NCBI GenBank assembly: GCA_963797095.1
Contig: CAWCNY010000003.1
Span: forward strand, 672,001-736,000
Source: an uncultured Chloroflexia bacterium
Lineage (GTDB): Bacteria > Chloroflexota > Chloroflexia > QHBQ01 > JADMIH01
Direction: 5' to 3'
DNA: 64,000 bases
Shown in pieces: positions 1 through 64,000 of the stretch. The position numbers and the translations under genes are program-made. Positions within the stretch are counted from its first letter, which is position 1; every line of letters begins with the position of its first letter. The notes below the pieces were generated by a model. It was not told where the DNA came from. It did no database searches and was given only the letters and a program-made list of their open reading frames with translations.

Positions 1-876
1 CCTCACCCCCGTGCTCCCAATATGGCAATATCGCCCCGGCTTCAACGCCCAACGTCCCCTCAAGTCCGCAGAGCCATTCGCCTCGATGATATACATATAA
101 GCGATAGATGCGGCTACCGCCTCTCCCCTATATTCCACGACGAAAGCCTGCCGCTCCATCCTGTCTGCCTCCGGCTTGCTTTCCTTCTCCCATATTCGCG
201 TCAGGATCCCTCGTATCTCGGTTTCAACCGCGGGCACAACCCTCACCGTCGGATCGTAACCCTCATGGAACTTATACTCCTCCACGTGTAACGCCGCTAC
301 CGCATCTTCATCCTCGCGCCTCACCTGCCTGACGACCAACCCCTCAATCGGCACGCGCGAAGATGGCGGAAGCGCGCCTGCGGGGCGTAACGCCGTCACT
401 GACACCCACATCCATCCCCGCCTCTCCAACAGGTGCCACACCCACTTCTCGCACACCGGCCTCGTCAGGTTCACCCCCGTAGTCTCCTGCTCGTCCCACC
501 ACTCCTGCATGCTCGACAACAGCGCTTCCGCCACCACTTCGCGACGTGGCTCATCCTCTCCAGGCAACGCCAGCAGCCTCATCGCCCCGTCCCTGGCTCC
601 CATAAATGTGAGTCCCTCGCTGTCAGGTGGCAGTGCCCGTACCTCCCCCATCGCACACCCCAGTACCTCGCCCCCGGCCACCGCCACCAGGCTGCACACC
701 CCAGGCTCAATCGACGCCCCCTCGATTACCCGCCCGATCTGCTCCCCCTCGTGTGGAGCCGACAACCTGGCATCCAACCCATGCCAGCGCGCCTCCTGCC
801 GCCTGATCAAATCCGCCACCCTCGGCAGATGTGCGCCGCTCATCCTCTCAACATCAACTCCCTGATGAATACCCAT
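1..876 (-). CDS. GNAT-family N-acetyltransferase, partial (runs off left edge; missing from ORF track)
   Basis: Hand translation from ATG at 876 (GAGGT upstream) stays open to base 1: MGIHQGVDVERM...VRQVRREDEDAVAAL...AFVVEYRGEAVAASI...RYCHIGSTGVR, matching the GNAT beta-strands before motif A. Confidence 0.6.
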   Translation of the reverse strand, partial: MGIHQGVDVERMSGAHLPRVADLIRRQEARWHGLDARLSAPHEGEQIGRVIEGASIEPGVCSLVAVAGGEVLGCAMGEVRALPPDSEGLTFMGARDGAMRLLALPGEDEPRREVVAEALLSSMQEWWDEQETTGVNLTRPVCEKWVWHLLERRGWMWVSVTALRPAGALPPSSRVPIEGLVVRQVRREDEDAVAALHVEEYKFHEGYDPTVRVVPAVETEIRGILTRIWEKESKPEADRMERQAFVVEYRGEAVAASIAYMYIIEANGSADLRGRWALKPGRYCHIGSTGVR

Positions 877-1033
877 ACCTCACCCCTCCCGGGTCGACGT
901 ACCTTCCAACCCACCCAACCCGCAACCAACAAGGCCGATCATAATACCCAAGAATACCCCAAAAGGGATCAATTGTGGGGATGGGTTTTACCCATCCCCA
1001 CGCCACCAATTATCCTGCCCCAAGAAACAACAA

Positions 1034-1116
1034 TCGGTAGCCGGTTTGTTCGGCTACCGACTACCGACTACCCACTACCGGCTACCGGCTACCGGCTACC
1101 CACTACCGACTACCGA
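1034..1116 (-). repeat. Hairpin TCGGTAGCCG/CGGCTACCGA whose arm extends into 9 tandem heptamers (CTACCGA/CTACCGG/CTACCCA); probable terminator of the metal-binding protein gene
   Basis: Inverted repeat 1034-1043/1051-1060, T-rich tail on the minus strand, heptamer units 1054-1116. Confidence 0.75.
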
Positions 1117-1119
1117 AAC

Positions 1120-2079
1120 CTACTTCAAAGCTGCCACGATGGTATCAGTGTCATACCTCATCATCCCGATATACGTCTCCCCGGGCGACCCCGGCTCGCC
1201 CAGCGTATCCCCATACAGCGTATCCACCACCTTCACCCCCGCATCCTGCCCAATCTGCGTCGCCAGCGATGGGTTGATCGAGCTTTCCAGGAAAATGGCC
1301 TTCACATTCTCTGCCTTGATCTTCTGGATCAGGTCGGCCACATCCTGCGCCGAAGGCTGCGCGTCCGTGCTCATCGACGGTATGATCGACCCCACAAAAG
1401 TCAACCCGTACCGGTCGATGTAATACCCGAAAGCATCGTGGTTGGTGACCATCTTGCGCTGGTTCTCCGGCACGGTAGCGATCTGCTGCATGATATAGTT
1501 GTCCAGGTCCTGCAAGTCCTTCAGATACTTATCTGCATTGCTCGTATAAGTGCTTGCATTCGCCCCGTCCACCTTCACCAGCGCATCCCGAATATTGGCC
1601 GTCATCGTCATCGCGTTGGCCGCGCTGAACCAGATGTGGGGGTCCGCGCCCAGCTCGCCTTCTTCTTCGCCCTCCCTGGTAAGCACGCCCTCGCTGACCG
1701 TCACCACCGTCCTGTTTCCGCCCGCGCTATCGATCAACTTATCCACCCAGTCATCCAACCCAACTCCCTGCTTCAGCACCAATCCACTCCGGCTGATCCC
1801 CTCCACGTCGCTAGGCTTCGGCTCAAACTCGTGGGGGTCCGCCCCCGGCGGCAATATCGACCGCACAGTTGCCTTGTCCCCCGCCACCGCCTCCGCCATG
1901 GATCGTATCTGCGTGGTCGTAGCCACCACCACTAACTTAGAACCGCTTGTAGTCGGCGTACCCTCCGGCTGGACGGTCGCCGTTGCATCTGTGCCACAAG
2001 CAGCCAGCAACATCAACATCACAGCCGCGACACTCCGCACACCGGTCCTCGCAACTAATCTAGGATCAAGTCGAGACAT
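1120..2079 (-). CDS. Zn/Mn ABC transporter substrate-binding lipoprotein (ZnuA/TroA family)
   Basis: Lipobox LLAAC; motifs GADPHEFEP, DPHIW, NHDAFGY, YGDT; GGAGG RBS before ATG at 2079. Confidence 0.92.
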   Translation of the reverse strand: MSRLDPRLVARTGVRSVAAVMLMLLAACGTDATATVQPEGTPTTSGSKLVVVATTTQIRSMAEAVAGDKATVRSILPPGADPHEFEPKPSDVEGISRSGLVLKQGVGLDDWVDKLIDSAGGNRTVVTVSEGVLTREGEEEGELGADPHIWFSAANAMTMTANIRDALVKVDGANASTYTSNADKYLKDLQDLDNYIMQQIATVPENQRKMVTNHDAFGYYIDRYGLTFVGSIIPSMSTDAQPSAQDVADLIQKIKAENVKAIFLESSINPSLATQIGQDAGVKVVDTLYGDTLGEPGSPGETYIGMMRYDTDTIVAALK

Positions 2080-2110
2080 AATCATACCTCCAGCCAAGAG
2101 CCTTCATGAA

Positions 2111-2230
2111 TATTAGAGATTTAGTATCAATTATCTCCTAAAGAAAACCGGACAACTTGCGTTCCTCCGGCCATTTAATGATACAACGTATCAATCACAC
2201 GATTGTAGCACGCGCACTCATGCCTGTCAA
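2111..2230 (-). promoter_or_regulatory. Sigma70-type promoter of the substrate-binding gene with two Fur/Zur-like boxes
   Basis: Minus strand TTGACA(2230-2225)-17 bp-TACAAT(2207-2202); palindrome TGATAC-AAC-GTATCA at 2179-2193 and a degenerate copy at 2115-2129. Confidence 0.65.
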
Positions 2231-2261
2231 GACCCATCCTGGCATCCGGCACCCCAATCTT

Positions 2262-2699
2262 TTACTTCTGGCATTGGGGGCAGATGCCCAGCAGCTCCAA
2301 CCGGTGCCCCTCCACGCGAAAAGCGGTACGTTTCTCGATCTCGCGCACCAGCCCCTCCAGTTCGCGGCCTTCCTTGAAATCTGTCACGCGCCCGCACACA
2401 TTGCAGATCAGGTGGTGGTGGTGTGTCTCGTCACAAGCCAGGTAAGCGTGGCAGCGTCCATCCTCGGCATCCCTATGGATCCTTTGCACCACCCCCAACT
2501 TGCCCATGAGGTCGAGCGTGCGGAACACAGTAGCCCGCCCAACTCCCGGCGCTTTCTCCTGAATGGCCTCCCACAACTCGGCAGACGTAAATGGCGTCCG
2601 CCGGCCAAGTATCTCATCCACAACAGTGCGCCTAGGCTCAGTAGGCCGGTACCCCTCGCCCGCCAATCTCCCCATAACATCGTCTATATCCGGCATCAA
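2262..2699 (-). CDS. zur: Fur-family transcriptional regulator (probably Zur)
   Basis: GRATVFRTL helix, HHHHLICNVCG and C-terminal CPQC; lies within a metal ABC operon. Confidence 0.8.
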   Translation of the reverse strand: MMPDIDDVMGRLAGEGYRPTEPRRTVVDEILGRRTPFTSAELWEAIQEKAPGVGRATVFRTLDLMGKLGVVQRIHRDAEDGRCHAYLACDETHHHHLICNVCGRVTDFKEGRELEGLVREIEKRTAFRVEGHRLELLGICPQCQK

Positions 2700-2753
2700 T
2701 CTCTCCCTCTATCCATCGCTATCAGACAGTCGGAAACTTTCACTCGTCACTCA

Positions 2754-3635
2754 TCACTCGCCACTCGTCCCCGCTATCCTTCGTCCATTATCTACCCGCC
2801 CAAACCTCGCCACTAACCCATGCCGCGGCGCGATCAACAGCGAAACACCGAAGGTCAGCGTCGCCACCAGCACAATCGTTCCACCTGCGGCCAGGTCACC
2901 ATGATAACTCACTAACAATCCTACCACACCCGACCCTGCCCCAAACAACGCGCTGAGCACCATCATCACCTTCAACCTGTCGGTCCAAAGCCGAGCCGCC
3001 GCCGCAGGGGTCACCAGCATAGCCACCACCAGGATGTTACCAACCGCCCTCAACGATACCACAATAGTCAGCGCGATCAGCACCAGCAGGCCCAGGTTTA
3101 TCAACCATACCGGCAAACCCACAGCCTCCGCCATATCGTCATCGAATGACGTAAGCACCAATTCTTTATGAAACAAGATCAGCGCTGCCAGCACCAACAC
3201 CCCAATGATCACACTCGAAACCACATCCTCAATACTCACACCCAGCACCTCCCCAAAAAGGAAGTGCTCAAGCTGAGCCGTGTAGTCACGTACTCCGCTG
3301 ATCAAAACAATGCCCAGCGCGAACATCCCAGCGAACAATACCCCGATGGCCGTATCCTCCGACACCCTCCTGTTGCGCGACACTCCTCCAATCAACACCG
3401 CCGTTATCACGCCGAACAAAAGCGCCCCCACAAAGAAGCTAACATGCAACAGGAAAGCTATCACCACCCCGGGAAAGATAGCATGCGCCAGCGCATCACC
3501 GATAAAGGCCATCCCCCTCAACACAACATAAGTGCCGATAAGCCCGCAGATCAGCCCCATCAGCACAACCTCCAGCATAGCCCTCTGCATAAAGGCGTAC
3601 TGAAGCGGATCGGTTATCCAATTGAATATGTCCAT
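2754..3635 (-). CDS. Zn/Mn ABC transporter permease (ZnuB/MntB family)
   Basis: GTYVVLRGMAFIGDALAHAIFPG, LFGEVLGV, VGNILVVAMLVTPAAAA; the ORF-track N-terminal extension is only translated heptamer repeats. Confidence 0.92.
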   Translation of the reverse strand: MDIFNWITDPLQYAFMQRAMLEVVLMGLICGLIGTYVVLRGMAFIGDALAHAIFPGVVIAFLLHVSFFVGALLFGVITAVLIGGVSRNRRVSEDTAIGVLFAGMFALGIVLISGVRDYTAQLEHFLFGEVLGVSIEDVVSSVIIGVLVLAALILFHKELVLTSFDDDMAEAVGLPVWLINLGLLVLIALTIVVSLRAVGNILVVAMLVTPAAAARLWTDRLKVMMVLSALFGAGSGVVGLLVSYHGDLAAGGTIVLVATLTFGVSLLIAPRHGLVARFGRVDNGRRIAGTSGE

Positions 3636-3643
3636 AAGTTTGT

Positions 3644-3766
3644 GTAGTCGGCAGTCGGCAGTCGGCAGTCGGCAGTCGGTAGTCGGAAAGCAACGAAATA
3701 CGCAGTACGCAGCCAATACTCGCCACTCGCCACTCGCCACTCGCCACTCGCCACTCGCCACTCGTC
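3644..3766. repeat. Two heptamer tandem arrays: G(C/T)AGTCG x6 (3644-3685) and ACTCGCC x6-7 (3718-3766)
   Basis: Read directly from the sequence. Confidence 0.9.
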
Positions 3767-3781
3767 GCTAGTTCCCCATCC

Positions 3782-4654
3782 TCACAAAACCTTGCTATGC
3801 GTCCCCGGAGGTGGCTGACCACCGGGGTGCCCATGCACATCCGGTATCACCGTATCGATATGCCCATCACCAAGCGAGGGCACCACCAGCGCGTGCCCCC
3901 CATACGTCGCCCGCAACACATCCGCTTGCAGCGCCTCGGCAGGCGTACCGTACGCCACCACCGCATGATTCACCATCACCAGGCGGTCACACCACTCTGC
4001 CGCAAGCTCCAGGTCATGCGTCGCCAGCACAACCGTCCCCCCCTCCTTCCTGACATCCTTGAGCAAGCCCCCTATCGTCTCCTGCGTCCCCGTATCCACC
4101 CCGTTCAAAGGCTCATCGAGTAAAAGCAATCGCCCTTCCTGCGCCAGCGCACGCGCCAGGAACACCCTCTGTTGCTGCCCACCAGAAAGCTGGCTGATCT
4201 GCCTCTCGGCGAAAGCATCCATCCCCACCCGATCCAGCGCATGCGCCACCGCCTGCCGGTCCGCCTGCCCAGCAAACCGTAACGGGCCGATCCGGCGTAT
4301 CCGCCCCATCATCACCACATCCCGCACCGTCACCGGAAAATCCCAGTTGACCACCTCTCGCTGCGGAACATATCCTATCAAGTTGCGCGCCTCAGCCGAC
4401 CGCACCGGAAACCCACCGATCTCCACCCGCCCCGAATACGCTCTCAGCGTCCCCAGCATAGTCTTGATCAACGTCGATTTCCCCGCGCCATTTGGCCCGA
4501 TCACTCCCACGATCAGGCCCCACCCGATCTCCAGGTCGGCCCCCGCCAGCACGGGCGTCTTGTCGTAACCAACCGACACATCTACAAGCCGAACGGCGGG
4601 GCCACCCTTCTGGCTACCACCAGTTGCCGGGCGCAATTGATACTCAGTATCCAT
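3782..4654 (-). CDS. Zn/Mn ABC transporter ATP-binding protein (ZnuC/MntA family)
   Basis: GPNGAGKST, YVPQR, LSGGQQQRV, LLLLDEP; start placed at MDTEY. Confidence 0.92.
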   Translation of the reverse strand: MDTEYQLRPATGGSQKGGPAVRLVDVSVGYDKTPVLAGADLEIGWGLIVGVIGPNGAGKSTLIKTMLGTLRAYSGRVEIGGFPVRSAEARNLIGYVPQREVVNWDFPVTVRDVVMMGRIRRIGPLRFAGQADRQAVAHALDRVGMDAFAERQISQLSGGQQQRVFLARALAQEGRLLLLDEPLNGVDTGTQETIGGLLKDVRKEGGTVVLATHDLELAAEWCDRLVMVNHAVVAYGTPAEALQADVLRATYGGHALVVPSLGDGHIDTVIPDVHGHPGGQPPPGTHSKVL

Positions 4655-4740
4655 AAGCCACATTATACCGGATAGATGCCAGGCACGCCAATCAAGAAGA
4701 GAGCAGGCCGCGGCCTGCTCTCTTCTTGATTGGTTTTGCT

Positions 4741-5697
4741 CTATCCCTCGTGCGGCGAAGCAAGGTAATCGCCTGGAGTGCGAGTTGGGGTCACCTGATT
4801 TACCGTTCGCTCCGCTACCCGATCCTCGCGGATACTCCACAGCAACAACCCGGCGAGAACCATGTTCACAATAGCGAAACCAAAGAACAACCCTGCCTCG
4901 ATAGGCGACACCTCCACGCCCGCCAGCATCTGTCCCACGGCCATAGCAGACGTAGCCAATCCCATCGCGACACCATTCATTAGCATCACTGGCGAAAATA
5001 GATACCCGAACAGTGCGCGCCTGAGCAGCAGCACGCCCGTCACAATCGACGTGGGAGCGATAATCCCCAGGTCCAGAGCCTGGATCACAAGCGTAGTGTA
5101 GTTGTCGATGCCCGCCGGAGGCGTAGCGTCGAGCAGAGGCGGCACGATGCGCCCGATCCACATCAGGGCAAGCATCGCCCCCACAAGAATGAGAAAGCTC
5201 CCTATGCTCTTTCTGGGCAATCTGTCCGAAAAATGGTCAGGCAGCATGTTTGCATCTATTGCCAGCAGCGAGAGTACAAATCCGAACAGGCTCAGCGACA
5301 TCAACGCCACATAGATGAGAAAGAACTCATTATAGGTCGTGAGCATGCACATAGAGGTATATGTGTAGAGGAAGTAGCCGAACATACCTGCGAGCAACAC
5401 TTTGCCACGAAGCAAACCGCGGGCGGCAAGCAAGCTTGCGACGATCAGCAAGGGGATGCCAGCAAACAGTGTCACGAAGTCCTGAGCGATCTCTTGAGAG
5501 GCCCCCGATACCGAATCGAGCCTGTAAAGCCCGCCGCCTCCCCACACCTCGACCGTTTGCCCACGCAACGTAGTGAAATCGTAATGGGGAGGAGCAGGCA
5601 ACCCCGGTATCAGCCACAGCGCCCCAGTGCCGGCGGCAATCAACGCTAGCACAGCGATCAACCCCGACAATATCGACAATACTCTTTGCCTATTCAT
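4741..5697 (-). CDS. Conserved multi-pass membrane protein, function unknown
   Basis: About 8 hydrophobic segments; GGAG RBS; QALDLG motif. Confidence 0.75.
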   Translation of the reverse strand: MNRQRVLSILSGLIAVLALIAAGTGALWLIPGLPAPPHYDFTTLRGQTVEVWGGGGLYRLDSVSGASQEIAQDFVTLFAGIPLLIVASLLAARGLLRGKVLLAGMFGYFLYTYTSMCMLTTYNEFFLIYVALMSLSLFGFVLSLLAIDANMLPDHFSDRLPRKSIGSFLILVGAMLALMWIGRIVPPLLDATPPAGIDNYTTLVIQALDLGIIAPTSIVTGVLLLRRALFGYLFSPVMLMNGVAMGLATSAMAVGQMLAGVEVSPIEAGLFFGFAIVNMVLAGLLLWSIREDRVAERTVNQVTPTRTPGDYLASPHEG

Positions 5698-5796
5698 TAC
5701 TTTGACTCCTCTCCATCCATACCTGCCGCACGGCGTTGCTCGATCACACCCAGTTATTCACGATCCCTGCCCGAACTCCCATGCCTGGTTCGGGAC

Positions 5797-5847
5797 GAGC
5801 CATCGGGTAAGTCCTGGTCATATGCCATAAGACTTACCCGATGGCTC
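5797..5847. repeat. Perfect 17-bp inverted repeat (operator or terminator)
   Basis: GAGCCATCGGGTAAGTC at 5797-5813 and GACTTACCCGATGGCTC at 5831-5847. Confidence 0.7.
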
Positions 5848-5927
5848 ACCTGAGATTCAACTACTCTCTGCCCGGTAGCGCTCACTTGCCACACTAATCT
5901 TGATATTGGTCCGAATGCTCGGTGTGA

Positions 5928-6227
5928 CTACGCTTCTTCACTCCGGCGCCCCTCCATCCAGAGGCTCAGTCCAACGATCATGCCGGTAATAGCCAGGGCC
6001 ACCCCCAGCCAGATCGTATGCGCAAGCTCTCCATCCGGTTGATCCAGCTGCATAGCAGGTCCGGCAAAGGGCCCGGCCCACGCCGCCTCTATATCAGGCT
6101 GCGTCAGGAAGCCCAGGAGCGTCGCACCGCCGAAGAGCACAAGCAGGAATGCTGCCGCCAGCATGCTAACCGACCATGAGATGCGCGAAAGCGGCAGAAT
6201 GGGTGTTTCAGTGATATGAGTCGACAT
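5928..6227 (-). CDS. Small two-TM membrane protein
   Basis: AAGGAG RBS; two hydrophobic helices. Confidence 0.65.
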   Translation of the reverse strand: MSTHITETPILPLSRISWSVSMLAAAFLLVLFGGATLLGFLTQPDIEAAWAGPFAGPAMQLDQPDGELAHTIWLGVALAITGMIVGLSLWMEGRRSEEA

Positions 6228-6326
6228 AGCAAACTCCTTCTAAAGCCGGGCCAACCATAAGCCCGGCTGGCGTGTGGAACCTGCAACGTTCGCTTCTACC
6301 GGCAGCTTGCACCCACCGCAAGGGAA

Positions 6327-6364
6327 GAAATATAAACGCCGGCCCCTGGGTCGGGGCCGGCGTT
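6327..6364 (-). terminator. Intrinsic terminator-like hairpin in the leader of the 5928-6227 gene
   Basis: Minus strand AACGCCGGCCCC-GACCCA-GGGGCCGGCGTT followed by TATATTTC. Confidence 0.55.
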
Positions 6365-6518
6365 GCCAAACCGAATAAGACGGAGGTTCCGGCCCGCGAC
6401 GGCGCAACTCTGTTCTGCCAGGGCAGATTCCACCGACTTCAGTGTAGCTCCCAAAGGTAGAGAGGCGGGTATAAGCGGGTTTCAAAACGGTGACAATCGC
6501 AGCGCCCGCCTGCTCTCC

Positions 6519-6534
6519 TGGCACACTCCGTGCA
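6519..6534 (+). promoter_or_regulatory. Candidate sigma54 -24/-12 promoter upstream of aceB
   Basis: TGGCAC-ACTCC-GTGCA with exact 10-nt spacing between GG and GC. Confidence 0.5.
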
Positions 6535-6716
6535 ATACTCTAAACGTGGGCCTCTACCGTCCCCTGTAACTACTTTGTATCTGCTAACCGGTATAACACT
6601 ACCGGAATGGCGATGCCTCTTCCTCGGTCGCCCATTCTCCGGATCCCGTACAATACAAGAAACACCCTGGTCTAATGCCTTATAATGAAAGTAGCAAAAA
6701 CAATGGAGTTTTCGCC

Positions 6717-8336
<1,620 letters not shown>

Positions 8337-8402
8337 CCGGTAGTCTGTGATAATAGCCGCTCCTATTCTGACTACCTACTACCGACAACAAGGAGGCAAA
8401 CC

Positions 8403-9677
8403 ATGTTCAACGGCGACGTGGTAGAACTTATCAAAGACTGGGATAACAACCCGCGCTGGCAAGGCATCACCCGCCCATATTCGGCGGAAGATGTCGCCAA
8501 GTTGCGCGGCAGCATCCATATCGAGTATACCCTGGCCCGCATTGGCGCGGAGCGTCTCTGGAGCCTCCTCCACAACGAGCCATACGTAGCAACTCTGGGC
8601 GCGCTCACGGGCAACCAGGCCGTCCAGCAGGTCCGGGCCGGCCTCAAAGCCATCTACCTCAGCGGTTGGCAGGTGGCAGCCGATGCCAACCTGGCCGGGC
8701 AAATGTACCCCGACCAGAGCCTCTACCCGGCCAACAGCGTGCCCCAGGTGGTGCGCCGAATCAACTCTGCCCTCCAGCGCGCCGACCAGATCGACCACTC
8801 CGAGGGGCGCAACGCCACCTACTGGTTCGCTCCCGTTGTGGCCGATGGCGAGGCAGGCTTTGGCGGTCCCCTCAACGTCTTCGAAATGACCAAGGCCATG
8901 ATCGAAGCTGGGGCGTCGGGCGTCCACTTCGAGGACCAACTCGCCTCCGAGAAGAAGTGCGGCCACATGGGCGGCAAAGTGCTCCTCCCCACCCGCCAGG
9001 CCGTGCGCAACCTCACCGCTGCCCGCCTCGCCGCCGATGTCATGGGCGTGCCAACCCTCATCGTGGCCCGTACCGATGCCAACGCCGCCACTCTTATCAC
9101 CTCCGACATCGACCCCTACGACGCCCCCTTCATCACGGATGAGCGCACCATCGAGGGCTTTTACCAGGTGCGACACGGCCTCGACGCCGCCATCGCCCGC
9201 GGCCTCGCCTATGCGCAGTACGCCGACATGATCTGGTGCGAAACCTCCGAGCCGAACCTGGAGGAGGCCCGACGCTTCGCCACCGCCATCCACGAGCGCT
9301 TCCCCGGCAAGCTCCTTGCCTACAACTGCTCCCCCTCCTTCAACTGGAAGAAGAAGCTCGACCCTACAACGATAGCCCGCTTCCAGGACGAGCTAGGCGA
9401 GATGGGCTACAAGTTCCAGTTCGTGACGCTGGCTGGCTTCCACACCCTCAACCACGGCATGTTCAGCCTCGCTCACGGCTACCGCGACCGGGGCATGGCG
9501 GCCTACTCCGAGCTACAGGAGGCCGAATTCGCCTCCGAGGCCGATGGCTACAGCGCCACCAAACACCAGCGCGAGGTCGGCACAGGCTACTTCGATGAGG
9601 TCGCGCAGGTGATCTCGTCGGGCCAATCGTCCACCACGGCCCTGGCCGGAAGCACCGAGCAAGAGCAGTTCCATTGA
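8403..9677 (+). CDS. aceA: Isocitrate lyase
   Basis: Signature [34 protein letters not shown]; AGGAGG RBS. Confidence 0.98.
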
Positions 9678-9738
9678 TAAACTCCCATCGGGACTGACCG
9701 GCTATATACCCAAAGGTCCACTCTCTTTTGAATTGTGT

Positions 9739-9763
9739 GGCGGCTCCAGACGAGCCGCCTTTT
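9739..9763 (+). terminator. Rho-independent terminator after aceA
   Basis: GGCGGCTC-CAGAC-GAGCCGCC-TTTT. Confidence 0.7.
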
Positions 9764-9861
9764 CCCTGCCCCTATTAACTAAATGACATTGGCAGGCCAA
9801 ATCTGGACACGTTCAGACCCGTACTTTTGGGGGATTTTTCGGCGAAATTTCCACCAACCAC

Positions 9862-9925
9862 TTGACAACGCTAATTGCGCGCAGTATATTTAGTTAGGCT
9901 AATACTTAATTTACCTAACTAAATA
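9862..9925 (+). promoter_or_regulatory. Promoter and probable MarR operator
   Basis: TTGACA(9862)-17 bp-TATATT(9885); 12-bp inverted repeat TATTTAGTTAGG(9887-9898)/CCTAACTAAATA(9914-9925). Confidence 0.75.
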
Positions 9926-9927
9926 AT

Positions 9928-10398
9928 ATGGACCTAGAACTGACAAGCGAAAACGCCACCGCACAAAAGCTCCTGGAGACCTTTGGTCGCTTCAGGCGGC
10001 ATGGCTGGCGGCAGGCGCCTATCGAGGACCTGACCCCAAGTGAGATGGCCCTCCTTTTTGCCATCAAAAGGACCATCCAGGAAAGCGGCACGGGCGCGAA
10101 GGTATCTGATCTGAGTGCCTTACTCAGCGTTGCACCTCCAACGGTCACCCAGCAGCTAAACAGCCTGGATGCCAGGGGTTACATCGCAAGGCATATAGAT
10201 CCCGACGACAGGCGCGTGATCCGCGTCACCGTTACCGAGAGCGGCGAAGAGATTATTCGGAAAGCCCACCACGCATTTATAGAGTCCATAACCGGCCTTG
10301 TTGAATACCTGGGCGAGGCAGATAGCGAAACGCTGGCGGACCTTATGGAAAAGGTCTACACCTACTTCCAGGAAGCCTCCACGACACGAGGAAGATAG
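9928..10398 (+). CDS. MarR-family transcriptional regulator
   Basis: Winged HTH pattern VAPPTVTQQLNSLDARGYI..DPDDRR..VTVTESG. Confidence 0.9.
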   Translation: MDLELTSENATAQKLLETFGRFRRHGWRQAPIEDLTPSEMALLFAIKRTIQESGTGAKVSDLSALLSVAPPTVTQQLNSLDARGYIARHIDPDDRRVIRVTVTESGEEIIRKAHHAFIESITGLVEYLGEADSETLADLMEKVYTYFQEASTTRGR

Positions 10399-10505
10399 AC
10401 CCGACCCCGCCTTGGCGGCAACACCTATTGCAACATTCCCACCTGAGAAACGTAAATCCCCTTGATCAAGCAGCAACAATTCTCCAATATCCGTCTAATG
10501 GAGTA

Positions 10506-10551
10506 TTGACAACGCCTCTGCTCTGATCTATAGTAGCATAACGATATATCG
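10506..10551 (+). promoter_or_regulatory. Promoter of the ABC exporter genes with a palindromic site
   Basis: TTGACA(10506)-17 bp-TATAGT(10529); palindrome CGATATATCG at 10542-10551. Confidence 0.6.
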
Positions 10552-10584
10552 CTACATATCACGATACCGTGTGAGGATAACCAT

Positions 10585-12315
10585 ATGATACAGTTATTCA
10601 AGTTCTTGAAACCATTCGCTATAGCGGTGGCAGCAATCCTAGTGTTCGTCTTCTTGCAGGCTCTCTCCGACCTGTTTCTACCCAGATTGATGGGTGACAT
10701 CGTTGACCAGGGCGTTGTGAGGGGCGACACCGACTATATATGGCGCATCGGCGGCTTCATGCTGCTGGTAGCCGCAGGCGGGGGCCTTTGCTCGGTGCTG
10801 GCGACCTATCTTTCGTCGCGCACAGCCACCGGCTTCGGGCGGAACCTGCGCAGCCGGGTCTTTTCGACTGTAACGGGCTTCTCGCTCAATGAGTTCGACA
10901 AGCTGGGCACAGCCACTCTGATCACCAGGACCACCAACGACATCACCCAGGTGCAGCAGGTCCTCATCATTATTATGCGCATGATGATCTACGCCCCACT
11001 TATGATGATCGGCGGTATCATCCTGGCCATATCCACCGATGCTACCCTCTCGCTCTTGCTGGTGGTGGTGCTGCCTGTGCTGGCCGCGGCCATTGCCCTC
11101 ATCGCGACAAGGGCCGTTCCCCTCTTCCGAGCCATGCAGAAGAAGCTGGACAAAGTGAATCTGGTGCTTCGCGAGAATCTCACGGGCATCAGAGTGATCC
11201 GGGCTTTCAACCGCACTGACTATGAGAAGAAGCGCTTCGGCGTGGCAAACAACGACCTCACCGAGACCGCCATCAAAGTCAACAGGATTATGGCCTTGCT
11301 GATGCCGGTGCTCCTGCTCATTATGAACTTCACATCGATCTCCATCATCTGGTTTGGCGGCATCAGGATCAACGACGGCGATATGCAGGTGGGCGCGCTG
11401 ATAGCGTTCCTCCAATATGCTATGCAGATCATGTTCTCCCTGCTGATGCTTTCGATGCTGTTCGTGATGGTGCCACGCGCCCAGGCTTCGGCGGTCAGGA
11501 TCAACGAGGTCCTCAACATGACCACCGAGATCAACGATCCCGCAACCCCCAGGGCCCCTACCGCCGAGAAGGGCGTGGTCGAGTTCCGAGATGTCACCTT
11601 CAGCTACCCCGGCGCGGAGCAACCCGCTCTATCCGACATCTCATTCACAGCCAATCCCGGCGAGGTGGTCGCCATCATAGGCGGCACAGGCTCCGGCAAG
11701 TCCACTTTGATCAACCTGATCCCTCGCTTCTACGACGTGGACAGCGGGGCAATCCTGGTAGACGGTGTAGACATAAGGGATATGTCGCAGGAAACCCTGC
11801 GCGCCAAGATCGGTCTGGTAGCCCAGCAGGCCATCCTCTTCACCGGCTCGGTCACCGACAATATCAAGTTCGGCAAAGAGGACGCTTCCGAAGAGGATGT
11901 AACGCAAGCCGCCGAGACCTCCCAGGCTATGGAGTTTATCTCCAACATGAAGGACGGGTTCGATTCGGTCATTTCACAGGGCGGCACCAACGTATCGGGC
12001 GGCCAAAAGCAGCGTCTCTCGATAGCACGCGCCCTCGTCAGGAAGCCTGAGATATACCTGTTCGACGATAGCTTCTCGGCCCTCGACTTCAAGACCGACG
12101 CCAAACTGCGCGCAGCATTGAAGACCGAAACCGCCAACGCGACGATGATTGTAGTGGCCCAGAGGGTAAGTACCGTACTGGATGCCGACAAGATAATAGT
12201 GCTTGAGGAAGGCAGGATCGCCGGCATAGGCAACCACAGACAGCTTATGAAGACCAGCGAGATATACAGAGAAATCGTAGCTTCGCAGCTCTCCGAGGAG
12301 GAAATCGCAGCATGA
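10585..12315 (+). CDS. Heterodimeric multidrug-type ABC exporter, subunit with degenerate catalytic residues
   Basis: 6-TM domain plus NBD; GGTGSGKST, VSGGQKQR, degenerate Walker B LFDD and switch VAQR. Confidence 0.93.
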   Translation: MIQLFKFLKPFAIAVAAILVFVFLQALSDLFLPRLMGDIVDQGVVRGDTDYIWRIGGFMLLVAAGGGLCSVLATYLSSRTATGFGRNLRSRVFSTVTGFSLNEFDKLGTATLITRTTNDITQVQQVLIIIMRMMIYAPLMMIGGIILAISTDATLSLLLVVVLPVLAAAIALIATRAVPLFRAMQKKLDKVNLVLRENLTGIRVIRAFNRTDYEKKRFGVANNDLTETAIKVNRIMALLMPVLLLIMNFTSISIIWFGGIRINDGDMQVGALIAFLQYAMQIMFSLLMLSMLFVMVPRAQASAVRINEVLNMTTEINDPATPRAPTAEKGVVEFRDVTFSYPGAEQPALSDISFTANPGEVVAIIGGTGSGKSTLINLIPRFYDVDSGAILVDGVDIRDMSQETLRAKIGLVAQQAILFTGSVTDNIKFGKEDASEEDVTQAAETSQAMEFISNMKDGFDSVISQGGTNVSGGQKQRLSIARALVRKPEIYLFDDSFSALDFKTDAKLRAALKTETANATMIVVAQRVSTVLDADKIIVLEEGRIAGIGNHRQLMKTSEIYREIVASQLSEEEIAA

Positions 12316-14291
12316 GCGCGCAACCTAAAGACAACAGAAACCCGGCGCAACAGGGCAACGCCCCCGCCGGCGGACCACCACCCCAGGGCGGAGGCATGAG
12401 GCCCGGCGGCGGGCCTGGCAGAGGCGGCCCAATGGGCGGTATGCTGTCCATGCCGGTCCAGAAGCCCAAAGACTTCAAGGGCACCGGGCGCAGGCTCCTT
12501 GGATACCTGAAGCCATACAGAATGCAGCTAGTCGTTGTGCTGCTGGCGGCGGTGATCAGCACCGTATTCACCATCGTCGGCCCCAAGATCATGGGCGAGG
12601 CGACCACCAAGCTCTTTGAGGGCCTGATGGCTAAGGTACAGGGAGTGCCGGGCGCGTCTATAGATTTCGGCGGCATCGCCACGATCCTGCTGGTAGTCGC
12701 CGGGCTATACGTCATAAGCTCCATATTCAGCTACGTACAGCAATATCTGATGGCCGGCGTAGCTCAGAGAACCGTCTACGATATGAGGCGCGACGTGGAC
12801 GACAAGCTATCTCGCCTGCCTCTCAAGTTCTTCGACGCCCGCACCCACGGCGAGATCCTGAGCCGGGTGACTAACGACGTGGACAACATCTCCGCTACGT
12901 TACAGCAAAGCGCCACCCAGTTGATCACCTCTCTCTTGTCGATCGTCGGTGTGATCATCATGATGCTCACAATCAGCTTCTGGCTGACCCTGATCGCGCT
13001 GGTGACTGTGCCCCTCTCGATGTTCATCGCCAGTTTCGTGGCCCGCCGCTCGCAAAAGCTGTTTGCGGCTCAGCAGAAATCGCTGGGAGAGCTGAACGGC
13101 CACGTAGAGGAGATGTACACGGGACACAGGATCGTGAAGGTGTACGGTCGAGAAGAGGACTCGCTTGAGAAGTTCGACGTTATCAACGAAAGGCTGTACG
13201 ACGCGGGCTGGAAGGCGCAGTTCATCTCGGGCCTGATCATGCCTCTCCTCCAATTCGTGAACAACATCGGCTACGTGTTCGTGGCGGTGCTGGGCGGCAT
13301 CATGGTCACGCAGGGCACGCTCCCTATAGGCGACGTGCAGGCATTCATCCAGTACTCCAGGCAGTTCTCCTGGCCGATCACTCAGGTAGCCAGTATCGCC
13401 AACGTGCTACAGCTGGCCGTGGCCTCTGCCGAGCGCGTGTTCGAATTGCTCGACGAGGAAGAGGAAGTGCCTGAGAGCGCCAACCCCAAGATCATCGAGT
13501 TCCCGCGAGGCGATGTGCGCTTCCAGGACGTGGACTTCCGCTACAAGGCCGATGTGCCTTTGATCGACGATATGAACATCGACGTCAAGTCGGGCCACAC
13601 GATCGCCATAGTAGGGCCAACAGGCGCGGGCAAGACCACCCTGGTCAACCTCCTGATGCGGTTCTACGAGATCGACGGCGGAAAGATCAGCGTAGATGGC
13701 GTGGATATCCGCGATATGAAGCGCGGCCAACTGCGCAACATTTTCGGTATGGTGCTGCAAGATACGTGGCTGTTCAACGGCACGATTCGCGACAACATCG
13801 CCTACGGCAGGCCCGAAGCCTCCGAGGAGGAGATTGTGGAAGCCGCGAAGATGGCCCACGCCGACCACTTTATCCGCACCCTGCCCGACGGCTACGATAC
13901 GGTGCTGAACGAGGAAGCGTCGAACATCTCGCAAGGGCAGAAGCAGTTGCTTGCCATCGCCCGCGCGGTGCTCGCCAACCCCGCTATCCTGATCCTCGAC
14001 GAGGCCACAAGCAGCGTCGACACCAGAACCGAGGTGCTCATCCAGCATGCTATGGAAGCGCTCATGGCGGGCCGCACAAGCTTTGTGATCGCCCACAGGC
14101 TCTCCACGATCCGAGATGCCGACCTGATCCTGGTGATGAACGACGGCAGCGTGATCGAGAAGGGCACCCACAAGGAACTCCTTGCAGCGGGCGGCTTCTA
14201 CGCCGACCTCTACAACAGCCAGTTCACAGGCGGCGCGCTCAAGCCTGAGCCGCAGCTGGCGATGGCAGCCGCCCCGGCGGCAGCCTCGTAA
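12312..14291 (+). CDS. Heterodimeric ABC exporter, subunit with consensus Walker B and switch
   Basis: ATGA overlap with upstream gene; GPTGAGKTT, ISQGQKQ, ILDEATSSVD, IAHRL. Confidence 0.93.
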   Translation: MSAQPKDNRNPAQQGNAPAGGPPPQGGGMRPGGGPGRGGPMGGMLSMPVQKPKDFKGTGRRLLGYLKPYRMQLVVVLLAAVISTVFTIVGPKIMGEATTKLFEGLMAKVQGVPGASIDFGGIATILLVVAGLYVISSIFSYVQQYLMAGVAQRTVYDMRRDVDDKLSRLPLKFFDARTHGEILSRVTNDVDNISATLQQSATQLITSLLSIVGVIIMMLTISFWLTLIALVTVPLSMFIASFVARRSQKLFAAQQKSLGELNGHVEEMYTGHRIVKVYGREEDSLEKFDVINERLYDAGWKAQFISGLIMPLLQFVNNIGYVFVAVLGGIMVTQGTLPIGDVQAFIQYSRQFSWPITQVASIANVLQLAVASAERVFELLDEEEEVPESANPKIIEFPRGDVRFQDVDFRYKADVPLIDDMNIDVKSGHTIAIVGPTGAGKTTLVNLLMRFYEIDGGKISVDGVDIRDMKRGQLRNIFGMVLQDTWLFNGTIRDNIAYGRPEASEEEIVEAAKMAHADHFIRTLPDGYDTVLNEEASNISQGQKQLLAIARAVLANPAILILDEATSSVDTRTEVLIQHAMEALMAGRTSFVIAHRLSTIRDADLILVMNDGSVIEKGTHKELLAAGGFYADLYNSQFTGGALKPEPQLAMAAAPAAAS

Positions 14292-14400
14292 CTTCCGGCA
14301 ACAGATAACCTTGAAAGCCATGCCCATTTATGGGCTGTGGTTCGGCTGATAAAAGGTTGCTCATAGTCTCTCCTTTGTCGCATAATTGAAGTAACGTGGA

Positions 14401-14611
14401 AGCTAACCAATGCTACACGCCACTATTGCCTTCGGGTAGTAGTCCGCACTTTGATAATGCAAGATGTTAGCGGGTTGTTGCACGAAACCCTTGTGCAGCG
14501 TAAAAGCATCTTAGGTGTCTCCTATAGTGCAACCTTAATGGCATATGGATGAGTATGCATCGGTGCAAAACCGTAGAAGCTGCTGGCGTTTACGCCATGC
14601 GGAGTCATCAC
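14401..14611 (+). ncRNA. Structured ORF-less element, copy A; resembles an IS200/IS605 (TnpB) right end or reRNA
   Basis: Homologous to 29847-30064; C-UUCG-G hairpin, covarying stems, terminal GTAGAAGC-hairpin(TTTA loop)-TCAC. Confidence 0.6.
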
Positions 14612-15312
14612 CACTCCACCCAATCACCCTCGGGGTGTACCCACACCGAAGTGGCAGGCGGCCCCGCGAACATCTTTTGCACACCTTCCATGAACCCCGG
14701 CTGAGAATAGTACTCGCCCATTCCCGCCGGGCTGATCCACATATCCACAGCGAAAAGCTCCAGCGCCTGCGGAGAATCCGGTGAGGCCATCCGCACATAT
14801 ACTTCGTGCGAAATATCGCCCGCCCTCCTCGCCTTGTTCACCTCACCGCTCACAATCGCGTTGTGAGCCTCCCGCGCATCCTCAATCGAGCGCACCGTCC
14901 CGCGCACCACCGCAACGATTCGCTCGTTCTGGCCGTATGGCGCCGGCAGGTGGTAACTGAGAAAGCCCGGAGCGGGTGCCCACACTACAGGGTCGCGCTT
15001 GCTGAAGATCTGCCCGGCCTGCTCCTGCACTGTCGGGTTGGCGAAGAACTGCCCAAGCCCATCCATGCTGTTCCACACGTCCAGGATAAGGAACTCGCCC
15101 GGCTCGGACCCAGGCCAACCCGCCGGTACATACACCATGTGGCTCAGGTCGCCTAGCGCCTGTGCAGCCGCCACATTTTGGGGCGCTCCCGCCGTCGAGT
15201 TATGCACCTGGCGGGCGTCCTCCAGCGTCGCGGGGGCAAGCTCGCCGCGAATCGTAAGGAGATACCACGGTAAGTTCTGCGGCCCGTTTGCCGTTTCCTG
15301 AGAGTTGTCCAT
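14608..15312 (-). CDS. Hypothetical protein made of two homologous halves (possible dimeric alpha-beta barrel)
   Basis: Repeats RGxxx.xEDARxxHN...GDxSHxVYV...DxW; AAGGAG RBS. Confidence 0.75.
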   Translation of the reverse strand: MDNSQETANGPQNLPWYLLTIRGELAPATLEDARQVHNSTAGAPQNVAAAQALGDLSHMVYVPAGWPGSEPGEFLILDVWNSMDGLGQFFANPTVQEQAGQIFSKRDPVVWAPAPGFLSYHLPAPYGQNERIVAVVRGTVRSIEDAREAHNAIVSGEVNKARRAGDISHEVYVRMASPDSPQALELFAVDMWISPAGMGEYYSQPGFMEGVQKMFAGPPATSVWVHPEGDWVEW

Positions 15313-15409
15313 TGCTTACTCCTTTGCGTCATTCAGAACGATCCATGACTTGCGTCATCAAATAAGACGGCAAAGAAGCGCAAAACTAATCGGTCAACTC
15401 TTCAAATCC

Positions 15410-16444
15410 TCAAATCTCCAACGGCAGCCCAAAACCACGGAAAAGCCCCTCGTCCACAGCCAGGAAGTCGTCCACCTGAGCGACCTCCCCTCCGGCGATA
15501 GTGAGCACCTGCAAAGCGGCAGCGCGATATGGCCCACCCTCACCCCGCTCATAGACGGCGAAAGCCGGGGCACCGTTAGCCCGCGTGGCGACAAGCCTGA
15601 AACGACCTTCATCGCCACCACCGAATAGGGTAGCCGCGATAAACCGCCGTATAGCCTCGCGCCCGCGATACCACGCCCGCGACGGCGGCATAGTCAGCAC
15701 CGCGTCGTCGCGCAACAGCGCGATAAGAGCCGTCAGATCGGCGGCTTCCCAGGCGGCCACGTACTTATCGAGCAGTGACGCCAGGTCCGCATCCGAGGTG
15801 GCCGCCACCGAGGCGGGCGACCTCCCCTCCCACTCCCGCTTCATCGTGGCCCGCGCCCTCTGTAGCGCGCTGTTCACCGCTTCCACGCTTGTATCGAGCA
15901 GGTGAGCCACCTCAGCCGCCCGCCACGCAAGCACATCCCGCAGGATCAGCACCGCACGCTGGCGTCCAGGCAGGCTCTGAAGTGCCGCGAGAAACGCCAG
16001 CGTGGTGGCCTCCCGCGCCTCGTACCGAGCCTCCGGGTTCGACGCCTGCCTCTCATCGACGAGCGCATCGGGCAGCGGTTCAAGCCACACGCGCTCGGTC
16101 GAGGGCACCGGCAGCGGATCTTGCGGGTCGGCGGGCGCGCCCAACGAAGTCGGCATTACGCGAGCCTGCCTGCCTCTCAGGGCATCCAGTGCCGTATTGG
16201 TCGCGATCTTGTAGAGCCACGCCCGCAAGGTGGCCCGCCCCTCGAACGAAGCCAACCCTCGCCAGGCGCGCAGCAGCGCCTCCTGCAAAATATCCTCAGC
16301 ATCCTCCAGGGAGCCGAGCAGACGATAGCAGTGCACCAGCAATTCGCGCTGGTACGGATCGATCAGGCGCTGGAAAGCATCCTGGTCACCTACCGGGAGA
16401 GCAGCAAGGCGGAGTGTTGCATCCGCGCTATTGGTCTCAATCAT
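15410..16444 (-). CDS. ECF sigma-70 factor with C-terminal SnoaL-like domain (SigG/SigJ type)
   Basis: HCYRLLGSLEDAEDILQE, WLYKIATNTALD, LPGRQRAVLILRDVL, LLRDDAVLTMPP, ANGAPA. Confidence 0.9.
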   Translation of the reverse strand: MIETNSADATLRLAALPVGDQDAFQRLIDPYQRELLVHCYRLLGSLEDAEDILQEALLRAWRGLASFEGRATLRAWLYKIATNTALDALRGRQARVMPTSLGAPADPQDPLPVPSTERVWLEPLPDALVDERQASNPEARYEAREATTLAFLAALQSLPGRQRAVLILRDVLAWRAAEVAHLLDTSVEAVNSALQRARATMKREWEGRSPASVAATSDADLASLLDKYVAAWEAADLTALIALLRDDAVLTMPPSRAWYRGREAIRRFIAATLFGGGDEGRFRLVATRANGAPAFAVYERGEGGPYRAAALQVLTIAGGEVAQVDDFLAVDEGLFRGFGLPLEI

Positions 16445-16525
16445 TGGCTTTTGTATGCTCAGTCTATCACCATACAAAGGATAAAACAATATGCGGTTCC
16501 AATCGCAAGTGACCTTCCACAAATA

Positions 16526-16607
16526 GCACAAATGTTCAAAACTCGCGCTCGATTCCCTTGACATCCGTAAGCAGGGGATCTATGCTACTTTGGTAGAACA
16601 AAGGTTC
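16526..16607 (+). promoter_or_regulatory. Sigma70 promoter with LexA (SOS) boxes
   Basis: TTGACA(16558)-17 bp-TATGCT(16581); GAAC-AAAG-GTTC at 16596-16607 and GCAC-AAAT-GTTC at 16526-16537. Confidence 0.7.
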
Positions 16608-16658
16608 CATAAATAGCTGCCCATTCCTCGGGAGAGACGGCAGATCGGAGATGCACGG

Positions 16659-17810
16659 ATGGACTCCAACACCGCACGAAACCAGGTTACACGCGCCTCT
16701 ACCCTTACCCAACCTGGCAGCAGGCCCAGCCCCCTTACCCGCAGGCCAACCGCCCGCCGCCTCGTCACCATCTTCAGGGGACCGAGCAACAGCGGCAAGA
16801 CCCACCTCGCCCTCTCGATGGCCGAGGCAAACGTTGGGCGCATCTGCGTCTTCGATACCGAGGACAAGACCCGCAACGTGATCGGCGTCAACGAGCGCTT
16901 CGACGCCATCGCATCCGACCCCGATACCCTCCTCGAAGATATCCAGTGGGCTATCGATCAGCAGGACGAACACGGCAACCCCATATACAGCGGGCTGGTG
17001 CTCAACTCCTGGAACGGCTATTTCGACGCCCTCTATGGCCGCGCCATCGAGCTTGCCGAGCAGCAGCGCGGCGAGGGGGCCAAGCTCAATACCAACGAAG
17101 TGGACGTGCTACAGACCAAGGCCAAAAAGGTGCTCGATCTCCTCTGCCGCGTCAGCCGCCGCTGGGTCGCCGTCACCGAGCACGCCGTCCCCCAGGGTCA
17201 GGAGCGCGACGAGAACGAGGCGGGCCAGCTTATCATTATGACCATCGGCGGCACCGACTACTACTCCGACGTGACCTTCACCCTCTCCCTGATGCTAGGC
17301 GACGACTTCCGCGCCAGGCGCATCGCCACCGTCTCCAAGACCAACGTAGGCCACCTTTACCCGTTGGGCCGCAAGATCGAGAACCTCGAATTCCGCCAGT
17401 TGGTCAGAGAGATCAACGCCCAATCGCCCATCAAGCAGGTCGAGGCCCCACCCCCGCCCGCGCAGGACGATGAGCTTTGCGAGCCGCAGGCGCCCGCCAT
17501 AACCCTCCGCGATCTCCTCGACAAAGCTGAAGAATACGGCATCGCCGAGATCCATATGACCAGAGCAGCAGCCCGCTACTGCGACGGCAAGCGCCTCAAC
17601 CGGCTCGACCCTTCCGAGATCGAGTTCCTCTACGACCGCCTGGTGGCCTCCCGCGAATCCAACCCCGACGAAGACCCCGCCCCCTCCTCGGAATCAACCA
17701 CCCCTACTGCAGCAAAGCCAAGAACCCTGCACGCCGTGGTCGCAGATATGCCCGAAGTAGTGCCCACCGAACCCGCCACGCGCGCCCCCAATGGCCGCTC
17801 CAGGGCATAG
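16659..17810 (+). CDS. P-loop ATPase, AAA_24/Sak4-like (phage recombination-type)
   Basis: Walker A GPSNSGKT, VFDTE, Walker-B-like LVLNSW, VSKTN; low-complexity C-terminus. Confidence 0.6.
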   Translation: MDSNTARNQVTRASTLTQPGSRPSPLTRRPTARRLVTIFRGPSNSGKTHLALSMAEANVGRICVFDTEDKTRNVIGVNERFDAIASDPDTLLEDIQWAIDQQDEHGNPIYSGLVLNSWNGYFDALYGRAIELAEQQRGEGAKLNTNEVDVLQTKAKKVLDLLCRVSRRWVAVTEHAVPQGQERDENEAGQLIIMTIGGTDYYSDVTFTLSLMLGDDFRARRIATVSKTNVGHLYPLGRKIENLEFRQLVREINAQSPIKQVEAPPPPAQDDELCEPQAPAITLRDLLDKAEEYGIAEIHMTRAAARYCDGKRLNRLDPSEIEFLYDRLVASRESNPDEDPAPSSESTTPTAAKPRTLHAVVADMPEVVPTEPATRAPNGRSRA

Positions 17811-17893
17811 ACAAAGAGCTAATCTGAATAAATCACGCACCTTGAGAGCAGGTTCGCAGACCTATAATCTATTTCCGAAATAGCAGGCCTGAT

Positions 17894-18205
17894 TTAGGTC
17901 GGCTCCTCTTCCTCGTCCGATTGCCTGGGCCACCGCATCCTGCCATGCAAGACCCGCAAGATCACAACCACACCGGCCAGGCTATCCACCGTATAGATCA
18001 CGACATGAGATGTACCTGCAATCACCAACTCACGTGTGCCCTCCACGCGTCCTGCACGTCCCAAATGTGGATGGTCTGAAAGCAACCTGACGTTGCGCCG
18101 TATCGCCGCAGAAGCGCTGAGAGCAGCATTAGGATTACGATCCCTTAGATACTGGATGGCTCCCTTGAAATCCTGTAGAGCTTCCTCGCGCCATATGATC
18201 TTCAT
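17894..18205 (-). CDS. RelE/ParE-family toxin
   Basis: MKIIWREEALQD...HPHLGRAGRVEGTRELVI...ILRVLHG. Confidence 0.9.
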   Translation of the reverse strand: MKIIWREEALQDFKGAIQYLRDRNPNAALSASAAIRRNVRLLSDHPHLGRAGRVEGTRELVIAGTSHVVIYTVDSLAGVVVILRVLHGRMRWPRQSDEEEEPT

Positions 18206-18465
18206 GGCCGCAGGTCGGCCCTGATGTCAGCCTCAAGTTGCTCAATCTCCCCTTCTACTTGCTCATGCGAAACCAGCTTTGCATTTCCCGACCGATAATC
18301 CGCCAAAGCCTCATTGATAGCCTCAACTTGCCAGGCTTGCTCTTCAACATAGCTTTTAATTGCCTGCTCGATTACCCATGCTTTGGACCGATCCAGCGAA
18401 TCCGCGAGCGCTTCTATTCTTTCGAGAAGGTCATCTTCCAAACGCACTGAGGTTACTTTTGCCAT
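18202..18465 (-). CDS. Ribbon-helix-helix (CopG-type) antitoxin
   Basis: TSVRLEDDL..LDRSKAWVIEQAI; 4-nt overlap with toxin; TGTAATTAC and TGTAATACA palindromes upstream (~18493-18521). Confidence 0.88.
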   Translation of the reverse strand: MAKVTSVRLEDDLLERIEALADSLDRSKAWVIEQAIKSYVEEQAWQVEAINEALADYRSGNAKLVSHEQVEGEIEQLEADIRADLRP

Positions 18466-18560
18466 GATTGATCTCCCGAAGCTGTTAGTCACGTGTAATT
18501 ACTTGTAGTATATTGTAATACATTGCATCTATCAAGGCGTCTTTATGAAGTGAGCCGAAA

Positions 18561-20342
18561 TTAACCCAACCTGTTCCCCTCCCCATAAGGCAGCACCTCT
18601 ATCATCTCGCCTGCCTCCAACCTCCTCTTCAGGTCGGCCCAGTAATCGGCAGTAAATAGCTCCCCGTGGTGCTTGTAAAACACCGCTTTCAGGCCCGGCG
18701 GTAACCCCAGGAAAGTGTGCAACTCCTCCGGGAAGACATCATTCTCCCCCACCGAGAACCACGGCTCAGGCGCATAAGCGTCGAACTCATCAAAATCATC
18801 GTCGTTCCCTCCCGCCTGCGGCATCACCCTGAAGTTACAATCCGTCAGCAGGCACAGCTCATCGTAATCGTAGAACACGATCCTCCCATGCCGCGTCACC
18901 CCGAAATTCTTGAGCAGGATATCGCCTGGAAAGATGTTGGTGGAGGCAAGGTCCTTGATCGCGTACCCGTACTCCACCACCATCGGGCGCGCCACCTCGT
19001 CACTCACCTCCCTCAAGTAGAGGTTGAGAGGCACCAGCCTGCGCTCCGTGTACATATGCTCGATAACAACGCTATCCCCTTCCACCCGCACCGTGCGCGA
19101 GCACGTTTCAAGCAGTTCATCCAGCAAAGCAGGCTCAAACCGGTTCTTGTCGAACCGCAAATGCTCGAACTCCTGCGCATCCACCAGCCTGCCACCCCGG
19201 TCGTGCTTGAAAACCAGCGCGTAGCGGTTACGCACCTCCTGGCGCGTCGTGCGCTTCGGATAATCAAACGTATCCTTTATAATCTTGAACACCAGGTCCG
19301 ACGAGGGCAGCGTGAACACCTGCATCACCATCCCCCGGTCGCCCTGCGCCATCTCGAAGCGGTCGCTTGAGCTAGCCATGTGCGCCATCAGCCGCCTGTA
19401 CCGCTCGGTCTTCCCGTGCTTGTTGTGACCGATCGAGATATATAGCTCGGCCACCGGCTTGAGAGGCATTATGGTGCGCAGGAACCGCACAAGCGCGTGC
19501 GGGCGCTCGGTATCAACGTGAAAATACTCCCTGGCGAAGCTGAACAAAATACTAACGTCATCTTCGTCCATAAGCACGGCGTCCACCCACACGCCACCCT
19601 CGTCGTTTGCCAGCGAGATCACCAGCGGTATGTAGCGCGCCTCGCTCCCCGCCTTTACCGCTTTGGCGCGGCCCACCAGATAAGCCCTTTTGCCCCGGTA
19701 GAAGATCGGCCTGGTGATCTCAAGCACCCCCAACTGCCGCCCCCACCCCATACCGGCCAACTGGGCCTCGATTCTCGCAGCAGCCGCCGCCGAATCCCCC
19801 TCCAAATCTCGCCAACCACACCGGAACCTGCACGACCACAACAACTCCCGGATCAGAGCCGTGGTGTTCCCCGCGCTACGAAAAGTGACAAACACCGGCC
19901 AGCCGGAGGGCGGTGGGGTGGGAAACTCCGTTCCCATGAACTCGATGCTCGTGTCAATGCCAGCGATACCCGCCGACCGGGCTTCGCGTATCATCACCGA
20001 ATTATAGAAGCTCTGGGCTATATCAAAATCATCTCGCTCGTGAATGTACTGCGTGTACTCATCCTTGATCGCCGCCAGCAGAGCGTAGTCACCTCCATGC
20101 TCACCCAGCAGCGCCCGCAACGCTTCCACCGCGTTGAGCACATACACCCCATACAGGTCAAGCCGGTCTTCGGCATCTCGGTGCAAACCATGCCAGTCGC
20201 ACCGCTCAAACCGGTCCCTGGCGCGGGCGGTTACATGCTTGAACTCGACGTGGTAGTGCGCGAATGTCTCAGCAATCAAGCTGGCTGCATTGCTCGCCAG
20301 CTCCCTCTTCATGTTGTCGCCGTTGCCAGGTTGCTGCATCAC
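18561..20342 (-). CDS. aceK: Isocitrate dehydrogenase kinase/phosphatase
   Basis: GMVMQVFTLP, VFKIIKD, HDRGGRLVD, NIFPGDILLKNFGVTRHGRIVFYDYDE. Confidence 0.93.
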   Translation of the reverse strand: MMQQPGNGDNMKRELASNAASLIAETFAHYHVEFKHVTARARDRFERCDWHGLHRDAEDRLDLYGVYVLNAVEALRALLGEHGGDYALLAAIKDEYTQYIHERDDFDIAQSFYNSVMIREARSAGIAGIDTSIEFMGTEFPTPPPSGWPVFVTFRSAGNTTALIRELLWSCRFRCGWRDLEGDSAAAAARIEAQLAGMGWGRQLGVLEITRPIFYRGKRAYLVGRAKAVKAGSEARYIPLVISLANDEGGVWVDAVLMDEDDVSILFSFAREYFHVDTERPHALVRFLRTIMPLKPVAELYISIGHNKHGKTERYRRLMAHMASSSDRFEMAQGDRGMVMQVFTLPSSDLVFKIIKDTFDYPKRTTRQEVRNRYALVFKHDRGGRLVDAQEFEHLRFDKNRFEPALLDELLETCSRTVRVEGDSVVIEHMYTERRLVPLNLYLREVSDEVARPMVVEYGYAIKDLASTNIFPGDILLKNFGVTRHGRIVFYDYDELCLLTDCNFRVMPQAGGNDDDFDEFDAYAPEPWFSVGENDVFPEELHTFLGLPPGLKAVFYKHHGELFTADYWADLKRRLEAGEMIEVLPYGEGNRLG

Positions 20343-20412
20343 AATTGACCTCTACCCACACAGACCTGCTCGCAGAAGACTTGCCTTTAAAGGCATTTTA
20401 CCACACGCCTGC

Positions 20413-20428
20413 TGGCACGATTTGTGCA
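20413..20428 (+). promoter_or_regulatory. Candidate sigma54 promoter
   Basis: TGGCAC-GATTT-GTGCA, about 70 nt before ATG at 20500. Confidence 0.65.
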
Positions 20429-20499
20429 GTATTATACATTGATTGGATATCAATCCACACACAACATCCAGAACGATATCCAAGAAGGAGGTTCGATTA

Positions 20500-20781
20500 A
20501 TGGCAACAACTACATGGAGAGCACACACCAAACACGGGGATCTTGACACTTCAGACCGCGACAATCTCCCTGATAGCGTGTACGCATTCCCCAAGCAGCG
20601 CAAAGAACCGCTGACCGATGCATCGCATGTGCGTAACGCCATCGCCCGCTTCGATCAGGTAGAGGATGTGTCGGATACAGACCGCGAGCAAGCTTTCGCC
20701 AACATTAAGAAGGCCGCCGACCATTACGGCGTAGACATGGAAGTCGATAGCTGGCGCGATCTCGGCAAGCCGAGAAAATAG
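20500..20781 (+). CDS. Small conserved protein (DUF6582-like)
   Basis: AAGGAGG RBS; LPDSVYAFPKQRKEPLTDASHVRNAIARFDQV. Confidence 0.8.
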   Translation: MATTTWRAHTKHGDLDTSDRDNLPDSVYAFPKQRKEPLTDASHVRNAIARFDQVEDVSDTDREQAFANIKKAADHYGVDMEVDSWRDLGKPRK

Positions 20782-20790
20782 CTATATTTG

Positions 20791-20837
20791 GGGTGCAAAA
20801 AGACCTGGCGGATAGGCCGCCAGGTCTTTTTGCACCC
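20791..20837. terminator. Bidirectional terminator between convergent genes
   Basis: 21-bp inverted repeat GGGTGCAAAAAGACCTGGCGG/CCGCCAGGTCTTTTTGCACCC. Confidence 0.8.
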
Positions 20838-20847
20838 TTACAGCCTG

Positions 20848-21210
20848 CTACTCGATCGGATAATGCGCATCCACATGCACCTCGATCTCCTGTGGATCGA
20901 GGTCTTGCATCGACGCTGGAAGCGTCAGGTCAAGCTCGGTGTGCACCGTTTCATCCTTTTGCAGGTCAACATCCCTCATCTCCTGTGCCAGCACGCTCCC
21001 CGTAGTACGCTCCACCAGTTCCACCTCAAGCTCAACTGTTCCCCCGCCCGGCCCCGCGTTGGCAAGCGTAACATCCACCTTGTAAGGCTCGCTCGAACCG
21101 GCAGCTGGCGCATGCACCGAGTAATCCTGCACCACGGGCTTTGGCCCCAGGCACCCAACAAGCAACATCGCCAGCATGGGCAACATCAGCACACAAACGA
21201 CTTTTCTCAT
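20848..21210 (-). CDS. Putative lipoprotein with Ig-like beta-sandwich
   Basis: Signal peptide MRKVV...LLVGC. Confidence 0.7.
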   Translation of the reverse strand: MRKVVCVLMLPMLAMLLVGCLGPKPVVQDYSVHAPAAGSSEPYKVDVTLANAGPGGGTVELEVELVERTTGSVLAQEMRDVDLQKDETVHTELDLTLPASMQDLDPQEIEVHVDAHYPIE

Positions 21211-21232
21211 GATCGACCTCTGGCAGCAGCAG

Positions 21233-22252
21233 CTACCTTGATGGCAGCCAGGGCGGCCACAGTACAAAGAACAGAACAATAAGCAGCACCGCCATCATCA
21301 CGAACGCGGCGCACCCCATCGTAACCAGTGGGTCCGCGCGGTTCTCCCGCCGCGTCAACTGCATAAAACTGAGCGGCTCGGGCAGCACAGGCACGCTCCA
21401 CTCCACCTCATACTCGACATCCGGCAGCAGGCACTCGTTGCGTAGCACAGGCACCAGGGTACGTAGCTGCTCGCCTATATAGTCCCTATCCTCCTGTGTG
21501 ATCTCAAGAGTGGGCCACACTCGATAAGACGCCTCACTATCCAACTTCTCCTCGTTCCCGGCGATTACCCTCGCCAGGTTATGTTCCAGGTTCTGAAACG
21601 CCTGCACCATCCGGTAATAAGCCGCTGCCTTGTCTTCATCTATCGTTGACCATTGCGAGATTTGCAACCGAGCCTGCCCGTCGCGCTTCTGCAACACATG
21701 CTCCAGTTGATCCACCAGAAACTCAAATATAGTGTTGTTCATCTCGCCTTTGAGGCTGTGGTACTTGGCCTCAACGCCGTTAAGCTCTATCTCTCCCAAT
21801 TTGCCTGTACTATCGCCAATAACCCACCTGATCGGCTCGTGCGGCTTTCCTTCCAGGTATATTGTCTGGTCAAAATAGGCTGCCTTGGCGTCATTGCTAA
21901 TACCAAGAGCCTCATGCTTCCGCTGCTCTACTTTCTCTCGCGCGGCGGCACCCCTCGCCCACAGCAGGGGCATATTCAACCAGAGCAGCCGTAGCGCCCC
22001 CACAAAACCCCCGAATGTGGATACAAGGTAGTAGGCCGCCAGCACCATCACGATCAACAAAACCAGCGTCTCCACATTGGAGCGCTGGGTCAGCGTCACG
22101 AAGAACTGCACTCGCCACACGATGGCGACGATTATGGCAACCGACAGCAAATTGAGCGCCAGATAGATAACCGCCATCCACCTCACGCGGGCGGCGTATC
22201 TATCCGGCGTCTCAGAAACGTGCTCCTTTATCAGCTTTTCTGCTAAAGCCAT
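21233..22252 (-). CDS. Hypothetical membrane protein
   Basis: 339 aa with 2 N-terminal and 1 C-terminal TM segments. Confidence 0.7.
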   Translation of the reverse strand: MALAEKLIKEHVSETPDRYAARVRWMAVIYLALNLLSVAIIVAIVWRVQFFVTLTQRSNVETLVLLIVMVLAAYYLVSTFGGFVGALRLLWLNMPLLWARGAAAREKVEQRKHEALGISNDAKAAYFDQTIYLEGKPHEPIRWVIGDSTGKLGEIELNGVEAKYHSLKGEMNNTIFEFLVDQLEHVLQKRDGQARLQISQWSTIDEDKAAAYYRMVQAFQNLEHNLARVIAGNEEKLDSEASYRVWPTLEITQEDRDYIGEQLRTLVPVLRNECLLPDVEYEVEWSVPVLPEPLSFMQLTRRENRADPLVTMGCAAFVMMAVLLIVLFFVLWPPWLPSR

Positions 22253-22285
22253 ACAACATGATCGTTCAGTGTTAGGCGTTCAAGT

Positions 22286-22999
22286 TCAGGTGCTCGTGAT
22301 TTTCCCACCGTGAGCTTCCAAAATGGCCTGCACAAAATCGCGTTGCGTATCGTCAACACTTATGGTGACGGTCGCGCCCTCGCCCCTGGCAGGCGGTAGG
22401 CCGCTATTGGCGCTGTGCCCCTCAAGCGTGCCGCGCTCCCCTGTCCCACTCTCTTGCGCTGCGCCCTCTCTCGCTTCGGGAGAATCGGGGTTGAGACCAC
22501 CAGGTTGGTCGGGAAAGTCGGTGTATATATCCTCGTCCGCGTCCTCCGAGGCGTCGTTGCGGCGCACCATGTCCTGGTCAGCAGGCTCCACCTCGTCATA
22601 GCCTGTCTTCCTTATTCCCAGGCGCAGGCCCCCACCCAGAGGCTCATCGGGAGGAATATCAGGATCAAGCACAACGGGCACATCGCTGCCCATTGCGCCT
22701 TCGCCAACCATATACGCTTCCGTAGTGGATAGGTCTTCGTCGTTGGGAAGTTCTTGCGATACGCGATATGTGCCGGACGTGCCCATCTCCTGGCGCGCGA
22801 TGCCATCCGCCGCGATCATGGCTGAGGCGGCATCGTCATCGGCCCGCCAATCCTGTATCGTAATGCTGATATCGGATGGCGAGATATCCTGCCCACGCAG
22901 TTCCGATACAGCGGCCTGCGCATCTTTGGGGTCATCAAAGACGGCGGTCACCGTCCAGGTAACGGGCCGCGTCCCTGAAGCGCCTGTGCTATCGCTCAT
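22286..22999 (-). CDS. Acidic protein with split general-stress (YflT/17M-like) ferredoxin-fold motif
   Basis: VTAVFDD..DAQAAVSELR at the N-terminus; VTISVDD...ILEAHGG at the C-terminus. Confidence 0.6.
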   Translation of the reverse strand: MSDSTGASGTRPVTWTVTAVFDDPKDAQAAVSELRGQDISPSDISITIQDWRADDDAASAMIAADGIARQEMGTSGTYRVSQELPNDEDLSTTEAYMVGEGAMGSDVPVVLDPDIPPDEPLGGGLRLGIRKTGYDEVEPADQDMVRRNDASEDADEDIYTDFPDQPGGLNPDSPEAREGAAQESGTGERGTLEGHSANSGLPPARGEGATVTISVDDTQRDFVQAILEAHGGKITST

Positions 23000-23561
23000 C
23001 TTCGTCCTCCGGGGGCAGGTTCACCATACCCGGCGCGAACATATCCATCTCCGAGGGCGGATCAGGATGCCCGAACTCGCGCTCGTCATAAATATCCAGG
23101 TCAAGGTTATCGCCGGGCTCAGGCACCGCCGCGCGCCATGTGCGGTCGGCCAGCGCGTCAGCCTCCGCCTCCAATTGCAGAGTATCCTCACCTGTGCCGC
23201 CGCCCGCCCCGCTCCCCGACAGCAGAGCGCCCTCGGCACTCGGTGACTCCATATTTTCTCCTGGGTTGCGGTCGCGATCCAGGGGCCAGTTGGGCCTTCC
23301 CGCGTCGGTGTCGCGCCACTCGTCGGGCCCAGCCGTGTCCGACTGGTCGGCGTATATTTCCGCCCCTTGCTCCCTCAATCGTGTCTCTTCTGCGCCCTCT
23401 CGCGCTCGCAACAGATCTGCCGTGCTTATCTCGCCCGCCTGCTCTTCATAGGTTTCTTCGAGGGCGGGATTATCGCTGCCGGCTCCTGAACCGCCCGCCA
23501 CCTTATCGCCCCCGCCTACTCCCTGTCCATCCTGTCTATTCTGTCCGTTCTGAGCGTCCAT
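22989..23561 (-). CDS. Acidic hydrophilic hypothetical protein
   Basis: GGAGG RBS; operon-like overlap with the next gene. Confidence 0.6.
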   Translation of the reverse strand: MDAQNGQNRQDGQGVGGGDKVAGGSGAGSDNPALEETYEEQAGEISTADLLRAREGAEETRLREQGAEIYADQSDTAGPDEWRDTDAGRPNWPLDRDRNPGENMESPSAEGALLSGSGAGGGTGEDTLQLEAEADALADRTWRAAVPEPGDNLDLDIYDEREFGHPDPPSEMDMFAPGMVNLPPEDEDER

Positions 23562-23564
23562 GAT

Positions 23565-24062
23565 TCAGCCTCCTTTTCGAGACATTACATAGCCAAGCGA
23601 CCACCCGTCGGCAGCGCCCGCCAGCACGCAGCTTATCAGTAGCAACCAGATATTGAGCGAGTTCACGACATCGCTGTTAACAAACCTGAGCAGCACAAGA
23701 AACGCCGCCAACCATACAAAGATACCATAAATAGCCCCGAAAAGTCCCTTGCTGATACCAAGCCTGTAGACAATGGGCAAATACGAAATAAACCCGATCC
23801 CTGCCAGCGCAAATATCGCCAGCATCAACAGCGCCCCCACCACGAAAGGCATGCCGAGTGTGGTTGGCGCGGTCTGCGCCGTGCCTGAGCCGCCCGTAAA
23901 TATGGAGCCTATACGCGACACACTGTAGAGAAGATCGCCCGCCCGTGTGACCGCATCCACAAGAAAGGTCACTACGATGAAGACGAAGCCGCCTATCAGG
24001 CCGGAGCTAAGACCTTCAATAAGCTTCGTGGAGGTCTTTTTGGGTTGGTATACGCGGGCCAT
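23565..24062 (-). CDS. Four-TM membrane protein
   Basis: Hydrophobic helices; GAGGA RBS. Confidence 0.7.
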   Translation of the reverse strand: MARVYQPKKTSTKLIEGLSSGLIGGFVFIVVTFLVDAVTRAGDLLYSVSRIGSIFTGGSGTAQTAPTTLGMPFVVGALLMLAIFALAGIGFISYLPIVYRLGISKGLFGAIYGIFVWLAAFLVLLRFVNSDVVNSLNIWLLLISCVLAGAADGWSLGYVMSRKGG

Positions 24063-24158
24063 TGGGGGTCCTCATGTTGAAATAGGGTTAGTACGACGAG
24101 GGGCGAAGAGCGAAGAGTTTTCACCCTTCGCCCCTCATGATCGTTGCCCGAGAAATGC

Positions 24159-25145
24159 TTACGACCTGTCGTAAGTGTCTCGGTAAGCGGTATCGTTCAC
24201 ATCGGTGTTGACCGTATCATCGGCAACATCCTCGGCGGCATCACTTACACCTTTGCCCGCCGCGCCACCTATAGCGCCACCGATCGCGCCACCTACGCCC
24301 ATCCCAACAGGGCCACCGATAGCACCCAGGGCCGCGCCCGTAGCCGCGCCTGCCGCCCCACCTGCCGTGGCACCCGTTGTGTCGGCAGCAGTATCGCCGG
24401 CGGTGTCATCGTTCTCGGCGAGAGCGCCTGCGCCCGCGCCTGCCGCCCCGCCAATCACGGCTCCAAGGCCGGTCCCGAGAGGGCCCGCAACAGCGGTGCC
24501 GATGGCCGCGCCTGCCGCCGCGCCGCCAAGACCCGCGGCGGCTTCAGTCCCAACACCCTCGTCATGGCCGCCACCCTGCCGTACCGTGGTTGTGGTGCCG
24601 TAGCGCCAGTTAGGGTTGTTGTAATAGACGGCATCGTTGCGAATGTCGCGGGCGCCATTGGCGTTCATAATATCCAGCGCCAGTTGCTCGCTACCCGCCG
24701 GCACTCTGGCCGTGACAAGCACGCCTCCGCGTTCCACGCCGGTGCTGTAAAGTTGAGCTTCTTCTTCCGGCACGCCCACGTCAACCAGCGCGCCGATAAT
24801 GCCGCCCGTGGCAGCCCCTATGCCTGCGCCGACCAGGGTGGAGGCGAGGGCCGTGCCAAGCGGCCCGGCAGCTACTACCGGGCCGATCCCCGGAATGGCG
24901 AGCGCGCCAACTCCAACCAGCAGCCCGGCCAACCCACCCAGAGCGCCTCCCGTTACAGCGCCCGTAGCTGCCCCACTTACACCCGTATCAACCACATCAG
25001 TTGTGGTTACAGCGGTGGGCGTGGTCGTATTTATTGAACGCATAGCCACACCAATGTCGTTTACGTTTACCCCACTATTGCGCAGTTGCTCCACCGCATT
25101 TTGTGCCTGAGTTGTGTTGTCGAATAGACCTATTACAGTTCCCAT
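24159..25145 (-). CDS. General stress protein (YflT/17M-like domain with glycine zippers)
   Basis: TVIGLFD..QAQNAVEQL, GALAIPGIGPVVAAGPL, GVPEEEA..Y..GVERGGVLV; AGGAGG RBS. Confidence 0.85.
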   Translation of the reverse strand: MGTVIGLFDNTTQAQNAVEQLRNSGVNVNDIGVAMRSINTTTPTAVTTTDVVDTGVSGAATGAVTGGALGGLAGLLVGVGALAIPGIGPVVAAGPLGTALASTLVGAGIGAATGGIIGALVDVGVPEEEAQLYSTGVERGGVLVTARVPAGSEQLALDIMNANGARDIRNDAVYYNNPNWRYGTTTTVRQGGGHDEGVGTEAAAGLGGAAAGAAIGTAVAGPLGTGLGAVIGGAAGAGAGALAENDDTAGDTAADTTGATAGGAAGAATGAALGAIGGPVGMGVGGAIGGAIGGAAGKGVSDAAEDVADDTVNTDVNDTAYRDTYDRS

Positions 25146-25240
25146 ATCCTTGTATCCTCCTATCGTAGTACATAGATATCAGTAACGAGCTAAGATGCTG
25201 CCAACTCAGCGTGTCAGCCTCGCGGCCTTCTTCGTAATAA

Positions 25241-25256
25241 AGCACAATCCATGCCA
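25241..25256 (-). promoter_or_regulatory. Candidate sigma54 promoter of the 25145 to 20848 gene run
   Basis: Minus strand TGGCAT-GGATT-GTGCT. Confidence 0.65.
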
Positions 25257-25438
25257 AAACCGGGTGCGGCCGCTCCCGGCTATCGCAACCATCTGGGTGC
25301 CCTGCTATGCTTTATCGTTCCTTGCGTCGCATGAATGAGTTGCTGGAATTCATACGATCATAGGCACACAATGTTAGGGCGTCGCAAGGAATGCGCGCCT
25401 GAGACGATCAGCTACAGGTCAAAATACGTGAGGGCAGC

Positions 25439-25651
25439 ATGGATTTTGAACATGGGCAACAGAGTACGACCAATAGAGAGCAGCACATGACCAAGCAGAT
25501 CGCTGCTTTTCCTCCACCTATGACAGAACAGCAAGAGCGGCGCAGATATATCTACCTGGAGGTGCTTGCCATCCTGATCCTGGCTATATGCATCCTGCTA
25601 TTGTGCGATCTGTTGGTGTTCGTCTTTCCCAGGCTCGTGCTGGGAGACTAA
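25439..25651 (+). CDS. Small single-TM protein
   Basis: C-terminal hydrophobic helix; alternative start at 25487. Confidence 0.5.
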   Translation: MDFEHGQQSTTNREQHMTKQIAAFPPPMTEQQERRRYIYLEVLAILILAICILLLCDLLVFVFPRLVLGD

Positions 25652-25697
25652 GATGGAACACCCCGGATCCTGGATCCAGACTAAAGGGTAGGTTTCT

Positions 25698-25752
25698 GCA
25701 AAAGGGGGTGCAGGCGGAACTGCCTGCTGGGGGTTTGGGGGTGTCCCCCACA
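25698..25752. repeat. REP-like element
   Basis: GCAAAAGGGGGTGCAGGCGGAACTGCCTGC is nearly identical to 60105-60133; followed by hairpin TGGGGG-TGT-CCCCCA. Confidence 0.7.
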
Positions 25753-25828
25753 CTTTCCCCACCATTTACTCTCCACCCTCCACACAAATGTGGGGAGCCG
25801 AGGGCTTCGTGAGTAACCTGCATTCATC

Positions 25829-26980
25829 TCAGAAAAGCCGCCAGACAGAACCCGCCGGGCGACTCGCCTTGAAGCCGCCATAGGCCCAGCAGAGTGGGTA
25901 GAGCATAACAAGCCCCAGTAACCACAACGGATACATGGCCTGTAGGCTGGTGCCGTTCGGAGCGAATAACAGGCCAAGCAGCGCATAGAGAAACAGGTGA
26001 ATCAGGTAGAAAAAGAGGGGGGCACGCCCAAAGGTAAGGAGAGGATGTAGCACTATCCTCACAACCTTCCCACCGCCGAGCACCCACGCCAACACCCCCA
26101 ACAACAGCAGATCTGTTCCCAAAGTAAGCAACAAGAAGTCGTAGCTGGGAGGATATTTGGTCACGTTGAGAAACGCCACCCACCCATCACCAACGGGAGG
26201 GTGTGCATCGCCTATCCCAGGACCGCGCAGAATTACGAACAGCGCCAGCAGGAGCACCCCAAAGGGGGCCGACCGCGCAAGCGAAATGCGAGCCGAGAAG
26301 CGCGGTCTACTTTCCTGCACTCCCTCCGGGGCCACAACACGCGCAAAGGCCATCCCAAGCAAAGACACACCCAACCACGGCAGAATAGGATAGTAAACGT
26401 TAAGGTCCCCATTAGAGCCTGCCGTCAAAAAGAGTGCGCGCAAAGGGTTCAGCCGTTCGCCCGATCCTGGGTCCGCCAGCAAGAGGTTCGACACAACGAT
26501 CAGGCCCAATCCCAGCGGCACCAAAAACCTGGGAGCAAGGCTAACAAGCACAGATCCAAACAGCAGCGCGCCTCCAAGCCCAGATAGCACGCCCATATAC
26601 AGCGTGAACGAGTAGTTCGACCCGGAGGGCAGCGCGATAGGCCATGCCCTGTTCTCCACCAGCAATTGCAACGCAATAAGGAGCGCACCCCGCACCGCGA
26701 TATGGCGGCGGATAGCGGCCTCGCTCCAACCCGTCCCCCGCCGCGAGGCCGCAAAGAGTGCCATACCCGTACCCATCAGGAAGAAGAAGCCGGGCGCGGC
26801 GAGATGCGTCACTACTCGCGTGAGAAAATCAAGCTCTGTGGGATACCTCGGAGGCGGAAGATACCAGAACTCGCCCGAACTGTGACGTTTGGAAATAAAG
26901 AAGTTGGCGTGGTCAAGCGCCATCACCACCATGATCAAACCACGCAACGCGTCGATTGGTGCGAGCCTGGCCTGGGCCAT
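25829..26980 (-). CDS. DUF1624/heparan-alpha-glucosaminide N-acetyltransferase-like membrane protein
   Basis: IDALRGLIMVVMALDH, THLAAPGFFFLMG, YPILPW, FLNVTKYPPS. Confidence 0.85.
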   Translation of the reverse strand: MAQARLAPIDALRGLIMVVMALDHANFFISKRHSSGEFWYLPPPRYPTELDFLTRVVTHLAAPGFFFLMGTGMALFAASRRGTGWSEAAIRRHIAVRGALLIALQLLVENRAWPIALPSGSNYSFTLYMGVLSGLGGALLFGSVLVSLAPRFLVPLGLGLIVVSNLLLADPGSGERLNPLRALFLTAGSNGDLNVYYPILPWLGVSLLGMAFARVVAPEGVQESRPRFSARISLARSAPFGVLLLALFVILRGPGIGDAHPPVGDGWVAFLNVTKYPPSYDFLLLTLGTDLLLLGVLAWVLGGGKVVRIVLHPLLTFGRAPLFFYLIHLFLYALLGLLFAPNGTSLQAMYPLWLLGLVMLYPLCWAYGGFKASRPAGSVWRLF

Positions 26981-27000
26981 AGTCGTCGGATACTGAGCGC

Positions 27001-27570
27001 TCAATCCGGCATCAAACTCTTGCGAAAAAGCATTCCACGCCAATCGTAAACGCGGAAATCTCCCTGCGGAACATACCCGGCCTTCACATAATAATCAACC
27101 AGCCTCCGGTTATCTGCCCAGCAATCGAGCCACATGTCGGCTTTACTCTTCACAAGAGCGTAATTCTCGGCCCAGCGCAGCAGGTCGCGCCCGATACCAC
27201 GTCCTGCCAAAGCACGGGAGGTGGTAAAGGCTTCCAGATAGTATGCAGGCGCAGGAAACCCCGGCAGCACGTCCCTCGCGTAAGCCGGTATCTCGTCGCT
27301 CAGCGCGACTGTGCCCACGGCTGCACCTTCCGCCCGCGCCATAAATAGCATGCCACGCGCAGCCCAATCCTCGAATCGCGCCTGGATGCGAGGCTGCTCA
27401 GAAAAAGGAGCACTACCCCACTGCCCGGCAATGCCCCGTTCCACCAGCCAGGCCACCGCCTCATCAAATAGAGCAAGAGCGTCCGCAACGTCGTCAATTG
27501 TTGCGACACTGATAAGGGCTTCTCCACAAGAGCCGCCGATCTGTTGGGGAAAGCTCACTTCGCGGGCCAT
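27001..27570 (-). CDS. GNAT-family N-acetyltransferase
   Basis: LAGRGIGRDLL, WLDCWADNRRLVDYYVKAGY. Confidence 0.85.
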   Translation of the reverse strand: MAREVSFPQQIGGSCGEALISVATIDDVADALALFDEAVAWLVERGIAGQWGSAPFSEQPRIQARFEDWAARGMLFMARAEGAAVGTVALSDEIPAYARDVLPGFPAPAYYLEAFTTSRALAGRGIGRDLLRWAENYALVKSKADMWLDCWADNRRLVDYYVKAGYVPQGDFRVYDWRGMLFRKSLMPD

Positions 27571-27661
27571 TCCTTCCGGTTCTGCTTACGCATAATACAC
27601 ACCTGGGGGAGAAACGGTTCACGCCTCGACCAACCCCGTCAGGTCAGTACCTTGTCACACC

Positions 27662-28690
27662 CTACGGAAATAGCACGACGCTTCGACTCTCGGCAGAATC
27701 ATAGGCATGCATCAGGATTTCGAGATCGCGCAGCGCCTCGGCAGGCGTCGATACCACAGATTCCCCGCGAGTGATCGCCTCGTGAAAATTCACAAGTTGA
27801 TCGTAGTAGGAAGTGGCGTTATCGAAAGGAAAGTATTCGTCGTCCACCTCCGGTTGTGTGCGAAGACGCACGCTGTGATCGTCCATCAAGATCGTGCCCC
27901 TCGTCCCGAAGATAGAAGCCTGAAGAAAGGGCGTGTCATCGCCCATCACCCCGCCGCAGAACAGCAGCCTGCCCAGCACCCCGCTCCTGAAGCGCAGGTT
28001 CAGCACGATCGTATCCATGCCGCTCAGATGCGGATGGATCAACTTGGTAAACGCCTGCACCTGCTCGGCCTCCCCGCCGATCTCGCGCAGGAAAGCCGCA
28101 TGATGCACCGAGGCATCGGTGATCGACCCGCCCCGGTACTGGCTATCCTGCCGCCAGGGCGTCGATGCAAACCCCTTCGTTATATCCGTCCAGTAGTGCG
28201 CATTCACATCGACCAGGAAGAGGTCCCCGATCCGCCCCTCGCGAATCCATTCGCGTGCCTTCTGAACATCCCGGCGGTAATGAAAATGCTCGGCAACGGC
28301 AACCACCAGCCCGCGCGCCTTCGCAAGCGTCTCTACCCCTGCGGCCACCTCCCGCGCCTGCGCCGTATTAGAGCCTATAGGCTTTTCGCACAAGGTATGC
28401 TTACCTGCGCGCACACTCTCCAGAAAAATCTGCGCATTCAGGTGGATCGGCACTGTCACCAGCACGGCATCCACCACATCGCTGCCAAGCAGCTCACGGT
28501 AGTCAACGGTCCAGGGACAGCCCCCTGCCATCTCAGCGAAGCTGGAAGCCGACCCTTCGGTGGCCGAAGCCACCATAGCCACTCGAAAGCGGTCTCGCAT
28601 CTTATCAAGAGCGGGCCAGTGAAGCACGCGTGCGGCGAGTCCCGCCCCGATAACGCCCAACCGAACGATGTCGTTCTTCGCGGGTTCCAT
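27662..28690 (-). CDS. Gfo/Idh/MocA-family oxidoreductase
   Basis: GVIGAG, GKHTLCEKP, GGSITDASVH. Confidence 0.9.
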   Translation of the reverse strand: MEPAKNDIVRLGVIGAGLAARVLHWPALDKMRDRFRVAMVASATEGSASSFAEMAGGCPWTVDYRELLGSDVVDAVLVTVPIHLNAQIFLESVRAGKHTLCEKPIGSNTAQAREVAAGVETLAKARGLVVAVAEHFHYRRDVQKAREWIREGRIGDLFLVDVNAHYWTDITKGFASTPWRQDSQYRGGSITDASVHHAAFLREIGGEAEQVQAFTKLIHPHLSGMDTIVLNLRFRSGVLGRLLFCGGVMGDDTPFLQASIFGTRGTILMDDHSVRLRTQPEVDDEYFPFDNATSYYDQLVNFHEAITRGESVVSTPAEALRDLEILMHAYDSAESRSVVLFP

Positions 28691-28788
28691 GAAGCAAGTT
28701 TCTCCCTGTTGTTGTTTGTTCAGTTATATCACACGTCACTCGCCCGACCCTTATCTCCAGAATCCTGAATGCACTTCTTTAGAGCATA

Positions 28789-28829
28789 AGGAGCCGGAAT
28801 GACACCCGCGGGTGTCATTCCGGCTCCTA
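28789..28829 (-). terminator. Long hairpin downstream of the SDR gene
   Basis: AGGAGCCGGAATGACACC-CGCG-GGTGTCATTCCGGCTCCT. Confidence 0.65.
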
Positions 28830-28848
28830 TAAATTCATTAGCCCGGCG

Positions 28849-29733
28849 CTAGCCGTTCACTATCTCTCCACCGTTCACGTGGGTCACCTGCCCCGTAACA
28901 TAAGACGAATCGTCCTATGCCAGGTAAACGTAAGCAGGGGCAACTTCCGCAGGCTCGCCCGCCCGCTTGAGAGGCACATCCGAGCCGAACTTGGCAACCT
29001 CATCGGGCGGCGAGGTAGAGGGAATGAGAGGGGTCCATATAGGGCCAGGCGCTACCGCGTTCACCCGAATACCTTTATCAGTCAGTTGCTCCGAAAGTGA
29101 GCGGGTAAAAGCAACGATGGCCCCTTTGGTCGGCGAGTAATCAAGCAGACCCGGACTCCCTCGATACGCAGTCACTGAGGTTGTGTTGACTATAGCGCTC
29201 CCCTCATGAAGATGAGGCATGGCGGCTTTGGTCATTTGAAACATCGCGAATACGTTAGTGCGAAAGGTTCGCTCCAATTGCTCCGAAGTGATCTCCTCAA
29301 TTTTCTTCTTGGGATGCTGCTCGGCGGCGTTGTTCACAAGGATGTCCAGTCTGCCAAGCTCTTTGACGGCGCGCTCAACCGCCTCTCTGCAATGCCCTTC
29401 ATCACCGATGTCTCCCCGGATCAAAAGGCACTTGCGCCCCTCCTGCTCGACATCCCCCGCCGTGTCGCGAGCATCCTTATCTTCATTCAGATAACAGATT
29501 GCCACATCCGCGCCTTCCTTCGCGAAAGCAATGGCGACCGCGCGGCCTATGCCGCTGTCGCCCCCTGTGATGATGGCAACCTTCCCCTGTAGCTTACCGC
29601 TGCCCAGGTAATCGCGTTTCTCAGACTTCGGCCTGGGGGTCATCTCGCTTTCCACGCCGGGCTGCCGTACCTGATGTTGCGGCGGGCGCTGCGGCTGGCT
29701 CTCCCCCTGCTTCTTGCTCTTATCAGCTTTCAT
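28849..29733 (-). pseudogene. General-stress SDR oxidoreductase (YdaD/YghA-like) with an in-frame TAG near the 3' end
   Basis: TGGDSGIG, NNAA, YSPTK; after TAG at 28915-28917 the frame continues DDSSYVTGQVTHVNGGEIVNG to TAG at 28849. Confidence 0.85.
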
Positions 29734-29846
29734 GGCGGCTAAGACCGCCTGCTTTAGCTGTGGGGATACAGCCGCCCTGCGTAGCCAGTCTGATTGAAAG
29801 TCTCTGCATAAAGTCCTCCAAAGGGGTATTATGTGTGTGACGGGTC

Positions 29847-30064
29847 AGCTAACCATTGCTACTCGCTACTACTGCCTTCGGGCCGTAGTCGCACTTTGAC
29901 AGTAGGATAATGTAGTGGGTTTCAGCACCAAAATCTCGTGTTGAGTAAAACATATCGAGTGTCTCTCATGGTGCAAACCAATGGGCAGGAAGTGCCCAAC
30001 GTAGAGATGTTCGTAAGAATACCGAAGCGTAGAAGCCCCTGAGTTTACTCATGGGGTATTTCAC
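29847..30064 (+). ncRNA. Structured ORF-less element, copy B; resembles an IS200/IS605 (TnpB) right end or reRNA
   Basis: Homologous to 14401-14611; ends CGTAGAAGCCCCTGAG-TTTA-CTCATGGGGTATTTCAC. Confidence 0.65.
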
Positions 30065-30082
30065 GAATAATTCCTCTGATGG

Positions 30083-30120
30083 CGGACGAGGGACGATAGA
30101 TTAGTATCGTCCCTCGTCCG
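30083..30120. terminator. Hairpin downstream of the 30125-31591 gene
   Basis: CGGACGAGGGACGATA-GATTAG-TATCGTCCCTCGTCCG. Confidence 0.65.
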
Positions 30121-30124
30121 TTCC

Positions 30125-31591
30125 CTACCTCACCAACTGTGTGGCGACAGGATTGGGCGTATCCGTGGCCGTAGGCGGCTCCATATTCACCTCTGTAGCC
30201 GTGGCCGTGGCCGTAGGCGGCTCCATATTCACCTCTGTAGCCGTGGCCGTAGCTGTTTCCATGTTCACCTCGGTCTCTGTAGGCGGAGGTGTCAGTTCGT
30301 TCGCGCTGGTGGGTGTAGCCGTCGCGGTCTCCGGCGTGCCTGTAGCCTCAACGGTTTCGGTAGTCTCAGGCGTGCCTGTAGCGCCGGGGGTGCTCGGAAG
30401 CGCCGTGCCCGTTGGCGCGGGCATAGGCGGCGTAGGAGTGGTGATAACATCGGCTGGGCAGTAGCCGTAGTTGCGGTAACGCCAGTCGAAGTAGTGCTGG
30501 CCGATGTTAGCCATCTCAACCTGGAACCCTGCCTGGTTGCTCGGCACATAAGTAAGTGCGCGCCGCTCGTAAGCCTGGATCATGACATCAGTTAGCTGGC
30601 CCTGGATGGTGGCCTTCGCCCAGTAAGGCTCGCTGATCGGGTAGCCCGAAGCGTAGTTCCAGGGATTGATCAGTTGCTCTGTAACGATCTGGCCCTGGTC
30701 GTTCTTGACAGGCCCTGACGAGTTCAAGAAGTCCCAGAACACCTGCGGTATGTTGTGCTGGGTGGCAGGCTCGAAGTGGACGAGCTTCACGCCTGGCACA
30801 TTGGCCTTGGATGGGTCGTTGCCCACATTGCCAACCCGGTCTATCGTATCCGTGGCACTCTGGCCCGTGCGATCAGGCGCGTCATGGTCGCCTGCCTGCG
30901 TATTCGACACGCCCTGGAAAGCGTAGTAAGTAGGGGCGGTCGTGTCGCCGAAGTCGCCCGACATCGGGATACAGGCCGGGCGATATTTGACAAAGTCGTT
31001 GTCGCCGACCTGGATGTACCCGCTGATAAGTTCCACCGTCAGCAGGCCGTTCGTAACAAAGAAGGACTGGCTGCGGTCGCCTTGTGGGTTATTAATCTCC
31101 ATCCGGCTCTTGTCGAAATACTGGACAAGACGCTGGCTGTCTGCGCCCTGGTTGTACTGCTCAAGCAAGCCGGGGGTGTTAGGTCCTGGACCCCAGAACC
31201 ATGTGCGTGCAATGCGGCCCTCGGCCACCAGCGAGTCTGTGCGATCCCATACTCTCCTGAAAGCAGAATCGGCGAATGGGAAATCACCCGTGCCGCCTGG
31301 CTCGTATACCGCGGATGGAACGGAAACGGTGGGCACCTCGCGCGTATTCGTAGCGACCATTGTGCTCGTAACTGTAGCCGTACCGGTCATTATAGACGTC
31401 TCGCTTGCCATCGGCGTGAGAGTCTCCGTAATCATAGCCGTGCTGCCTGCTGTGCTCGTTTCAGCCTGGGTTACTGTTACCCCGGGCGTGGGCGTTTGCG
31501 CAAGGGCTGCCGCGCCAAACACCAGCGCAGCCGCTCCGAAAGTGGTTGCGGCTGCAAGCCACTTCCTGGCTCTGTGTTGATTGTCGATCAT
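30125..31591 (-). CDS. Secreted Thr/Pro-rich cell-surface protein with a Chloroflexota-type domain and C-terminal repeats
   Basis: Signal peptide ending ALA; RTWFWGP, QYFDKSRMEI, VTNGLL, GYPISEPYW, QAYERR; TATATEVNMEPP repeats. Confidence 0.8.
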   Translation of the reverse strand: MIDNQHRARKWLAAATTFGAAALVFGAAALAQTPTPGVTVTQAETSTAGSTAMITETLTPMASETSIMTGTATVTSTMVATNTREVPTVSVPSAVYEPGGTGDFPFADSAFRRVWDRTDSLVAEGRIARTWFWGPGPNTPGLLEQYNQGADSQRLVQYFDKSRMEINNPQGDRSQSFFVTNGLLTVELISGYIQVGDNDFVKYRPACIPMSGDFGDTTAPTYYAFQGVSNTQAGDHDAPDRTGQSATDTIDRVGNVGNDPSKANVPGVKLVHFEPATQHNIPQVFWDFLNSSGPVKNDQGQIVTEQLINPWNYASGYPISEPYWAKATIQGQLTDVMIQAYERRALTYVPSNQAGFQVEMANIGQHYFDWRYRNYGYCPADVITTPTPPMPAPTGTALPSTPGATGTPETTETVEATGTPETATATPTSANELTPPPTETEVNMETATATATEVNMEPPTATATATEVNMEPPTATDTPNPVATQLVR

Positions 31592-31721
31592 GCTCTGATA
31601 TCCTCCTTAAAGCGTTGTGCTTGGTAGCTTTCGTTCTTGTACACCACCGAGAAGGCGTACCATGATGCCGCTCCTTTACCATGGTTTCGTCACGCCCCTC
31701 GATGGGTCAGAGATAGCAAGA

Positions 31722-31737
31722 AGCAGGTTTTGTGCCA
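31722..31737 (-). promoter_or_regulatory. Candidate sigma54 promoter
   Basis: Minus strand TGGCAC-AAAAC-CTGCT, about 130 nt before ATG at 31591. Confidence 0.55.
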
Positions 31738-31949
31738 CGTGCAGGGGTGCTATGCTCAGCACCACTACAACAAAAACCCAAGGATACGCAATTTGCCGTA
31801 GCAAAAATAACAGCCCGAATTACAATAGAATGGCTAAAGCCATGCCCATTCATGGGCTGTGGTCAGGCGCGAATAAGGTGGGTCAAGTGTGTGGTTGCTC
31901 ATATTCGCGTTTGCACAGTGTGTACTATCTCTAGTCCTGACAGCATAAC

Positions 31950-31968
31950 AGCACATATGTGCTATAAT
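31950..31968 (+). promoter_or_regulatory. LexA-like palindrome overlapping an extended -10
   Basis: AGCACATATGTGCT overlapping TGcTATAAT. Confidence 0.45.
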
Positions 31969-32055
31969 GGACGTCTGCCGGACTACACTCTCCAGCGTAA
32001 TGAGTAATGAGTAATGAGTGCCATGAGTGCTTCGCAGGCGTGCAATCTGCTTCAA

Positions 32056-32099
32056 AAGAAGAGCGAAATTGGCGGCTAGCCGCCAATTTCGCTCTTCTT
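32056..32099. terminator. Bidirectional terminator
   Basis: AAGAAGAGCGAAATTGGCGG-CTAG-CCGCCAATTTCGCTCTTCTT. Confidence 0.75.
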
Positions 32100-32146
32100 A
32101 GAACGCCCCTCCCCAAGATTTGGGGGGTTGGGGTGGGGGCTTTGGT

Positions 32147-32968
32147 CTAAAACGACAGCAATTGAACGTTACCGAACGCGGTCGTGCACCTTATATTGAG
32201 TACCGGCAACGTCCCTTCAAAAGCGGCCCTCGTCCAAATAGCCCCCTCCTGCCGGACAAAACCCGCATCCATATTCGGGTTTCCCAATATGCTTTCAGTG
32301 GTCAACTTGACCGCTGTAGTAACCGGGAACCTTAGCTCAACACCCGAAACAGCGGACGAAATGAGCGCAGACGCCTCTTGACGCAACTCCCCGCCAAAGT
32401 GCAGTTTGTAGCTCGCCGCACCGCCATCCACATGCAGATAGACGAAGTTCGCGTTCAGCAGGTTGGTTGCATCGATGCTGCCCGCCCCCACCGTCAGCTT
32501 GAGCAGGCTCATCGGCTGCGGGTTAGGGCGCGAGAAATCAAGCCTCATAGCGCCCGCGCCGTCCGTGATCTCCAGCCTCGTGATGGGCAACCCTCCCAGG
32601 TCGATATAGTTCCCGCCGGCTGCCGCCTCGATTGCGAGGGCATAAGGGAACTTCCCTCCCAGCACCAGGTCGAGTTTGGGCGTGCCGGCAAAGAGATCAA
32701 ACACGTCAAGCATGTTCTCACCGATCACGATCCTGGTGATATCGCCATCTGCTTCGACATGCATAGGAATCCGCCCGCTTGGGTCCTGATAACTCCCTGT
32801 TACCCACATCGTGCCAGGAACCTCCGACGGCTCCTGCCTGATATTGAGCCTGCAAGCGCCCGCCGAGATCTTCAAGTGCGGCATATGGCCTTCCGGCAAC
32901 TGGCGATATTCGATATTTATGGGGGTTGCGGCTCTGGGTTCGATAACTGTAGGCTGCGTGGTTTGCAT
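32147..32968 (-). CDS. Hypothetical beta-solenoid-like protein (possibly LiaF/DUF2154 or toast-rack type)
   Basis: Repeating beta motifs LDLVLG, IDLGGLPITRLEI, GAGAMRLDFS, GAGSI, GGAASYKLHFGG; AGGAG RBS. Confidence 0.7.
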   Translation of the reverse strand: MQTTQPTVIEPRAATPINIEYRQLPEGHMPHLKISAGACRLNIRQEPSEVPGTMWVTGSYQDPSGRIPMHVEADGDITRIVIGENMLDVFDLFAGTPKLDLVLGGKFPYALAIEAAAGGNYIDLGGLPITRLEITDGAGAMRLDFSRPNPQPMSLLKLTVGAGSIDATNLLNANFVYLHVDGGAASYKLHFGGELRQEASALISSAVSGVELRFPVTTAVKLTTESILGNPNMDAGFVRQEGAIWTRAAFEGTLPVLNIRCTTAFGNVQLLSF

Positions 32969-33039
32969 TGTTTTTCTCCTTACCTTTGATCTGATCACCC
33001 GATATCCAGACTTCACCCGTCAATTGGAGAACCGAACAC

Positions 33040-33177
33040 AAAAAATCGGCCTGAATGGAGGCCGGTTTCACTATTGGGTCGCGGGGGTTCAAGTGACCAC
33101 ATACGAACCCCAGGTCATACCCGCCGAACGGTGTGTTCAGTTAGGAGGAGCAACTGGACTCCTCCGACTATATTGTA
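33040..33177 (-). promoter_or_regulatory. Leader with a 12-codon uORF and an intrinsic terminator (candidate attenuator)
   Basis: -10 TACAAT at 33177-33172; GGAGGAG RBS; TTG uORF 33153-33115 (MLLLTEHTVRRV); terminator CGGCCT-CCATTC-AGGCCG-ATTTTTT. Confidence 0.5.
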
Positions 33178-33356
33178 AGGGTCAAGAATCTGAAGCAGGG
33201 TGTACAGAGGTTACAATTTAGTGACAGCCCAGGCCTGGGCTGTCACCCCACCCAACTCCGAAAGAGCCTCGCAAACAAAGGGCCAAACACCCCCCAAAAC
33301 CAAATCCGCCCAACGCCCGCTACCGACCATCCACCCTCACTCGTCACCCGTCACTC

Positions 33357-34865
33357 TCACCTCAAAGTAGAGGGCATAATCCCCAGTTGCGCGCGATACT
33401 TAGCAACCGTGCGCCGAGCGATACGAATCCCCTGGTCCTGTAGCCGAATGACGATCTCATTGTCGGTCATGGGGCGCGCCTCTTTAGTAACCAGCTCCTT
33501 AATCACATCCTTGATCGACAGAGACGCCGAGAAGAAATCGCTGAACGGAATCACGCGCTTGTCCGGCAACATCAAATACTTATCGGCTGTAGCCCTGCTG
33601 ATCGTACTTTCGTGAAGCCCCAGGTACTGGGCCACCTGGGCGCGCGTGAGAGGCTGTAGGAACCGCACCCCATGCCTGATGAAATCCTCCTGTAGCTCGA
33701 TCAAACAGTTAGTCACCCTGAGGAGCGTCTCATGACGCTGGTTAATGCTCGAAATAAAAAGCTTCGCCTGGTTGACGTAGTGCTTGATATGCTCGCGGTC
33801 CCCCTGAGACATAGCCGCCGTACCACCTGCACTCGCGAGACCGTTTGCGCTATGCCCGTTATCGCCGCTCTTCCCATCCCCCGCCAACTGCTGGTAAATA
33901 GGGTTCATCCGCAAGCTGAACCTGTACTTCTCCACCACCTCAGCCTCCAGCCTACCTTCGCGCTCGCGCACAATCACGTCAGGCAGCACAAAATTGGTGG
34001 TTGAAGGAGCGCTCCAGGTACGCGCCTGCGCCAGGTCGATTGGAGGTCGCGGCTGCAAATGAGCTTTGATGAAATCATGCACCACTACCACATCGTCATG
34101 TGTGCACCCAATCGCATGTGCAATCGCCGTATACTTGTGCTCGCCAACCTCTCTCAGATGGTCTTTGATAACCGCCTCAACATACGGAGGTATCTCCAAT
34201 ACCTCGCCTTCAGCCTCCAACTCGTGCAGTTGTATAAGAAGGCACTCACACAGGTCGCGTGCTCCCACGCCCACCGGGCCGGCGTTCTGCAGAATATCGA
34301 GCACAACCTCCACCCGTTCTACACTTACGCCCACAGCATTCGCGGCAGCTTCCACGCTGCACTTCAAAAATCCATGCTCATCCAGGCTGCCGACCAGGTA
34401 GCGAGCCACCGGATGGTCCTCTTCAGGGAGAGATGCCAACAGGTCGCTAAGTAGGTCGTCATAGATATTGTCCCGCGAGGCAACCAGCGTAAGCGGGTCG
34501 AAATCCTCATCGGCAACCGACCTGGTGGCACGCATACCGTCCCTGAAGCCGCGCAAATCGTCAAAATCGAAATCATCATCAGCCTTCCTGCGCCCATCGG
34601 CTTCCGGGCCGGCATTCGCCGCGCCCGGATAGACCGGCTGCGAGCACACAGGGCAAAACCGCCCTGTTGTGCCTGCCCCACAATTGGTGCACACCGACGC
34701 TTCCACGCTTTCCAGGGCGGGGTTCTGTTCAAGCTCGATGTGTACCATCTGCTGTAGCTCCAATGAAGAGACGGCCAGCAAGCTGTTCACCATAATCAGC
34801 GTGGGTGACACACGTAATGACTGCTCCGGAGCCATGTATACTTGCATATCCATGTTGGTGTCCAT
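33357..34865 (-). CDS. rpoN: RNA polymerase sigma-54 factor
   Basis: ELEQNPALE, SLDEHGFL, PVGVGARDLCECLLIQL, LHESTISRA, RpoN box ARRTVAKYR. Confidence 0.95.
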   Translation of the reverse strand: MDTNMDMQVYMAPEQSLRVSPTLIMVNSLLAVSSLELQQMVHIELEQNPALESVEASVCTNCGAGTTGRFCPVCSQPVYPGAANAGPEADGRRKADDDFDFDDLRGFRDGMRATRSVADEDFDPLTLVASRDNIYDDLLSDLLASLPEEDHPVARYLVGSLDEHGFLKCSVEAAANAVGVSVERVEVVLDILQNAGPVGVGARDLCECLLIQLHELEAEGEVLEIPPYVEAVIKDHLREVGEHKYTAIAHAIGCTHDDVVVVHDFIKAHLQPRPPIDLAQARTWSAPSTTNFVLPDVIVREREGRLEAEVVEKYRFSLRMNPIYQQLAGDGKSGDNGHSANGLASAGGTAAMSQGDREHIKHYVNQAKLFISSINQRHETLLRVTNCLIELQEDFIRHGVRFLQPLTRAQVAQYLGLHESTISRATADKYLMLPDKRVIPFSDFFSASLSIKDVIKELVTKEARPMTDNEIVIRLQDQGIRIARRTVAKYRAQLGIMPSTLR

Positions 34866-34938
34866 CGAGGTGTGTCCTCCTTAATTCCTGTTTCCGGCGT
34901 CAGACGGCAGACCGTTAGCCATCGCCATCCGGCGCAAT

Positions 34939-36318
34939 TCAATCGAATATGGGTTTCTCTATACCAAGCGCTGCGTAAGCCCGGTCCTGGTCATCGTTTG
35001 CCGCTTCCATCGCCTGGGCGATTGCCAGCCGCTCCACTCGCCGCAAGATTTCATTCATACTCACGCCATCACGAACCAGTTGCGCAACATCCACCAGCGA
35101 CCTATCGATCAGGTTTGATGCAAGGATATGCGCGCTCGTGATGATCCCGCCTTTGGAGAGCACCACCGCCCTCTGGATTGAGTTCTCAAGCTCGCGCACG
35201 TTGCCCGGCCAATCGTACTCCATCAACCTCTGCATAGCCTCTTCCGAGATGCGGGCGGGCGTAGCCGTCTGGCTGTAGCGGTGCTTATCCAGAAAGTGCT
35301 CCACCAGCAGCGGTATGTCTTCTTTGCGCCTCCGCAGCGGCGGCAGATCGATTGTGACCACGTTCAACCTGTAATACAGGTCTTCTCGAAAACGTCCCGC
35401 CTCCACCTCATCACGCAGGTCGCGGTTGGTGGCCGCGATCACGCGCACGTCAACCTTGATCGGGATCGACCCACCCACCCGCTCGAACTCGCGCTCCTGC
35501 AACACGCGCAGCAACTTGCGTTGCGTGCTCAGCGTCATCTCACCTATCTCATCCAGAAATATGGTCCCTTTGTTAGCCAACTCAAAGCGGCCCTTCCGCT
35601 GGGTAACAGCGTTCGTAAAAGCGCCCTTTTCATGCCCGAAAAGCTCAGTCTCAAGGAGCGTCTCAGGCAGCGCGGCGCAGTTCACCTTGACCAACGGGCC
35701 GCCCCTGTAAGTCGAATAGGCATGCACTATATTGGCGACCAACTCCTTGCCTGTGCCCGTCTCGCCCGTAACCAGCACCGTAGCATCCGTGCCCGCCGAC
35801 CGCCCGACCAGCCGGTACACCTCGTACATAGCGGGCGAGCCTCCAATGATCTGGTCCTGCGGCCTCCGGTTTGCCCCGGCAACAGCAGACGGTGGGCTTG
35901 CAGGATCGACCTGCGACCGCAACGCGCGCACCTCTTCCTTCAGCCGTTGCGTCTCGAAGAAGTGATGCACTTGCTGGAGAATGTCGTCTAACTCGAAAGG
36001 CTTGCCGATAAAACCATACGCACCCAGCGAAGAAGCCTGGATAGCTATGTTAGGAGACCCATGCGCCGTGATCAATATCACCGGCAACTCCCCTTGCTGG
36101 TTCCGTAGCTCCTTAAGCACATCGAGACCCGACATGCCGGGCAACTGAAGATCGAGCAAAACAAGCGCGTGCTTGCCCGCCTTGAGGCTTTCCAGGGCCT
36201 GCTCCCCGGTGGTCGCCTCCGAAACTACATATTCGTCACCGAGGATCTCTGTAAGAAGCTCGCGAATGGCGGGATCGTCGTCCGCAACCAGAATCTGCGA
36301 GTCACTTCTATTGGTCAT
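34939..36318 (-). CDS. Sigma54-dependent response regulator (NtrC/AtoC-type enhancer-binding protein)
   Basis: Receiver domain (ADDD, LLDLQLP, GKPF); GETGTGKE, GAFTNA, FLDEIG, FREDLYYRL, WPGNVREL. Confidence 0.95.
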   Translation of the reverse strand: MTNRSDSQILVADDDPAIRELLTEILGDEYVVSEATTGEQALESLKAGKHALVLLDLQLPGMSGLDVLKELRNQQGELPVILITAHGSPNIAIQASSLGAYGFIGKPFELDDILQQVHHFFETQRLKEEVRALRSQVDPASPPSAVAGANRRPQDQIIGGSPAMYEVYRLVGRSAGTDATVLVTGETGTGKELVANIVHAYSTYRGGPLVKVNCAALPETLLETELFGHEKGAFTNAVTQRKGRFELANKGTIFLDEIGEMTLSTQRKLLRVLQEREFERVGGSIPIKVDVRVIAATNRDLRDEVEAGRFREDLYYRLNVVTIDLPPLRRRKEDIPLLVEHFLDKHRYSQTATPARISEEAMQRLMEYDWPGNVRELENSIQRAVVLSKGGIITSAHILASNLIDRSLVDVAQLVRDGVSMNEILRRVERLAIAQAMEAANDDQDRAYAALGIEKPIFD

Positions 36319-36405
36319 TGGTGCTCACTTTCATCGCAAGGACAAATACCTAACCTTCTCTGCTTCTTGGCGGGCCTAAAAGCAGAGCGTCAAAAACCCG
36401 TTAAT

Positions 36406-36460
36406 AGCAAGAAGTATGCCAGGGCTTCACGTACGTAAACTGTATGGCACGCTTCTTGCT
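36406..36460. promoter_or_regulatory. Back-to-back divergent sigma54 promoters
   Basis: Minus strand TGGCAT-ACTTC-TTGCT (36421-36406); plus strand TGGCAC-GCTTC-TTGCT (36445-36460). Confidence 0.8.
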
Positions 36461-36503
36461 TCTCCTCCCCCATAACGGTGAATCAGGAGGGGAGTCTAAA
36501 TCA

Positions 36504-36668
36504 ATGCTCAAATCAGTGCGTATTGCAATCAAATACATGACGCTAGGCCTGCTGGCGGGTGTCATTCTCGCTCCACGCAAGGGAGAAGAGACTCGGCGGC
36601 TCGTAACTCAAAGGACTAAGCAATTAATACAGGAAGTGGTCACTGCTGACAAGGGTGCATTGGCATAA
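36504..36668 (+). CDS. YtxH-like small protein
   Basis: GLLAGVILAPRKGEETR matches the YtxH motif LxAPxxGxETR. Confidence 0.7.
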   Translation: MLKSVRIAIKYMTLGLLAGVILAPRKGEETRRLVTQRTKQLIQEVVTADKGALA

Positions 36669-36689
36669 TCGTAATGCGCCATGCGTAAA

Positions 36690-36768
36690 GACGAAGGACG
36701 AGGGACGAGGGACGAAGGACGAAAAAAGCCAAATAAGCAATAGTCACCCGTCACCCGTCACTCGTCCA
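36690..36768. repeat. Heptamer arrays GACGA(A/G)G x5 and GTCAC(C/T)C x3
   Basis: Read directly from the sequence. Confidence 0.8.
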
Positions 36769-36793
36769 CAAAGGAGACAAAGGAGACAAAAAC

Positions 36794-37069
36794 ATGCTGA
36801 TGAACATACTCGGTTGGCTCATAATCGGGCTGCTTGCCGGGCTGGTGGCAGGCCTGATCATGAGAGGAGGTGGATACGGCCTGGTTGGCGACATCGTTAT
36901 CGGCCTGCTCGGCGCGGTCATCGGTGGGTTCCTCGCCGCGGCGCTCGGCCTGGGCGGTCTGAACACAAACGACCCCATAAGCTGGGGCAGTTTCTTCATT
37001 GCTCTGCTGGGCGCAGTCGTCTTGATAGCGGTCCTCAGGCTATTATCAGGCAGCCGGGCACGTATCTGA
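36794..37069 (+). CDS. GlsB/YeaQ/YmgE-family stress-response membrane protein
   Basis: WLIIGLLAGLVAGLIM..GDIVIGLLGAVIGG..ALLGAVVLI. Confidence 0.9.
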   Translation: MLMNILGWLIIGLLAGLVAGLIMRGGGYGLVGDIVIGLLGAVIGGFLAAALGLGGLNTNDPISWGSFFIALLGAVVLIAVLRLLSGSRARI

Positions 37070-37265
37070 GAGTACAGAATGGCTGTTCAAACAGTTGCCG
37101 GTGTGAAGCAAAGCGCCGCCACCCCGGCTGTGGGTTTTGCTCGCACCGGCAAACTGCAAGCTACAAGCTACATCCCGCCTTACACGCTCTGATGAGTCGT
37201 AGGTTGTAGATCTTATTAGCAACACTATTCAGGGCGCAATGTAACGTTTCAGATGGGAGACAACC

Positions 37266-37676
37266 GTGAAATCGATCCTCGTAATAGAGGACAACGCTTT
37301 GCTTGCCGACCTCATTGCGGAAGTGCTCCAGGAAGAAGGTTACGATGTCGAAGTAGCCGCAGATGGACAAGAGGGGCTTAATAAACTACCGGAAATGAAA
37401 CCGGATTTGGTAATCACCGATCTCATGATGCCACATTTGAGCGGTGACGAGGTATGTAACGTCATACAGGCAGACCCTCAGTTCCGCTCGGTACCTGTAG
37501 TAATGATGAGCTCCAGGCAGGAAGAGTCGATGAAGGTCAAATGCAAGTACGATGCGTTCTTGCCCAAGCCTTTCGACCTTCAATTCTTCCTGGGATTGGT
37601 TAAGCAATTGATGGAGGCCACACAAAATGTAGACGCGCCTGCTCAACTTGGCAGGCATCTCGAATTGCCGTCTTAG
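37266..37676 (+). CDS. Single-domain response regulator (receiver)
   Basis: ILVIEDN, PDLVITDLMMP, FLPKPF. Confidence 0.9.
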   Translation: MKSILVIEDNALLADLIAEVLQEEGYDVEVAADGQEGLNKLPEMKPDLVITDLMMPHLSGDEVCNVIQADPQFRSVPVVMMSSRQEESMKVKCKYDAFLPKPFDLQFFLGLVKQLMEATQNVDAPAQLGRHLELPS

Positions 37677-37689
37677 CGTGCCCCTTGTC

Positions 37690-38703
37690 CTACTTCTCAA
37701 CCACCGAGCGTATTACCATACCACCCACTTTGGACGAAAGGTAGGTGGCCGGATGGTGCCCCGCGAAGAGATTGGTCACAGAGGGTGGCCGAGGCTTGCC
37801 GGTATCAATGTCCTCCACCCGCCGCGAGTCATAACGCGATTGCGGCTTATAAAGAGGCGACAACAAGTTCGGTGATGCCACGCTATCCGCGCTATTGTAC
37901 AGGTTGATCCACCTTGGAAGTCGAGAAGGGAAAAGTAGCATACCTTCATCCATCTCATCATCCAGGTCAAGCACTTCAGCAAGCGCGACGCGCACGATCT
38001 CCAGGCCCAGCGGAGAACCCAGCGTTACCAGGCAGCGCACCGGCAAATCGGGATAGCGCATCAATAGCTCATAACAGGTAATCGAGCCTAGCCCATGCGC
38101 CAGCAGCACCACTTCCTCGTGCTTTCCCTCGATCTCAACGGCCAATCGTGACAGCAACATCTCACGAAGATCAGGCTCTGTCAGATAGCTCGCAACCGTA
38201 GTGGCGAAGTTCCACAGCACACCTTTGGCCGCCACCCCAGGCATATTCCTCTCCATCTCGGCCAAAAGCGTCGCCAGAGTAGGATTAGTCAGCACATAAT
38301 CGGCCCGTATCCCTCTAATAGGGATCCGCGCGCTTGCCAGCAGTTCGAGCGCCAGCCCCACCTCGATCTCAGCGTGAGAAGGATCACCCACTGTATCGAG
38401 TGGATATAGCTGCATGAACGGCCCAAACCTGTCCAGTTTCCTTATCGGGTCGCCCCATCGCAAACCCGCCTCATGGGCCTGCCACAGGTCGCCGTAGAAA
38501 GCAAATCTGAACGGTATCGTCAGCGCATAGTCGGCCCCAACCCGGTCCAATCCTATGCGGGTCGCGTTCTCATATTGGTCTGCCAATTCCAGGCCGCTAT
38601 CGGTCGGGTCCTCCATGCCATGAACGCCTACCAGACAGGCAGTCCGCCGTCTGCTCTCCATGCCATAAAGGACCGTGCTAAGGCTTGATGCTGGTATGAA
38701 CAT
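37690..38703 (-). CDS. Alpha/beta-hydrolase-fold protein with the nucleophile Ser replaced by Gly
   Basis: VGVHG, AFYGDL, LLAHGLGS, LVTLGSPLG, WINLYNSADSVA, HHPATYL. Confidence 0.7.
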   Translation of the reverse strand: MFIPASSLSTVLYGMESRRRTACLVGVHGMEDPTDSGLELADQYENATRIGLDRVGADYALTIPFRFAFYGDLWQAHEAGLRWGDPIRKLDRFGPFMQLYPLDTVGDPSHAEIEVGLALELLASARIPIRGIRADYVLTNPTLATLLAEMERNMPGVAAKGVLWNFATTVASYLTEPDLREMLLSRLAVEIEGKHEEVVLLAHGLGSITCYELLMRYPDLPVRCLVTLGSPLGLEIVRVALAEVLDLDDEMDEGMLLFPSRLPRWINLYNSADSVASPNLLSPLYKPQSRYDSRRVEDIDTGKPRPPSVTNLFAGHHPATYLSSKVGGMVIRSVVEK

Positions 38704-39066
38704 TATCGGAGGTCCTCTCGCTCAGTAAAATCCGGCAAATCGCGTCATAAAAACGCCGGTGTCACCATTGCCGCCCATAGGCACAAGGGAGCACCGTGGG
38801 CTGGTAAGGTTGTTCTCATTGCAAGTGCGTTTGTGTGATGGTAGTCGTGTATGGTAATGAGGTCGACTGCATTGCCTTCTTGCTAGGATTGAACAGGCGA
38901 CTGAGCTTGACCTCCATGGTAGCTGGTAGCCCGAGAAGCATTGTACGCAACAACCCCGACTTCACAGAATCGGGTTCGTTACCCTCTGAAATGCACACCG
39001 CCTGCATTTTACTCATCGAGCCTACTGATTATGATTATCGACACGCTTTGTGTTATCGATACATAG

Positions 39067-39113
39067 ATTATGCCCCTAAACACGCACAAGCGGTTGTCAC
39101 AAAAAGTGTCACA
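39067..39113 (-). promoter_or_regulatory. Direct-repeat operator plus -10 (copy 1)
   Basis: TGTGACACTTTTTGTGACA-N22-CATAAT. Confidence 0.6.
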
Positions 39114-39126
39114 GGCCACAAAACTG

Positions 39127-39690
39127 TCACAACCGGGACAACGGACGGTCGCATAGCCACGAGAGCATCAACATGTGCCCACTTGGAAGATACAACGGAA
39201 TTCGGTAAACTGTGATGTGCACCCCAAACGCGCCCGCCTTGCGAAATTGAAGGAGTAGATTGGCATCGCAAAACCGATCGGCCACCCTAAGGGTATATAT
39301 ATTAGGGCCGTGGTAACTATCCTGCGTATATACTCCTGCCAGCGTTTCAACCATGCTATCATCACCAGGCGCGATCTCTCGTACCACTTCTACACCCTTC
39401 CACCAGGTCACGCCCGGCGAGGTCGAAAGTACCAACTTTACCTCGTCAGGTTCAAGCGTGGGGTCCTCACGCAGAAGGCCCGTAACATGGTCGCTGTTCG
39501 TATGCACAACTGTGACAGGCCTGGAGCCGTTGAGGCAGGTAGGCCACCCGAAATATTGGCAAGCAGTTTGGGGGCTTACCAGTTCGCTCTGTCTGCCAGG
39601 CAACACCTCTGGCTGAAGGAGAACACTACTACTCCGAAATAATTCAACTCTACTCGTGCTCACGTTCCTAATCTCCTTTGATCGGCCCAC
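39127..39690 (-). CDS. Hypothetical protein
   Basis: 187-aa ORF directly downstream of operator copy 2; no recognisable motif. Confidence 0.5.
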   Translation of the reverse strand: MGRSKEIRNVSTSRVELFRSSSVLLQPEVLPGRQSELVSPQTACQYFGWPTCLNGSRPVTVVHTNSDHVTGLLREDPTLEPDEVKLVLSTSPGVTWWKGVEVVREIAPGDDSMVETLAGVYTQDSYHGPNIYTLRVADRFCDANLLLQFRKAGAFGVHITVYRIPLYLPSGHMLMLSWLCDRPLSRL

Positions 39691-39747
39691 TTGAGAAATA
39701 GCGACCGCACCAATACGTCAGTCCCTAAATAAGCAACGGCTACCTGT

Positions 39748-39794
39748 ATTGTCAGGCATCTTCTGCTATAATGGCTGTCACAAGAAGTGTCACA
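39748..39794 (-). promoter_or_regulatory. Direct-repeat operator plus -10 (copy 2)
   Basis: TGTGACACTTCTTGTGACA-N22-GACAAT. Confidence 0.6.
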
Positions 39795-39931
39795 AATATC
39801 GCAGTGACACTCCACGTGTGATAGGCAACACGTGACACGCAAACGCCCATTAAAAAGCACGCAAGCCCATAACCGTTACGTGTTGCCTTTTGATCATAGG
39901 TATAACTTGCTGGTCTAATCGTTGTTCAATT

Positions 39932-42673
39932 ATGGATAGTACTTCCACTTCATTCGGCCAATGGCTCAGAAAAACGCGTAAAGCCCAGGGCATAACCCAG
40001 GAAGAGCTCGCGTCACAAATCGGCTGTGCCTTCGAGACAATTCGGAAGATCGAGGCAGGAAGCAGGCGCCCATCGCGCCAGATGGCCGAGCTAATCGCGC
40101 GCAAGCTTGGCATAGCTGAGCGGGACCTACCCGAATTCGCCGCCTGGGCAAGAGCCGATTCAAACAGGCAGCACGCGCCTGCTCCTATCGAACACAATGA
40201 TCAGGGCACAGGCACGTCCCCACATCTCACCCCTCATCCCTCACGTTTCACGTCCAGCGGCATCCCCTCCCCGCCAACCCCGTTCATCGGTCGCCAGGAC
40301 GAAGTACAGGCCGTTTGCCATCTCCTCGAAGGCGAGCGCACGCGCCTCGTCACCCTCTTGGGTCCACCCGGCATAGGCAAGACCCGCCTCGCCATTGAGG
40401 TCGCCCGCACCTGCAAACAAGACTTCGAACACGGCACGTTCTTTGCAGAGATGGCCTCCATTTCAACCCATGAACTATTCATCCCAACCCTCGCCGCCGC
40501 CATTGGCATCAAGGGCAGGGGTGGCCCCGACGGCGTGAGCGACCCCCACCGTATCATCTACGACCACCTGTGCGGGCGTCGTGCCCTCCTCGTGCTCGAC
40601 AATATGGAGCACATCCTCCCCGAAGCCGCTAACGAAGTGATCGACCTGCTAGATGCCTGTCCCCACCTCAGAATCCTCGCCACCAGCAGAGAACCCCTCC
40701 ACATTTACGGCGAACGCGAGTACGATGTGCCTCCCCTCACCAACGCCCAGGTCGACCCGGACCCTGATGCGAAGTCCCCCAACCTCGCGCGCCCACCCTC
40801 GTACTATGAACAATACGAGGCCGTGCAGCTTTTCCTCCAGCGCGCACACGATGTCGATCCCAATCTGACCCTCACCGAAAACCACGCCTCCTACATAGCC
40901 CGCATCTGCCATCAACTGGATGATTTGCCCCTCGCCATTGAGCTAGCAGCCGCCCAGTGCAAAGTGCTGACACCCAAAGTATTGCTAGCCCGCCTCTCCA
41001 AAAAGCTCGCCTTGCTAACACGAGGCGCGAACGACCTTCCTGATCGCCAGCAGACCCTCTTTGGAGCCATAGATTGGAGCTACAAACTCCTCACCGAGAG
41101 AGAACGCAAACTCTTCAGGCGCTTGAGCGTCTTCAAAGGGGGCGCATCCCTCGAAGCAATAGAGGCTATATGTGCCCTGCCGGGCGAGCAAGGCTCTGAT
41201 CTACTGAACTCAATTAGCGCCCTCGTAGACAAGAGCCTTCTAAGACGTGAAACAGATGACGAAGGCGAGCCACGCTTCTATATGCTCCTGACAATCGGAG
41301 AATATGCCGCCGGTCGCCTGAACGAAAGCGACGAAGCAGCAACTATACGCGAGCGTCACGCAGCCTACTACACCGCCCTCGCCGAGCACGCCGAATCTGC
41401 CCTCACAAGCGCCAGGCGCGAAACCTGGCTCAGCATCCTCGACGCCGAGCTATACAACCTCCGCGCCGCCATGCGATGGGCATTGCAATCCGACACCGAC
41501 AACCAGGCAAGCGCCAGGCCCATCCAGGCCCTCCAGGTCGCCGGGGCGCTCCACTGGTTCTGGTTCCTGCGCGGGCGCAGTATTGAAGGCCGCGACTGGC
41601 TTGAGAAATCACTTGCCGCCGCCCACAACCAAAACACCTACGAACACAACAACACCAAACCAATCCTCGCCAGGGCGCTTGACGCGGCGGGCAGGCTTGC
41701 CCTCATGCAAAGCGATTTCGATAGCGTCCTTCCCCTCCTCGAACAGGGCGTGGCTCTCTGGCGTGATATTGGCGACAAGCGCGGGCTGGCCTACGCCCTC
41801 ACCAACCTGGGCGTTGCCATCGTCTACCTGGGCCGTCAGGATGGCTCCGCAGGCACGGCCCTTATCGAAGAAGCCGCCGCCATCTTCAAAGATCTGAAAG
41901 ATAACTGGGGCCTCGCTTTCGCCCTCGATTTCATGGGCGACGCCATCGCCCTCCTCGGCGGCAGCGACGAACGGGTAGCCAGGCACAAATTGCAAAGCCT
42001 TAACCTCTACCGGGACCTCGAGGACAGCTGGGGTATCGCCTCCCTCCTCAGCGACCTCGGCTACACGGCCCTCCGCCAGGACGATTTCAACAGAGCGCGC
42101 CAGTACCTCGAAGAGGCCCTCGAAGTAGCGCGCATCGTAGGTGACAAGCGCTATATCGCCTTCGCCGTCGGTGGCCTGGCCGAGGTTACCTGGCACATGG
42201 GTAACCTCGTTGAAACGCACAAACTCTTCACCGAGAGCCTGGAACTCCACCGCGAATTGGGCGAGCGCCTCGGCGAGGCAACCGCCCTCCGCAACCTCGG
42301 CCTTCTCGCCCATACCGAAGGCAAAGTATACGAAGCGAGCAAACTCTTCAGGCAAAGCCTTAAGATCGCCCAGGAGGTCGGCAACAAGCAAAACCTGGCC
42401 CTCATGCTGGGTGCTGCTGCCGGGCTGATCGGGGCGGTCGGCAAGACCAGGGAGGCCGCCCGTCTGCTCGGCGCATCAGATACCCTACGCGAATCGAGCG
42501 GCGGTCTCCTCCCCCCCACCGACCGCATCCAGCGGACCTATACCTACGAAACCCTCCGCTCTCTACTGGGCGACTCCAGCCTCGAAGAGGAAATGGCGAA
42601 TGGCAAAGCTACTCCTCTGGAGCGAAGTCTACAACTAGTTGAATCCGGCCTCCTGTCTATCTACACAGATTAA
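39932..42673 (+). CDS. XRE-HTH / NB-ARC-like STAND ATPase / TPR transcriptional regulator
   Basis: FGQWLR..TQEELA..KIEAG.RRPS; GPPGIGKT, LVLDNMEH, ATSRE, LPLAIELAAA, WSYKLL; TPR-like C-terminus. Confidence 0.92.
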   Translation: MDSTSTSFGQWLRKTRKAQGITQEELASQIGCAFETIRKIEAGSRRPSRQMAELIARKLGIAERDLPEFAAWARADSNRQHAPAPIEHNDQGTGTSPHLTPHPSRFTSSGIPSPPTPFIGRQDEVQAVCHLLEGERTRLVTLLGPPGIGKTRLAIEVARTCKQDFEHGTFFAEMASISTHELFIPTLAAAIGIKGRGGPDGVSDPHRIIYDHLCGRRALLVLDNMEHILPEAANEVIDLLDACPHLRILATSREPLHIYGEREYDVPPLTNAQVDPDPDAKSPNLARPPSYYEQYEAVQLFLQRAHDVDPNLTLTENHASYIARICHQLDDLPLAIELAAAQCKVLTPKVLLARLSKKLALLTRGANDLPDRQQTLFGAIDWSYKLLTERERKLFRRLSVFKGGASLEAIEAICALPGEQGSDLLNSISALVDKSLLRRETDDEGEPRFYMLLTIGEYAAGRLNESDEAATIRERHAAYYTALAEHAESALTSARRETWLSILDAELYNLRAAMRWALQSDTDNQASARPIQALQVAGALHWFWFLRGRSIEGRDWLEKSLAAAHNQNTYEHNNTKPILARALDAAGRLALMQSDFDSVLPLLEQGVALWRDIGDKRGLAYALTNLGVAIVYLGRQDGSAGTALIEEAAAIFKDLKDNWGLAFALDFMGDAIALLGGSDERVARHKLQSLNLYRDLEDSWGIASLLSDLGYTALRQDDFNRARQYLEEALEVARIVGDKRYIAFAVGGLAEVTWHMGNLVETHKLFTESLELHRELGERLGEATALRNLGLLAHTEGKVYEASKLFRQSLKIAQEVGNKQNLALMLGAAAGLIGAVGKTREAARLLGASDTLRESSGGLLPPTDRIQRTYTYETLRSLLGDSSLEEEMANGKATPLERSLQLVESGLLSIYTD

Positions 42674-42728
42674 TCTCTGACAGGAAAAAAGCTATCTTAA
42701 ACGGGCTGGACCTGCCCCCGCTTCATTT

Positions 42729-42775
42729 TGTGACACTTCTAGTGACGGTAAATCCACTTGTATATCCCATAGAAT
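42729..42775 (+). promoter_or_regulatory. Direct-repeat operator plus -10 (copy 3) upstream of the peptidase-precursor operon
   Basis: TGTGACACTTCTAGTGACG-N22-TAGAAT. Confidence 0.65.
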
Positions 42776-42822
42776 GTCTGTAGAGTAATAGACACTCTAG
42801 TTCGCTCCGCGGCGCGTGAGAG

Positions 42823-44478
42823 ATGGGTAAGTATAAAGTCGATACCGCCATTCACAGTCCTACTGACACTGTAGCCTACCACCAACAAGATACCAGCCAT
42901 TGGTGCGCCTCAGCCTGCGCGCTCATGGTGCTCCATACTCTTGGCGTGACACGTTCGGCGGGCTTCCCGCTCGACCAAAAGCGTGTGCGCATGGTAGCAC
43001 AAAACAGCGCCAGGTCCGACCCTACTTATCAATGGGTCGCGGCCCCCGATGGCCTGACGGCAGCTCTCAACTACTTCTGCGAGCGCAGCGATGTGGCCCT
43101 CCCAGATAAGCAAGGCGCAACCAGGCGCTGGGAGTTGGTGGCCGCCGACACCGAGGAAGAGGTCTCCCGCTACATAGTCTGGACCCTCTGGCACTACCGC
43201 AGCCCGGCCATCGCCCTCGTCTTTGGTATGCAGCACTGGCTGGTCGTCGGCGGGTGCGTTACCAGCGCCCCACCTAAAGGCCCCGACGACACAGGCTACG
43301 ACATAATTGGCTTCCACCTCAGCGACCCCTGGCCCCCCATTCCTCGTGAGCTTGCCCGCAACGACCACTTCCAACACATGGACCGCCGCGAACCGACCGG
43401 CAGCTTCGTCGCCATAGACGGCTGCGGCAGCGGCTGGCAAGGAGACCCCAACAGCGACGTCCTGGGCGGGCGTGGCGTAGCCCTTCGCTACGTCTCTTAT
43501 AACGACTGGCGCGTCCGCGATCATAGCACCCCCGACCGCAGACGTCATACCGGCTACATGACCGGCATCCCTCCCACCCTCAAGCTAACCACCAGGCGCG
43601 GCAAGCCCGACATCCCGGTCCGCTCGCGCTGGGTCGGCAAATTCCTCGCCATCTGCGACCCCGTAACCACCACACAATCCCGCCGCACCACCGCAACAAG
43701 CGAACCCGCCGAGAGGTTCCTGACAGGTCTCCCAACCACCCCCCAGGCCCCCAAAGGCAATCCACAGAGCCTTCAACAGAACAAAGGACTCCTCTTGCGG
43801 CAAATATCACCCGCCGAAGCTATCGAGGTCGCCACACAAGCCCTGAGCAAAGAAAGTGCCTATTTGGAGCAGCCCCTGCAAGCCCATACAACCACACACG
43901 ATGGGGCTAAACAAGTCGATTTGCAGCAAGATCGGTTGCCATCAAACGCGGCACAGGCCGGAGAGCCTCTGCTAGTCGAATGGCTCGACGAACCTGGCAC
44001 CTACCACCTGGAATCGGCTTACTACATAATCCCTTTCACCTCGCATGGAGCGCAACACACTGCCGTACGCATAGCGGCCCGCATGCCCTTCTGGCTAAAA
44101 GATGCGCGCGAGGAACAAGAGGAGAAAAGCAAACTCTTTCTGGGTTTCAATATGCTTGCGCAAAACAGCCGCAATAATCACGAGGCGCGGCAGGCTTCCG
44201 CGATCATGGGCGCAGACAGAGCGCGCACCATCATAACGGGCGGCTCTTTCAGAGGTACACAAGGAGAGCGTATCGCCGTGCCGAACACCTACACAGGCAC
44301 GGGTAGAGCGGTCTGGAAGCCCTGCATCGAATCGTTCGATCCCTACTGTCCCTTCTACGAATTCGCGATCCAGGCGGCAGAAAATAACAGTAATCGTAGC
44401 GAGCCTGCGTACTTGTACGTTCGGGCCTTTGACGGGAAGGTATTCACCCACCTGACCGAACACTTCGGCGGCGCATGA
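42823..44478 (+). CDS. C39/papain-like cysteine peptidase with an additional C-terminal domain
   Basis: YHQQD..WCASAC (oxyanion Q, catalytic C), QHWLVV (H), SDPW (D). Confidence 0.75.
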   Translation: MGKYKVDTAIHSPTDTVAYHQQDTSHWCASACALMVLHTLGVTRSAGFPLDQKRVRMVAQNSARSDPTYQWVAAPDGLTAALNYFCERSDVALPDKQGATRRWELVAADTEEEVSRYIVWTLWHYRSPAIALVFGMQHWLVVGGCVTSAPPKGPDDTGYDIIGFHLSDPWPPIPRELARNDHFQHMDRREPTGSFVAIDGCGSGWQGDPNSDVLGGRGVALRYVSYNDWRVRDHSTPDRRRHTGYMTGIPPTLKLTTRRGKPDIPVRSRWVGKFLAICDPVTTTQSRRTTATSEPAERFLTGLPTTPQAPKGNPQSLQQNKGLLLRQISPAEAIEVATQALSKESAYLEQPLQAHTTTHDGAKQVDLQQDRLPSNAAQAGEPLLVEWLDEPGTYHLESAYYIIPFTSHGAQHTAVRIAARMPFWLKDAREEQEEKSKLFLGFNMLAQNSRNNHEARQASAIMGADRARTIITGGSFRGTQGERIAVPNTYTGTGRAVWKPCIESFDPYCPFYEFAIQAAENNSNRSEPAYLYVRAFDGKVFTHLTEHFGGA

Positions 44479-44551
44479 CCGGACCGCAAAACATGGCGGC
44501 TTGTGTTTCGCGCTCCCAGGTCACAGAGTTCAAATCATTGAGGAGGATGAC

Positions 44552-45019
44552 ATGGCACAGGATTGGATACAGAACAAGTTGGTAAGCGATATAGAGGACG
44601 GCCTATGGGGCGAGCGACTTCCCAAGAACCTGGTAGCGGTCTGGGGCTTCCCCGCCAACTCAGGACGCGAAGAATACGACCGCCTTTATCTATCCCTTAA
44701 TTTCAACGAGTACATCGAGTTCCCCCACAACGGCGTAGTCCACGTGGAGGACGCGGGTGGGCCTGACAACCCTTTCAGCGGTTCGATGGTCTGGCTGAGG
44801 CATGATACCCCCGTAGACCACGTGCGCATCGACGCCGTTGACCTCCAGCGCGGCTTCCTGCAAGGCGGAATAGCAGGCTCCCTCATGGGCAACGCCCAGA
44901 ACATGACTGCCAACAACGCCAACGCCCTGGCTGGAGTAGCTGCCGGTGGCGGCACTCTCGTATGCACAGGTGGCGGCACGCTCGTCTGCACAGCAGGCGG
45001 CCCCGGCACAGACGGCTAA
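44552..45019 (+). CDS. Putative RiPP precursor 1: long leader domain and core with GGGTLVCT x2
   Basis: GAGGAGG RBS; all Cys confined to the tail; homologous to 49154-49618; adjacent to LanC. Confidence 0.75.
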   Translation: MAQDWIQNKLVSDIEDGLWGERLPKNLVAVWGFPANSGREEYDRLYLSLNFNEYIEFPHNGVVHVEDAGGPDNPFSGSMVWLRHDTPVDHVRIDAVDLQRGFLQGGIAGSLMGNAQNMTANNANALAGVAAGGGTLVCTGGGTLVCTAGGPGTDG

Positions 45020-45044
45020 CCCACACCAGGCCGAAAACGCATTC

Positions 45045-45132
45045 AGGGGGTGTCACCCCCGCCGAGTGGTTGGGATGTCTCCCAACTCTCCCCTTTCCCC
45101 ACCTTACGGGGAAAGGGGTCAGGGGTGACGGG
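45045..45132. repeat. REP-like multi-hairpin element between convergent genes
   Basis: GGGGGTG/CACCCCC, GTTGGGA/TCCCAAC and CCCCTTTCCCC/GGGGAAAGGGG hairpins. Confidence 0.55.
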
Positions 45133-45188
45133 CAAACGCCCATCTCCCCATCTATGTCTATGCCAGGAGACCTATCCCTGAAACCCCT

Positions 45189-47594
45189 TCAGGGCACTCT
45201 ACCCCATGCTTTCGGCTCAACAAGAAGTACCGAAGGCACCTGCGGGTGTGCCAACCTCAAATAGAAGTGCCCTATCCCTGCTACCCCAAGCATCAGGCCC
45301 GGAGCCTGAGCATTCGGCCTGCCTCCCGTCCCGCACGCCCACCACCCATTCGCCTTATACCTGCGCGTCCCTTCCTCCCCTACCTCTTGAGCCAGGCTCC
45401 CTAGAGCCGCCCTTTCGCCATCACCCATCACACCACCAAGCGCGGCATGCCCCAATATGGTCGCGTTACCCGCCAGCCCGTGACACAGGGAATAATTACT
45501 CCCCCTCATCGCCAGGTCGCTCCGAACCGCATGTTCCGTCGTGCCGATAGCGATCCGCGCCTCCTCCCGGCGGGCCTCTTCCCCGGTCAACTCATAAGCG
45601 CGTAACCGCGACAGCGCAATCCCCGGCGCGCCATGACACCAGTACGTCATATAAACGAGAGCATCCCCTTCCCGGCCCCTCCCCCGCGACGGCCCTGTCT
45701 CCCGGAAATCAGGCCAGTTTCCCAACCTGCAATTCAACCACCCTTCCTCGTACCTGAAAGCGCCAAGCGCGGCCTCTCGGTATTGCCCATCCCCCGTCGC
45801 ATCCCACAATTCCAGCAGAGCGTACCCTATCCCCGCCGCCCCATGTGAAAACCCCGTAAGCGGCGCGGCCACCTTGCTCCCCACGCTCGGCCACGACAGC
45901 GCTCCCGACCTCTTATGCACCCGCGCCGAAGCCACCAACTCCTCGCCCAGCCGAACAGCGTAATCCAGGAGAAAGGGCGCGCCTGTAACCGACATAAGCG
46001 CCAAACACCCCACTATACCCCCGGCACTCCCCGTCAGCAGGTCGTACTCGTGCCCTGGGTGATCCTCCGAGGCACAGCGCCGCGCAATCTCGATGCCCGC
46101 CTCCAACATCTCTGCCTCACCAAGCAGCAGACCCGCCCTCCCCGCACCAAGCGCGATTCCCAGCCACCCCGTGTACAAGCCGGGTCGCGCCGCGGGCTTA
46201 AAAGCCTCCGCCTTATAGTAAGCATGGCGAAACGCCCCCAGCGCGCTTCGCCGCGCCTCCTCGTCGCCCGTCAACGCCGCGTATTCCGCCAGGAAAAGCC
46301 CAACACCAGCCGTGCCCGTATACAGATCGGGTCCAAGCGTGCTCCACTCCTCACGCCGCCCGCTGATCTCCGTCCCCTTCCTCTCATACAACACCTCGGT
46401 GCCGAGCCAGTTGCACATCCCCTCGTACCACACCGCGTCCGCCACAAGCTGATCCGCTATCGTGGATTCGTTCGAATTTATACCCGATCCAGACCGAGCA
46501 ATCTCGCCGATGCCGGCCCTTTTACCCCCAACCCCACGTCTCTCGCCCACACTTTTCGCGATTCGGCCCTCGTCAAACTGGAATGTGTAATTCCCCTCAG
46601 AACCCGCACCAAGATACGGCTGTTCGAGCGAGATACCCGCCTCATTGAAGCGATCAACCACCGCCCGAAGCCGGTCCTCAATCGAATGTGCGCCCTCCTC
46701 ATAAGCCCGGATAAGCCCATCCGCCACCAGCCCACACCTGTGCAGGCCGAAGCTATCCCCATCGCCTGGGTCTTCAGCAAGGCCCAACCCCGGTGCCAGC
46801 ATCAGAGTAAAAGCGGGCACAACACGCTGCATCTCTCCGTACAGGCTCGGGTAAATCTCCTCAAGCAGCGATGCCACCCTCCGGTAATGCCCCCGCCGAA
46901 TATACAGCACCCCTGCATCACACCGCTCGTACCTCTCGGGGTCATTCAGCACCTTCAGCCTGAACGGCACCTTTGCCCTATTCAAAGCTTCAGTACACAG
47001 TCGCATCAAGCCCGCCGCTCCCTCAGGCGTCACGTGCCAGTAAAAGCGCACCAGTTCCCCGCCACTCTCCTGAGAGCCATCATCCGGCGCGTCCAGGTCG
47101 AGATTCCCCACCGCCATATAGAAACCGGGCGACACAGCAGGAAGCTCCTTGCCAAACCGCAACAGCAGACCTCGTCCCCCCTCACCCTTCCTTCGGTAGC
47201 TCCCTTCCCCCGCCACCAGCAACAACCCCGCCCGTCCGGCAGCCACCAGCCCCGGCCCCAACCCCTCCAGGTCCACCTCCTCCCACCCATCGGCCCAGTA
47301 CCCCTGCCCGCTATTCGCTTCCGACAGCCTCTCGACATATGGAGCCTGCCCCCCCAATTTCCCGGCCCCCTCGCCCTCGCGCACAGGGATAGCCGACCCC
47401 GCACAATAGAAATGGCTGTAGAGGCGTGATTGAAGCGTATATTGAAGGAAACTGCGTGCCGTCCTCGGCGTGATCTCTCGCTCGATCCGGGGCAGCAATC
47501 GAGGCGAGCGCTTACCGAACCACGAAAAGACGGTGGACGAGTGTATATGCACAGCGCCAACAGCGCCGCTCAACTGCATCTCGTAATTGCTCAT
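45189..47594 (-). CDS. HopA1-like lyase domain fused to a LanC-like lanthionine cyclase
   Basis: N-terminal GFYMAVG, LVRFYWH, FRLKVL, RCDAGVLY, LAEDP..SFGLHRC; C-terminal DLYTGTAG, DLLTGSAG, GFSHGAAG, WCHGAPG, LCHGLAG, GLMLGVAG. Confidence 0.85.
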   Translation of the reverse strand: MSNYEMQLSGAVGAVHIHSSTVFSWFGKRSPRLLPRIEREITPRTARSFLQYTLQSRLYSHFYCAGSAIPVREGEGAGKLGGQAPYVERLSEANSGQGYWADGWEEVDLEGLGPGLVAAGRAGLLLVAGEGSYRRKGEGGRGLLLRFGKELPAVSPGFYMAVGNLDLDAPDDGSQESGGELVRFYWHVTPEGAAGLMRLCTEALNRAKVPFRLKVLNDPERYERCDAGVLYIRRGHYRRVASLLEEIYPSLYGEMQRVVPAFTLMLAPGLGLAEDPGDGDSFGLHRCGLVADGLIRAYEEGAHSIEDRLRAVVDRFNEAGISLEQPYLGAGSEGNYTFQFDEGRIAKSVGERRGVGGKRAGIGEIARSGSGINSNESTIADQLVADAVWYEGMCNWLGTEVLYERKGTEISGRREEWSTLGPDLYTGTAGVGLFLAEYAALTGDEEARRSALGAFRHAYYKAEAFKPAARPGLYTGWLGIALGAGRAGLLLGEAEMLEAGIEIARRCASEDHPGHEYDLLTGSAGGIVGCLALMSVTGAPFLLDYAVRLGEELVASARVHKRSGALSWPSVGSKVAAPLTGFSHGAAGIGYALLELWDATGDGQYREAALGAFRYEEGWLNCRLGNWPDFRETGPSRGRGREGDALVYMTYWCHGAPGIALSRLRAYELTGEEARREEARIAIGTTEHAVRSDLAMRGSNYSLCHGLAGNATILGHAALGGVMGDGERAALGSLAQEVGEEGTRRYKANGWWACGTGGRPNAQAPGLMLGVAGIGHFYLRLAHPQVPSVLLVEPKAWGRVP

Positions 47595-47889
47595 AATTGG
47601 TGAATTATACAAAATCGCGGGAGCAAATATGAGCAAAGAAGGAGTGCAGGGGCGAAGTCCCAGCCGGGGCCTCAGGTGTCCCTACCCTTCCATATCTCCC
47701 TAACATCTCTCACGAGTACGCACCTGCGCCTGCGCAGCAATTCTACCCCAATAAACCACCCGAAAGTACACCCCAAAACCTGTCCAGTTTTGCCCCATCA
47801 ACGTCACTTAGTATATAGAGGCAAACCGACCATCCACCACCCGAATCTCAACAAAAAGCCGGAAGACTACCCGATGGTCTACATTATTG

Positions 47890-49119
47890 TCAGGTCTGAA
47901 CTTGCTGCCAGAGCATTCTGCGCGTACCAAGCGGAATCCCCAACAACGCAATCGAAGCCTCTTCCGGGCGCTGGAGGATATTGAACGCAAGCTGTAACAA
48001 CACAACAATATTACCCGTCAGCAAGGCAGATACCTGCCCCTGCTCATAGGCCGTCTGCACCAGCCGGGCAGTGGCATACCGCACCGACCGGATCAGAAAC
48101 GCATCATGCAACCCAGGGTCGGTCAACCCACTCCCGCTCACATAAGCCGACCAGAAAGCCCGTATAGCCGGTCTCATCTTATCCAATGGATATCGCGCCA
48201 GGTCCAGAAACCGGTCGGGCGGGTCCTGCCCCGTAACAGGGATCGAAAGGAGCCAGTATGTCAGATACTCACCAAAAAACGAGCCGACATCCCAGCAGGG
48301 ATCGCCCAGCCTCGACAACTCCCAATCCACTATCTTCACGCCCGAAGACCAATCATAAGCGACCCCACCGCCCCCTCCGCAGGTCGGGCGATGCGCAAGT
48401 ATATTATTCCACTTGATATCGCAATGTATAGACGTATGCGAAATAGCCGCTTCCGCCCCTCAGCCCCTACCCACTCCTGCCTCAGACCATCAAGCAGCGC
48501 GCAGAACTCCGGAAATCTCTGCACGATCTTCACCGTCTGCACATTAGCATTCGAGAGCAACCCAAGCTCCCGCAAATAAGGCCTGTGCACAGACAATATC
48601 CAGTGTGGGGACCCACCATAAAACGAACGCTCAAGCACCCTGAACAGATTCAGGGTTATCTTCCAGCGTGATCGAATGAAGCGCCGCCAGCGCCCGCCCG
48701 ACCTCCCGCGCCAACCCGACCGAGAACTTGCCGGTGCGCGTGTGCCGCTCGCCAAGCGTCTCAGCCTCCCTCACCAGATCAAGAATTAGGGTGCTATCCG
48801 CCTCCTCAAAACCAAAGAAGCGAGGCAGAAAGCGAGCCACACCCGTCCCTGCCCCGCTCCCAAGCAGAGCCTCATAAACCGCCGCCTCATGCCCCACAGT
48901 AGCAGACCGCTCCGCCCCCACTCCCTGCTTCAGCAGATAAGAAGGCCCCAACTCGCTCTCAACCCGGAAGTTAGTATTGCGAAACGAAGCGTCGGAGATG
49001 CGAAGGGCATCCGCAACCAACACTCGCGATGATAGAAGTTCGTTCTGGAGGAGATAGTTGAGAATGATCCATTGTGCAGGCCGAGCCAATCTTTCGTCAG
49101 ACCTCAGCGACTCAAACAT
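47890..49119 (-). pseudogene. APH-like phosphotransferase (class V LanK/LxmK-type peptide kinase) split by two frameshifts
   Basis: YLLKQ, HEAAVY, VGRALAALH; shifted segment PHWILSVHRP..LDGLRQEW; HCDIKWNN, IVDWE, GDPCWDVG; shifts near 48640 and 48460. Confidence 0.75.
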
Positions 49120-49153
49120 TGCACTATCTCGTTGTGCGGATAAGTACCATACG

Positions 49154-49618
49154 TCACGTCTTGGCCTTACCACCCTTATTGGGCTTTTCGCCACATCCAC
49201 AGTTAGGCTTGGTGCTACATCCACCATGAACCGACCCTGCAAGCAACGCTTCTACTAGACCAGTCTCGCCGAGGCTAGCTGCAAGATCAGCATGAGGCAG
49301 ATAGAGTGTTGCTAGATCACCCACCAGAAAAGTCTGTACGCGGTCAACCTCAGTTGCACCGCCAAACCACACAATGGCAGGCTCGAGGGCCTCAGGATCA
49401 CCCTGCTTCTGGTGGTCCTTACTTACTTGAAAGACAAACTCAACCACGTCCTTCCCGAATCTTAGGTACTCATCGAAAGCTAGCGATCGATATAAGCGCC
49501 AAGTGTCTTTCGCCTCATCTTTCTGCAGATAACCACTTATTGGAACCAAATTCTTACCTAGGTTCCTGATCTCCTCAATAAGTGGATTACTGCGCAACCC
49601 CTCTTTCGTGTCGGCCAT
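49154..49618 (-). CDS. Putative RiPP precursor 2 (paralog of 44552-45019) with core SVHGGCSTKPNCGCG
   Basis: GGAGGAG RBS; shared KNLV..G, RLY.SL.F.EY, VW....T.VD.V and FL.G.(I/L)A motifs. Confidence 0.7.
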   Translation of the reverse strand: MADTKEGLRSNPLIEEIRNLGKNLVPISGYLQKDEAKDTWRLYRSLAFDEYLRFGKDVVEFVFQVSKDHQKQGDPEALEPAIVWFGGATEVDRVQTFLVGDLATLYLPHADLAASLGETGLVEALLAGSVHGGCSTKPNCGCGEKPNKGGKAKT

Positions 49619-49775
49619 CTTCTCCTCCATTCTGTCAATCGAGACAACTGTTACAGCACACCATTGAGAGCGAATGGGCCAATGTATGGGCTCAGCAACG
49701 GACCAAAAGGCACAGTGATAACGACGTTCAGATAATGCCAATCATACGTGATATGAAAGCGTCTGGACCCACCAT

Positions 49776-49804
49776 ATTGTACATCTGACTTTTCACTATG
49801 TCAA
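49776..49804 (-). promoter_or_regulatory. Sigma70 promoter for precursor 2 and the kinase
   Basis: TTGACA(49804-49799)-17 bp-TACAAT(49781-49776). Confidence 0.65.
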
Positions 49805-49829
49805 CACTCAGGTGTTATTGGGGTGCATT

Positions 49830-51312
49830 TCAGATAGGGGGCGAGTTGTAGACCAGGTGCCAGCACTGATCGAAGCGTGAACTGAGGATTGCCGTCCGCA
49901 CGGGCAACAGCTTTTCGGCACCCAGGCGGCTCCAACGCATACCTGCTCCGGCGAAGCGAGCCTTGAACTGCTTGCCTGCGCTCTCCACCGTGCCTGACCC
50001 AATCGGATAGCCCGCTTCGCGCATCTGGGAGTAGTTCATACGATGTGCGTTGTTGCTGAAGTAACCCGCTTCCTCCTTTAGCTGTTCAGCTTGTTTTGGT
50101 TGCCGCTCTGCCAAGTCAGCTAGCACCTCTGCCAAGTAGCCTGCTCCACCCTCAAATAGCAGCTTTTTCTGTGCCTCTAGCCATTGTTTGGAGGCGCCCG
50201 CATCGCCTTCGTGTGCTGCTAAAGATGCTGAGGCCAGGTGCTGCGCTCCATGATACCAGTCCACCAGTTGAGCACTGTCATACAAATGCTCCTCAGCTAG
50301 GTTCCAAATCCAGGCGGCACCGTCTGCTACTACCAGCGTGTGATCAGCCCTCTCCCACCCTCTGTGGTGTGCCTCTCCCCATAGCATCTGTCCGAAAACG
50401 GTGGGTCCGCCTAGATGGGCTACATAGCTTTGGTTAGTAGCACGGGCACGACTATCTTCGCTTCCTTCCTCCTCAAACTCAGTGGCCAATGCAGGCTCCG
50501 TTTTATCAGCCTCCATCTCCATAGCTTCAATGTCGAACACGCAGCCCACCTTCAACTCTTTCCAACCTTCCTCACGAATATGGATCATAGCGCCATCCAT
50601 ACTCGCACCCATCTTTGTGAATTGCCCAGGCACCCCAGGCACCCCAGGCACCCCAGGCACCCCAGGCACCCCAGGCGCAAATGCGTTGGAACCTTCTGCC
50701 TTAGAACCTTCCCTCTCGACCTGTACCTGTATATGTACATCGTTGGCGGAGTTGGCTGCCACCCACCGTGCAGCCTCCACCTCTCCAAAGCTACTACCCC
50801 ACTCCTGGCACAGCCTCCAAACAGTGCTGTCGGAGATGGACACACCTCCTATCTGCTCAAGTATTTGTGCCCCTCTCTCGAAGTCCACCAATCCTCCCAG
50901 CCATACTGACTGCTTGATTATCCATTCGCTCCAATGCACGTCCCACAAGTGCAACTGCTCATCCAGGGGGGAAAAGCCCCTTACGGCAGTAGGAGCAATA
51001 GTAGTAGGAGCGTTGTACTTTGATGGTGCCTATCCTGCTTTCCACAGGGTGAGCCTTCTCTCCCTTGTAGCGCATCTCCCTCCCACACTCAGGACAAGGT
51101 GGGCCAGGTACATTCTGAGTGGAGACCTCTTGCTGTGCCAGCACCGCCTGTGCCATCTGCTCACTCAGTTGCCTGCGCAGCTTCACTACCGCCTCCTCGA
51201 TCTGAGCTAGTGTGGGTTGGGGGGTGTCGGCTGACCAGCCAATCAGTTGTTCAATTGCTTGCTCTGCCTGTGCCATAAGCTCTGCCTTCATCTGTTCTCG
51301 GGTACGTTTCAT
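49830..51312 (-). CDS. DDE transposase in two frames (50959-51312 and 49830-~50975), probable programmed frameshift
   Basis: CPECG..YYCSYC; junction TTTTCCCCCC; MDGA, ADGAAWIW, DWYH, GSGTVES. Confidence 0.85.
50625..50678. repeat. 9-bp tandem repeat CCCAGGCAC x5-6 (PGV repeats) inside the transposase
   Basis: Read directly from the sequence; stays in frame. Confidence 0.9.
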
Positions 51313-51491
51313 CAGGAGCCTCCATGCTACGCGCAAGATCCTCCTATTATCTCAAACCTTGCCCCCTATCTGAAATGCACCCGTGTTATTGATCCTACAC
51401 TATCTCTGTAACACATTCTGGTGTCTTGACAACAATCCTTTATGTTGCAAGGATAAGGCAATTACTGGTCAACAATTAGGGGGTAGTGAAA

Positions 51492-52280
51492 ATGCCCTTC
51501 GATCTCAAGTATCATTGCCAGAGTTGCCCAACATTCTGCGGGCTAGCATGTGTGCAGATGCTAGCATACTCTCTTGACCAAGTCTTGCAGATTCAGCAAG
51601 CAGATTGGAAAGGATGTTCGGAGTCAGATGGATGGGGTGCACACCCCACCAATCTGCAACGCTACCTAAATGGTTTGCCGAACAAAGCGACTTCTATCCC
51701 AAACCTTACTTTCTATCTTGTGATATCCGACACCAAGAGCGCAATATCACACTGGGTTGCATATACACTTCGCAAGAAAAGGCCGGCACCTATGGTGCTT
51801 GTTGAGGGAGACGATCACTGGGTATTGGTCAAGGAATACACGCTGAAAGAAGAACCGGCCGCCGATTCACCCACCACCAAGTACAAGATCGACCGCTTCT
51901 TCATAGCGGATCCTTCCGTAAACTACGATCCCGTATCGGGTGAATGTCTAGAATGCCTTGCGAATGAGCTAAATGCCCTTACATTGCATGATCCCGACGA
52001 TATATGCGGAAATGCTGAAAGTTATACTTGCGGTTCTAAGCATTGCAAGATCGATCGGGGCCGTGGGATAAGGAGAACGAAGTATAGCACTTGGCGGAAT
52101 CACTGGCTGCATCAATTCCCAGGTCCGATATCTATTTGGTCGCATAAATATCTCGCTGTTATTGCGCTGGACGAAGAGAACGATCCTCTGAATGGGGATG
52201 ATTTTACAAGCCACACACTAGCAGGCGAAGAATGCGTAAATGGAGCATGGACTGATGAGGATTGTCCTGAGTTTGATTGA
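51492..52280 (+). CDS. Second C39/papain-like cysteine peptidase
   Basis: YHCQ....CGLACVQML, DHWVLV, IADPS, GRG; aligns with the N-half of 42823-44478. Confidence 0.7.
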   Translation: MPFDLKYHCQSCPTFCGLACVQMLAYSLDQVLQIQQADWKGCSESDGWGAHPTNLQRYLNGLPNKATSIPNLTFYLVISDTKSAISHWVAYTLRKKRPAPMVLVEGDDHWVLVKEYTLKEEPAADSPTTKYKIDRFFIADPSVNYDPVSGECLECLANELNALTLHDPDDICGNAESYTCGSKHCKIDRGRGIRRTKYSTWRNHWLHQFPGPISIWSHKYLAVIALDEENDPLNGDDFTSHTLAGEECVNGAWTDEDCPEFD

Positions 52281-52350
52281 TGACCCACTCTCAAAATACT
52301 GAAGCCTTCATTTGACCGAATGTTAGAGTTCTACACTATAGCAAGATGAG

Positions 52351-53001
52351 GTGCCTACTGTGGCTGCAGATAATAAATTCCAACTAGATGACGATACCCT
52401 CCGCAACAAGGCCCAGCAAGCATTACAGGAAGAAGCGGAGGTCATACCTAATTCCACCTCCTCGTGGGACAAATTGCTTGCTAATGCATCAGTTGCTCCA
52501 TCCGATCTCATTCTGCAAGTTGAGGATCTGAAGGAAGGTGAGCAGGGTTTTTGCTATTATTTGGTTCCCATCGTCAATCCCAATGGCTCTATACCCGTTG
52601 TTATACTCTTGGACGCAACCACTGGTGAGTTGCTTGAATCTACAGGCGTCGAAGAGAGTGTACAAACCGCCGATGGCCTCAACGCAATCATTCTAGTGCC
52701 TGCTCAACAAATAAAGGATCAGCTTCTATCGATCGGTTTTGTCACAATAAATGGGCAACGAAGGCCCATAAAGCAAGTTCAAATTGACCAACGTTCAGTA
52801 TGGCGGCATACTAGGCTTACGCCTCTGCCATATTTCCCTCGCTATAGGATGCACGTCACATTCAGCGATGGTCTCATTCAAGAACTGAGTACGTTCTACG
52901 TTCCAATATCGGGCCTTTCACTGCCAACTCCTCCACCTGGTGGGCTAGGAGAGGTCCCGGACTTAACACCATATACGAACTATCCAGGTATTAAACAATA
53001 A
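52351..53001 (+). CDS. Hypothetical protein resembling the C-terminal domain of 42823-44478
   Basis: LQVEDL..YYLVPI vs LVEWLD..YYIIPF; VWRH...PYFPRY vs VWKP...PYCPFY; FYV vs LYV. Confidence 0.6.
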   Translation: MPTVAADNKFQLDDDTLRNKAQQALQEEAEVIPNSTSSWDKLLANASVAPSDLILQVEDLKEGEQGFCYYLVPIVNPNGSIPVVILLDATTGELLESTGVEESVQTADGLNAIILVPAQQIKDQLLSIGFVTINGQRRPIKQVQIDQRSVWRHTRLTPLPYFPRYRMHVTFSDGLIQELSTFYVPISGLSLPTPPPGGLGEVPDLTPYTNYPGIKQ

Positions 53002-53008
53002 TCTGCAA

Positions 53009-55949
53009 CTATAACAACCCGTGCTCCATCGCAAATCGAATAGCCGCAGTACGCGACGTGACATCGATCTTATTGTAGATTGAGTAGAGGTGCGAACGTA
53101 CTGTATTCGGGCTTAGAAATAGCCGAGCAGCTACCTGTGCATTGTTGAGCCCAAGCGCAATCAATCGTAACAACTCAACCTCGCGTTTGCTGAGGCCGTT
53201 AGGATATGTTGGATCTTTAGTCAGTAGGTTTGTAGGTTGCGTCGCGTCTATTGGTAGCGCCATCGGATCTACAGGAGCTTCCACTGCGAAGGCCATAGAC
53301 ACTATTCGATCCAACGACAGGGCTTGACCCTCGGCCAAATACAAATTAAACTCATCATCTCCTAATCGCTTTCGAGTCTGAGCCACCATTTGCTCATATT
53401 CTGCAACGTCAACTGTCGTGGCGTTCACAAAGCTAATCCCCTCAGGGCGAATGGATAGCGGTGCGGCAAGCAATCGTGCAGCCAATTGGGGATCACCACC
53501 ATCAAAAGCCACCCCAGCAATGCTAGCCAGGCACAGGGCAGCCTGCCGTTTGCGCCCCAACTCCTGGTAAATTGCTGCTGCTTCTTGGTGTAGCGCCAGT
53601 GTACTATCATACCGTCTCTGCCGGTACGTTGCATATCCAATATGACGGGTTATTAAGGCCAACCGGCCCCTGTCACCCAGAGCCTGATATAGAGCGAAAC
53701 TTTCCCGATAGAACGCCTCAGCCTTGTCGTATGCCCCCTCAAGGTGCGCCACCATTCCATAGCCAAAAAGAACGTGCCCCAGATAATACCTGTCGCCTAC
53801 CTCACGCAGCAAGGGTATCGCTTCATCGAAACTACTACGGGCCAGACTGAAATCGCGAAGCTGAACGGCATCTAGGCCAACCGTCCCCAGCATCGAAGCA
53901 ACATTCCACTTGTCGCCCAGTTGCCTGTACAAGCCGATACTTTCCTTATCAAGGGACACAGATCCATTTACATCCCCCAGGCGGTATGGGATGCTGGACG
54001 CAAGGTCCAAGCCATGCGCCAACCCCCAAAGATCACCTGTTTCACGAAAGAGTGCTAACCCTTCGTCGGCCAGTTCATACAGCGAGCGTTCCAACGTATG
54101 CGATCCAACTCGCGAGAGTAATATCAGTGCATAAGCAAGTAGCTTCTTCTCACCCAGTTCCCGCAGTATTGCAACGCTTTCCTGTAGCGCAGCACGCGAA
54201 CCATCCAGGTCAAAATGCTGTTCGGCTAACTTAGCGGACGCATAAAGCGCTTTGGCAAGCCCAACACTTCGCTCGTTGTGGTCAATTTTCTCCAGTACGC
54301 TACCCAGCCAACGCTGCCCCTCAACAAAATGCCCCCTGAAATACCAATACCACCCCAGCGCCCCAGCCAACCGCAACCCGACGTTGGCATCCCCACCATC
54401 ACTCAGGCTCCAGCCCAGGGTCGCGCGGATATTGTCCAGGTCGGCATCCAGCTTGCGCAGCCAGGGATCGCGGCCACCCGTCGTCATATGAGGCTCGGCC
54501 TCCTCTGCCAGCGCCAGCATAGCCAGCGCGTGGGCGCGGCGCACCTCGTTCTCTTCCCCACTCTCGACCAGCCGCTCAAGCCCGTACTCGCGGATCGTTT
54601 CGAGCATACTGAAGCGCGCTTCCCCGTCCGGCCCTTCCTCCTGCTTCAACAAACTCTTATCCAGCAGCGATGCGACCAGGTCCAGCGTGTCCAGGCCTGA
54701 AGGCACGCGCCCTCCTCCCTCGCTCGCCACCCGCTCCGCAGCGTCCAGCGTAAAGCCCCCCACGAACACCGACAATCGTCTGTACGCCGCCTTCTCCGCC
54801 TCGTCCAGCAGGTTGTAGCTCCAATCGATAGCTCCCCGCAGCGTGCGCTGGCGAGGCGGCAGATTCTGCGCACCTCCCGTCAGCACCCCAAGCCTGCTGT
54901 CGAGCCGGGCCAGCAGCGCTTGCGGCCTCAACACATTGATCCTCGCGGCGGCAAGCTCTATCGCAAGCGGCAGCCCATCCAGTTTCCGGCAAATATCGGC
55001 AATCACAACCGCCGTCGCGTCATCCACAACCAGGTCAAGACGAGACCGCGCGGGCACGCTGCACAAACAGGTCGGTGGCCTCCGATTGCGACAGGCTTTC
55101 CGCCGTGGTCTGCGCGTCGCGTGGAGGCACAGGCAGCGGCGGCACTCGCCAAATCTGCTCGCCATAAACATGCAGCGCGCTCCGGCTAGTCGTTACCACC
55201 TGCACATCAACCGCGGCAGTGAGAAGCTCTGCCAGGTGCTCCTCCGGCTCGTCGATCTGCTCCATATTGTCGAGCACCAGCAGCATCCGCTTGTCCCGCA
55301 GAAAATCGGCCAGCACCTCGTTCGCGGGCCTCCCCGTCGCCTCCTTCACCCCCAGTGCCGACGCCACAGCCTGCGCAATCCCTTTGCCATCCACCAGGGC
55401 AGCCAGCGGCACAAAAAACACCCCGTCCTCGTAATCGCCGCCCCTGAGCAAACGCCGCCCAGCCTCTATGCTCAGGCGCGTCTTCCCTATGCCCGGCGGG
55501 CCAAGCAGCGTAAGCAACCTCACGCCCGGCTTGCTCAGCAGATCCACCACCCGCTCCACATCCGCTTCCCGCCCGACAAAAGTCGTGAGTTGCGCCGGTA
55601 AGTTCGATGGGGGTTGGGCGCGCACCCGCCACGGGGCTTCCGGGTCGAAGTCCGGGTCGGCGGCTGCCCCACTTCCCGGGTAACCCTCGTCGGTGTCCAG
55701 GTCGGAAATAGCAAACAGCACAAAAGCCTTGTGCTCGTTGCGGGCGACCGCGAAAATGTGCGCTACCCTTTCGGCCATCCGCCGCGTGGGCCTCGCCGCG
55801 CCCGCTTCCCACTCCTGCACCAGCTCCGGCGTGCAATCTACCCCCACGCGCTCCGCAAGCTCTTCCGGTGAAATTCCGCGCGCTTCCCGGCGGCTTCGTA
55901 GCCACAACCCGAATAGCGTGCGTGCCTGTTGTTCTTTTTCAGTCACCAT
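53009..55949 (-). pseudogene. XRE-HTH / STAND ATPase / TPR / LuxR-HTH regulator with one frameshift near 55040
   Basis: FGLWLR, GPPGIGKT, LVLDNME in 55035-55982; LDGLPLAIELAAA and LSKREVELL..LSPNTVRSHL in 53009-55171; removing one base restores RAVRLDLVVDD. Confidence 0.85.
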
Positions 55950-56450
55950 AGCCACACCTGTGCTCTTTATATAGAGACACAAATCAAAAGGGCGGGTGGT
56001 TTCCAGGGCCGACGCCTATTTCTTGACGACAGCCCTGCGTCGTTGTCCCACAGTATAGCACTACCGTGCCCCGGATGTAATAGGTCTCTGGTCCCATTGC
56101 ATGTCGGGCGTTATGCGTACCCAGGCATGCAGACCCCGCACCCCACCCCAAAATTAATCCTCCCCCGATCCCCTGATTAATCCTTTCATCCGATGGAGCC
56201 ACCGTTCCAAAGGGCTAGCATAAGGGCAATGGCGAGATATTTCCAACCAACCAAAATAAAGTACCTCGCCAGGGCGGTAACGAGTATGGCTCCTGTCAAA
56301 CGCAAGCACGCTACAACGACCCGAGGCGCCAGGGTCAACAGAGCACAGCAGGCCACGCAAGAGTCACACTCAGGTTTTACGGCTCTCCAGGGGTCAAGTC
56401 TCGCTCAATACAGGGGGAGCGCACCCGGTGGAGAAAAGGAGGGTAAGAAA

Positions 56451-57269
56451 GTGTACGGCAAAACTATCGGTATGAGGTTTCTAGCGGTCGTCGCGCTGTT
56501 GCCCCTGCTGGCCCAGGTGACCGGCAGCCCGGTAACCGGCCCCGACCCTATAGACACCACTCTCAGGTTCGATAAGCTTGCCGTCTACAAGTACGAAGGC
56601 TTCCAACCTTACGATGTAGTCGCCCGAGTCGTGGACGGCAACGGCCAACCTGTAGATGGTGCTGATGTGAAAGTGGTCTTTGCGGCAACCGGCAAGACCG
56701 CCATCCCATTGAAAAGCACTGGTAAAGGCAACTATATAGGCTGCGATCTGGAGTGGATAGACGCCCCTTCCGGCGATCTCACCATCCGGGTGGTCGCCCA
56801 GAAGAGGGGTATGCTCACCGCCGAAGCTACCGTCAAAGATCAACCCGGCAATGGCTGCGGTGCCGGTGAGCCTCAACTCTATATCTCCAAGATCGACGCC
56901 GACAAGCTCAACGGCTCCAAGAAGTCGCTCGACGTCGCACTACGCGTCACCGATGAGCGTGGCCTTCCAGTCAAGGGGGCTGAGGTGATGATCCGCGCAA
57001 CCGACTACCACAACTATGTGGACGCGCGCCTCGCCGACGCCGGTGATGGCAAATACATGGCGTGCTCGCTCGGCAGCTTCGATACTTCCGGTGCTGGCCA
57101 GATCGTCATCCATGCGCGGGCCTCCGCACTCGGCTATCGAGAGGCTGAGGCTGATTCGGTCAACAAAGTGGGCACAATCTGCTCCCGTCAGGCACCCCCG
57201 TCTGACGATACAACAACAGGCTCTACTACCCAGGCTACGGCCAGGGGTGATGGGAGGTTCGCGAGATGA
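56451..57269 (+). CDS. Secreted protein with two Ig-like repeats
   Basis: GGAGG RBS before GTG; signal peptide; V(V/T)D..G.PV.GA.V...G.G.Y..C.L repeated twice. Confidence 0.7.
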   Translation: MYGKTIGMRFLAVVALLPLLAQVTGSPVTGPDPIDTTLRFDKLAVYKYEGFQPYDVVARVVDGNGQPVDGADVKVVFAATGKTAIPLKSTGKGNYIGCDLEWIDAPSGDLTIRVVAQKRGMLTAEATVKDQPGNGCGAGEPQLYISKIDADKLNGSKKSLDVALRVTDERGLPVKGAEVMIRATDYHNYVDARLADAGDGKYMACSLGSFDTSGAGQIVIHARASALGYREAEADSVNKVGTICSRQAPPSDDTTTGSTTQATARGDGRFAR

Positions 57270-58447
57270 AATCCAGACTAATCCTAACCGGTCTGGCGCT
57301 CGTGCTCCTGTCTCTTGCACTTGTGGCGGCTCCTCTGCGAGCCGCCCAGGCCGGAGCCGGAAGCACAGCAACCCAGCCCGACATGCAGGAATCACCGTCC
57401 GTTCAATATCAGACCAACTTTGAAAAGACTATCCAGCCCTGGGAGGCTGGCACTAACGACCGCTCCGTAACCGCAAGCCTGTCAAGGCAGGAAGGCGACA
57501 ACGGTTGCGGCGATGGCGGCAATGCCTTTGCGGACCTGGAGAGCTACCCCGGCCCCATCCAGGACGCTCCCGAGGCCGGTGGCCCGCATCCCCTGCCAAT
57601 AACAACCTGGGCAGCCATCGAGCTTTCCGGGCCACGGGGTCCCGTCGATGTGACAGTTGAGTGGGCCACGCGCAACCAGGGCGCCTGCGAAGGATGTATG
57701 CCAGCCGTCTTCGTCGGCACTCAGGCCATCGACGACAGGAGTCTCTTCCACACGATCGCCTCTCCTCTCTCCAAGCAGTGGCAGAGCCTCAGCTATCAGA
57801 CCACTTTCCTCTACGGCAACACCGGCACGATCTACGTGGCCCTCGGCTGGATGGGCAGCAATGCCGCCATCGCACTTGACTGCGTCAGCATAAGCATCAA
57901 CGCCCATTACGACTACGACTACAGCTTTGAAAACGGCACCGCCCCCTGGCAGCCTGTGGAGATGAACGACGAGACCCCTATCCTCAACCAGGGCGCCGGA
58001 GATGCCGGCTGCAGCCGCAGGATCGACACCTGGCACGCGGCCCTCAGCAACTACTTGGGGCCACTGGACAGTGAGACTGATGTAGGCCCCCTCGCGCCGC
58101 TTATGCTATCTCGCATGATGCAAGCGTCCTTCCCACCATCCAGCGACCGCTTCAGCGATGTCACGGTCACCTGGTCGGCACGTAGCGACTATGGATGCGC
58201 GGGCTGTACGCCTCTCATCTACCTGGGCACAAGCCCCCTTACCAGTAGCGGGCAGCTAAGGCCACTGGCCGCCAAGATAGCCGACTTCTGGCAGCCCATG
58301 GGCTATGAGGCCGCCATCTTTACTCCCGACACCAGCCACGTATACGTGGCCCTGGGTTGGCAGGAACCTGCCGGCCCGACACGCTTGCGGGCAGTTGGCT
58401 ACGACTGCCTCAACGTCCATATCCAACCGGCGGACATCAACCCATGA
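57266..58447 (+). CDS. Secreted protein with two Cys-containing beta-sandwich repeats
   Basis: Signal peptide; FE....PW, GD.GC, V.V.W..R...C.GC.P, YVALGW, DC repeated twice; ATGA overlap. Confidence 0.75.
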   Translation: MKSRLILTGLALVLLSLALVAAPLRAAQAGAGSTATQPDMQESPSVQYQTNFEKTIQPWEAGTNDRSVTASLSRQEGDNGCGDGGNAFADLESYPGPIQDAPEAGGPHPLPITTWAAIELSGPRGPVDVTVEWATRNQGACEGCMPAVFVGTQAIDDRSLFHTIASPLSKQWQSLSYQTTFLYGNTGTIYVALGWMGSNAAIALDCVSISINAHYDYDYSFENGTAPWQPVEMNDETPILNQGAGDAGCSRRIDTWHAALSNYLGPLDSETDVGPLAPLMLSRMMQASFPPSSDRFSDVTVTWSARSDYGCAGCTPLIYLGTSPLTSSGQLRPLAAKIADFWQPMGYEAAIFTPDTSHVYVALGWQEPAGPTRLRAVGYDCLNVHIQPADINP

Positions 58448-58728
58448 AGCAGGGCTTGCTTCTCGGAACATCACAATAATGACGGCAGGGCGGGGGCAGT
58501 TCCCCTCCTTGCTGCCCCCGCTGGGAGGGATGCCGTTTGGCGTCCCTCCTTTAGGTGTAGTGCAACTGCCATCCGTGTATGCTAGAGTAGAATAATTCAC
58601 CACCCTCACAAGCAACTGACGCTTCAGGCAGGCTAACCTCACTATGGCGGCGAGCGATATTCTTGTCTCCGCCACCGCCCTGTCGCATAAGCAATCACAC
58701 CATCTCTATTTCTCACGGAGGTATGGCC

Positions 58729-60094
58729 ATGCTGGAAAGGAACAATCCTTCCGTTGTCGAGGCAGCAGCTTTGCGCCTTGCCCTTATAACCTCAGCCCTC
58801 GTGATCTCTATAACTGTAGCTGTCAACCTCAGCACACCGGTCTCCGCCCTCCCCTCTGTCAACTCCACAACCCCAGGCGACCCTCCTTCGCCCACCTGCG
58901 GTCCGGCCTAGCGCCTTGTATCGAGTCCCAGCCCACCCGCCTTCCCCGGTTTCTATGGCTACTCACTCTCCGGGGTTGATGCGATATCTGCAAGTGATGT
59001 CTGGGCTGTCGGCTCCCATTATTACGGCGATTTGATTAGCGGAACCTACTCAGCACCACTGGCCGAGCATTGGGATGGAAATCAGTGGAGCGTGGTGCCA
59101 CCCGCCTATACGGGCGATGGTGAAAGTGGCCTCTACGCAGTGGCCGCTATTTCGAGCAGTGATATCTGGGCTGTAGGTAATTACACCGGCCACTCTGTGT
59201 ACCAGACCCTCATAGAGCACTGAGATGGCACCTCCTGGGCCATCATCCCAAGCCCAAACGCAGGGACAGACAGCAGCAAGCTAACCGGCCTGGCTGTGGT
59301 CTCCGGCAACGATATCTGGGCCGCAGGCTCTCCCATCGAACACTGGGAGGCAGCACATGGAGCATCGTGCCAGGCCCCTACGGCCTCGCAGCTGTTGCAG
59401 CAACAGCACCCAACGATGGTTGGGGCATGGATCGGGCTCGGGTACATTGGTGGATATCCAGCACCACTCAGACCTTCAGCTCAGTGATGTTCCGCCTGGC
59501 AGCACATCCTACACCTACATCCGCTGCCTGGTATGCGCGGGCATCATCAGCGGTTACACCGACGGCACTTTTCAGCCTGCCAACAACGTCACCAGGGGCC
59601 AGCTTTCCAAAATCGTATCCAATGCCGCCGGCTTTACCGGCGACCCGGGCCAGCTCTTCGAGGACGTGCCTGTTGGCTCTACCTTCCAGGTCTACGTCAG
59701 CCGCCTCGCTTCTCGGGGCTATATCAACGGATGTCCCTGCGGCGGCGACGGCGAGTCCTGCCAGCCACCTCGTAATCTCCCCTACTTCCGCTCCAACAAC
59801 CCTGCCTCCAGGGGACAGATCACTAATATTGTCTCTAATGCAGCAAACTTGGACGACACACCAACGGGCCAGCAATTCCAGGATATCCCCTCGGGCAGCA
59901 CATACTACACGTACACCTACCGGCTGGTTGCCCGCTCTGTAATGTCAGGATACCCATGTGGACGACCCAACGAGCCATGTTCCCCGCCCGGCAACCTCCC
60001 CTACTTCCGCCCCAACGACCCCGCCGCCAGAGGCCAGACCTCAAGAATCATCTCTAATACCTTCTTCCCATCTTGCAGCACAGCCTTCAAATAA
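58729..60094 (+). pseudogene. Degraded surface protein (HWDG propeller-like repeats plus SLH domains)
   Basis: TAG at 58909 and TGA at 59221 at expected Trp positions, then a frame change before SDVPPGS..ISGYTDGTFQP.NNVTRGQ. Confidence 0.8.
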
Positions 60095-60104
60095 GGTAAG
60101 CCTG

Positions 60105-60160
60105 GCAAAAGGGGTGCAGGCGGAACTGCCTGCCGGGCGGGTGCCCCTGGGCGGCGTGGG
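60105..60160. repeat. REP-like element
   Basis: Near-identical to 25698-25727. Confidence 0.7.
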
Positions 60161-60171
60161 TATCCTCCTAC

Positions 60172-60270
60172 CTCTTCCGGGTCAACCAACAGCACGCGCC
60201 CGCCTCGCTCGGCGAGCGCATAGCCAGGATTGAGTGTGGTGGTAGTTTTCCCGGCGTTCCCGGCCCTCAT
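60172..60270 (-). pseudogene. ParA/Soj-like N-terminal remnant
   Basis: GNAGKTTTTLNPGYALAERGGRVLLVDP. Confidence 0.55.
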
Positions 60271-60331
60271 GGGCTATGCTGATGATCAACTTACTCCTGC
60301 CATTCCAATAAAGAGTGGTGGGAATGGTAGT

Positions 60332-60802
60332 TTAGCAAGCTCGATCTTGATCCCGCACCTTCCCCACCTGGGCAAGATCGTCTTTTTCAAGGAACGAATA
60401 CACAAGCCCAGCGGTAATCGCGCCCGCTGCCAGTGTGGAGAACCACATACAGACTTGTGCGAACGTGCCCCACCCATTCCAGGTTCCGCCGAGGCCGAAC
60501 AAAAACAACATCAAGGCAGCCAGCCCATTGCTGACGATCCCCACTATGACTACCGTCCGAATATTATCGCCCCGTTTGTGCCCTTGATACCCGAGCCAGT
60601 AACCGACGAAGAGGGCGCTGTAGGCACCGGCCAGTAGTATTACAAAGAGCATAGGCTCGGGCTTAGGTATGTCAAACCATCCAAACGACCACTCGGATGA
60701 TAATAGGGCCAGCACCCAAATAGCGGTCATGATCATCTTGAAGATCAGGACGCTGGTTAGTATGTTAGCATGCTTCTTTTCAATGCGGTCAGAAGGTTCC
60801 AT
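60332..60802 (-). CDS. Four-TM membrane protein
   Basis: Hydrophobic helices; GAGGGG RBS. Confidence 0.7.
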   Translation of the reverse strand: MEPSDRIEKKHANILTSVLIFKMIMTAIWVLALLSSEWSFGWFDIPKPEPMLFVILLAGAYSALFVGYWLGYQGHKRGDNIRTVVIVGIVSNGLAALMLFLFGLGGTWNGWGTFAQVCMWFSTLAAGAITAGLVYSFLEKDDLAQVGKVRDQDRAC

Positions 60803-60822
60803 AGACCCCTCATAGCGCTGCC

Positions 60823-61350
60823 CTATAGAGAGGAGAATGTGCCATTAGCCAATGTGCCGGTAGTTAGCGTCGTATGGGGCCCTCGCACACTACGGATCTC
60901 GTCCCAACATGCCGTTATAGTGCGCCCCACTTCTATCAGCGGCTCCATACACGCCTCGATAGCTTGCTTAAGGTTCTCTACCCAGCTCGTCCACCCGCCG
61001 CCTTGCTCTTTGCCCAGGCGAGCGATATGCGCCAGCTCCCAGTCCGAGGCAACCACGGCCATAAACTGCTTCACCAGCGCATTGTAGCGCTGCTGGCAGG
61101 TAGAGATCGCCCGCCGCGCCCGATCCGGGTCGGTCAACCGCTCTACTGCTTTCTGGTATTCGACTGCCGCTTCAAAAGCCTCCTCCGATAGGCCGAGCGC
61201 CTCTTCCACGGCTTCATCGTAGCGGACTGCCAGCCTGACCACGTATCCTCCCGGTCTCGGCCTGTCCTCTATTGCCGTAACGCGCAACCTGAGCATTGCA
61301 TCGGCCAATCTGCCCAGTCGTACTGTTAGTTCGCGGATTGCGATCTCCAT
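60823..61350 (-). CDS. Hypothetical helical protein
   Basis: 175-aa ORF; AGGAG upstream; divergent from the LuxR gene. Confidence 0.65.
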   Translation of the reverse strand: MEIAIRELTVRLGRLADAMLRLRVTAIEDRPRPGGYVVRLAVRYDEAVEEALGLSEEAFEAAVEYQKAVERLTDPDRARRAISTCQQRYNALVKQFMAVVASDWELAHIARLGKEQGGGWTSWVENLKQAIEACMEPLIEVGRTITACWDEIRSVRGPHTTLTTGTLANGTFSSL

Positions 61351-61630
61351 CGCTTCACCATCTCCTTACCTTGCTCTTAGTTCAAGCGGTTGCTTGTCAC
61401 CACCAGTTTGCGCCATGATTTCGCATTCGGCAAGTCCTACTTTTGCGTGTCACTCATCTATGCGATTAGTATTCTATGCACGCAACTTTAATCTTTTTGT
61501 CTGATGTGGAGCCGTCACTTCACGTCTAAAATAAGCTCACAACATAAACGCGGCCCCATAGATCGTAACCCACGCTATCGCCGCAGAGGCCCTTCAAACC
61601 AACAGAGTTAACACGCGAAAGAGGTGACCC

Positions 61631-62110
61631 ATGAACGCAATTCTACAGTTCCAACCACGTGAGCTTCCGGCCATCAACGACACAGCCCAGTTGGAGGGAG
61701 TTCTGGAGCAGATAACGGAATGTGTGCGGCGGGGAGGCAGACCCAGATATGTGGACACCTGGCCTAACAGCGCATCGAAATCGAGCGTTCCATTCGGTGG
61801 CAGCGATCAAGTTGAGGAGCTTGTGCAGATCGAGATGGGCGGGCGCGTCTACTCTCTGATGTGCTGGTTCAGGCAGCCGGTCGAGGAGCAATACTATCTC
61901 AGCCCCCGCGAGCGCGAGGTGGTGCGCCTGGTGGCCAAAGGGCTTCCCAACAAGACGATTGCTTGCGCCCTCAAGATAAGCGCCTGGACCGTAGCCACCT
62001 ACATGCGGCGCATCTTCACCAAACTGGAAGTCAACTCGCGGGCCGAGATGGTGGCGAAAGCCCTCAAGCAGGGTCTACTGGCAGAAAGCGATCTCCATGT
62101 CGTGCGATGA
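61631..62110 (+). CDS. LuxR-family HTH regulator
   Basis: LSPREREVVRLVAKGLPNKTIA..ISAWTVATYMRRIFTKLEVNSR. Confidence 0.88.
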   Translation: MNAILQFQPRELPAINDTAQLEGVLEQITECVRRGGRPRYVDTWPNSASKSSVPFGGSDQVEELVQIEMGGRVYSLMCWFRQPVEEQYYLSPREREVVRLVAKGLPNKTIACALKISAWTVATYMRRIFTKLEVNSRAEMVAKALKQGLLAESDLHVVR

Positions 62111-62118
62111 CTATCGAG

Positions 62119-63858
62119 CTATTTTGTAGAATTGATCCATTGTGTGAGGCTCAAACCGTATTCGGAATGGTTGAAGCCGGTGCCGCCTTTCTCTTGCAAC
62201 TCCGGTCTCCACACAGAGGGTAGCACGGCAGGGTCCATAGGGCTGGATGGGAAAAACGGGTTTAGCGTAAGAGAGTTTCCGGTCGTGAAGTGCCATGTTT
62301 GGTCAAAAGCTATTCCCTCTACATTGCCTCTCGCGTGAACGGTGTATGTACTGTCAGGTTGCAAGGGGTTGACGGCGATCAGCGCATAGCAGTTGAAAGT
62401 AATGCAATCAGCGGGGTTGGGGTGAATGGGCACGAGATCTCCGGTCGATGTGCGCAAGTCGGCCTCATCAACATGGAGCGCCCCACCCTCTCCTTCCAGG
62501 GTGACCGGGAAACCCACCGGGCGGGGTGCTCCAGGAGGCAACGGATCTGGAGACTCGCCGCCGTCCCACTGAGGAGGCACACCTGTCTCGTTGTCGACAG
62601 GATAGCCCAGCATATAGGGTGTGGGGGTAGCTGAAGCAGCGGGCGCTGCGCCGAAATCCATTACATCAACCGCCTGCCGGTATTCTCCCTCCTGCTGCGA
62701 CCCCCAGCCGTATCCCGTATAGCGGGCGTTGATGTCGAGCATGATAACCCTGTGGTAAATGGTGGACATCCAACCATCAACGCTACTTACAGGTTCTCCG
62801 AGGAAATGCATTACCTCAGCGCCACCCCACCATGGATAGCCCGCTGCCACTATACGATCCGAGGGCCATTGGCCGGTGTATGCTGGTTTGCCTTCGACCT
62901 CGCCATGAGGGCCGTAGATCATTGCCGAAGCGTCGTTATGATTGAGCAGATAGTAATTGGCGTGGCTCTGGGTTGCCGTCTGTATGGCGGGATATATGTC
63001 GAGCAACGGCAAGCCAGCTATGTTCCTGTAAATATTCAGCCAGTTGAGCGCTCTATCGGGGGCGGGCAAGGCATTGTATGCGATCTTTGCAAGCTGACCG
63101 CGTAATGCATTGCCGTTAGTGCGGAAATAGTGCCTGCTTGCCGTGTCGCACGGCTCGCCTGGCCCGCCACATTCATAGCCGCTGATAATATCTTTGCTCG
63201 CTGCGGTTTCAACGTACTGGTAGAAGGTAGAACCGAAGGCAACATCAGCAAAGGTCGGGTCAGATGGGTTGGCCAGGGTCCAACCGGCAGCTATTGAGAT
63301 TACCTTGCATAGCTGCCCCCTGGTGATATTGTTGTTGGGGCGGAAATATGGCCGCCTCGACGAATCGCAAGGCTCATGTAGGCCGCCGCAAGCGTAGCCG
63401 CTGACGATCCCGGCGTGGTTGGCGGCCTCGATCACTGCGAAGTATGTGGAACCGTTGGGCACGTCCGTAAACGTATGATCGTTCCCGGCGGGAGTATAGG
63501 GGGCGATATTGAAAGCGTTCACCACGATCTTCACAACCTGGGCGCGGGTGGTATTGTTTGATGGGCGGAAAGTATCGTCGGAGTAACCCGATATTATCGA
63601 CTGCGAAGCAAGATAGCTGACGGGGACGTAAAAGTAATCCGACGGCCGGACATCGCTGAACCAGACGAATCCGCTCGTTGACCTTCCTGCCGTGCTTGTT
63701 GTTGTTTCAGGCAACTTGCTTGCACGGGCCTCGTGGTTCCTTTGGCTACCCAGCAGTTGGACGAGTACCAGCGCGACCAGCAAAAGCAGTCCGGATAGTA
63801 TAAGATGAAATACTCTGCTGTGAGTTATCCTACCGGACCTAGCGAAAGTACTGCTCAT
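62119..63858 (-). CDS. S-layer homology domain protein with CAP/SCP domain and Ig-like C-terminus
   Basis: Three SLH repeats (FSDV..ISGYSDDTFRP..TRAQ); LNIYRNIAGL, SHANY, WMSTIYHR. Confidence 0.88.
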   Translation of the reverse strand: MSSTFARSGRITHSRVFHLILSGLLLLVALVLVQLLGSQRNHEARASKLPETTTSTAGRSTSGFVWFSDVRPSDYFYVPVSYLASQSIISGYSDDTFRPSNNTTRAQVVKIVVNAFNIAPYTPAGNDHTFTDVPNGSTYFAVIEAANHAGIVSGYACGGLHEPCDSSRRPYFRPNNNITRGQLCKVISIAAGWTLANPSDPTFADVAFGSTFYQYVETAASKDIISGYECGGPGEPCDTASRHYFRTNGNALRGQLAKIAYNALPAPDRALNWLNIYRNIAGLPLLDIYPAIQTATQSHANYYLLNHNDASAMIYGPHGEVEGKPAYTGQWPSDRIVAAGYPWWGGAEVMHFLGEPVSSVDGWMSTIYHRVIMLDINARYTGYGWGSQQEGEYRQAVDVMDFGAAPAASATPTPYMLGYPVDNETGVPPQWDGGESPDPLPPGAPRPVGFPVTLEGEGGALHVDEADLRTSTGDLVPIHPNPADCITFNCYALIAVNPLQPDSTYTVHARGNVEGIAFDQTWHFTTGNSLTLNPFFPSSPMDPAVLPSVWRPELQEKGGTGFNHSEYGLSLTQWINSTK

Positions 63859-64000
63859 GGACTTTCCTTCTCGTGTGAAGCGTATGAAAAAACCGCTTAA
63901 TGTGTAGACGCTAGTTCCATAAGCGAGGGCGTTTTGTTATGAAGCGTAACAGGCACAGTATAGAACGAAAGACGAAGGCCAGCTACCTTCGTCTTTCGTA

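Follow-up and report, generated by a model that had tools for sequence, protein, structure and literature searches.

Copies A and B, two structured repeats of the stretch analysed here, are very probably PATE-/MITE-like, gene-less derivatives of IS200/IS605 transposons that carry a stand-alone omega-RNA-like scaffold and would be maintained by TnpA and TnpB acting in trans (PATE being a term that comes from haloarchaea). The window, that is, the whole stretch of 64,000 nucleotides under analysis, corresponds to C3:672001-736000 of a 6.0-Mb genome in 8 contigs (G000), referred to below as the resident genome. The initial annotation had proposed a non-autonomous element or a stand-alone guide-RNA scaffold, and both halves of that proposal hold, considering that the element is multicopy, is bounded by TTAC and TCAC, shares its left end with a resident tnpA+tnpB element and has a scaffold related to the 3' ends of tnpB genes. 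Four resident tnpB genes are also matched at their 3' ends by our covariance model of the scaffold, and for this reason the elements are best described as PATE-like with an omega-RNA-like scaffold. Read from left to right, each comprises a hairpin near its left end, a short spacer in which a -10-type block lies, a scaffold of ~215 nt, a right-end hairpin and the tetranucleotide TCAC. The features are listed below by their positions in the window.

14299..14302, +, tetranucleotide CAAC at the target/TAM position of copy A (TTAC in most other copies)
14303..14611, +, copy A, complete gene-less IS200/IS605-type element (PATE-like), delimited by BLAST against the resident genome
14317..14341, +, left-end subterminal hairpin CCA-T-GCCCA TTTA TGGGC-TG-TGG (DNA fold)
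14381..14386, +, -10-like hexamer CATAAT, a degenerate form of the TGnTAnAnT block of the family
14394..14611, +, omega-RNA-like scaffold of copy A, taking in the flagged 14401-14611
14422-14443, +, scaffold hairpin of copy A
14476-14483/14493-14500, +, covarying stem of the copy A scaffold
14580-14602, +, right-end hairpin CTGC-TGGCG-TTTA-CGCCA-T-GCGG (DNA fold)
14608-14611, +, terminal TCAC of copy A, the scaffold end
14612..14627, +, right flank, would-be 16-nt guide of copy A, overlapping the 3' end of the minus-strand ORF 14608..15312
29720..29724, +, TTATC at the target/TAM position of copy B (B-type motif)
29725..30064, +, copy B, gene-less element of a sister subfamily, older and diverged (scaffold 29847-30064, TCAC end)
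30065..30080, +, right flank, would-be guide of copy B, with a single occurrence in the genome

Extent, Copies and Probable Mobility of Element A

The initial annotation had delimited copy A at 14401-14611, and this sequence proved to be real; the full unit is larger, however, since identity between copies extends from 14301 to 14611, so that the repeat measures 309-311 bp (14301/14303-14611) and the flagged part makes up its right two thirds. The BLAST identity begins at 14301 rather than 14303 because the AC of the target is common to the copies. Upstream of 14401, the same unit holds a left-end hairpin and a promoter-like block. Its description as ORF-less was upheld, given that no TnpA or TnpB coding remnant was found beyond a C-terminal tail motif and that the overlapping ORFs are short and attributable to chance only; in tblastn comparisons of 8 resident TnpBs with 9 members of the family, the match was confined to that tail motif of 11-12 residues. 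Terminal inverted repeats are absent, and subterminal imperfect hairpins are present at both ends, on the same strand.

Eight full A-type copies at 99-100% identity were found by BLAST in the resident genome, together with two left-truncated copies at 100% identity (266 and 218 bp), one further copy at 86% identity to the A type (A2), and shorter or diverged relatives that form several subfamilies, copy B belonging to one of them. The right boundary of all A-type copies is exactly TCAC, after which the flanks are unrelated. On the left, TTAC directly precedes six of the eight full copies (copy A has CAAC and one other copy GTAC), and both truncated copies are joined directly to it. The same tetranucleotide lies 5' of five copies in relatives for which the left end could be placed, one of them from an unpublished genome (G016), and 5' of the resident tnpA+tnpB element; it is also the left motif of IS608. 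Comparison by eye of the left and right flanks of the copies revealed no target-site duplication. These alignments place copy A among 10 copies, 99-100% identical, that stem from a recent burst, and the occurrence of such copies in unrelated contexts implies recent movement. The element is real and appears to have been mobile recently.

The search for empty sites in relatives, which had been suggested as a check, gave none within the genus by which the exact target could have been confirmed. DNA spanning copy A and one truncated copy was searched in 25-26 genus genomes: the relatives aligned only to the ABC-transporter gene, stopping ~40-60 nt before its end and so short of the insertion point, or had only paralogues at 67-74% identity.

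The two truncated copies (L034, C5:636573-636790, and L027, C3:348102-348367) lack the left-end hairpin and yet abut TTAC, and one of them begins exactly at the predicted RNA start, between two ABC permease genes. They may have arisen through aberrant TnpA cleavage or internal excision, leaving immobile scaffold genes. A mini-derivative of ~100 bp (L042, C6:415024-415123) joins one half of the left-end hairpin to the final ~70 nt of the scaffold, apparently through a deletion at a short TATG repeat.

Structure and Covariation of the Scaffold

Copies A (14401-14611) and B (29847-30064) align block for block, as had been noticed, and the blocks common to both are AGCTAACC, GCACTTTGA, GGGTT, GTAAAA, GTGTCTC, GTGCAA, CGTAGAAGC and TCAC. 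The three stems named in the initial annotation are all real and covarying in an RNAalifold consensus of seven subfamily members from the resident genome, which, at a mean column identity of 64%, comprises 46 pairs, 25 of them changed on both sides. The ACTATTGCC/GGTAGTAGT hairpin is present in this consensus; the GTTGCAC/GTGCAGC stem corresponds to helix 38-45/75-82, with 7 of 8 pairs compensatory, and the TGGCG-TTTA-CGCCA stem to helix 283-291/296-305, with 7 of 9. A broader alignment of 24 sequences from the resident genome and four relatives, fitted to the model (4 of the 24 rows coming from the unpublished genome), had 93.6% of its cells paired and 27 of 35 pairs changed on both sides; in 500 shuffles these values were never attained, and the slid controls were 24-44% paired. 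A U-G pair that is invariant in 22 of 22 sequences identifies the plus strand as the folding strand.

A pseudoknot between GGGTT and AACCC, which had been considered possible, did not survive the comparison, as its loop sequence occurs in A and is absent from B and from the other members. An alternative GGGU/ACCU pairing was 81% paired, with zero compensatory changes. A putative extra hairpin at 14542-14559 lies in a stretch that the model leaves unaligned. The pairs A/A2 and B/B2 (B2 being the partner of copy B) have their scaffolds conserved at 86-87%, as against 76% for the left part. No Rfam family reached its gathering score in the window, so a match to an unrelated family was not found; relaxed searches gave chance-level results only, with E values up to 10 around copy A and up to 1 in 7 related loci.

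Promoter and Expression

An extended -10 type motif, TGnTAnAnT, lies at fixed distances 5' of the scaffold in 17 of 29 family members (3 of the 17 from the unpublished genome) as compared with 2 of 58 control stretches. Copies A and B fail the strict pattern and carry degenerate versions of it (TCGCATAAT in A and GGGTATTAT in B). A simple sigma-70 scan of the two copies returned no promoter, and a simple terminator scan found nothing relevant. From the family motif we infer transcription at the level of the family, with less confidence for copies A and B themselves; the RNA of copy A would start near 14394.

With regard to expression, an index search of RNA libraries found no run that holds the copy A locus, only 0.05 of the words being shared. 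In four of four metatranscriptome runs compared, contigs span 14531-14612, differ from it at few positions and then pass into other flanks. RNA libraries thus contain related scaffolds, each with a flank of its own, which is weak support for transcription; these contigs are relatives' copies, strandless and without RNA ends, and DNA carry-over could account for them. One contig, noted here without any weight being placed on it, comprises the scaffold, 13 nt of another flank and then what we take to be sequencing-adapter sequence.

These data bear on the view that the elements are mobile but carry, as their scaffold, a dead relic left behind by a deleted tnpB element, devoid of a functional RNA, its conservation reflecting recent common descent together with single-strand DNA signals for TnpA. 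The missing consensus promoter in copies A and B and the lack of transcripts from the resident genome's copies among the metatranscriptome contigs would agree with a relic, as would two properties of the DNA itself: left- and right-end hairpins are DNA signals in the IS200/IS605 family (IS608), and G-T wobble pairs can form in DNA too. Nevertheless, internal helices at a distance from the ends show compensatory changes between subfamilies that are only 64-76% identical, and to our knowledge the TnpA of characterised IS200/IS605 elements needs subterminal hairpins only. Considering also that the scaffold is conserved above the left part in two independent pairs and that the extended -10 block keeps a fixed spacing in 17 of 29 members, we regard a relic as unlikely.

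Kinship with Resident tnpA and tnpB Genes

The IS200/IS605-like right end recognised at the outset stands, with its subterminal hairpin at 14580-14602 and the TCAC end, and both end hairpins of copy A fold as single-stranded DNA. Loci of tnpA and tnpB with the same ends, whose search had been proposed, were found in the resident genome. Over 76 nt, the left block of copy A (14301-14376) shares 83% identity with the left end of a tnpA+tnpB element at C3:1052789-1054451, whose left-end hairpin differs from that of copy A by compensatory changes (GCCGC/GCGGC) and whose right end has the same build, namely TAGAAGC, a hairpin with a TTTA loop and ...GTCAC. A second, left-truncated copy of this element lies on C1, and a 28-nt match to the left-end hairpin, at 96%, occurs beside another tnpB at C1:~23440. 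Ends of this kind are what characterises IS200/IS605 transposons and the derivatives of them that have lost their genes. Altogether, 8 matches to the TnpB zinc-ribbon domain and 4 matches to Y1_Tnp (PF01797) without stops were obtained. A TnpB of 357 aa is encoded by two identical intact copies; it carries all three Pfam TnpB domains, matches the solved ISDra2 TnpB (8h1j, 8exa) over residues 5-354 with an E value of 1e-45, and has, by eye, all three RuvC acidic residues in place.

The covariance model (R1) has 167 positions and was built from a trimmed alignment of gene-less copies only, with the 5' leader and the first hairpin outside it. A genome search with such a model had been suggested, and it did reveal further copies: there are 23 places in the resident genome, consisting of 18 gene-less copies (E 1e-10 to 1e-36), four tnpB 3' ends and one weak extra. 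The four tnpB-linked homologues represent half of the eight resident tnpB genes, with E values of 1e-5 to 7e-4 genome-wide and of 2e-8 to 1e-6 in further alignments to the model. At the type-2 resident tnpB genes (C6, C8 and C5), the model matched the right-end hairpin only (E 0.01-0.2). Overall, 16 tnpB-linked right ends were matched: named Chloroflexota genomes contributed 5, relatives 7 and the resident genome 4. What they have in common with the gene-less copies is the outer stem plus the 3' 80-120 nt (...ATCGG..CCGTAGAAGC, a hairpin, GAGT..TCAC), and an inner stem module of ~55 nt is missing from all 16; these matches reached 21-46 bits as compared with 130-181 bits for complete stand-alone A- and B-type copies. 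Any compatibility of the scaffold with a resident TnpB is therefore putative, deduced from a right-end homology that is partial and limited to the 3' 80-120 nt and the outer stem.

The CCGTAGAAGC block encodes the TnpB tail ...QSVEA... in two resident genes, and copy B reads ...SVEAPEFTHG... at this block. Inspection by eye shows a likeness between the 5' part of the scaffold (CTTTGA...AGATGTT.GC) and the final codons of the gene for the 357-aa TnpB, which would fit an origin of the elements by deletion of most of tnpB.

Strong full-length matches to the model were found in 4 of 24 other genus genomes. At E values up to 1e-5, matches occurred in 16 of 151 sampled genomes of the class and 4 of 151 sampled genomes of the phylum, both counts including the resident genome. 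Among 25 loci from relatives, the 7 with weak matches all lie at a tnpB 3' end, and 17 of the other 18 have no tnpB within the fetched 1.5 kb, the remaining one (L049) having only an N-terminal TnpB fragment 1.2 kb downstream. One of 19 further loci (L085) has an N-terminal TnpB fragment upstream. Relatives of the resident TnpB at 32-59% identity belong to named Chloroflexota (Ktedonobacteria, 'uncultured Chloroflexia') and a few other bacteria; the model, applied to 26 of 34 loci of such relatives, gave 5 matches, all partial (21-31 bits).

A GGAG...ATG motif on the minus strand, at 14361-14376 in copy A and 29808-29823 in copy B, reads outward through the left end; A-type and B-type elements and the tnpA+tnpB element all retain it, and it overlaps the -35 position of the predicted promoter.

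Right Flanks and Gene Context

Directly 3' of TCAC, where the scaffold ends, lies the flank, in the position that a guide would occupy. All 18 right flanks compared have a single occurrence in the genome and look like insertion-site flanks. A search of the genome for second targets found none at 0 mismatches and a single 1-mismatch match for one flank; matches adjacent to TTAC or TTAT were absent for all 18 with up to 2 mismatches. A domesticated, TldR-like targeting role was considered as well and is opposed by this absence of second targets.

The flank of copy A had been reported as antisense to the 3' end of the neighbouring gene. The overlap is real, and nothing was found that would lend it a biological meaning, 18 of 18 flanks being unique insertion-site sequence. 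The stop codon TGA of ORF 14608..15312 is the complement of TCA in the terminal TCAC of copy A, and, on our reading of the sequence, the frame would continue for ~20 codons if the element were removed. Since the ORF stops inside TCAC and its frame would otherwise be ~20 codons longer, the antisense relation is most simply read as a by-product of the landing site. At three listed copies, a convergent ORF is ended by the TCAC of the element, a number in keeping with chance, given that TGA is encountered at once in one of every three reading frames. For genome annotation, the elements account for ~20 structured intergenic repeats in the resident genome and for the fact that some neighbouring ORFs end exactly at TCAC.

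Copy A is flanked by two converging genes, namely an ABC transporter and a 234-aa ORF without a Pfam match. A cis-regulatory leader, riboswitch or terminator serving the neighbouring genes could be imagined for a structured, intergenic sequence, and copy B is followed by a strong hairpin at 30084-30119. Such a role is nonetheless hardly credible, given that near-identical copies occur beside unrelated genes in both orientations, one of them inside an ABC permease operon, that copy A sits where two genes converge, and that no Rfam match was obtained.

A further alternative treats the scaffold as an RNA gene that has left the TnpB system, either as an antisense or regulatory small RNA or as the partner of another protein, and that merely rides on IS200/IS605 ends. 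In its favour, the extra covarying module of ~55 nt is absent from all 16 matched tnpB-linked right ends, strong matches to the model never adjoin a full tnpB in the loci inspected, and read-through from copy A would be antisense to the 3' end of its neighbour. However, the flanks are unrelated and unique, their contexts are varied, the 3' module beside the flank is the most TnpB-like part of the scaffold, and intact TnpB genes with related right ends reside in the same genome; the published precedent, in both sources cited below, is moreover use by TnpB in trans. We consider such an independent RNA gene quite improbable, even more so than a relic.

Proposed Cycle, Precedents and Significance

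In the reading that we favour, that of PATE-like elements served in trans, a Y1 transposase TnpA encoded elsewhere in the genome would move the element as single-stranded DNA, inserting it, with no target duplication, immediately after TTAC in the A type and after TTAT(C/T) in the B type. The scaffold of ~215 nt, which is partly homologous to the omega RNA region at the 3' end of the resident TnpB elements, would be transcribed from the internal promoter past TCAC, so that ~16 nt of flank would serve as the guide. The resident ISDra2-like TnpB of 357 aa would load this RNA in trans and cut the empty joint of TTAC and flank after excision, and the element would then be copied back, in line with the homing/retention model put forward in a preprint (Meers et al., 2023; bioRxiv 10.1101/2023.03.14.532601).

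The same preprint describes PATE-like gene-less IS200/IS605 elements in Geobacillus stearothermophilus and states that PATEs often encode omega RNAs, whose use by TnpB would necessarily be in trans (Meers et al., 2023). Stand-alone omega RNAs that are mobilised without an effector or transposase have also been reported to work in trans with compatible effectors (Altae-Tran, 2021, via PMC10691335). The kind of element found here is thus already described in print (Meers et al., 2023; Altae-Tran, 2021, via PMC10691335). The Geobacillus elements, as the preprint portrays them, are likewise gene-less and multicopy, have end hairpins in common with tnpA/tnpB elements of the same genome and a fixed short motif before the insertion, and bear a scaffold that abuts the right end, with the flank as would-be guide. 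With respect to that portrayal, the present elements differ in being apparently from Chloroflexota, in their motif (TTAC or TTAT(C/T)), in their extra covarying stem module and own -10-type block, in forming two subfamilies with different end hairpins and one scaffold core, and in being known from sequence alone. The stand-alone omega RNAs of the OMEGA account (PMC10691335) resemble them in being mobilised loci without effector or transposase in genomes that also hold effector loci; those RNAs are described there as working in trans, whereas for ours a fit to TnpB is deduced from partial right-end homology. Elements of the ISDra2/IS608 type, for their part, have a right end made of a hairpin followed by a short tetranucleotide, and a full-length homologue of their TnpB is resident here; they carry TnpB, whereas copies A and B have neither tnpA nor tnpB.

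A bolder reading, which we hold only tentatively and think more doubtful than not, is that the gene-less elements form a self-sustaining RNA-only lineage and are not simply cut-down tnpB transposons. In favour of this reading, their scaffold includes the covarying ~55-nt module that none of the 16 matched tnpB-linked right ends possesses and, in most members, is preceded by an extended -10 promoter block of its own. One scaffold core is combined with two sets of ends and target motifs (TTAC in the A type and TTAT in the B type). If this were true, a lineage of omega RNAs would evolve and swap its ends independently of any nuclease gene, parasitising TnpA and TnpB in trans and perhaps out-competing the guide RNA of the nuclease itself. 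Under the preferred interpretation as PATE-like elements, the results add a family of stand-alone TnpB-type guide-RNA elements, clearly delimited, apparently active in recent times and seemingly from a Chloroflexota lineage, and provide for further use a covariance model, well-defined target motifs (TTAC and TTAT) and, from the same genome, candidate enzymes as partners. They support, without changing it, the published view that transposase, nuclease and guide RNA of IS200/IS605 are modular and able to act in trans.

Copy B and Other Elements of the Window

Copy B belongs to a B-type group of four in the resident genome, made up of copy B itself, its partner B2 at C2:1331513-1331848 (82% identity) and two nearly identical copies on C2 and C4. 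TTAT followed by C or T lies 5' of all four, and also 5' of one copy (L057) from the unpublished genome. Copy B scores 144 bits with the covariance model and has a -10-like TATTAT at 29828-29833; its left-end hairpin contains mismatches in the DNA fold, and copy B is old and probably immobile. The right-end hairpin of the B type is 81% identical over 32 nt to that of the second TnpB type (C6:~34000).

Twenty nucleotides past the TCAC of copy B, a perfect 15-bp hairpin (GGACGAGGGACGATA / TATCGTCCCTCGTCC) spans 30084-30119; situated before the convergent ORF 30125..31591, it could act as a two-sided transcript stop. This ORF, of 488 aa and without a Pfam match, contains near-identical direct repeats of ~45 nt at 30150-30300 on the minus strand. 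On the other side of copy B, the minus-strand short-chain dehydrogenase ORF (28915..29733) has its start codon within the left end of the element (29725-29733), and a short minus-strand ORF with a GGAGGA ribosome-site motif in copy B ends just past the dehydrogenase start, in another frame. The insertion of copy B may have replaced the first codons of the dehydrogenase gene. Provision of a start codon for the leftward gene was rejected as a feature of the B/B2 family, for the neighbour of B2 starts in another frame and the proteins are unrelated.

A third, decayed element is found at 31825-31975 on the plus strand, where a left end adjoins TTAC on its 3' side and a TGCTATAAT block comes next. 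The covariance model finds no scaffold after it. Its left-end hairpin block is 96% identical to copy A over 28 nt, and three TAATGAG heptamers follow at about 32000-32020.

Follow-up and report, generated by a model that had tools for sequence, protein, structure and literature searches.

Introduction

Lanthipeptides, a major source of antibiotic-like peptides, are divided into classes according to their ring-building enzymes. Among the systems closest to the locus studied here, the combination of LanK, LanY and LanC has been named class Vb, a name that three papers, in the parts available, attribute to Pei et al. 2022; their examples, SmoA/SmoC and SpcC, have a standalone LanC (PMC12328550, PMC11186320, PMC12291118). 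For cacaoidin, the available text describes an AlphaFold model in which the leader contacts the kinase CaoK and not the lyase, CaoK residues 359-374 that were targeted to block leader binding, and mutagenesis showing the importance of R187 and K219 in the lyase CaoY (PMC9486802). Fusions of HopA1 and LanC were flagged by genome mining as a possible new, uncharacterised lanthionine synthetase, according to the accessible portion of Eyles et al. 2021 (PMC8153245). In the literature searched, the fused lyase-cyclase cassette has been noticed by genome mining only, without experimental test.

Here we analyse a window of 64,000 nucleotides from an uncultured Chloroflexia bacterium. An original prediction, made from the sequence alone, had proposed a candidate new lanthipeptide-type system that fits no standard class; this novelty does not survive comparison with the class Vb definition and the 2021 genome mining, as far as these sources are available. 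We put the probability of a class V-type (class Vb-like) lanthipeptide cluster that uses the pathway proposed below, and is most likely inactive in this genome, at roughly two in three.

Results

A kinase gene next to a fused lyase-cyclase gene

The features of the locus are listed in Table 1; L numbers in the text denote homologous loci.

Table 1. Features of the locus, with positions counted from the first letter of the window.
Feature	Position	Strand	Basis
Regulator 1, HTH + NB-ARC/AAA + TPR, intact, 927-aa ORF	39890-42673	plus	
pepA, C39-like Cys peptidase domain + C-terminal domain without assigned function	42823-44478	plus	homology to pepB
pre1, putative precursor, 155 aa; ORF open from 44501	44552-45019	plus	Cys only at 138, 146
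LanY (HopA1 lyase) + LanC cyclase fusion, intact	45189-47636	minus	Pfam PF17914, PF05147
LanK/LxmK-like kinase, broken, three frames	about 49119-47890	minus	read-through, NF038156, alignment to L002/L005
pre2, putative precursor, 154 aa; ORF open to 49741	49618-49154	minus	Cys only at 134, 140, 142
ISKra4-like insertion sequence between divergent pre2 and pepB	49821-51382	minus	repeats, NF033572
pepB, standalone C39-like Cys peptidase, 264 aa	51486-52280	plus	homology to pepA
orf216, standalone form of pepA C-terminal domain	52351-53001	plus	alignment, six invariant columns
Regulator 2, HTH + NB-ARC + TPR + LuxR-type GerE, broken	53009-55982	minus	Pfam on both halves

In the 815-aa fusion ORF, Pfam identifies HopA1 (PF17914) at residues 166-342 with an E-value of 1.7e-43 and LANC_like (PF05147) at residues 434-805 with an E-value of 1.8e-51. 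The gene probably starts at an internal methionine of this ORF, since the stored record of the protein, P0001, has 796 aa. Both domains are present in 120 of 120 homologues among the matches listed, with 98% coverage. In an alignment of 15 sequences the WCHG, CHG and SHG motifs of the LanC half are invariant. By analogy with NisC-type cyclases we take these to hold the zinc ligands, and the motifs of a LanC active site, a Cys-Cys-His zinc site with a catalytic His, appear to be present in the fusion. In the lyase half, R178, K209, R219 and Y226 are invariant across 15 sequences. They correspond to CaoY R187, K219, R229 and Y236 by spacing and not by direct alignment, the first interval being 31 against 32 residues and the other two identical. 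The closest solved structure to the HopA1 part is the "Lyase" chain of PDB 9dk1-3 (E 1.8e-10).

The LanC half matches the LanM model TIGR03897 (E 3.1e-71) at positions 553-932, its cyclase part, with 240 bits against a cut-off of 304. Among PDB entries it matches LicM2 (E 2.1e-17) and, further away, LANCL1 and LANCL2 (E 5.5e-7 to 4.5e-6). A class II LanM was rejected, as the N-terminal LanM dehydratase domain is absent and the TIGR03897 match covers the cyclase part alone. The fusion also matches NF038150 (E 3.9e-34) and NF038151 (E 5.7e-20), in the cyclase region alone and far under both cut-offs; this, together with a separate APH-type kinase gene, rules out a class III/IV LanKC/LanL.

The N-terminal piece of the kinase matches Pfam APH (PF01636) weakly, E 0.003. 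Both pieces match the NCBIfam LxmK model NF038156 (E 1e-7 for the N piece, 3.5e-14 for the C piece), under the model cut-off because the gene is in pieces. The kinase profile has the "Kinase" chain of PDB 9dk1-3 as its closest solved structure (E 5.6e-16), and Lys, HxD...N and DWE are conserved across the family. The fusion with its three motifs and the APH-like kinase had both been named in the original prediction and are borne out by these searches, the kinase as LxmK-like. Its observation that LanB, LanM, a flavoprotein decarboxylase, YcaO and a transporter are missing also holds among the 20 large ORFs scanned at 33-60 kb, and its scheme of class V dehydration by kinase and HopA1-type lyase, then LanC cyclisation, is still what the domains point to.

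The core cassette has three genes: the long-leader precursor, the kinase and the fusion. It is widespread in its fused form: of the 80 loci fetched, 73 have the kinase immediately upstream of the fusion. Since 74 of the 80 match the fusion from residue 149 or earlier, these 74 include the HopA1 part; the kinase is upstream in 73 of them, and the remaining locus has only 186 nt of upstream sequence. A neighbourhood survey had been suggested as a way to disprove the prediction; homologous fusions do co-occur with the precursor family, in 50 of 80 loci (50 of the 73 kinase-bearing ones) from many phyla, in each case preceding the kinase on the same strand. The family was not found in the other 23 kinase-bearing loci, three of which have less than 700 nt upstream of the kinase. 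We thus observe domain content, conserved gene order, conserved catalytic residues and co-occurrence throughout the family.

A precursor family with a long leader

The two proteins pre1 and pre2 are homologous, 31% identical over 113 aa (E 6e-8), with cysteines in the tails only, in agreement with the original reading. The putative core of pre1 follows a Gly run and has two Thr-x-x-Cys-Thr repeats, and that of pre2 follows Gly-Gly and has three cysteines together with Ser/Thr. The pre1 orthologue in L098 is 75% identical and has four Thr-x-x-Cys-Thr repeats. In the family as a whole the N-terminal region is conserved and the C-terminus is hypervariable with Cys and Ser/Thr; two tandem copies occur in five loci besides the window. 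What is added here is the usual substrate family of the cassette, with a leader of ~110-130 aa that no model in Pfam or NCBIfam matched and that includes a predicted folded beta domain (pLDDT >90 across about residues 30-100). The FLxGxI helix carries a near-invariant Phe119 and an invariant Gly122.

Probable decay of the cluster in this genome

Three-frame read-through and alignment to the kinases of L002 and L005 place one change of frame in the kinase gene at about 48645-48651 and another at about 48450-48475. In the DNA, the first shift lies outside any homopolymer, and the second, situated among G4 runs, could plausibly be a sequencing error. The two shifts compensate each other with ~60 codons between them, and this out-of-frame middle segment is 71% identical to the L002 protein, a degree of identity compatible with a very recent lesion and also with an assembly error. 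Searching the genome with the kinase gives a match with four stops, and the genome-wide search found no second LxmK-like kinase, HopA1 gene or precursor. Elsewhere the kinase is intact: in L094, L095, L096 and L097 it maps in one frame, and in L002 and L005 it is a single ORF. The original prediction had seen that the kinase needs "repair"; the frameshifts are there, but it had not drawn the consequence that this copy is probably dead.

Regulator 1 matches TPR/SARP-like and HTH models of NCBIfam, all under their cut-offs, and has homologues with 37-63% identity beside the cassette in L005, L014, L094, L095, L098 and L099. Regulator 2 has one frameshift, at about 54940-55033, which splits it into two ORFs that overlap but differ in frame; the corresponding regulator of L094, 983 aa long and intact, aligns to it in frames -2 and -3. 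The insertion sequence has terminal inverted repeats of 25 nt (96% complementary) and is flanked on both sides by a 9-bp direct repeat, a target duplication. The larger of its two ORFs matches NF033572 with an E-value of 1.1e-54 and 186 bits against a cut-off of 205, and the genome has two further copies, one 100% and one 96% identical. The element therefore has the features of ISKra4: transposase match, inverted repeats, target duplication and several copies. The fusion, both precursors, both peptidases and regulator 1 are intact, which is surprisingly many for an old pseudogene cluster.

With two frameshifts in the sole LanK gene, a third in one of the regulators and an insertion sequence between the divergent operons, the cluster as assembled is most likely inactive and decaying. 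That the cluster is fully functional, the kinase and regulator frameshifts being assembly or consensus errors and the organism making two lanthipeptides, appears unlikely. The compensating kinase shifts with their L002-like middle segment, the G runs at the second shift and the intact state of the remaining cluster genes would agree with it, but six large housekeeping genes, 5,601 codons in total, are open throughout, against three frame breaks within about 4.2 kb at the locus; moreover, the first kinase shift is not in a homopolymer, and the insertion with its 9-bp duplication is a real event at the same locus. The single public run listed covers only 49601-49800. In practical terms this genome gives a negative message, its copy being apparently inactive, and intact orthologues are the ones suited to experiments.

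A small family of C39-like peptidases

The two Cys-His-Asp peptidases of the original prediction are homologous to each other (24% identity, E 2e-9), and pepA has a 66% identical orthologue in L098. In an alignment of eight relatives, including the N-terminal part of pepA, Q12, C18 and H111 are invariant and D142 is found in seven of the eight, before an invariant P143. Both orf216 and standalone proteins of L005 and L095 can be aligned to the C-terminal part of pepA. No Pfam family matched orf216, which has a homologue in L005/L096 (E 3e-8).

Against the C39 and C39_2 models, PF03412 gives a best E-value of 0.0047 and PF13529 one of 0.01, each in four of the eight members, and the C39 match of pepB has 12.1 bits against a cut-off of 22. 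All Pfam matches are under threshold, and by gathering score the family falls outside Peptidase_C39. Other weak matches are to the C39-like DUF3335, Guanylate_cyc_2 and Phytochelatin synthase, the last two presumably papain-like families, and, in a single member, to the unrelated Diedel. In a PDB profile search Alr0975 is best at E 0.44, aligned around the Cys, with the rest weaker; the structure model of pepB has a mean pLDDT of 37, too low for use.

A word-indexed search of 5.8 billion proteins returned three members of the peptidase family. The peptidase is present in five of seven genomes of the same genus that have the fusion, in none of 11 same-genus genomes without it and in none of 12 genomes of other families. 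Among the 80 fetched loci tblastn finds it in L005 alone, which belongs to the window's own genus. It lies beside the cassette in L094, L095, L096/L005, L098 and L099, in differing gene orders. Among the genomes searched, peptidase and regulator are found only in this genus; one genus has added a new small family of C39-like peptidases.

Classical C39 domains are fused to a transporter. The missing transporter fusion, the family assignments under threshold and the single occurrence among 80 loci would be expected if these proteins served immunity or self-processing, or were an unrelated papain-like hydrolase merely travelling with the cassette in the genus. We consider this rather improbable, as the peptidase is co-located with the cassette in five other same-genus genomes despite the differing gene orders, the Gln-x5-Cys...His...Asp pattern is conserved (Asp in 7/8), and the weak matches go to C39, C39_2, DUF3335 and two presumably papain-like families, with Diedel as an unrelated exception. 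In addition, Gly-Gly precedes five of five cores beside a peptidase gene, the precursors of L098 and L099 being left out of this count.

A predicted docking site for the leader on the kinase

When the L005 kinase was co-folded with the precursor of the same locus, the score was 0.64, against 0.00 for the best of three controls. That mark is reached by 58 of 80 solved complexes and by 2 of 110 mismatched pairs. Contact agreement between runs was at least 42% and the partner pLDDT at least 49. In the predicted interface, precursor residues 117-132, with Phe119 and Gly122, lie against kinase residues 342-367; in the model the FLxGxI helix sits on the kinase's C-terminal helices. Since a kinase-lyase entry (9dk1-3) has been solved, resemblance to a known complex could account for part of this result. 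The fold of the partner itself is uncertain, with a pLDDT of about 50. The present analysis thereby adds a candidate leader-kinase docking site that is testable.

It is very improbable that the 155-aa proteins are accessory or scaffold proteins with another substrate being modified, or that the LanC half is a eukaryotic-LanC-like thiol transferase: a folded domain, here predicted with confidence, is not usual in leader peptides, the family is missing from 23 of 73 kinase-bearing loci and LANCL1 and LANCL2 are among the PDB matches, but the proteins have the standard precursor pattern (conserved N-terminus, hypervariable C-terminus with Cys and Ser/Thr, tandem copies) and a gene position directly upstream of the kinase, the co-fold would put the conserved helix just before the core onto the kinase, and the LanC half has much stronger similarity to the cyclase region of LanM (TIGR03897, LicM2).

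Discussion

In the class V-type pathway that we favour, each chemical step, cleavage site and product is proposed from sequence. LanK, an APH-fold kinase, would phosphorylate Ser/Thr in the C-terminal core of the ~155-aa precursor. Phosphate elimination by the HopA1-type lyase half of the fusion would leave dehydro-residues, to which the zinc-type LanC half would join the core cysteines, closing the (methyl)lanthionine rings. The long leader would probably hold the substrate in place, its FLxGxI helix resting on conserved helices at the C-terminal end of the kinase. The standalone C39-like Cys protease would then cut after the Gly-Gly preceding the core; in pre1, cuts by it between the core repeats are conceivable as well.

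A broader reading, tentative when its four parts are taken jointly, is that precursor, LanK and fused LanY-LanC may form a distinct, phylum-spanning lanthionine-installing system; that its kinase may recognise the folded leader domain, unmodelled by the libraries, and the following helix; that the substrates may be as short as 8-residue cores and as long as Cys/Pro/Thr-rich proteins of 500-860 aa; and that, in the window's own genus, a new standalone double-glycine peptidase may cut repeat-type cores, for example those with two to four Thr-x-x-Cys-Thr units, into several tiny single-ring peptides. If true, substrates of 500-860 aa would mean thioether cross-linking of whole proteins.

Compared with known systems, the locus shares with class III/IV (LanKC, LanL) the chemical logic of lyase, kinase and cyclase, but there these form one polypeptide, whose kinase is Pkinase-type (PF00069) and whose lyase is OspF-type. 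The peptidases resemble C39 double-glycine leader peptidases in the order Gln, Cys, His, Asp, in a Gln six residues before the Cys and in cores after Gly-Gly; unlike them they are standalone or fused to a C-terminal domain rather than to an ABC transporter, and give sub-threshold matches. With CaoK-CaoY of class Va (cacaoidin) the locus shares a kinase-lyase pair, the conserved Arg/Lys/Arg/Tyr of the lyase and, in the model, a precursor helix on kinase residues 342-367, against 359-374 in CaoK. Class Va clusters, as the available text presents them, differ in having LanD and LanX, an AviMeCys product and short-peptide leaders, and in being without LanC (PMC9486802).

The fused architecture beside a phosphotransferase is also found in Eyles et al. 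2021, with peptide Families 11/20 and 22 of a survey that networked short peptides near the bait proteins; these may or may not be equivalent to the long-leader family (PMC8153245). Class Vb, so far as the sources describe it, comes closest: the locus likewise has an APH-fold kinase, a HopA1-type lyase, a LanC cyclase and cores with Ser/Thr and Cys, and is without LanD or LanX among the 20 large ORFs scanned at 33-60 kb. It differs from class Vb in that lyase and cyclase are one polypeptide, here and in 120 of 120 among the matches listed, and in a leader of about 130 aa with a predicted folded domain, precursor lengths in class Vb being outside this comparison. Also unlike class Vb, the cassette here is accompanied by a standalone C39-like peptidase, and the host is a Chloroflexia bacterium and not Streptomyces.

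Gene content of the locus

Ten features lie between, and including, two regulator genes, see the Table. The parts named in the original prediction, a kinase, a HopA1-LanC fusion, long-leader precursors and C39-like peptidases, are real: Pfam recognises HopA1 and LANC_like on the fusion, and the kinase pieces match the class V LxmK model of NCBIfam below its curated cut-off. The two proteins of about 155 residues with cysteines in their tails only, pre1 and pre2, are homologous (E 6e-8), and so are the peptidases pepA and pepB (E 2e-9). The absence of standard-class enzymes also held, as no LanB, LanM dehydratase, flavoprotein decarboxylase, YcaO or transporter was found among the 20 large ORFs scanned.

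Features of the locus (39890 to 55982), other copies of its insertion sequence and long members of its precursor family.
Feature	Position	Strand	Length and state	Family match
Regulator 1	from 39890		intact	
pepA, C39-like peptidase			551 aa	
Fusion, HopA1 lyase and LanC	45189-47636	minus	815 aa	Pfam HopA1 E 1.7e-43, LANC_like E 1.8e-51
Kinase	47890-49119	minus	split over three frames	NCBIfam LxmK E 3.5e-14 and 1e-7 (two pieces, both under the curated cut-off)
pre1, precursor			155 aa from internal Met start, Cys at 138 and 146 only	
pre2, precursor		minus	154 aa from internal Met start, Cys at 134, 140 and 142 only	
Insertion sequence	49821-51382		between pre2 and pepB	NCBIfam ISKra4 E 1.1e-54 (under the curated cut-off)
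pepB, C39-like peptidase		plus	264 aa	
orf216, homologue of pepA C-terminal domain	52351-53001	plus		
Regulator 2	to 55982	minus	two frames	
Other insertion sequence copy	G000:C3:55048-56611			
Other insertion sequence copy	G000:C2:908159-909697			
Long precursor	L020:3985-6579			
Long precursor	L047:4194-6572			
Long precursor	L039:3849-5921			
Long precursor	L080:4833-6671			
Long precursor	L064:4958-6751			
Long precursor	L037:3712-5334			
Long precursor	L041:5788-6708			

The window combines two layouts that are found separately in related loci. In the L098 type, a regulator, pepA and a precursor are convergent with the fusion and the kinase, and in the L005 type, a regulator, orf216 and pepB are divergent from the precursor, the kinase and the fusion. 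The neighbours flanking the cluster encode sigma-54, an NtrC-type activator, and Ig-like and SLH-domain proteins. The genes for sigma-54 and the NtrC-type sigma-54 activator are neighbours at 33357-36318, a short way upstream; a link with the cluster was not seen.

Conserved residues of the enzymes

Four residues are invariant in the lyase half of the fusion, R178, K209, R219 and Y226 (numbering of the 796-aa stored record, P0001). Their spacing is close to that of R187, K219, R229 and Y236 in CaoY of the cacaoidin system, with a first interval of 31 instead of 32 and the other two identical. According to the accessible part of the CaoY study, elimination is impaired or abolished in R187A and K219A (PMC9486802). 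The LanC half keeps WCHG, CHG and SHG and is closest to the cyclase domains of LanM type (TIGR03897, E 3.1e-71; LicM2, E 2.1e-17). The kinase family retains Lys52, His211-x-Asp213, Asn218 and Asp241-Trp-Glu, and the kinase motifs are still present in the broken pieces of the window. The best solved matches to the kinase family and the HopA1 domain are PDB 9dk1, 9dk2 and 9dk3, with chains named 'Kinase' and 'Lyase', probably a class V-type dehydratase complex and a useful template.

A conserved unit of three genes

Among the candidates scored, 304 relatives of the fusion were found at E <= 1e-10, and 120 out of 120 among the matches listed contain both Pfam domains. Scanning one genome per prokaryote species gave 80 loci. 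In 74 of these the match begins at residue 149 or earlier, hence the lyase part is included; four match the LanC part only and two are cut by contig ends. Among the ORFs scanned, one LanC-only locus lies beside LanB genes (L057) and another beside an ABC transporter (L076).

The kinase is directly upstream of the fusion in 73 loci, and the single fusion locus without it has just 186 nt of upstream sequence. The precursor family, collected by an HMM iterated from pre1 and pre2, is found beside fusion homologues in 50 of the 80 loci (52 by an earlier HMM iteration, 53 by BLAST clustering), which bears out the proposed linkage. In all 50 it precedes the kinase on the strand that encodes the enzymes; in 42 of them it is at most about 180 nt from the kinase start or overlaps it by less than 100 nt, and five loci contain two copies. 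When antisense shadow ORFs are set aside, no further gene recurs in more than 11 loci, and the conserved unit therefore consists of three genes. Ser/Thr kinases, S8 proteases and ABC transporters are present in 5 to 10 loci each.

According to the record titles, the hosts are Chloroflexota, Acidobacteriota, Actinomycetota, Bacillota, Bacteroidota, Planctomycetota, Verrucomicrobiota, Pseudomonadota, Gemmatimonadota, Cyanobacteria and Nitrososphaeraceae archaea. The archaeal kinase and fusion pairs, L009 and L013, are on contigs of Nitrososphaeraceae archaeon MAGs, assigned to the ammonia-oxidising archaea. The precursor family was not found at these two loci, of which L009 offers only 582 nt upstream of the kinase.

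The precursor family and its predicted docking to the kinase

In the alignment, the precursors consist of a conserved N-terminal region, a near-invariant Phe-Leu-x-Gly-x-Ile motif, a variable linker and a hypervariable, Cys-containing C-terminus. None of the 24 members scanned has a meaningful Pfam or NCBIfam match (best E 0.025 and 0.031). AlphaFold2, run on a 24-row alignment, predicts six beta strands at residues 27-92, followed by helices and a disordered tail, with pLDDT above 90 at about residues 30-100. We assign no fold to the leader, as a Foldseek search of the PDB with the pre1 model gave no match at E <= 0.001.

Some family members directly upstream of kinase and fusion are much longer, 306-864 aa. 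They share the N-terminal leader region, which is followed by hundreds of residues with about 9-16% Cys and 10-23% Pro and with repeated Cys-Pro-Ser/Thr motifs. These proteins may be substrates for protein-scale thioether cross-linking.

Co-folding of the intact L005 kinase with the L005 precursor gave a score of 0.64, compared with 0.00 for the best of three controls. This passes the mark of the tool; solved complexes reached it in 58 of 80 cases, mismatched pairs in 2 of 110. Between runs, at least 42% of the contacts agree, and the pLDDT of the partner does not fall below 49. In this model, where the fold of the precursor itself is uncertain, the FLxGxI helix of the precursor (residues 117-132) makes confident contacts with residues 342-367 of the kinase, among them the conserved Gln351 and Asn355. 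Since a solved kinase-lyase entry exists (9dk1-3), the score may partly reflect likeness to a known complex. The predicted docking resembles that of the CaoA leader in an AlphaFold model with CaoK: according to the accessible part of that paper, the leader touches the kinase, and CaoK residues 359-374 were targeted to block leader binding (PMC9486802).

Peptidases, partner domain and core peptides

The peptidase is found at only one of the 80 surveyed loci, L005. Within the genus of the window, seven of 18 other genomes have the fusion; the peptidase is present in five of these seven and in none of the 11 without fusion, counts that come from related genomes and are not independent samples. 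It was absent from the 12 genomes of two sister families. The peptidase adjoins the cassette in five loci (L094, L095, L096, L098 and L099, where L096 is on the contig of L005), all with a regulator of the same type, in varying gene order. No fusion was found on the contig of a third C39-like copy, at G004:C9:84450-85163 (open frame of 459 aa), so the family is not strictly tied to the cassette.

Gln12, Cys18 and His111 are invariant in the eight members, and Asp142 is present in seven, in agreement with the expected catalytic residues. The Pfam matches are all below threshold: C39, C39_2, C39-like DUF3335, Guanylate_cyc_2 and Phytochelatin synthase, the last two of which we take to be papain-like, plus Diedel and DUF7740 in single members. 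Two profile searches against the PDB gave best E-values of 0.11 and 0.44, and the pepB model has a mean pLDDT of 37, too low for use. A word-indexed protein search found one match with pepB and three with the peptidase alignment, which suggests that the family is rare, within what shared words and length allow such a search to detect.

The C-terminal half of pepA (43693-44478) and its L094 counterpart align with orf216 and with the separate proteins of its type in L005 and L095. Peptidase and orf216-type domain thus occur both as one protein (window, L094) and as two (window, L005, L095), which argues for a functional link. The domain could be assigned to no family or fold; PepSY is unsupported, matching one of five members at E 0.27.

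In all five precursors read beside a peptidase gene, a core with Cys and Thr follows Gly-Gly or a longer Gly run. The core of pre1 is made of two Thr-Leu-Val-Cys-Thr units with a Gly run before each, and its L098 orthologue, 75% identical, has four units of the Thr-x-x-Cys-Thr type. Read from sequence, each unit would form one small Thr-to-Cys ring, and several units may be released.

Insertion sequences and the state of the window's copy

The insertion sequence measures 1,562 bp, has inverted repeats of 25 nt and is flanked by a 9-bp duplication. The insertion is recent, as a 100% identical copy is found elsewhere on the same contig. Its ISKra4-like transposase is in two frames that join at a C run near 50955. 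We rejected a local lesion here: the identical copy has the same split, which is therefore a property of the element and not a local error. A stretch of about 106 nt inside the element (about 49929-50034) has 12 other matches in the genome at 72% identity; it may represent a dispersed short repeat, or else a part conserved among related copies of the element. The enzymes most closely related to those of the window are in L002, from the same genome as L098. There, an IS200/IS605-type transposase-like ORF (6171-6593) occupies the position expected for the upstream precursor; the pepA-precursor pair on the convergent side survives. Mobile elements appear to strike the cassette repeatedly in this genus.

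The kinases of L002 (411 aa) and L005 (378 aa) are read in a single frame. Aligned with them, that of the window shifts frame at about 48645-48651, returns at about 48450-48475 and has stops in every frame. A single frame also suffices for the kinases of L094, L095, L096 and L097. Regulator 2 aligns in two frames to the intact regulator of L094. Elsewhere in the genome, no further LxmK-like kinase, HopA1 gene or precursor was found.

These breaks could be assembly errors. However, four aminoacyl-tRNA synthetase genes, rpoB and gyrA contain no interruption in 5,601 codons, so the assembly is not generally riddled with indels. The chance of all three breaks falling in the kinase and regulator 2 (4.2 kb) is about 0.008, assuming that breaks are random over these two and the housekeeping genes. 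The broken kinase segment is still 71% identical to L002 at the protein level, and the breaks are judged from the assembly; the one soil-metagenome run listed holds 9% of the sampled words, and its single 214-nt contig spans 49601-49800 only, while no RNA data set was listed as containing the sequence. Considering the identity and the source of the breaks, we estimate the probability of a real, recent inactivation at about 0.65 and find an assembly error unlikely. The cluster carried by the window is probably a pseudogene cluster of recent origin.

Comparison with known lanthipeptide systems

The original prediction saw class V dehydration combined with LanC cyclisation, and this mechanism is the best supported one. 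It also held that the system fits no standard class, and here the novelty is partial. Class Vb lanthipeptides, as described in the accessible parts of a 2025 review (PMC12328550) and two research papers (PMC11186320 and PMC12291118), combine LanK (PF01636), as a standalone protein, with LanY (PF17914) and a LanC cyclase, a definition that these papers credit to Pei et al. 2022. The fusion has already been noticed: in the searchable literature the term 'HopA1-LanC' is found only in Eyles et al. 2021 and its preprint, a study which, in its accessible part, reports 1,340 HopA1 proteins, 96% beside a phosphotransferase (PMC8153245). No later characterisation was found in the openly available main texts searched. 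Among the papers found on HopA1 lanthipeptide cyclases from 2022 onward, none deals with the fusion, nor do the accessible parts of the LanK/LanY genome-mining papers found from 2023 describe a characterised one. The label 'class VI lanthipeptide' denotes a different enzyme.

The combination is thus not unclassified, its chemistry and enzyme set being those of class Vb. Measured against the libraries and papers searched, three things appear to be new: the long-leader precursor family, which is broadly linked to the fused enzyme, the predicted docking of leader and kinase, and the small C39-like peptidase family of the window's genus.
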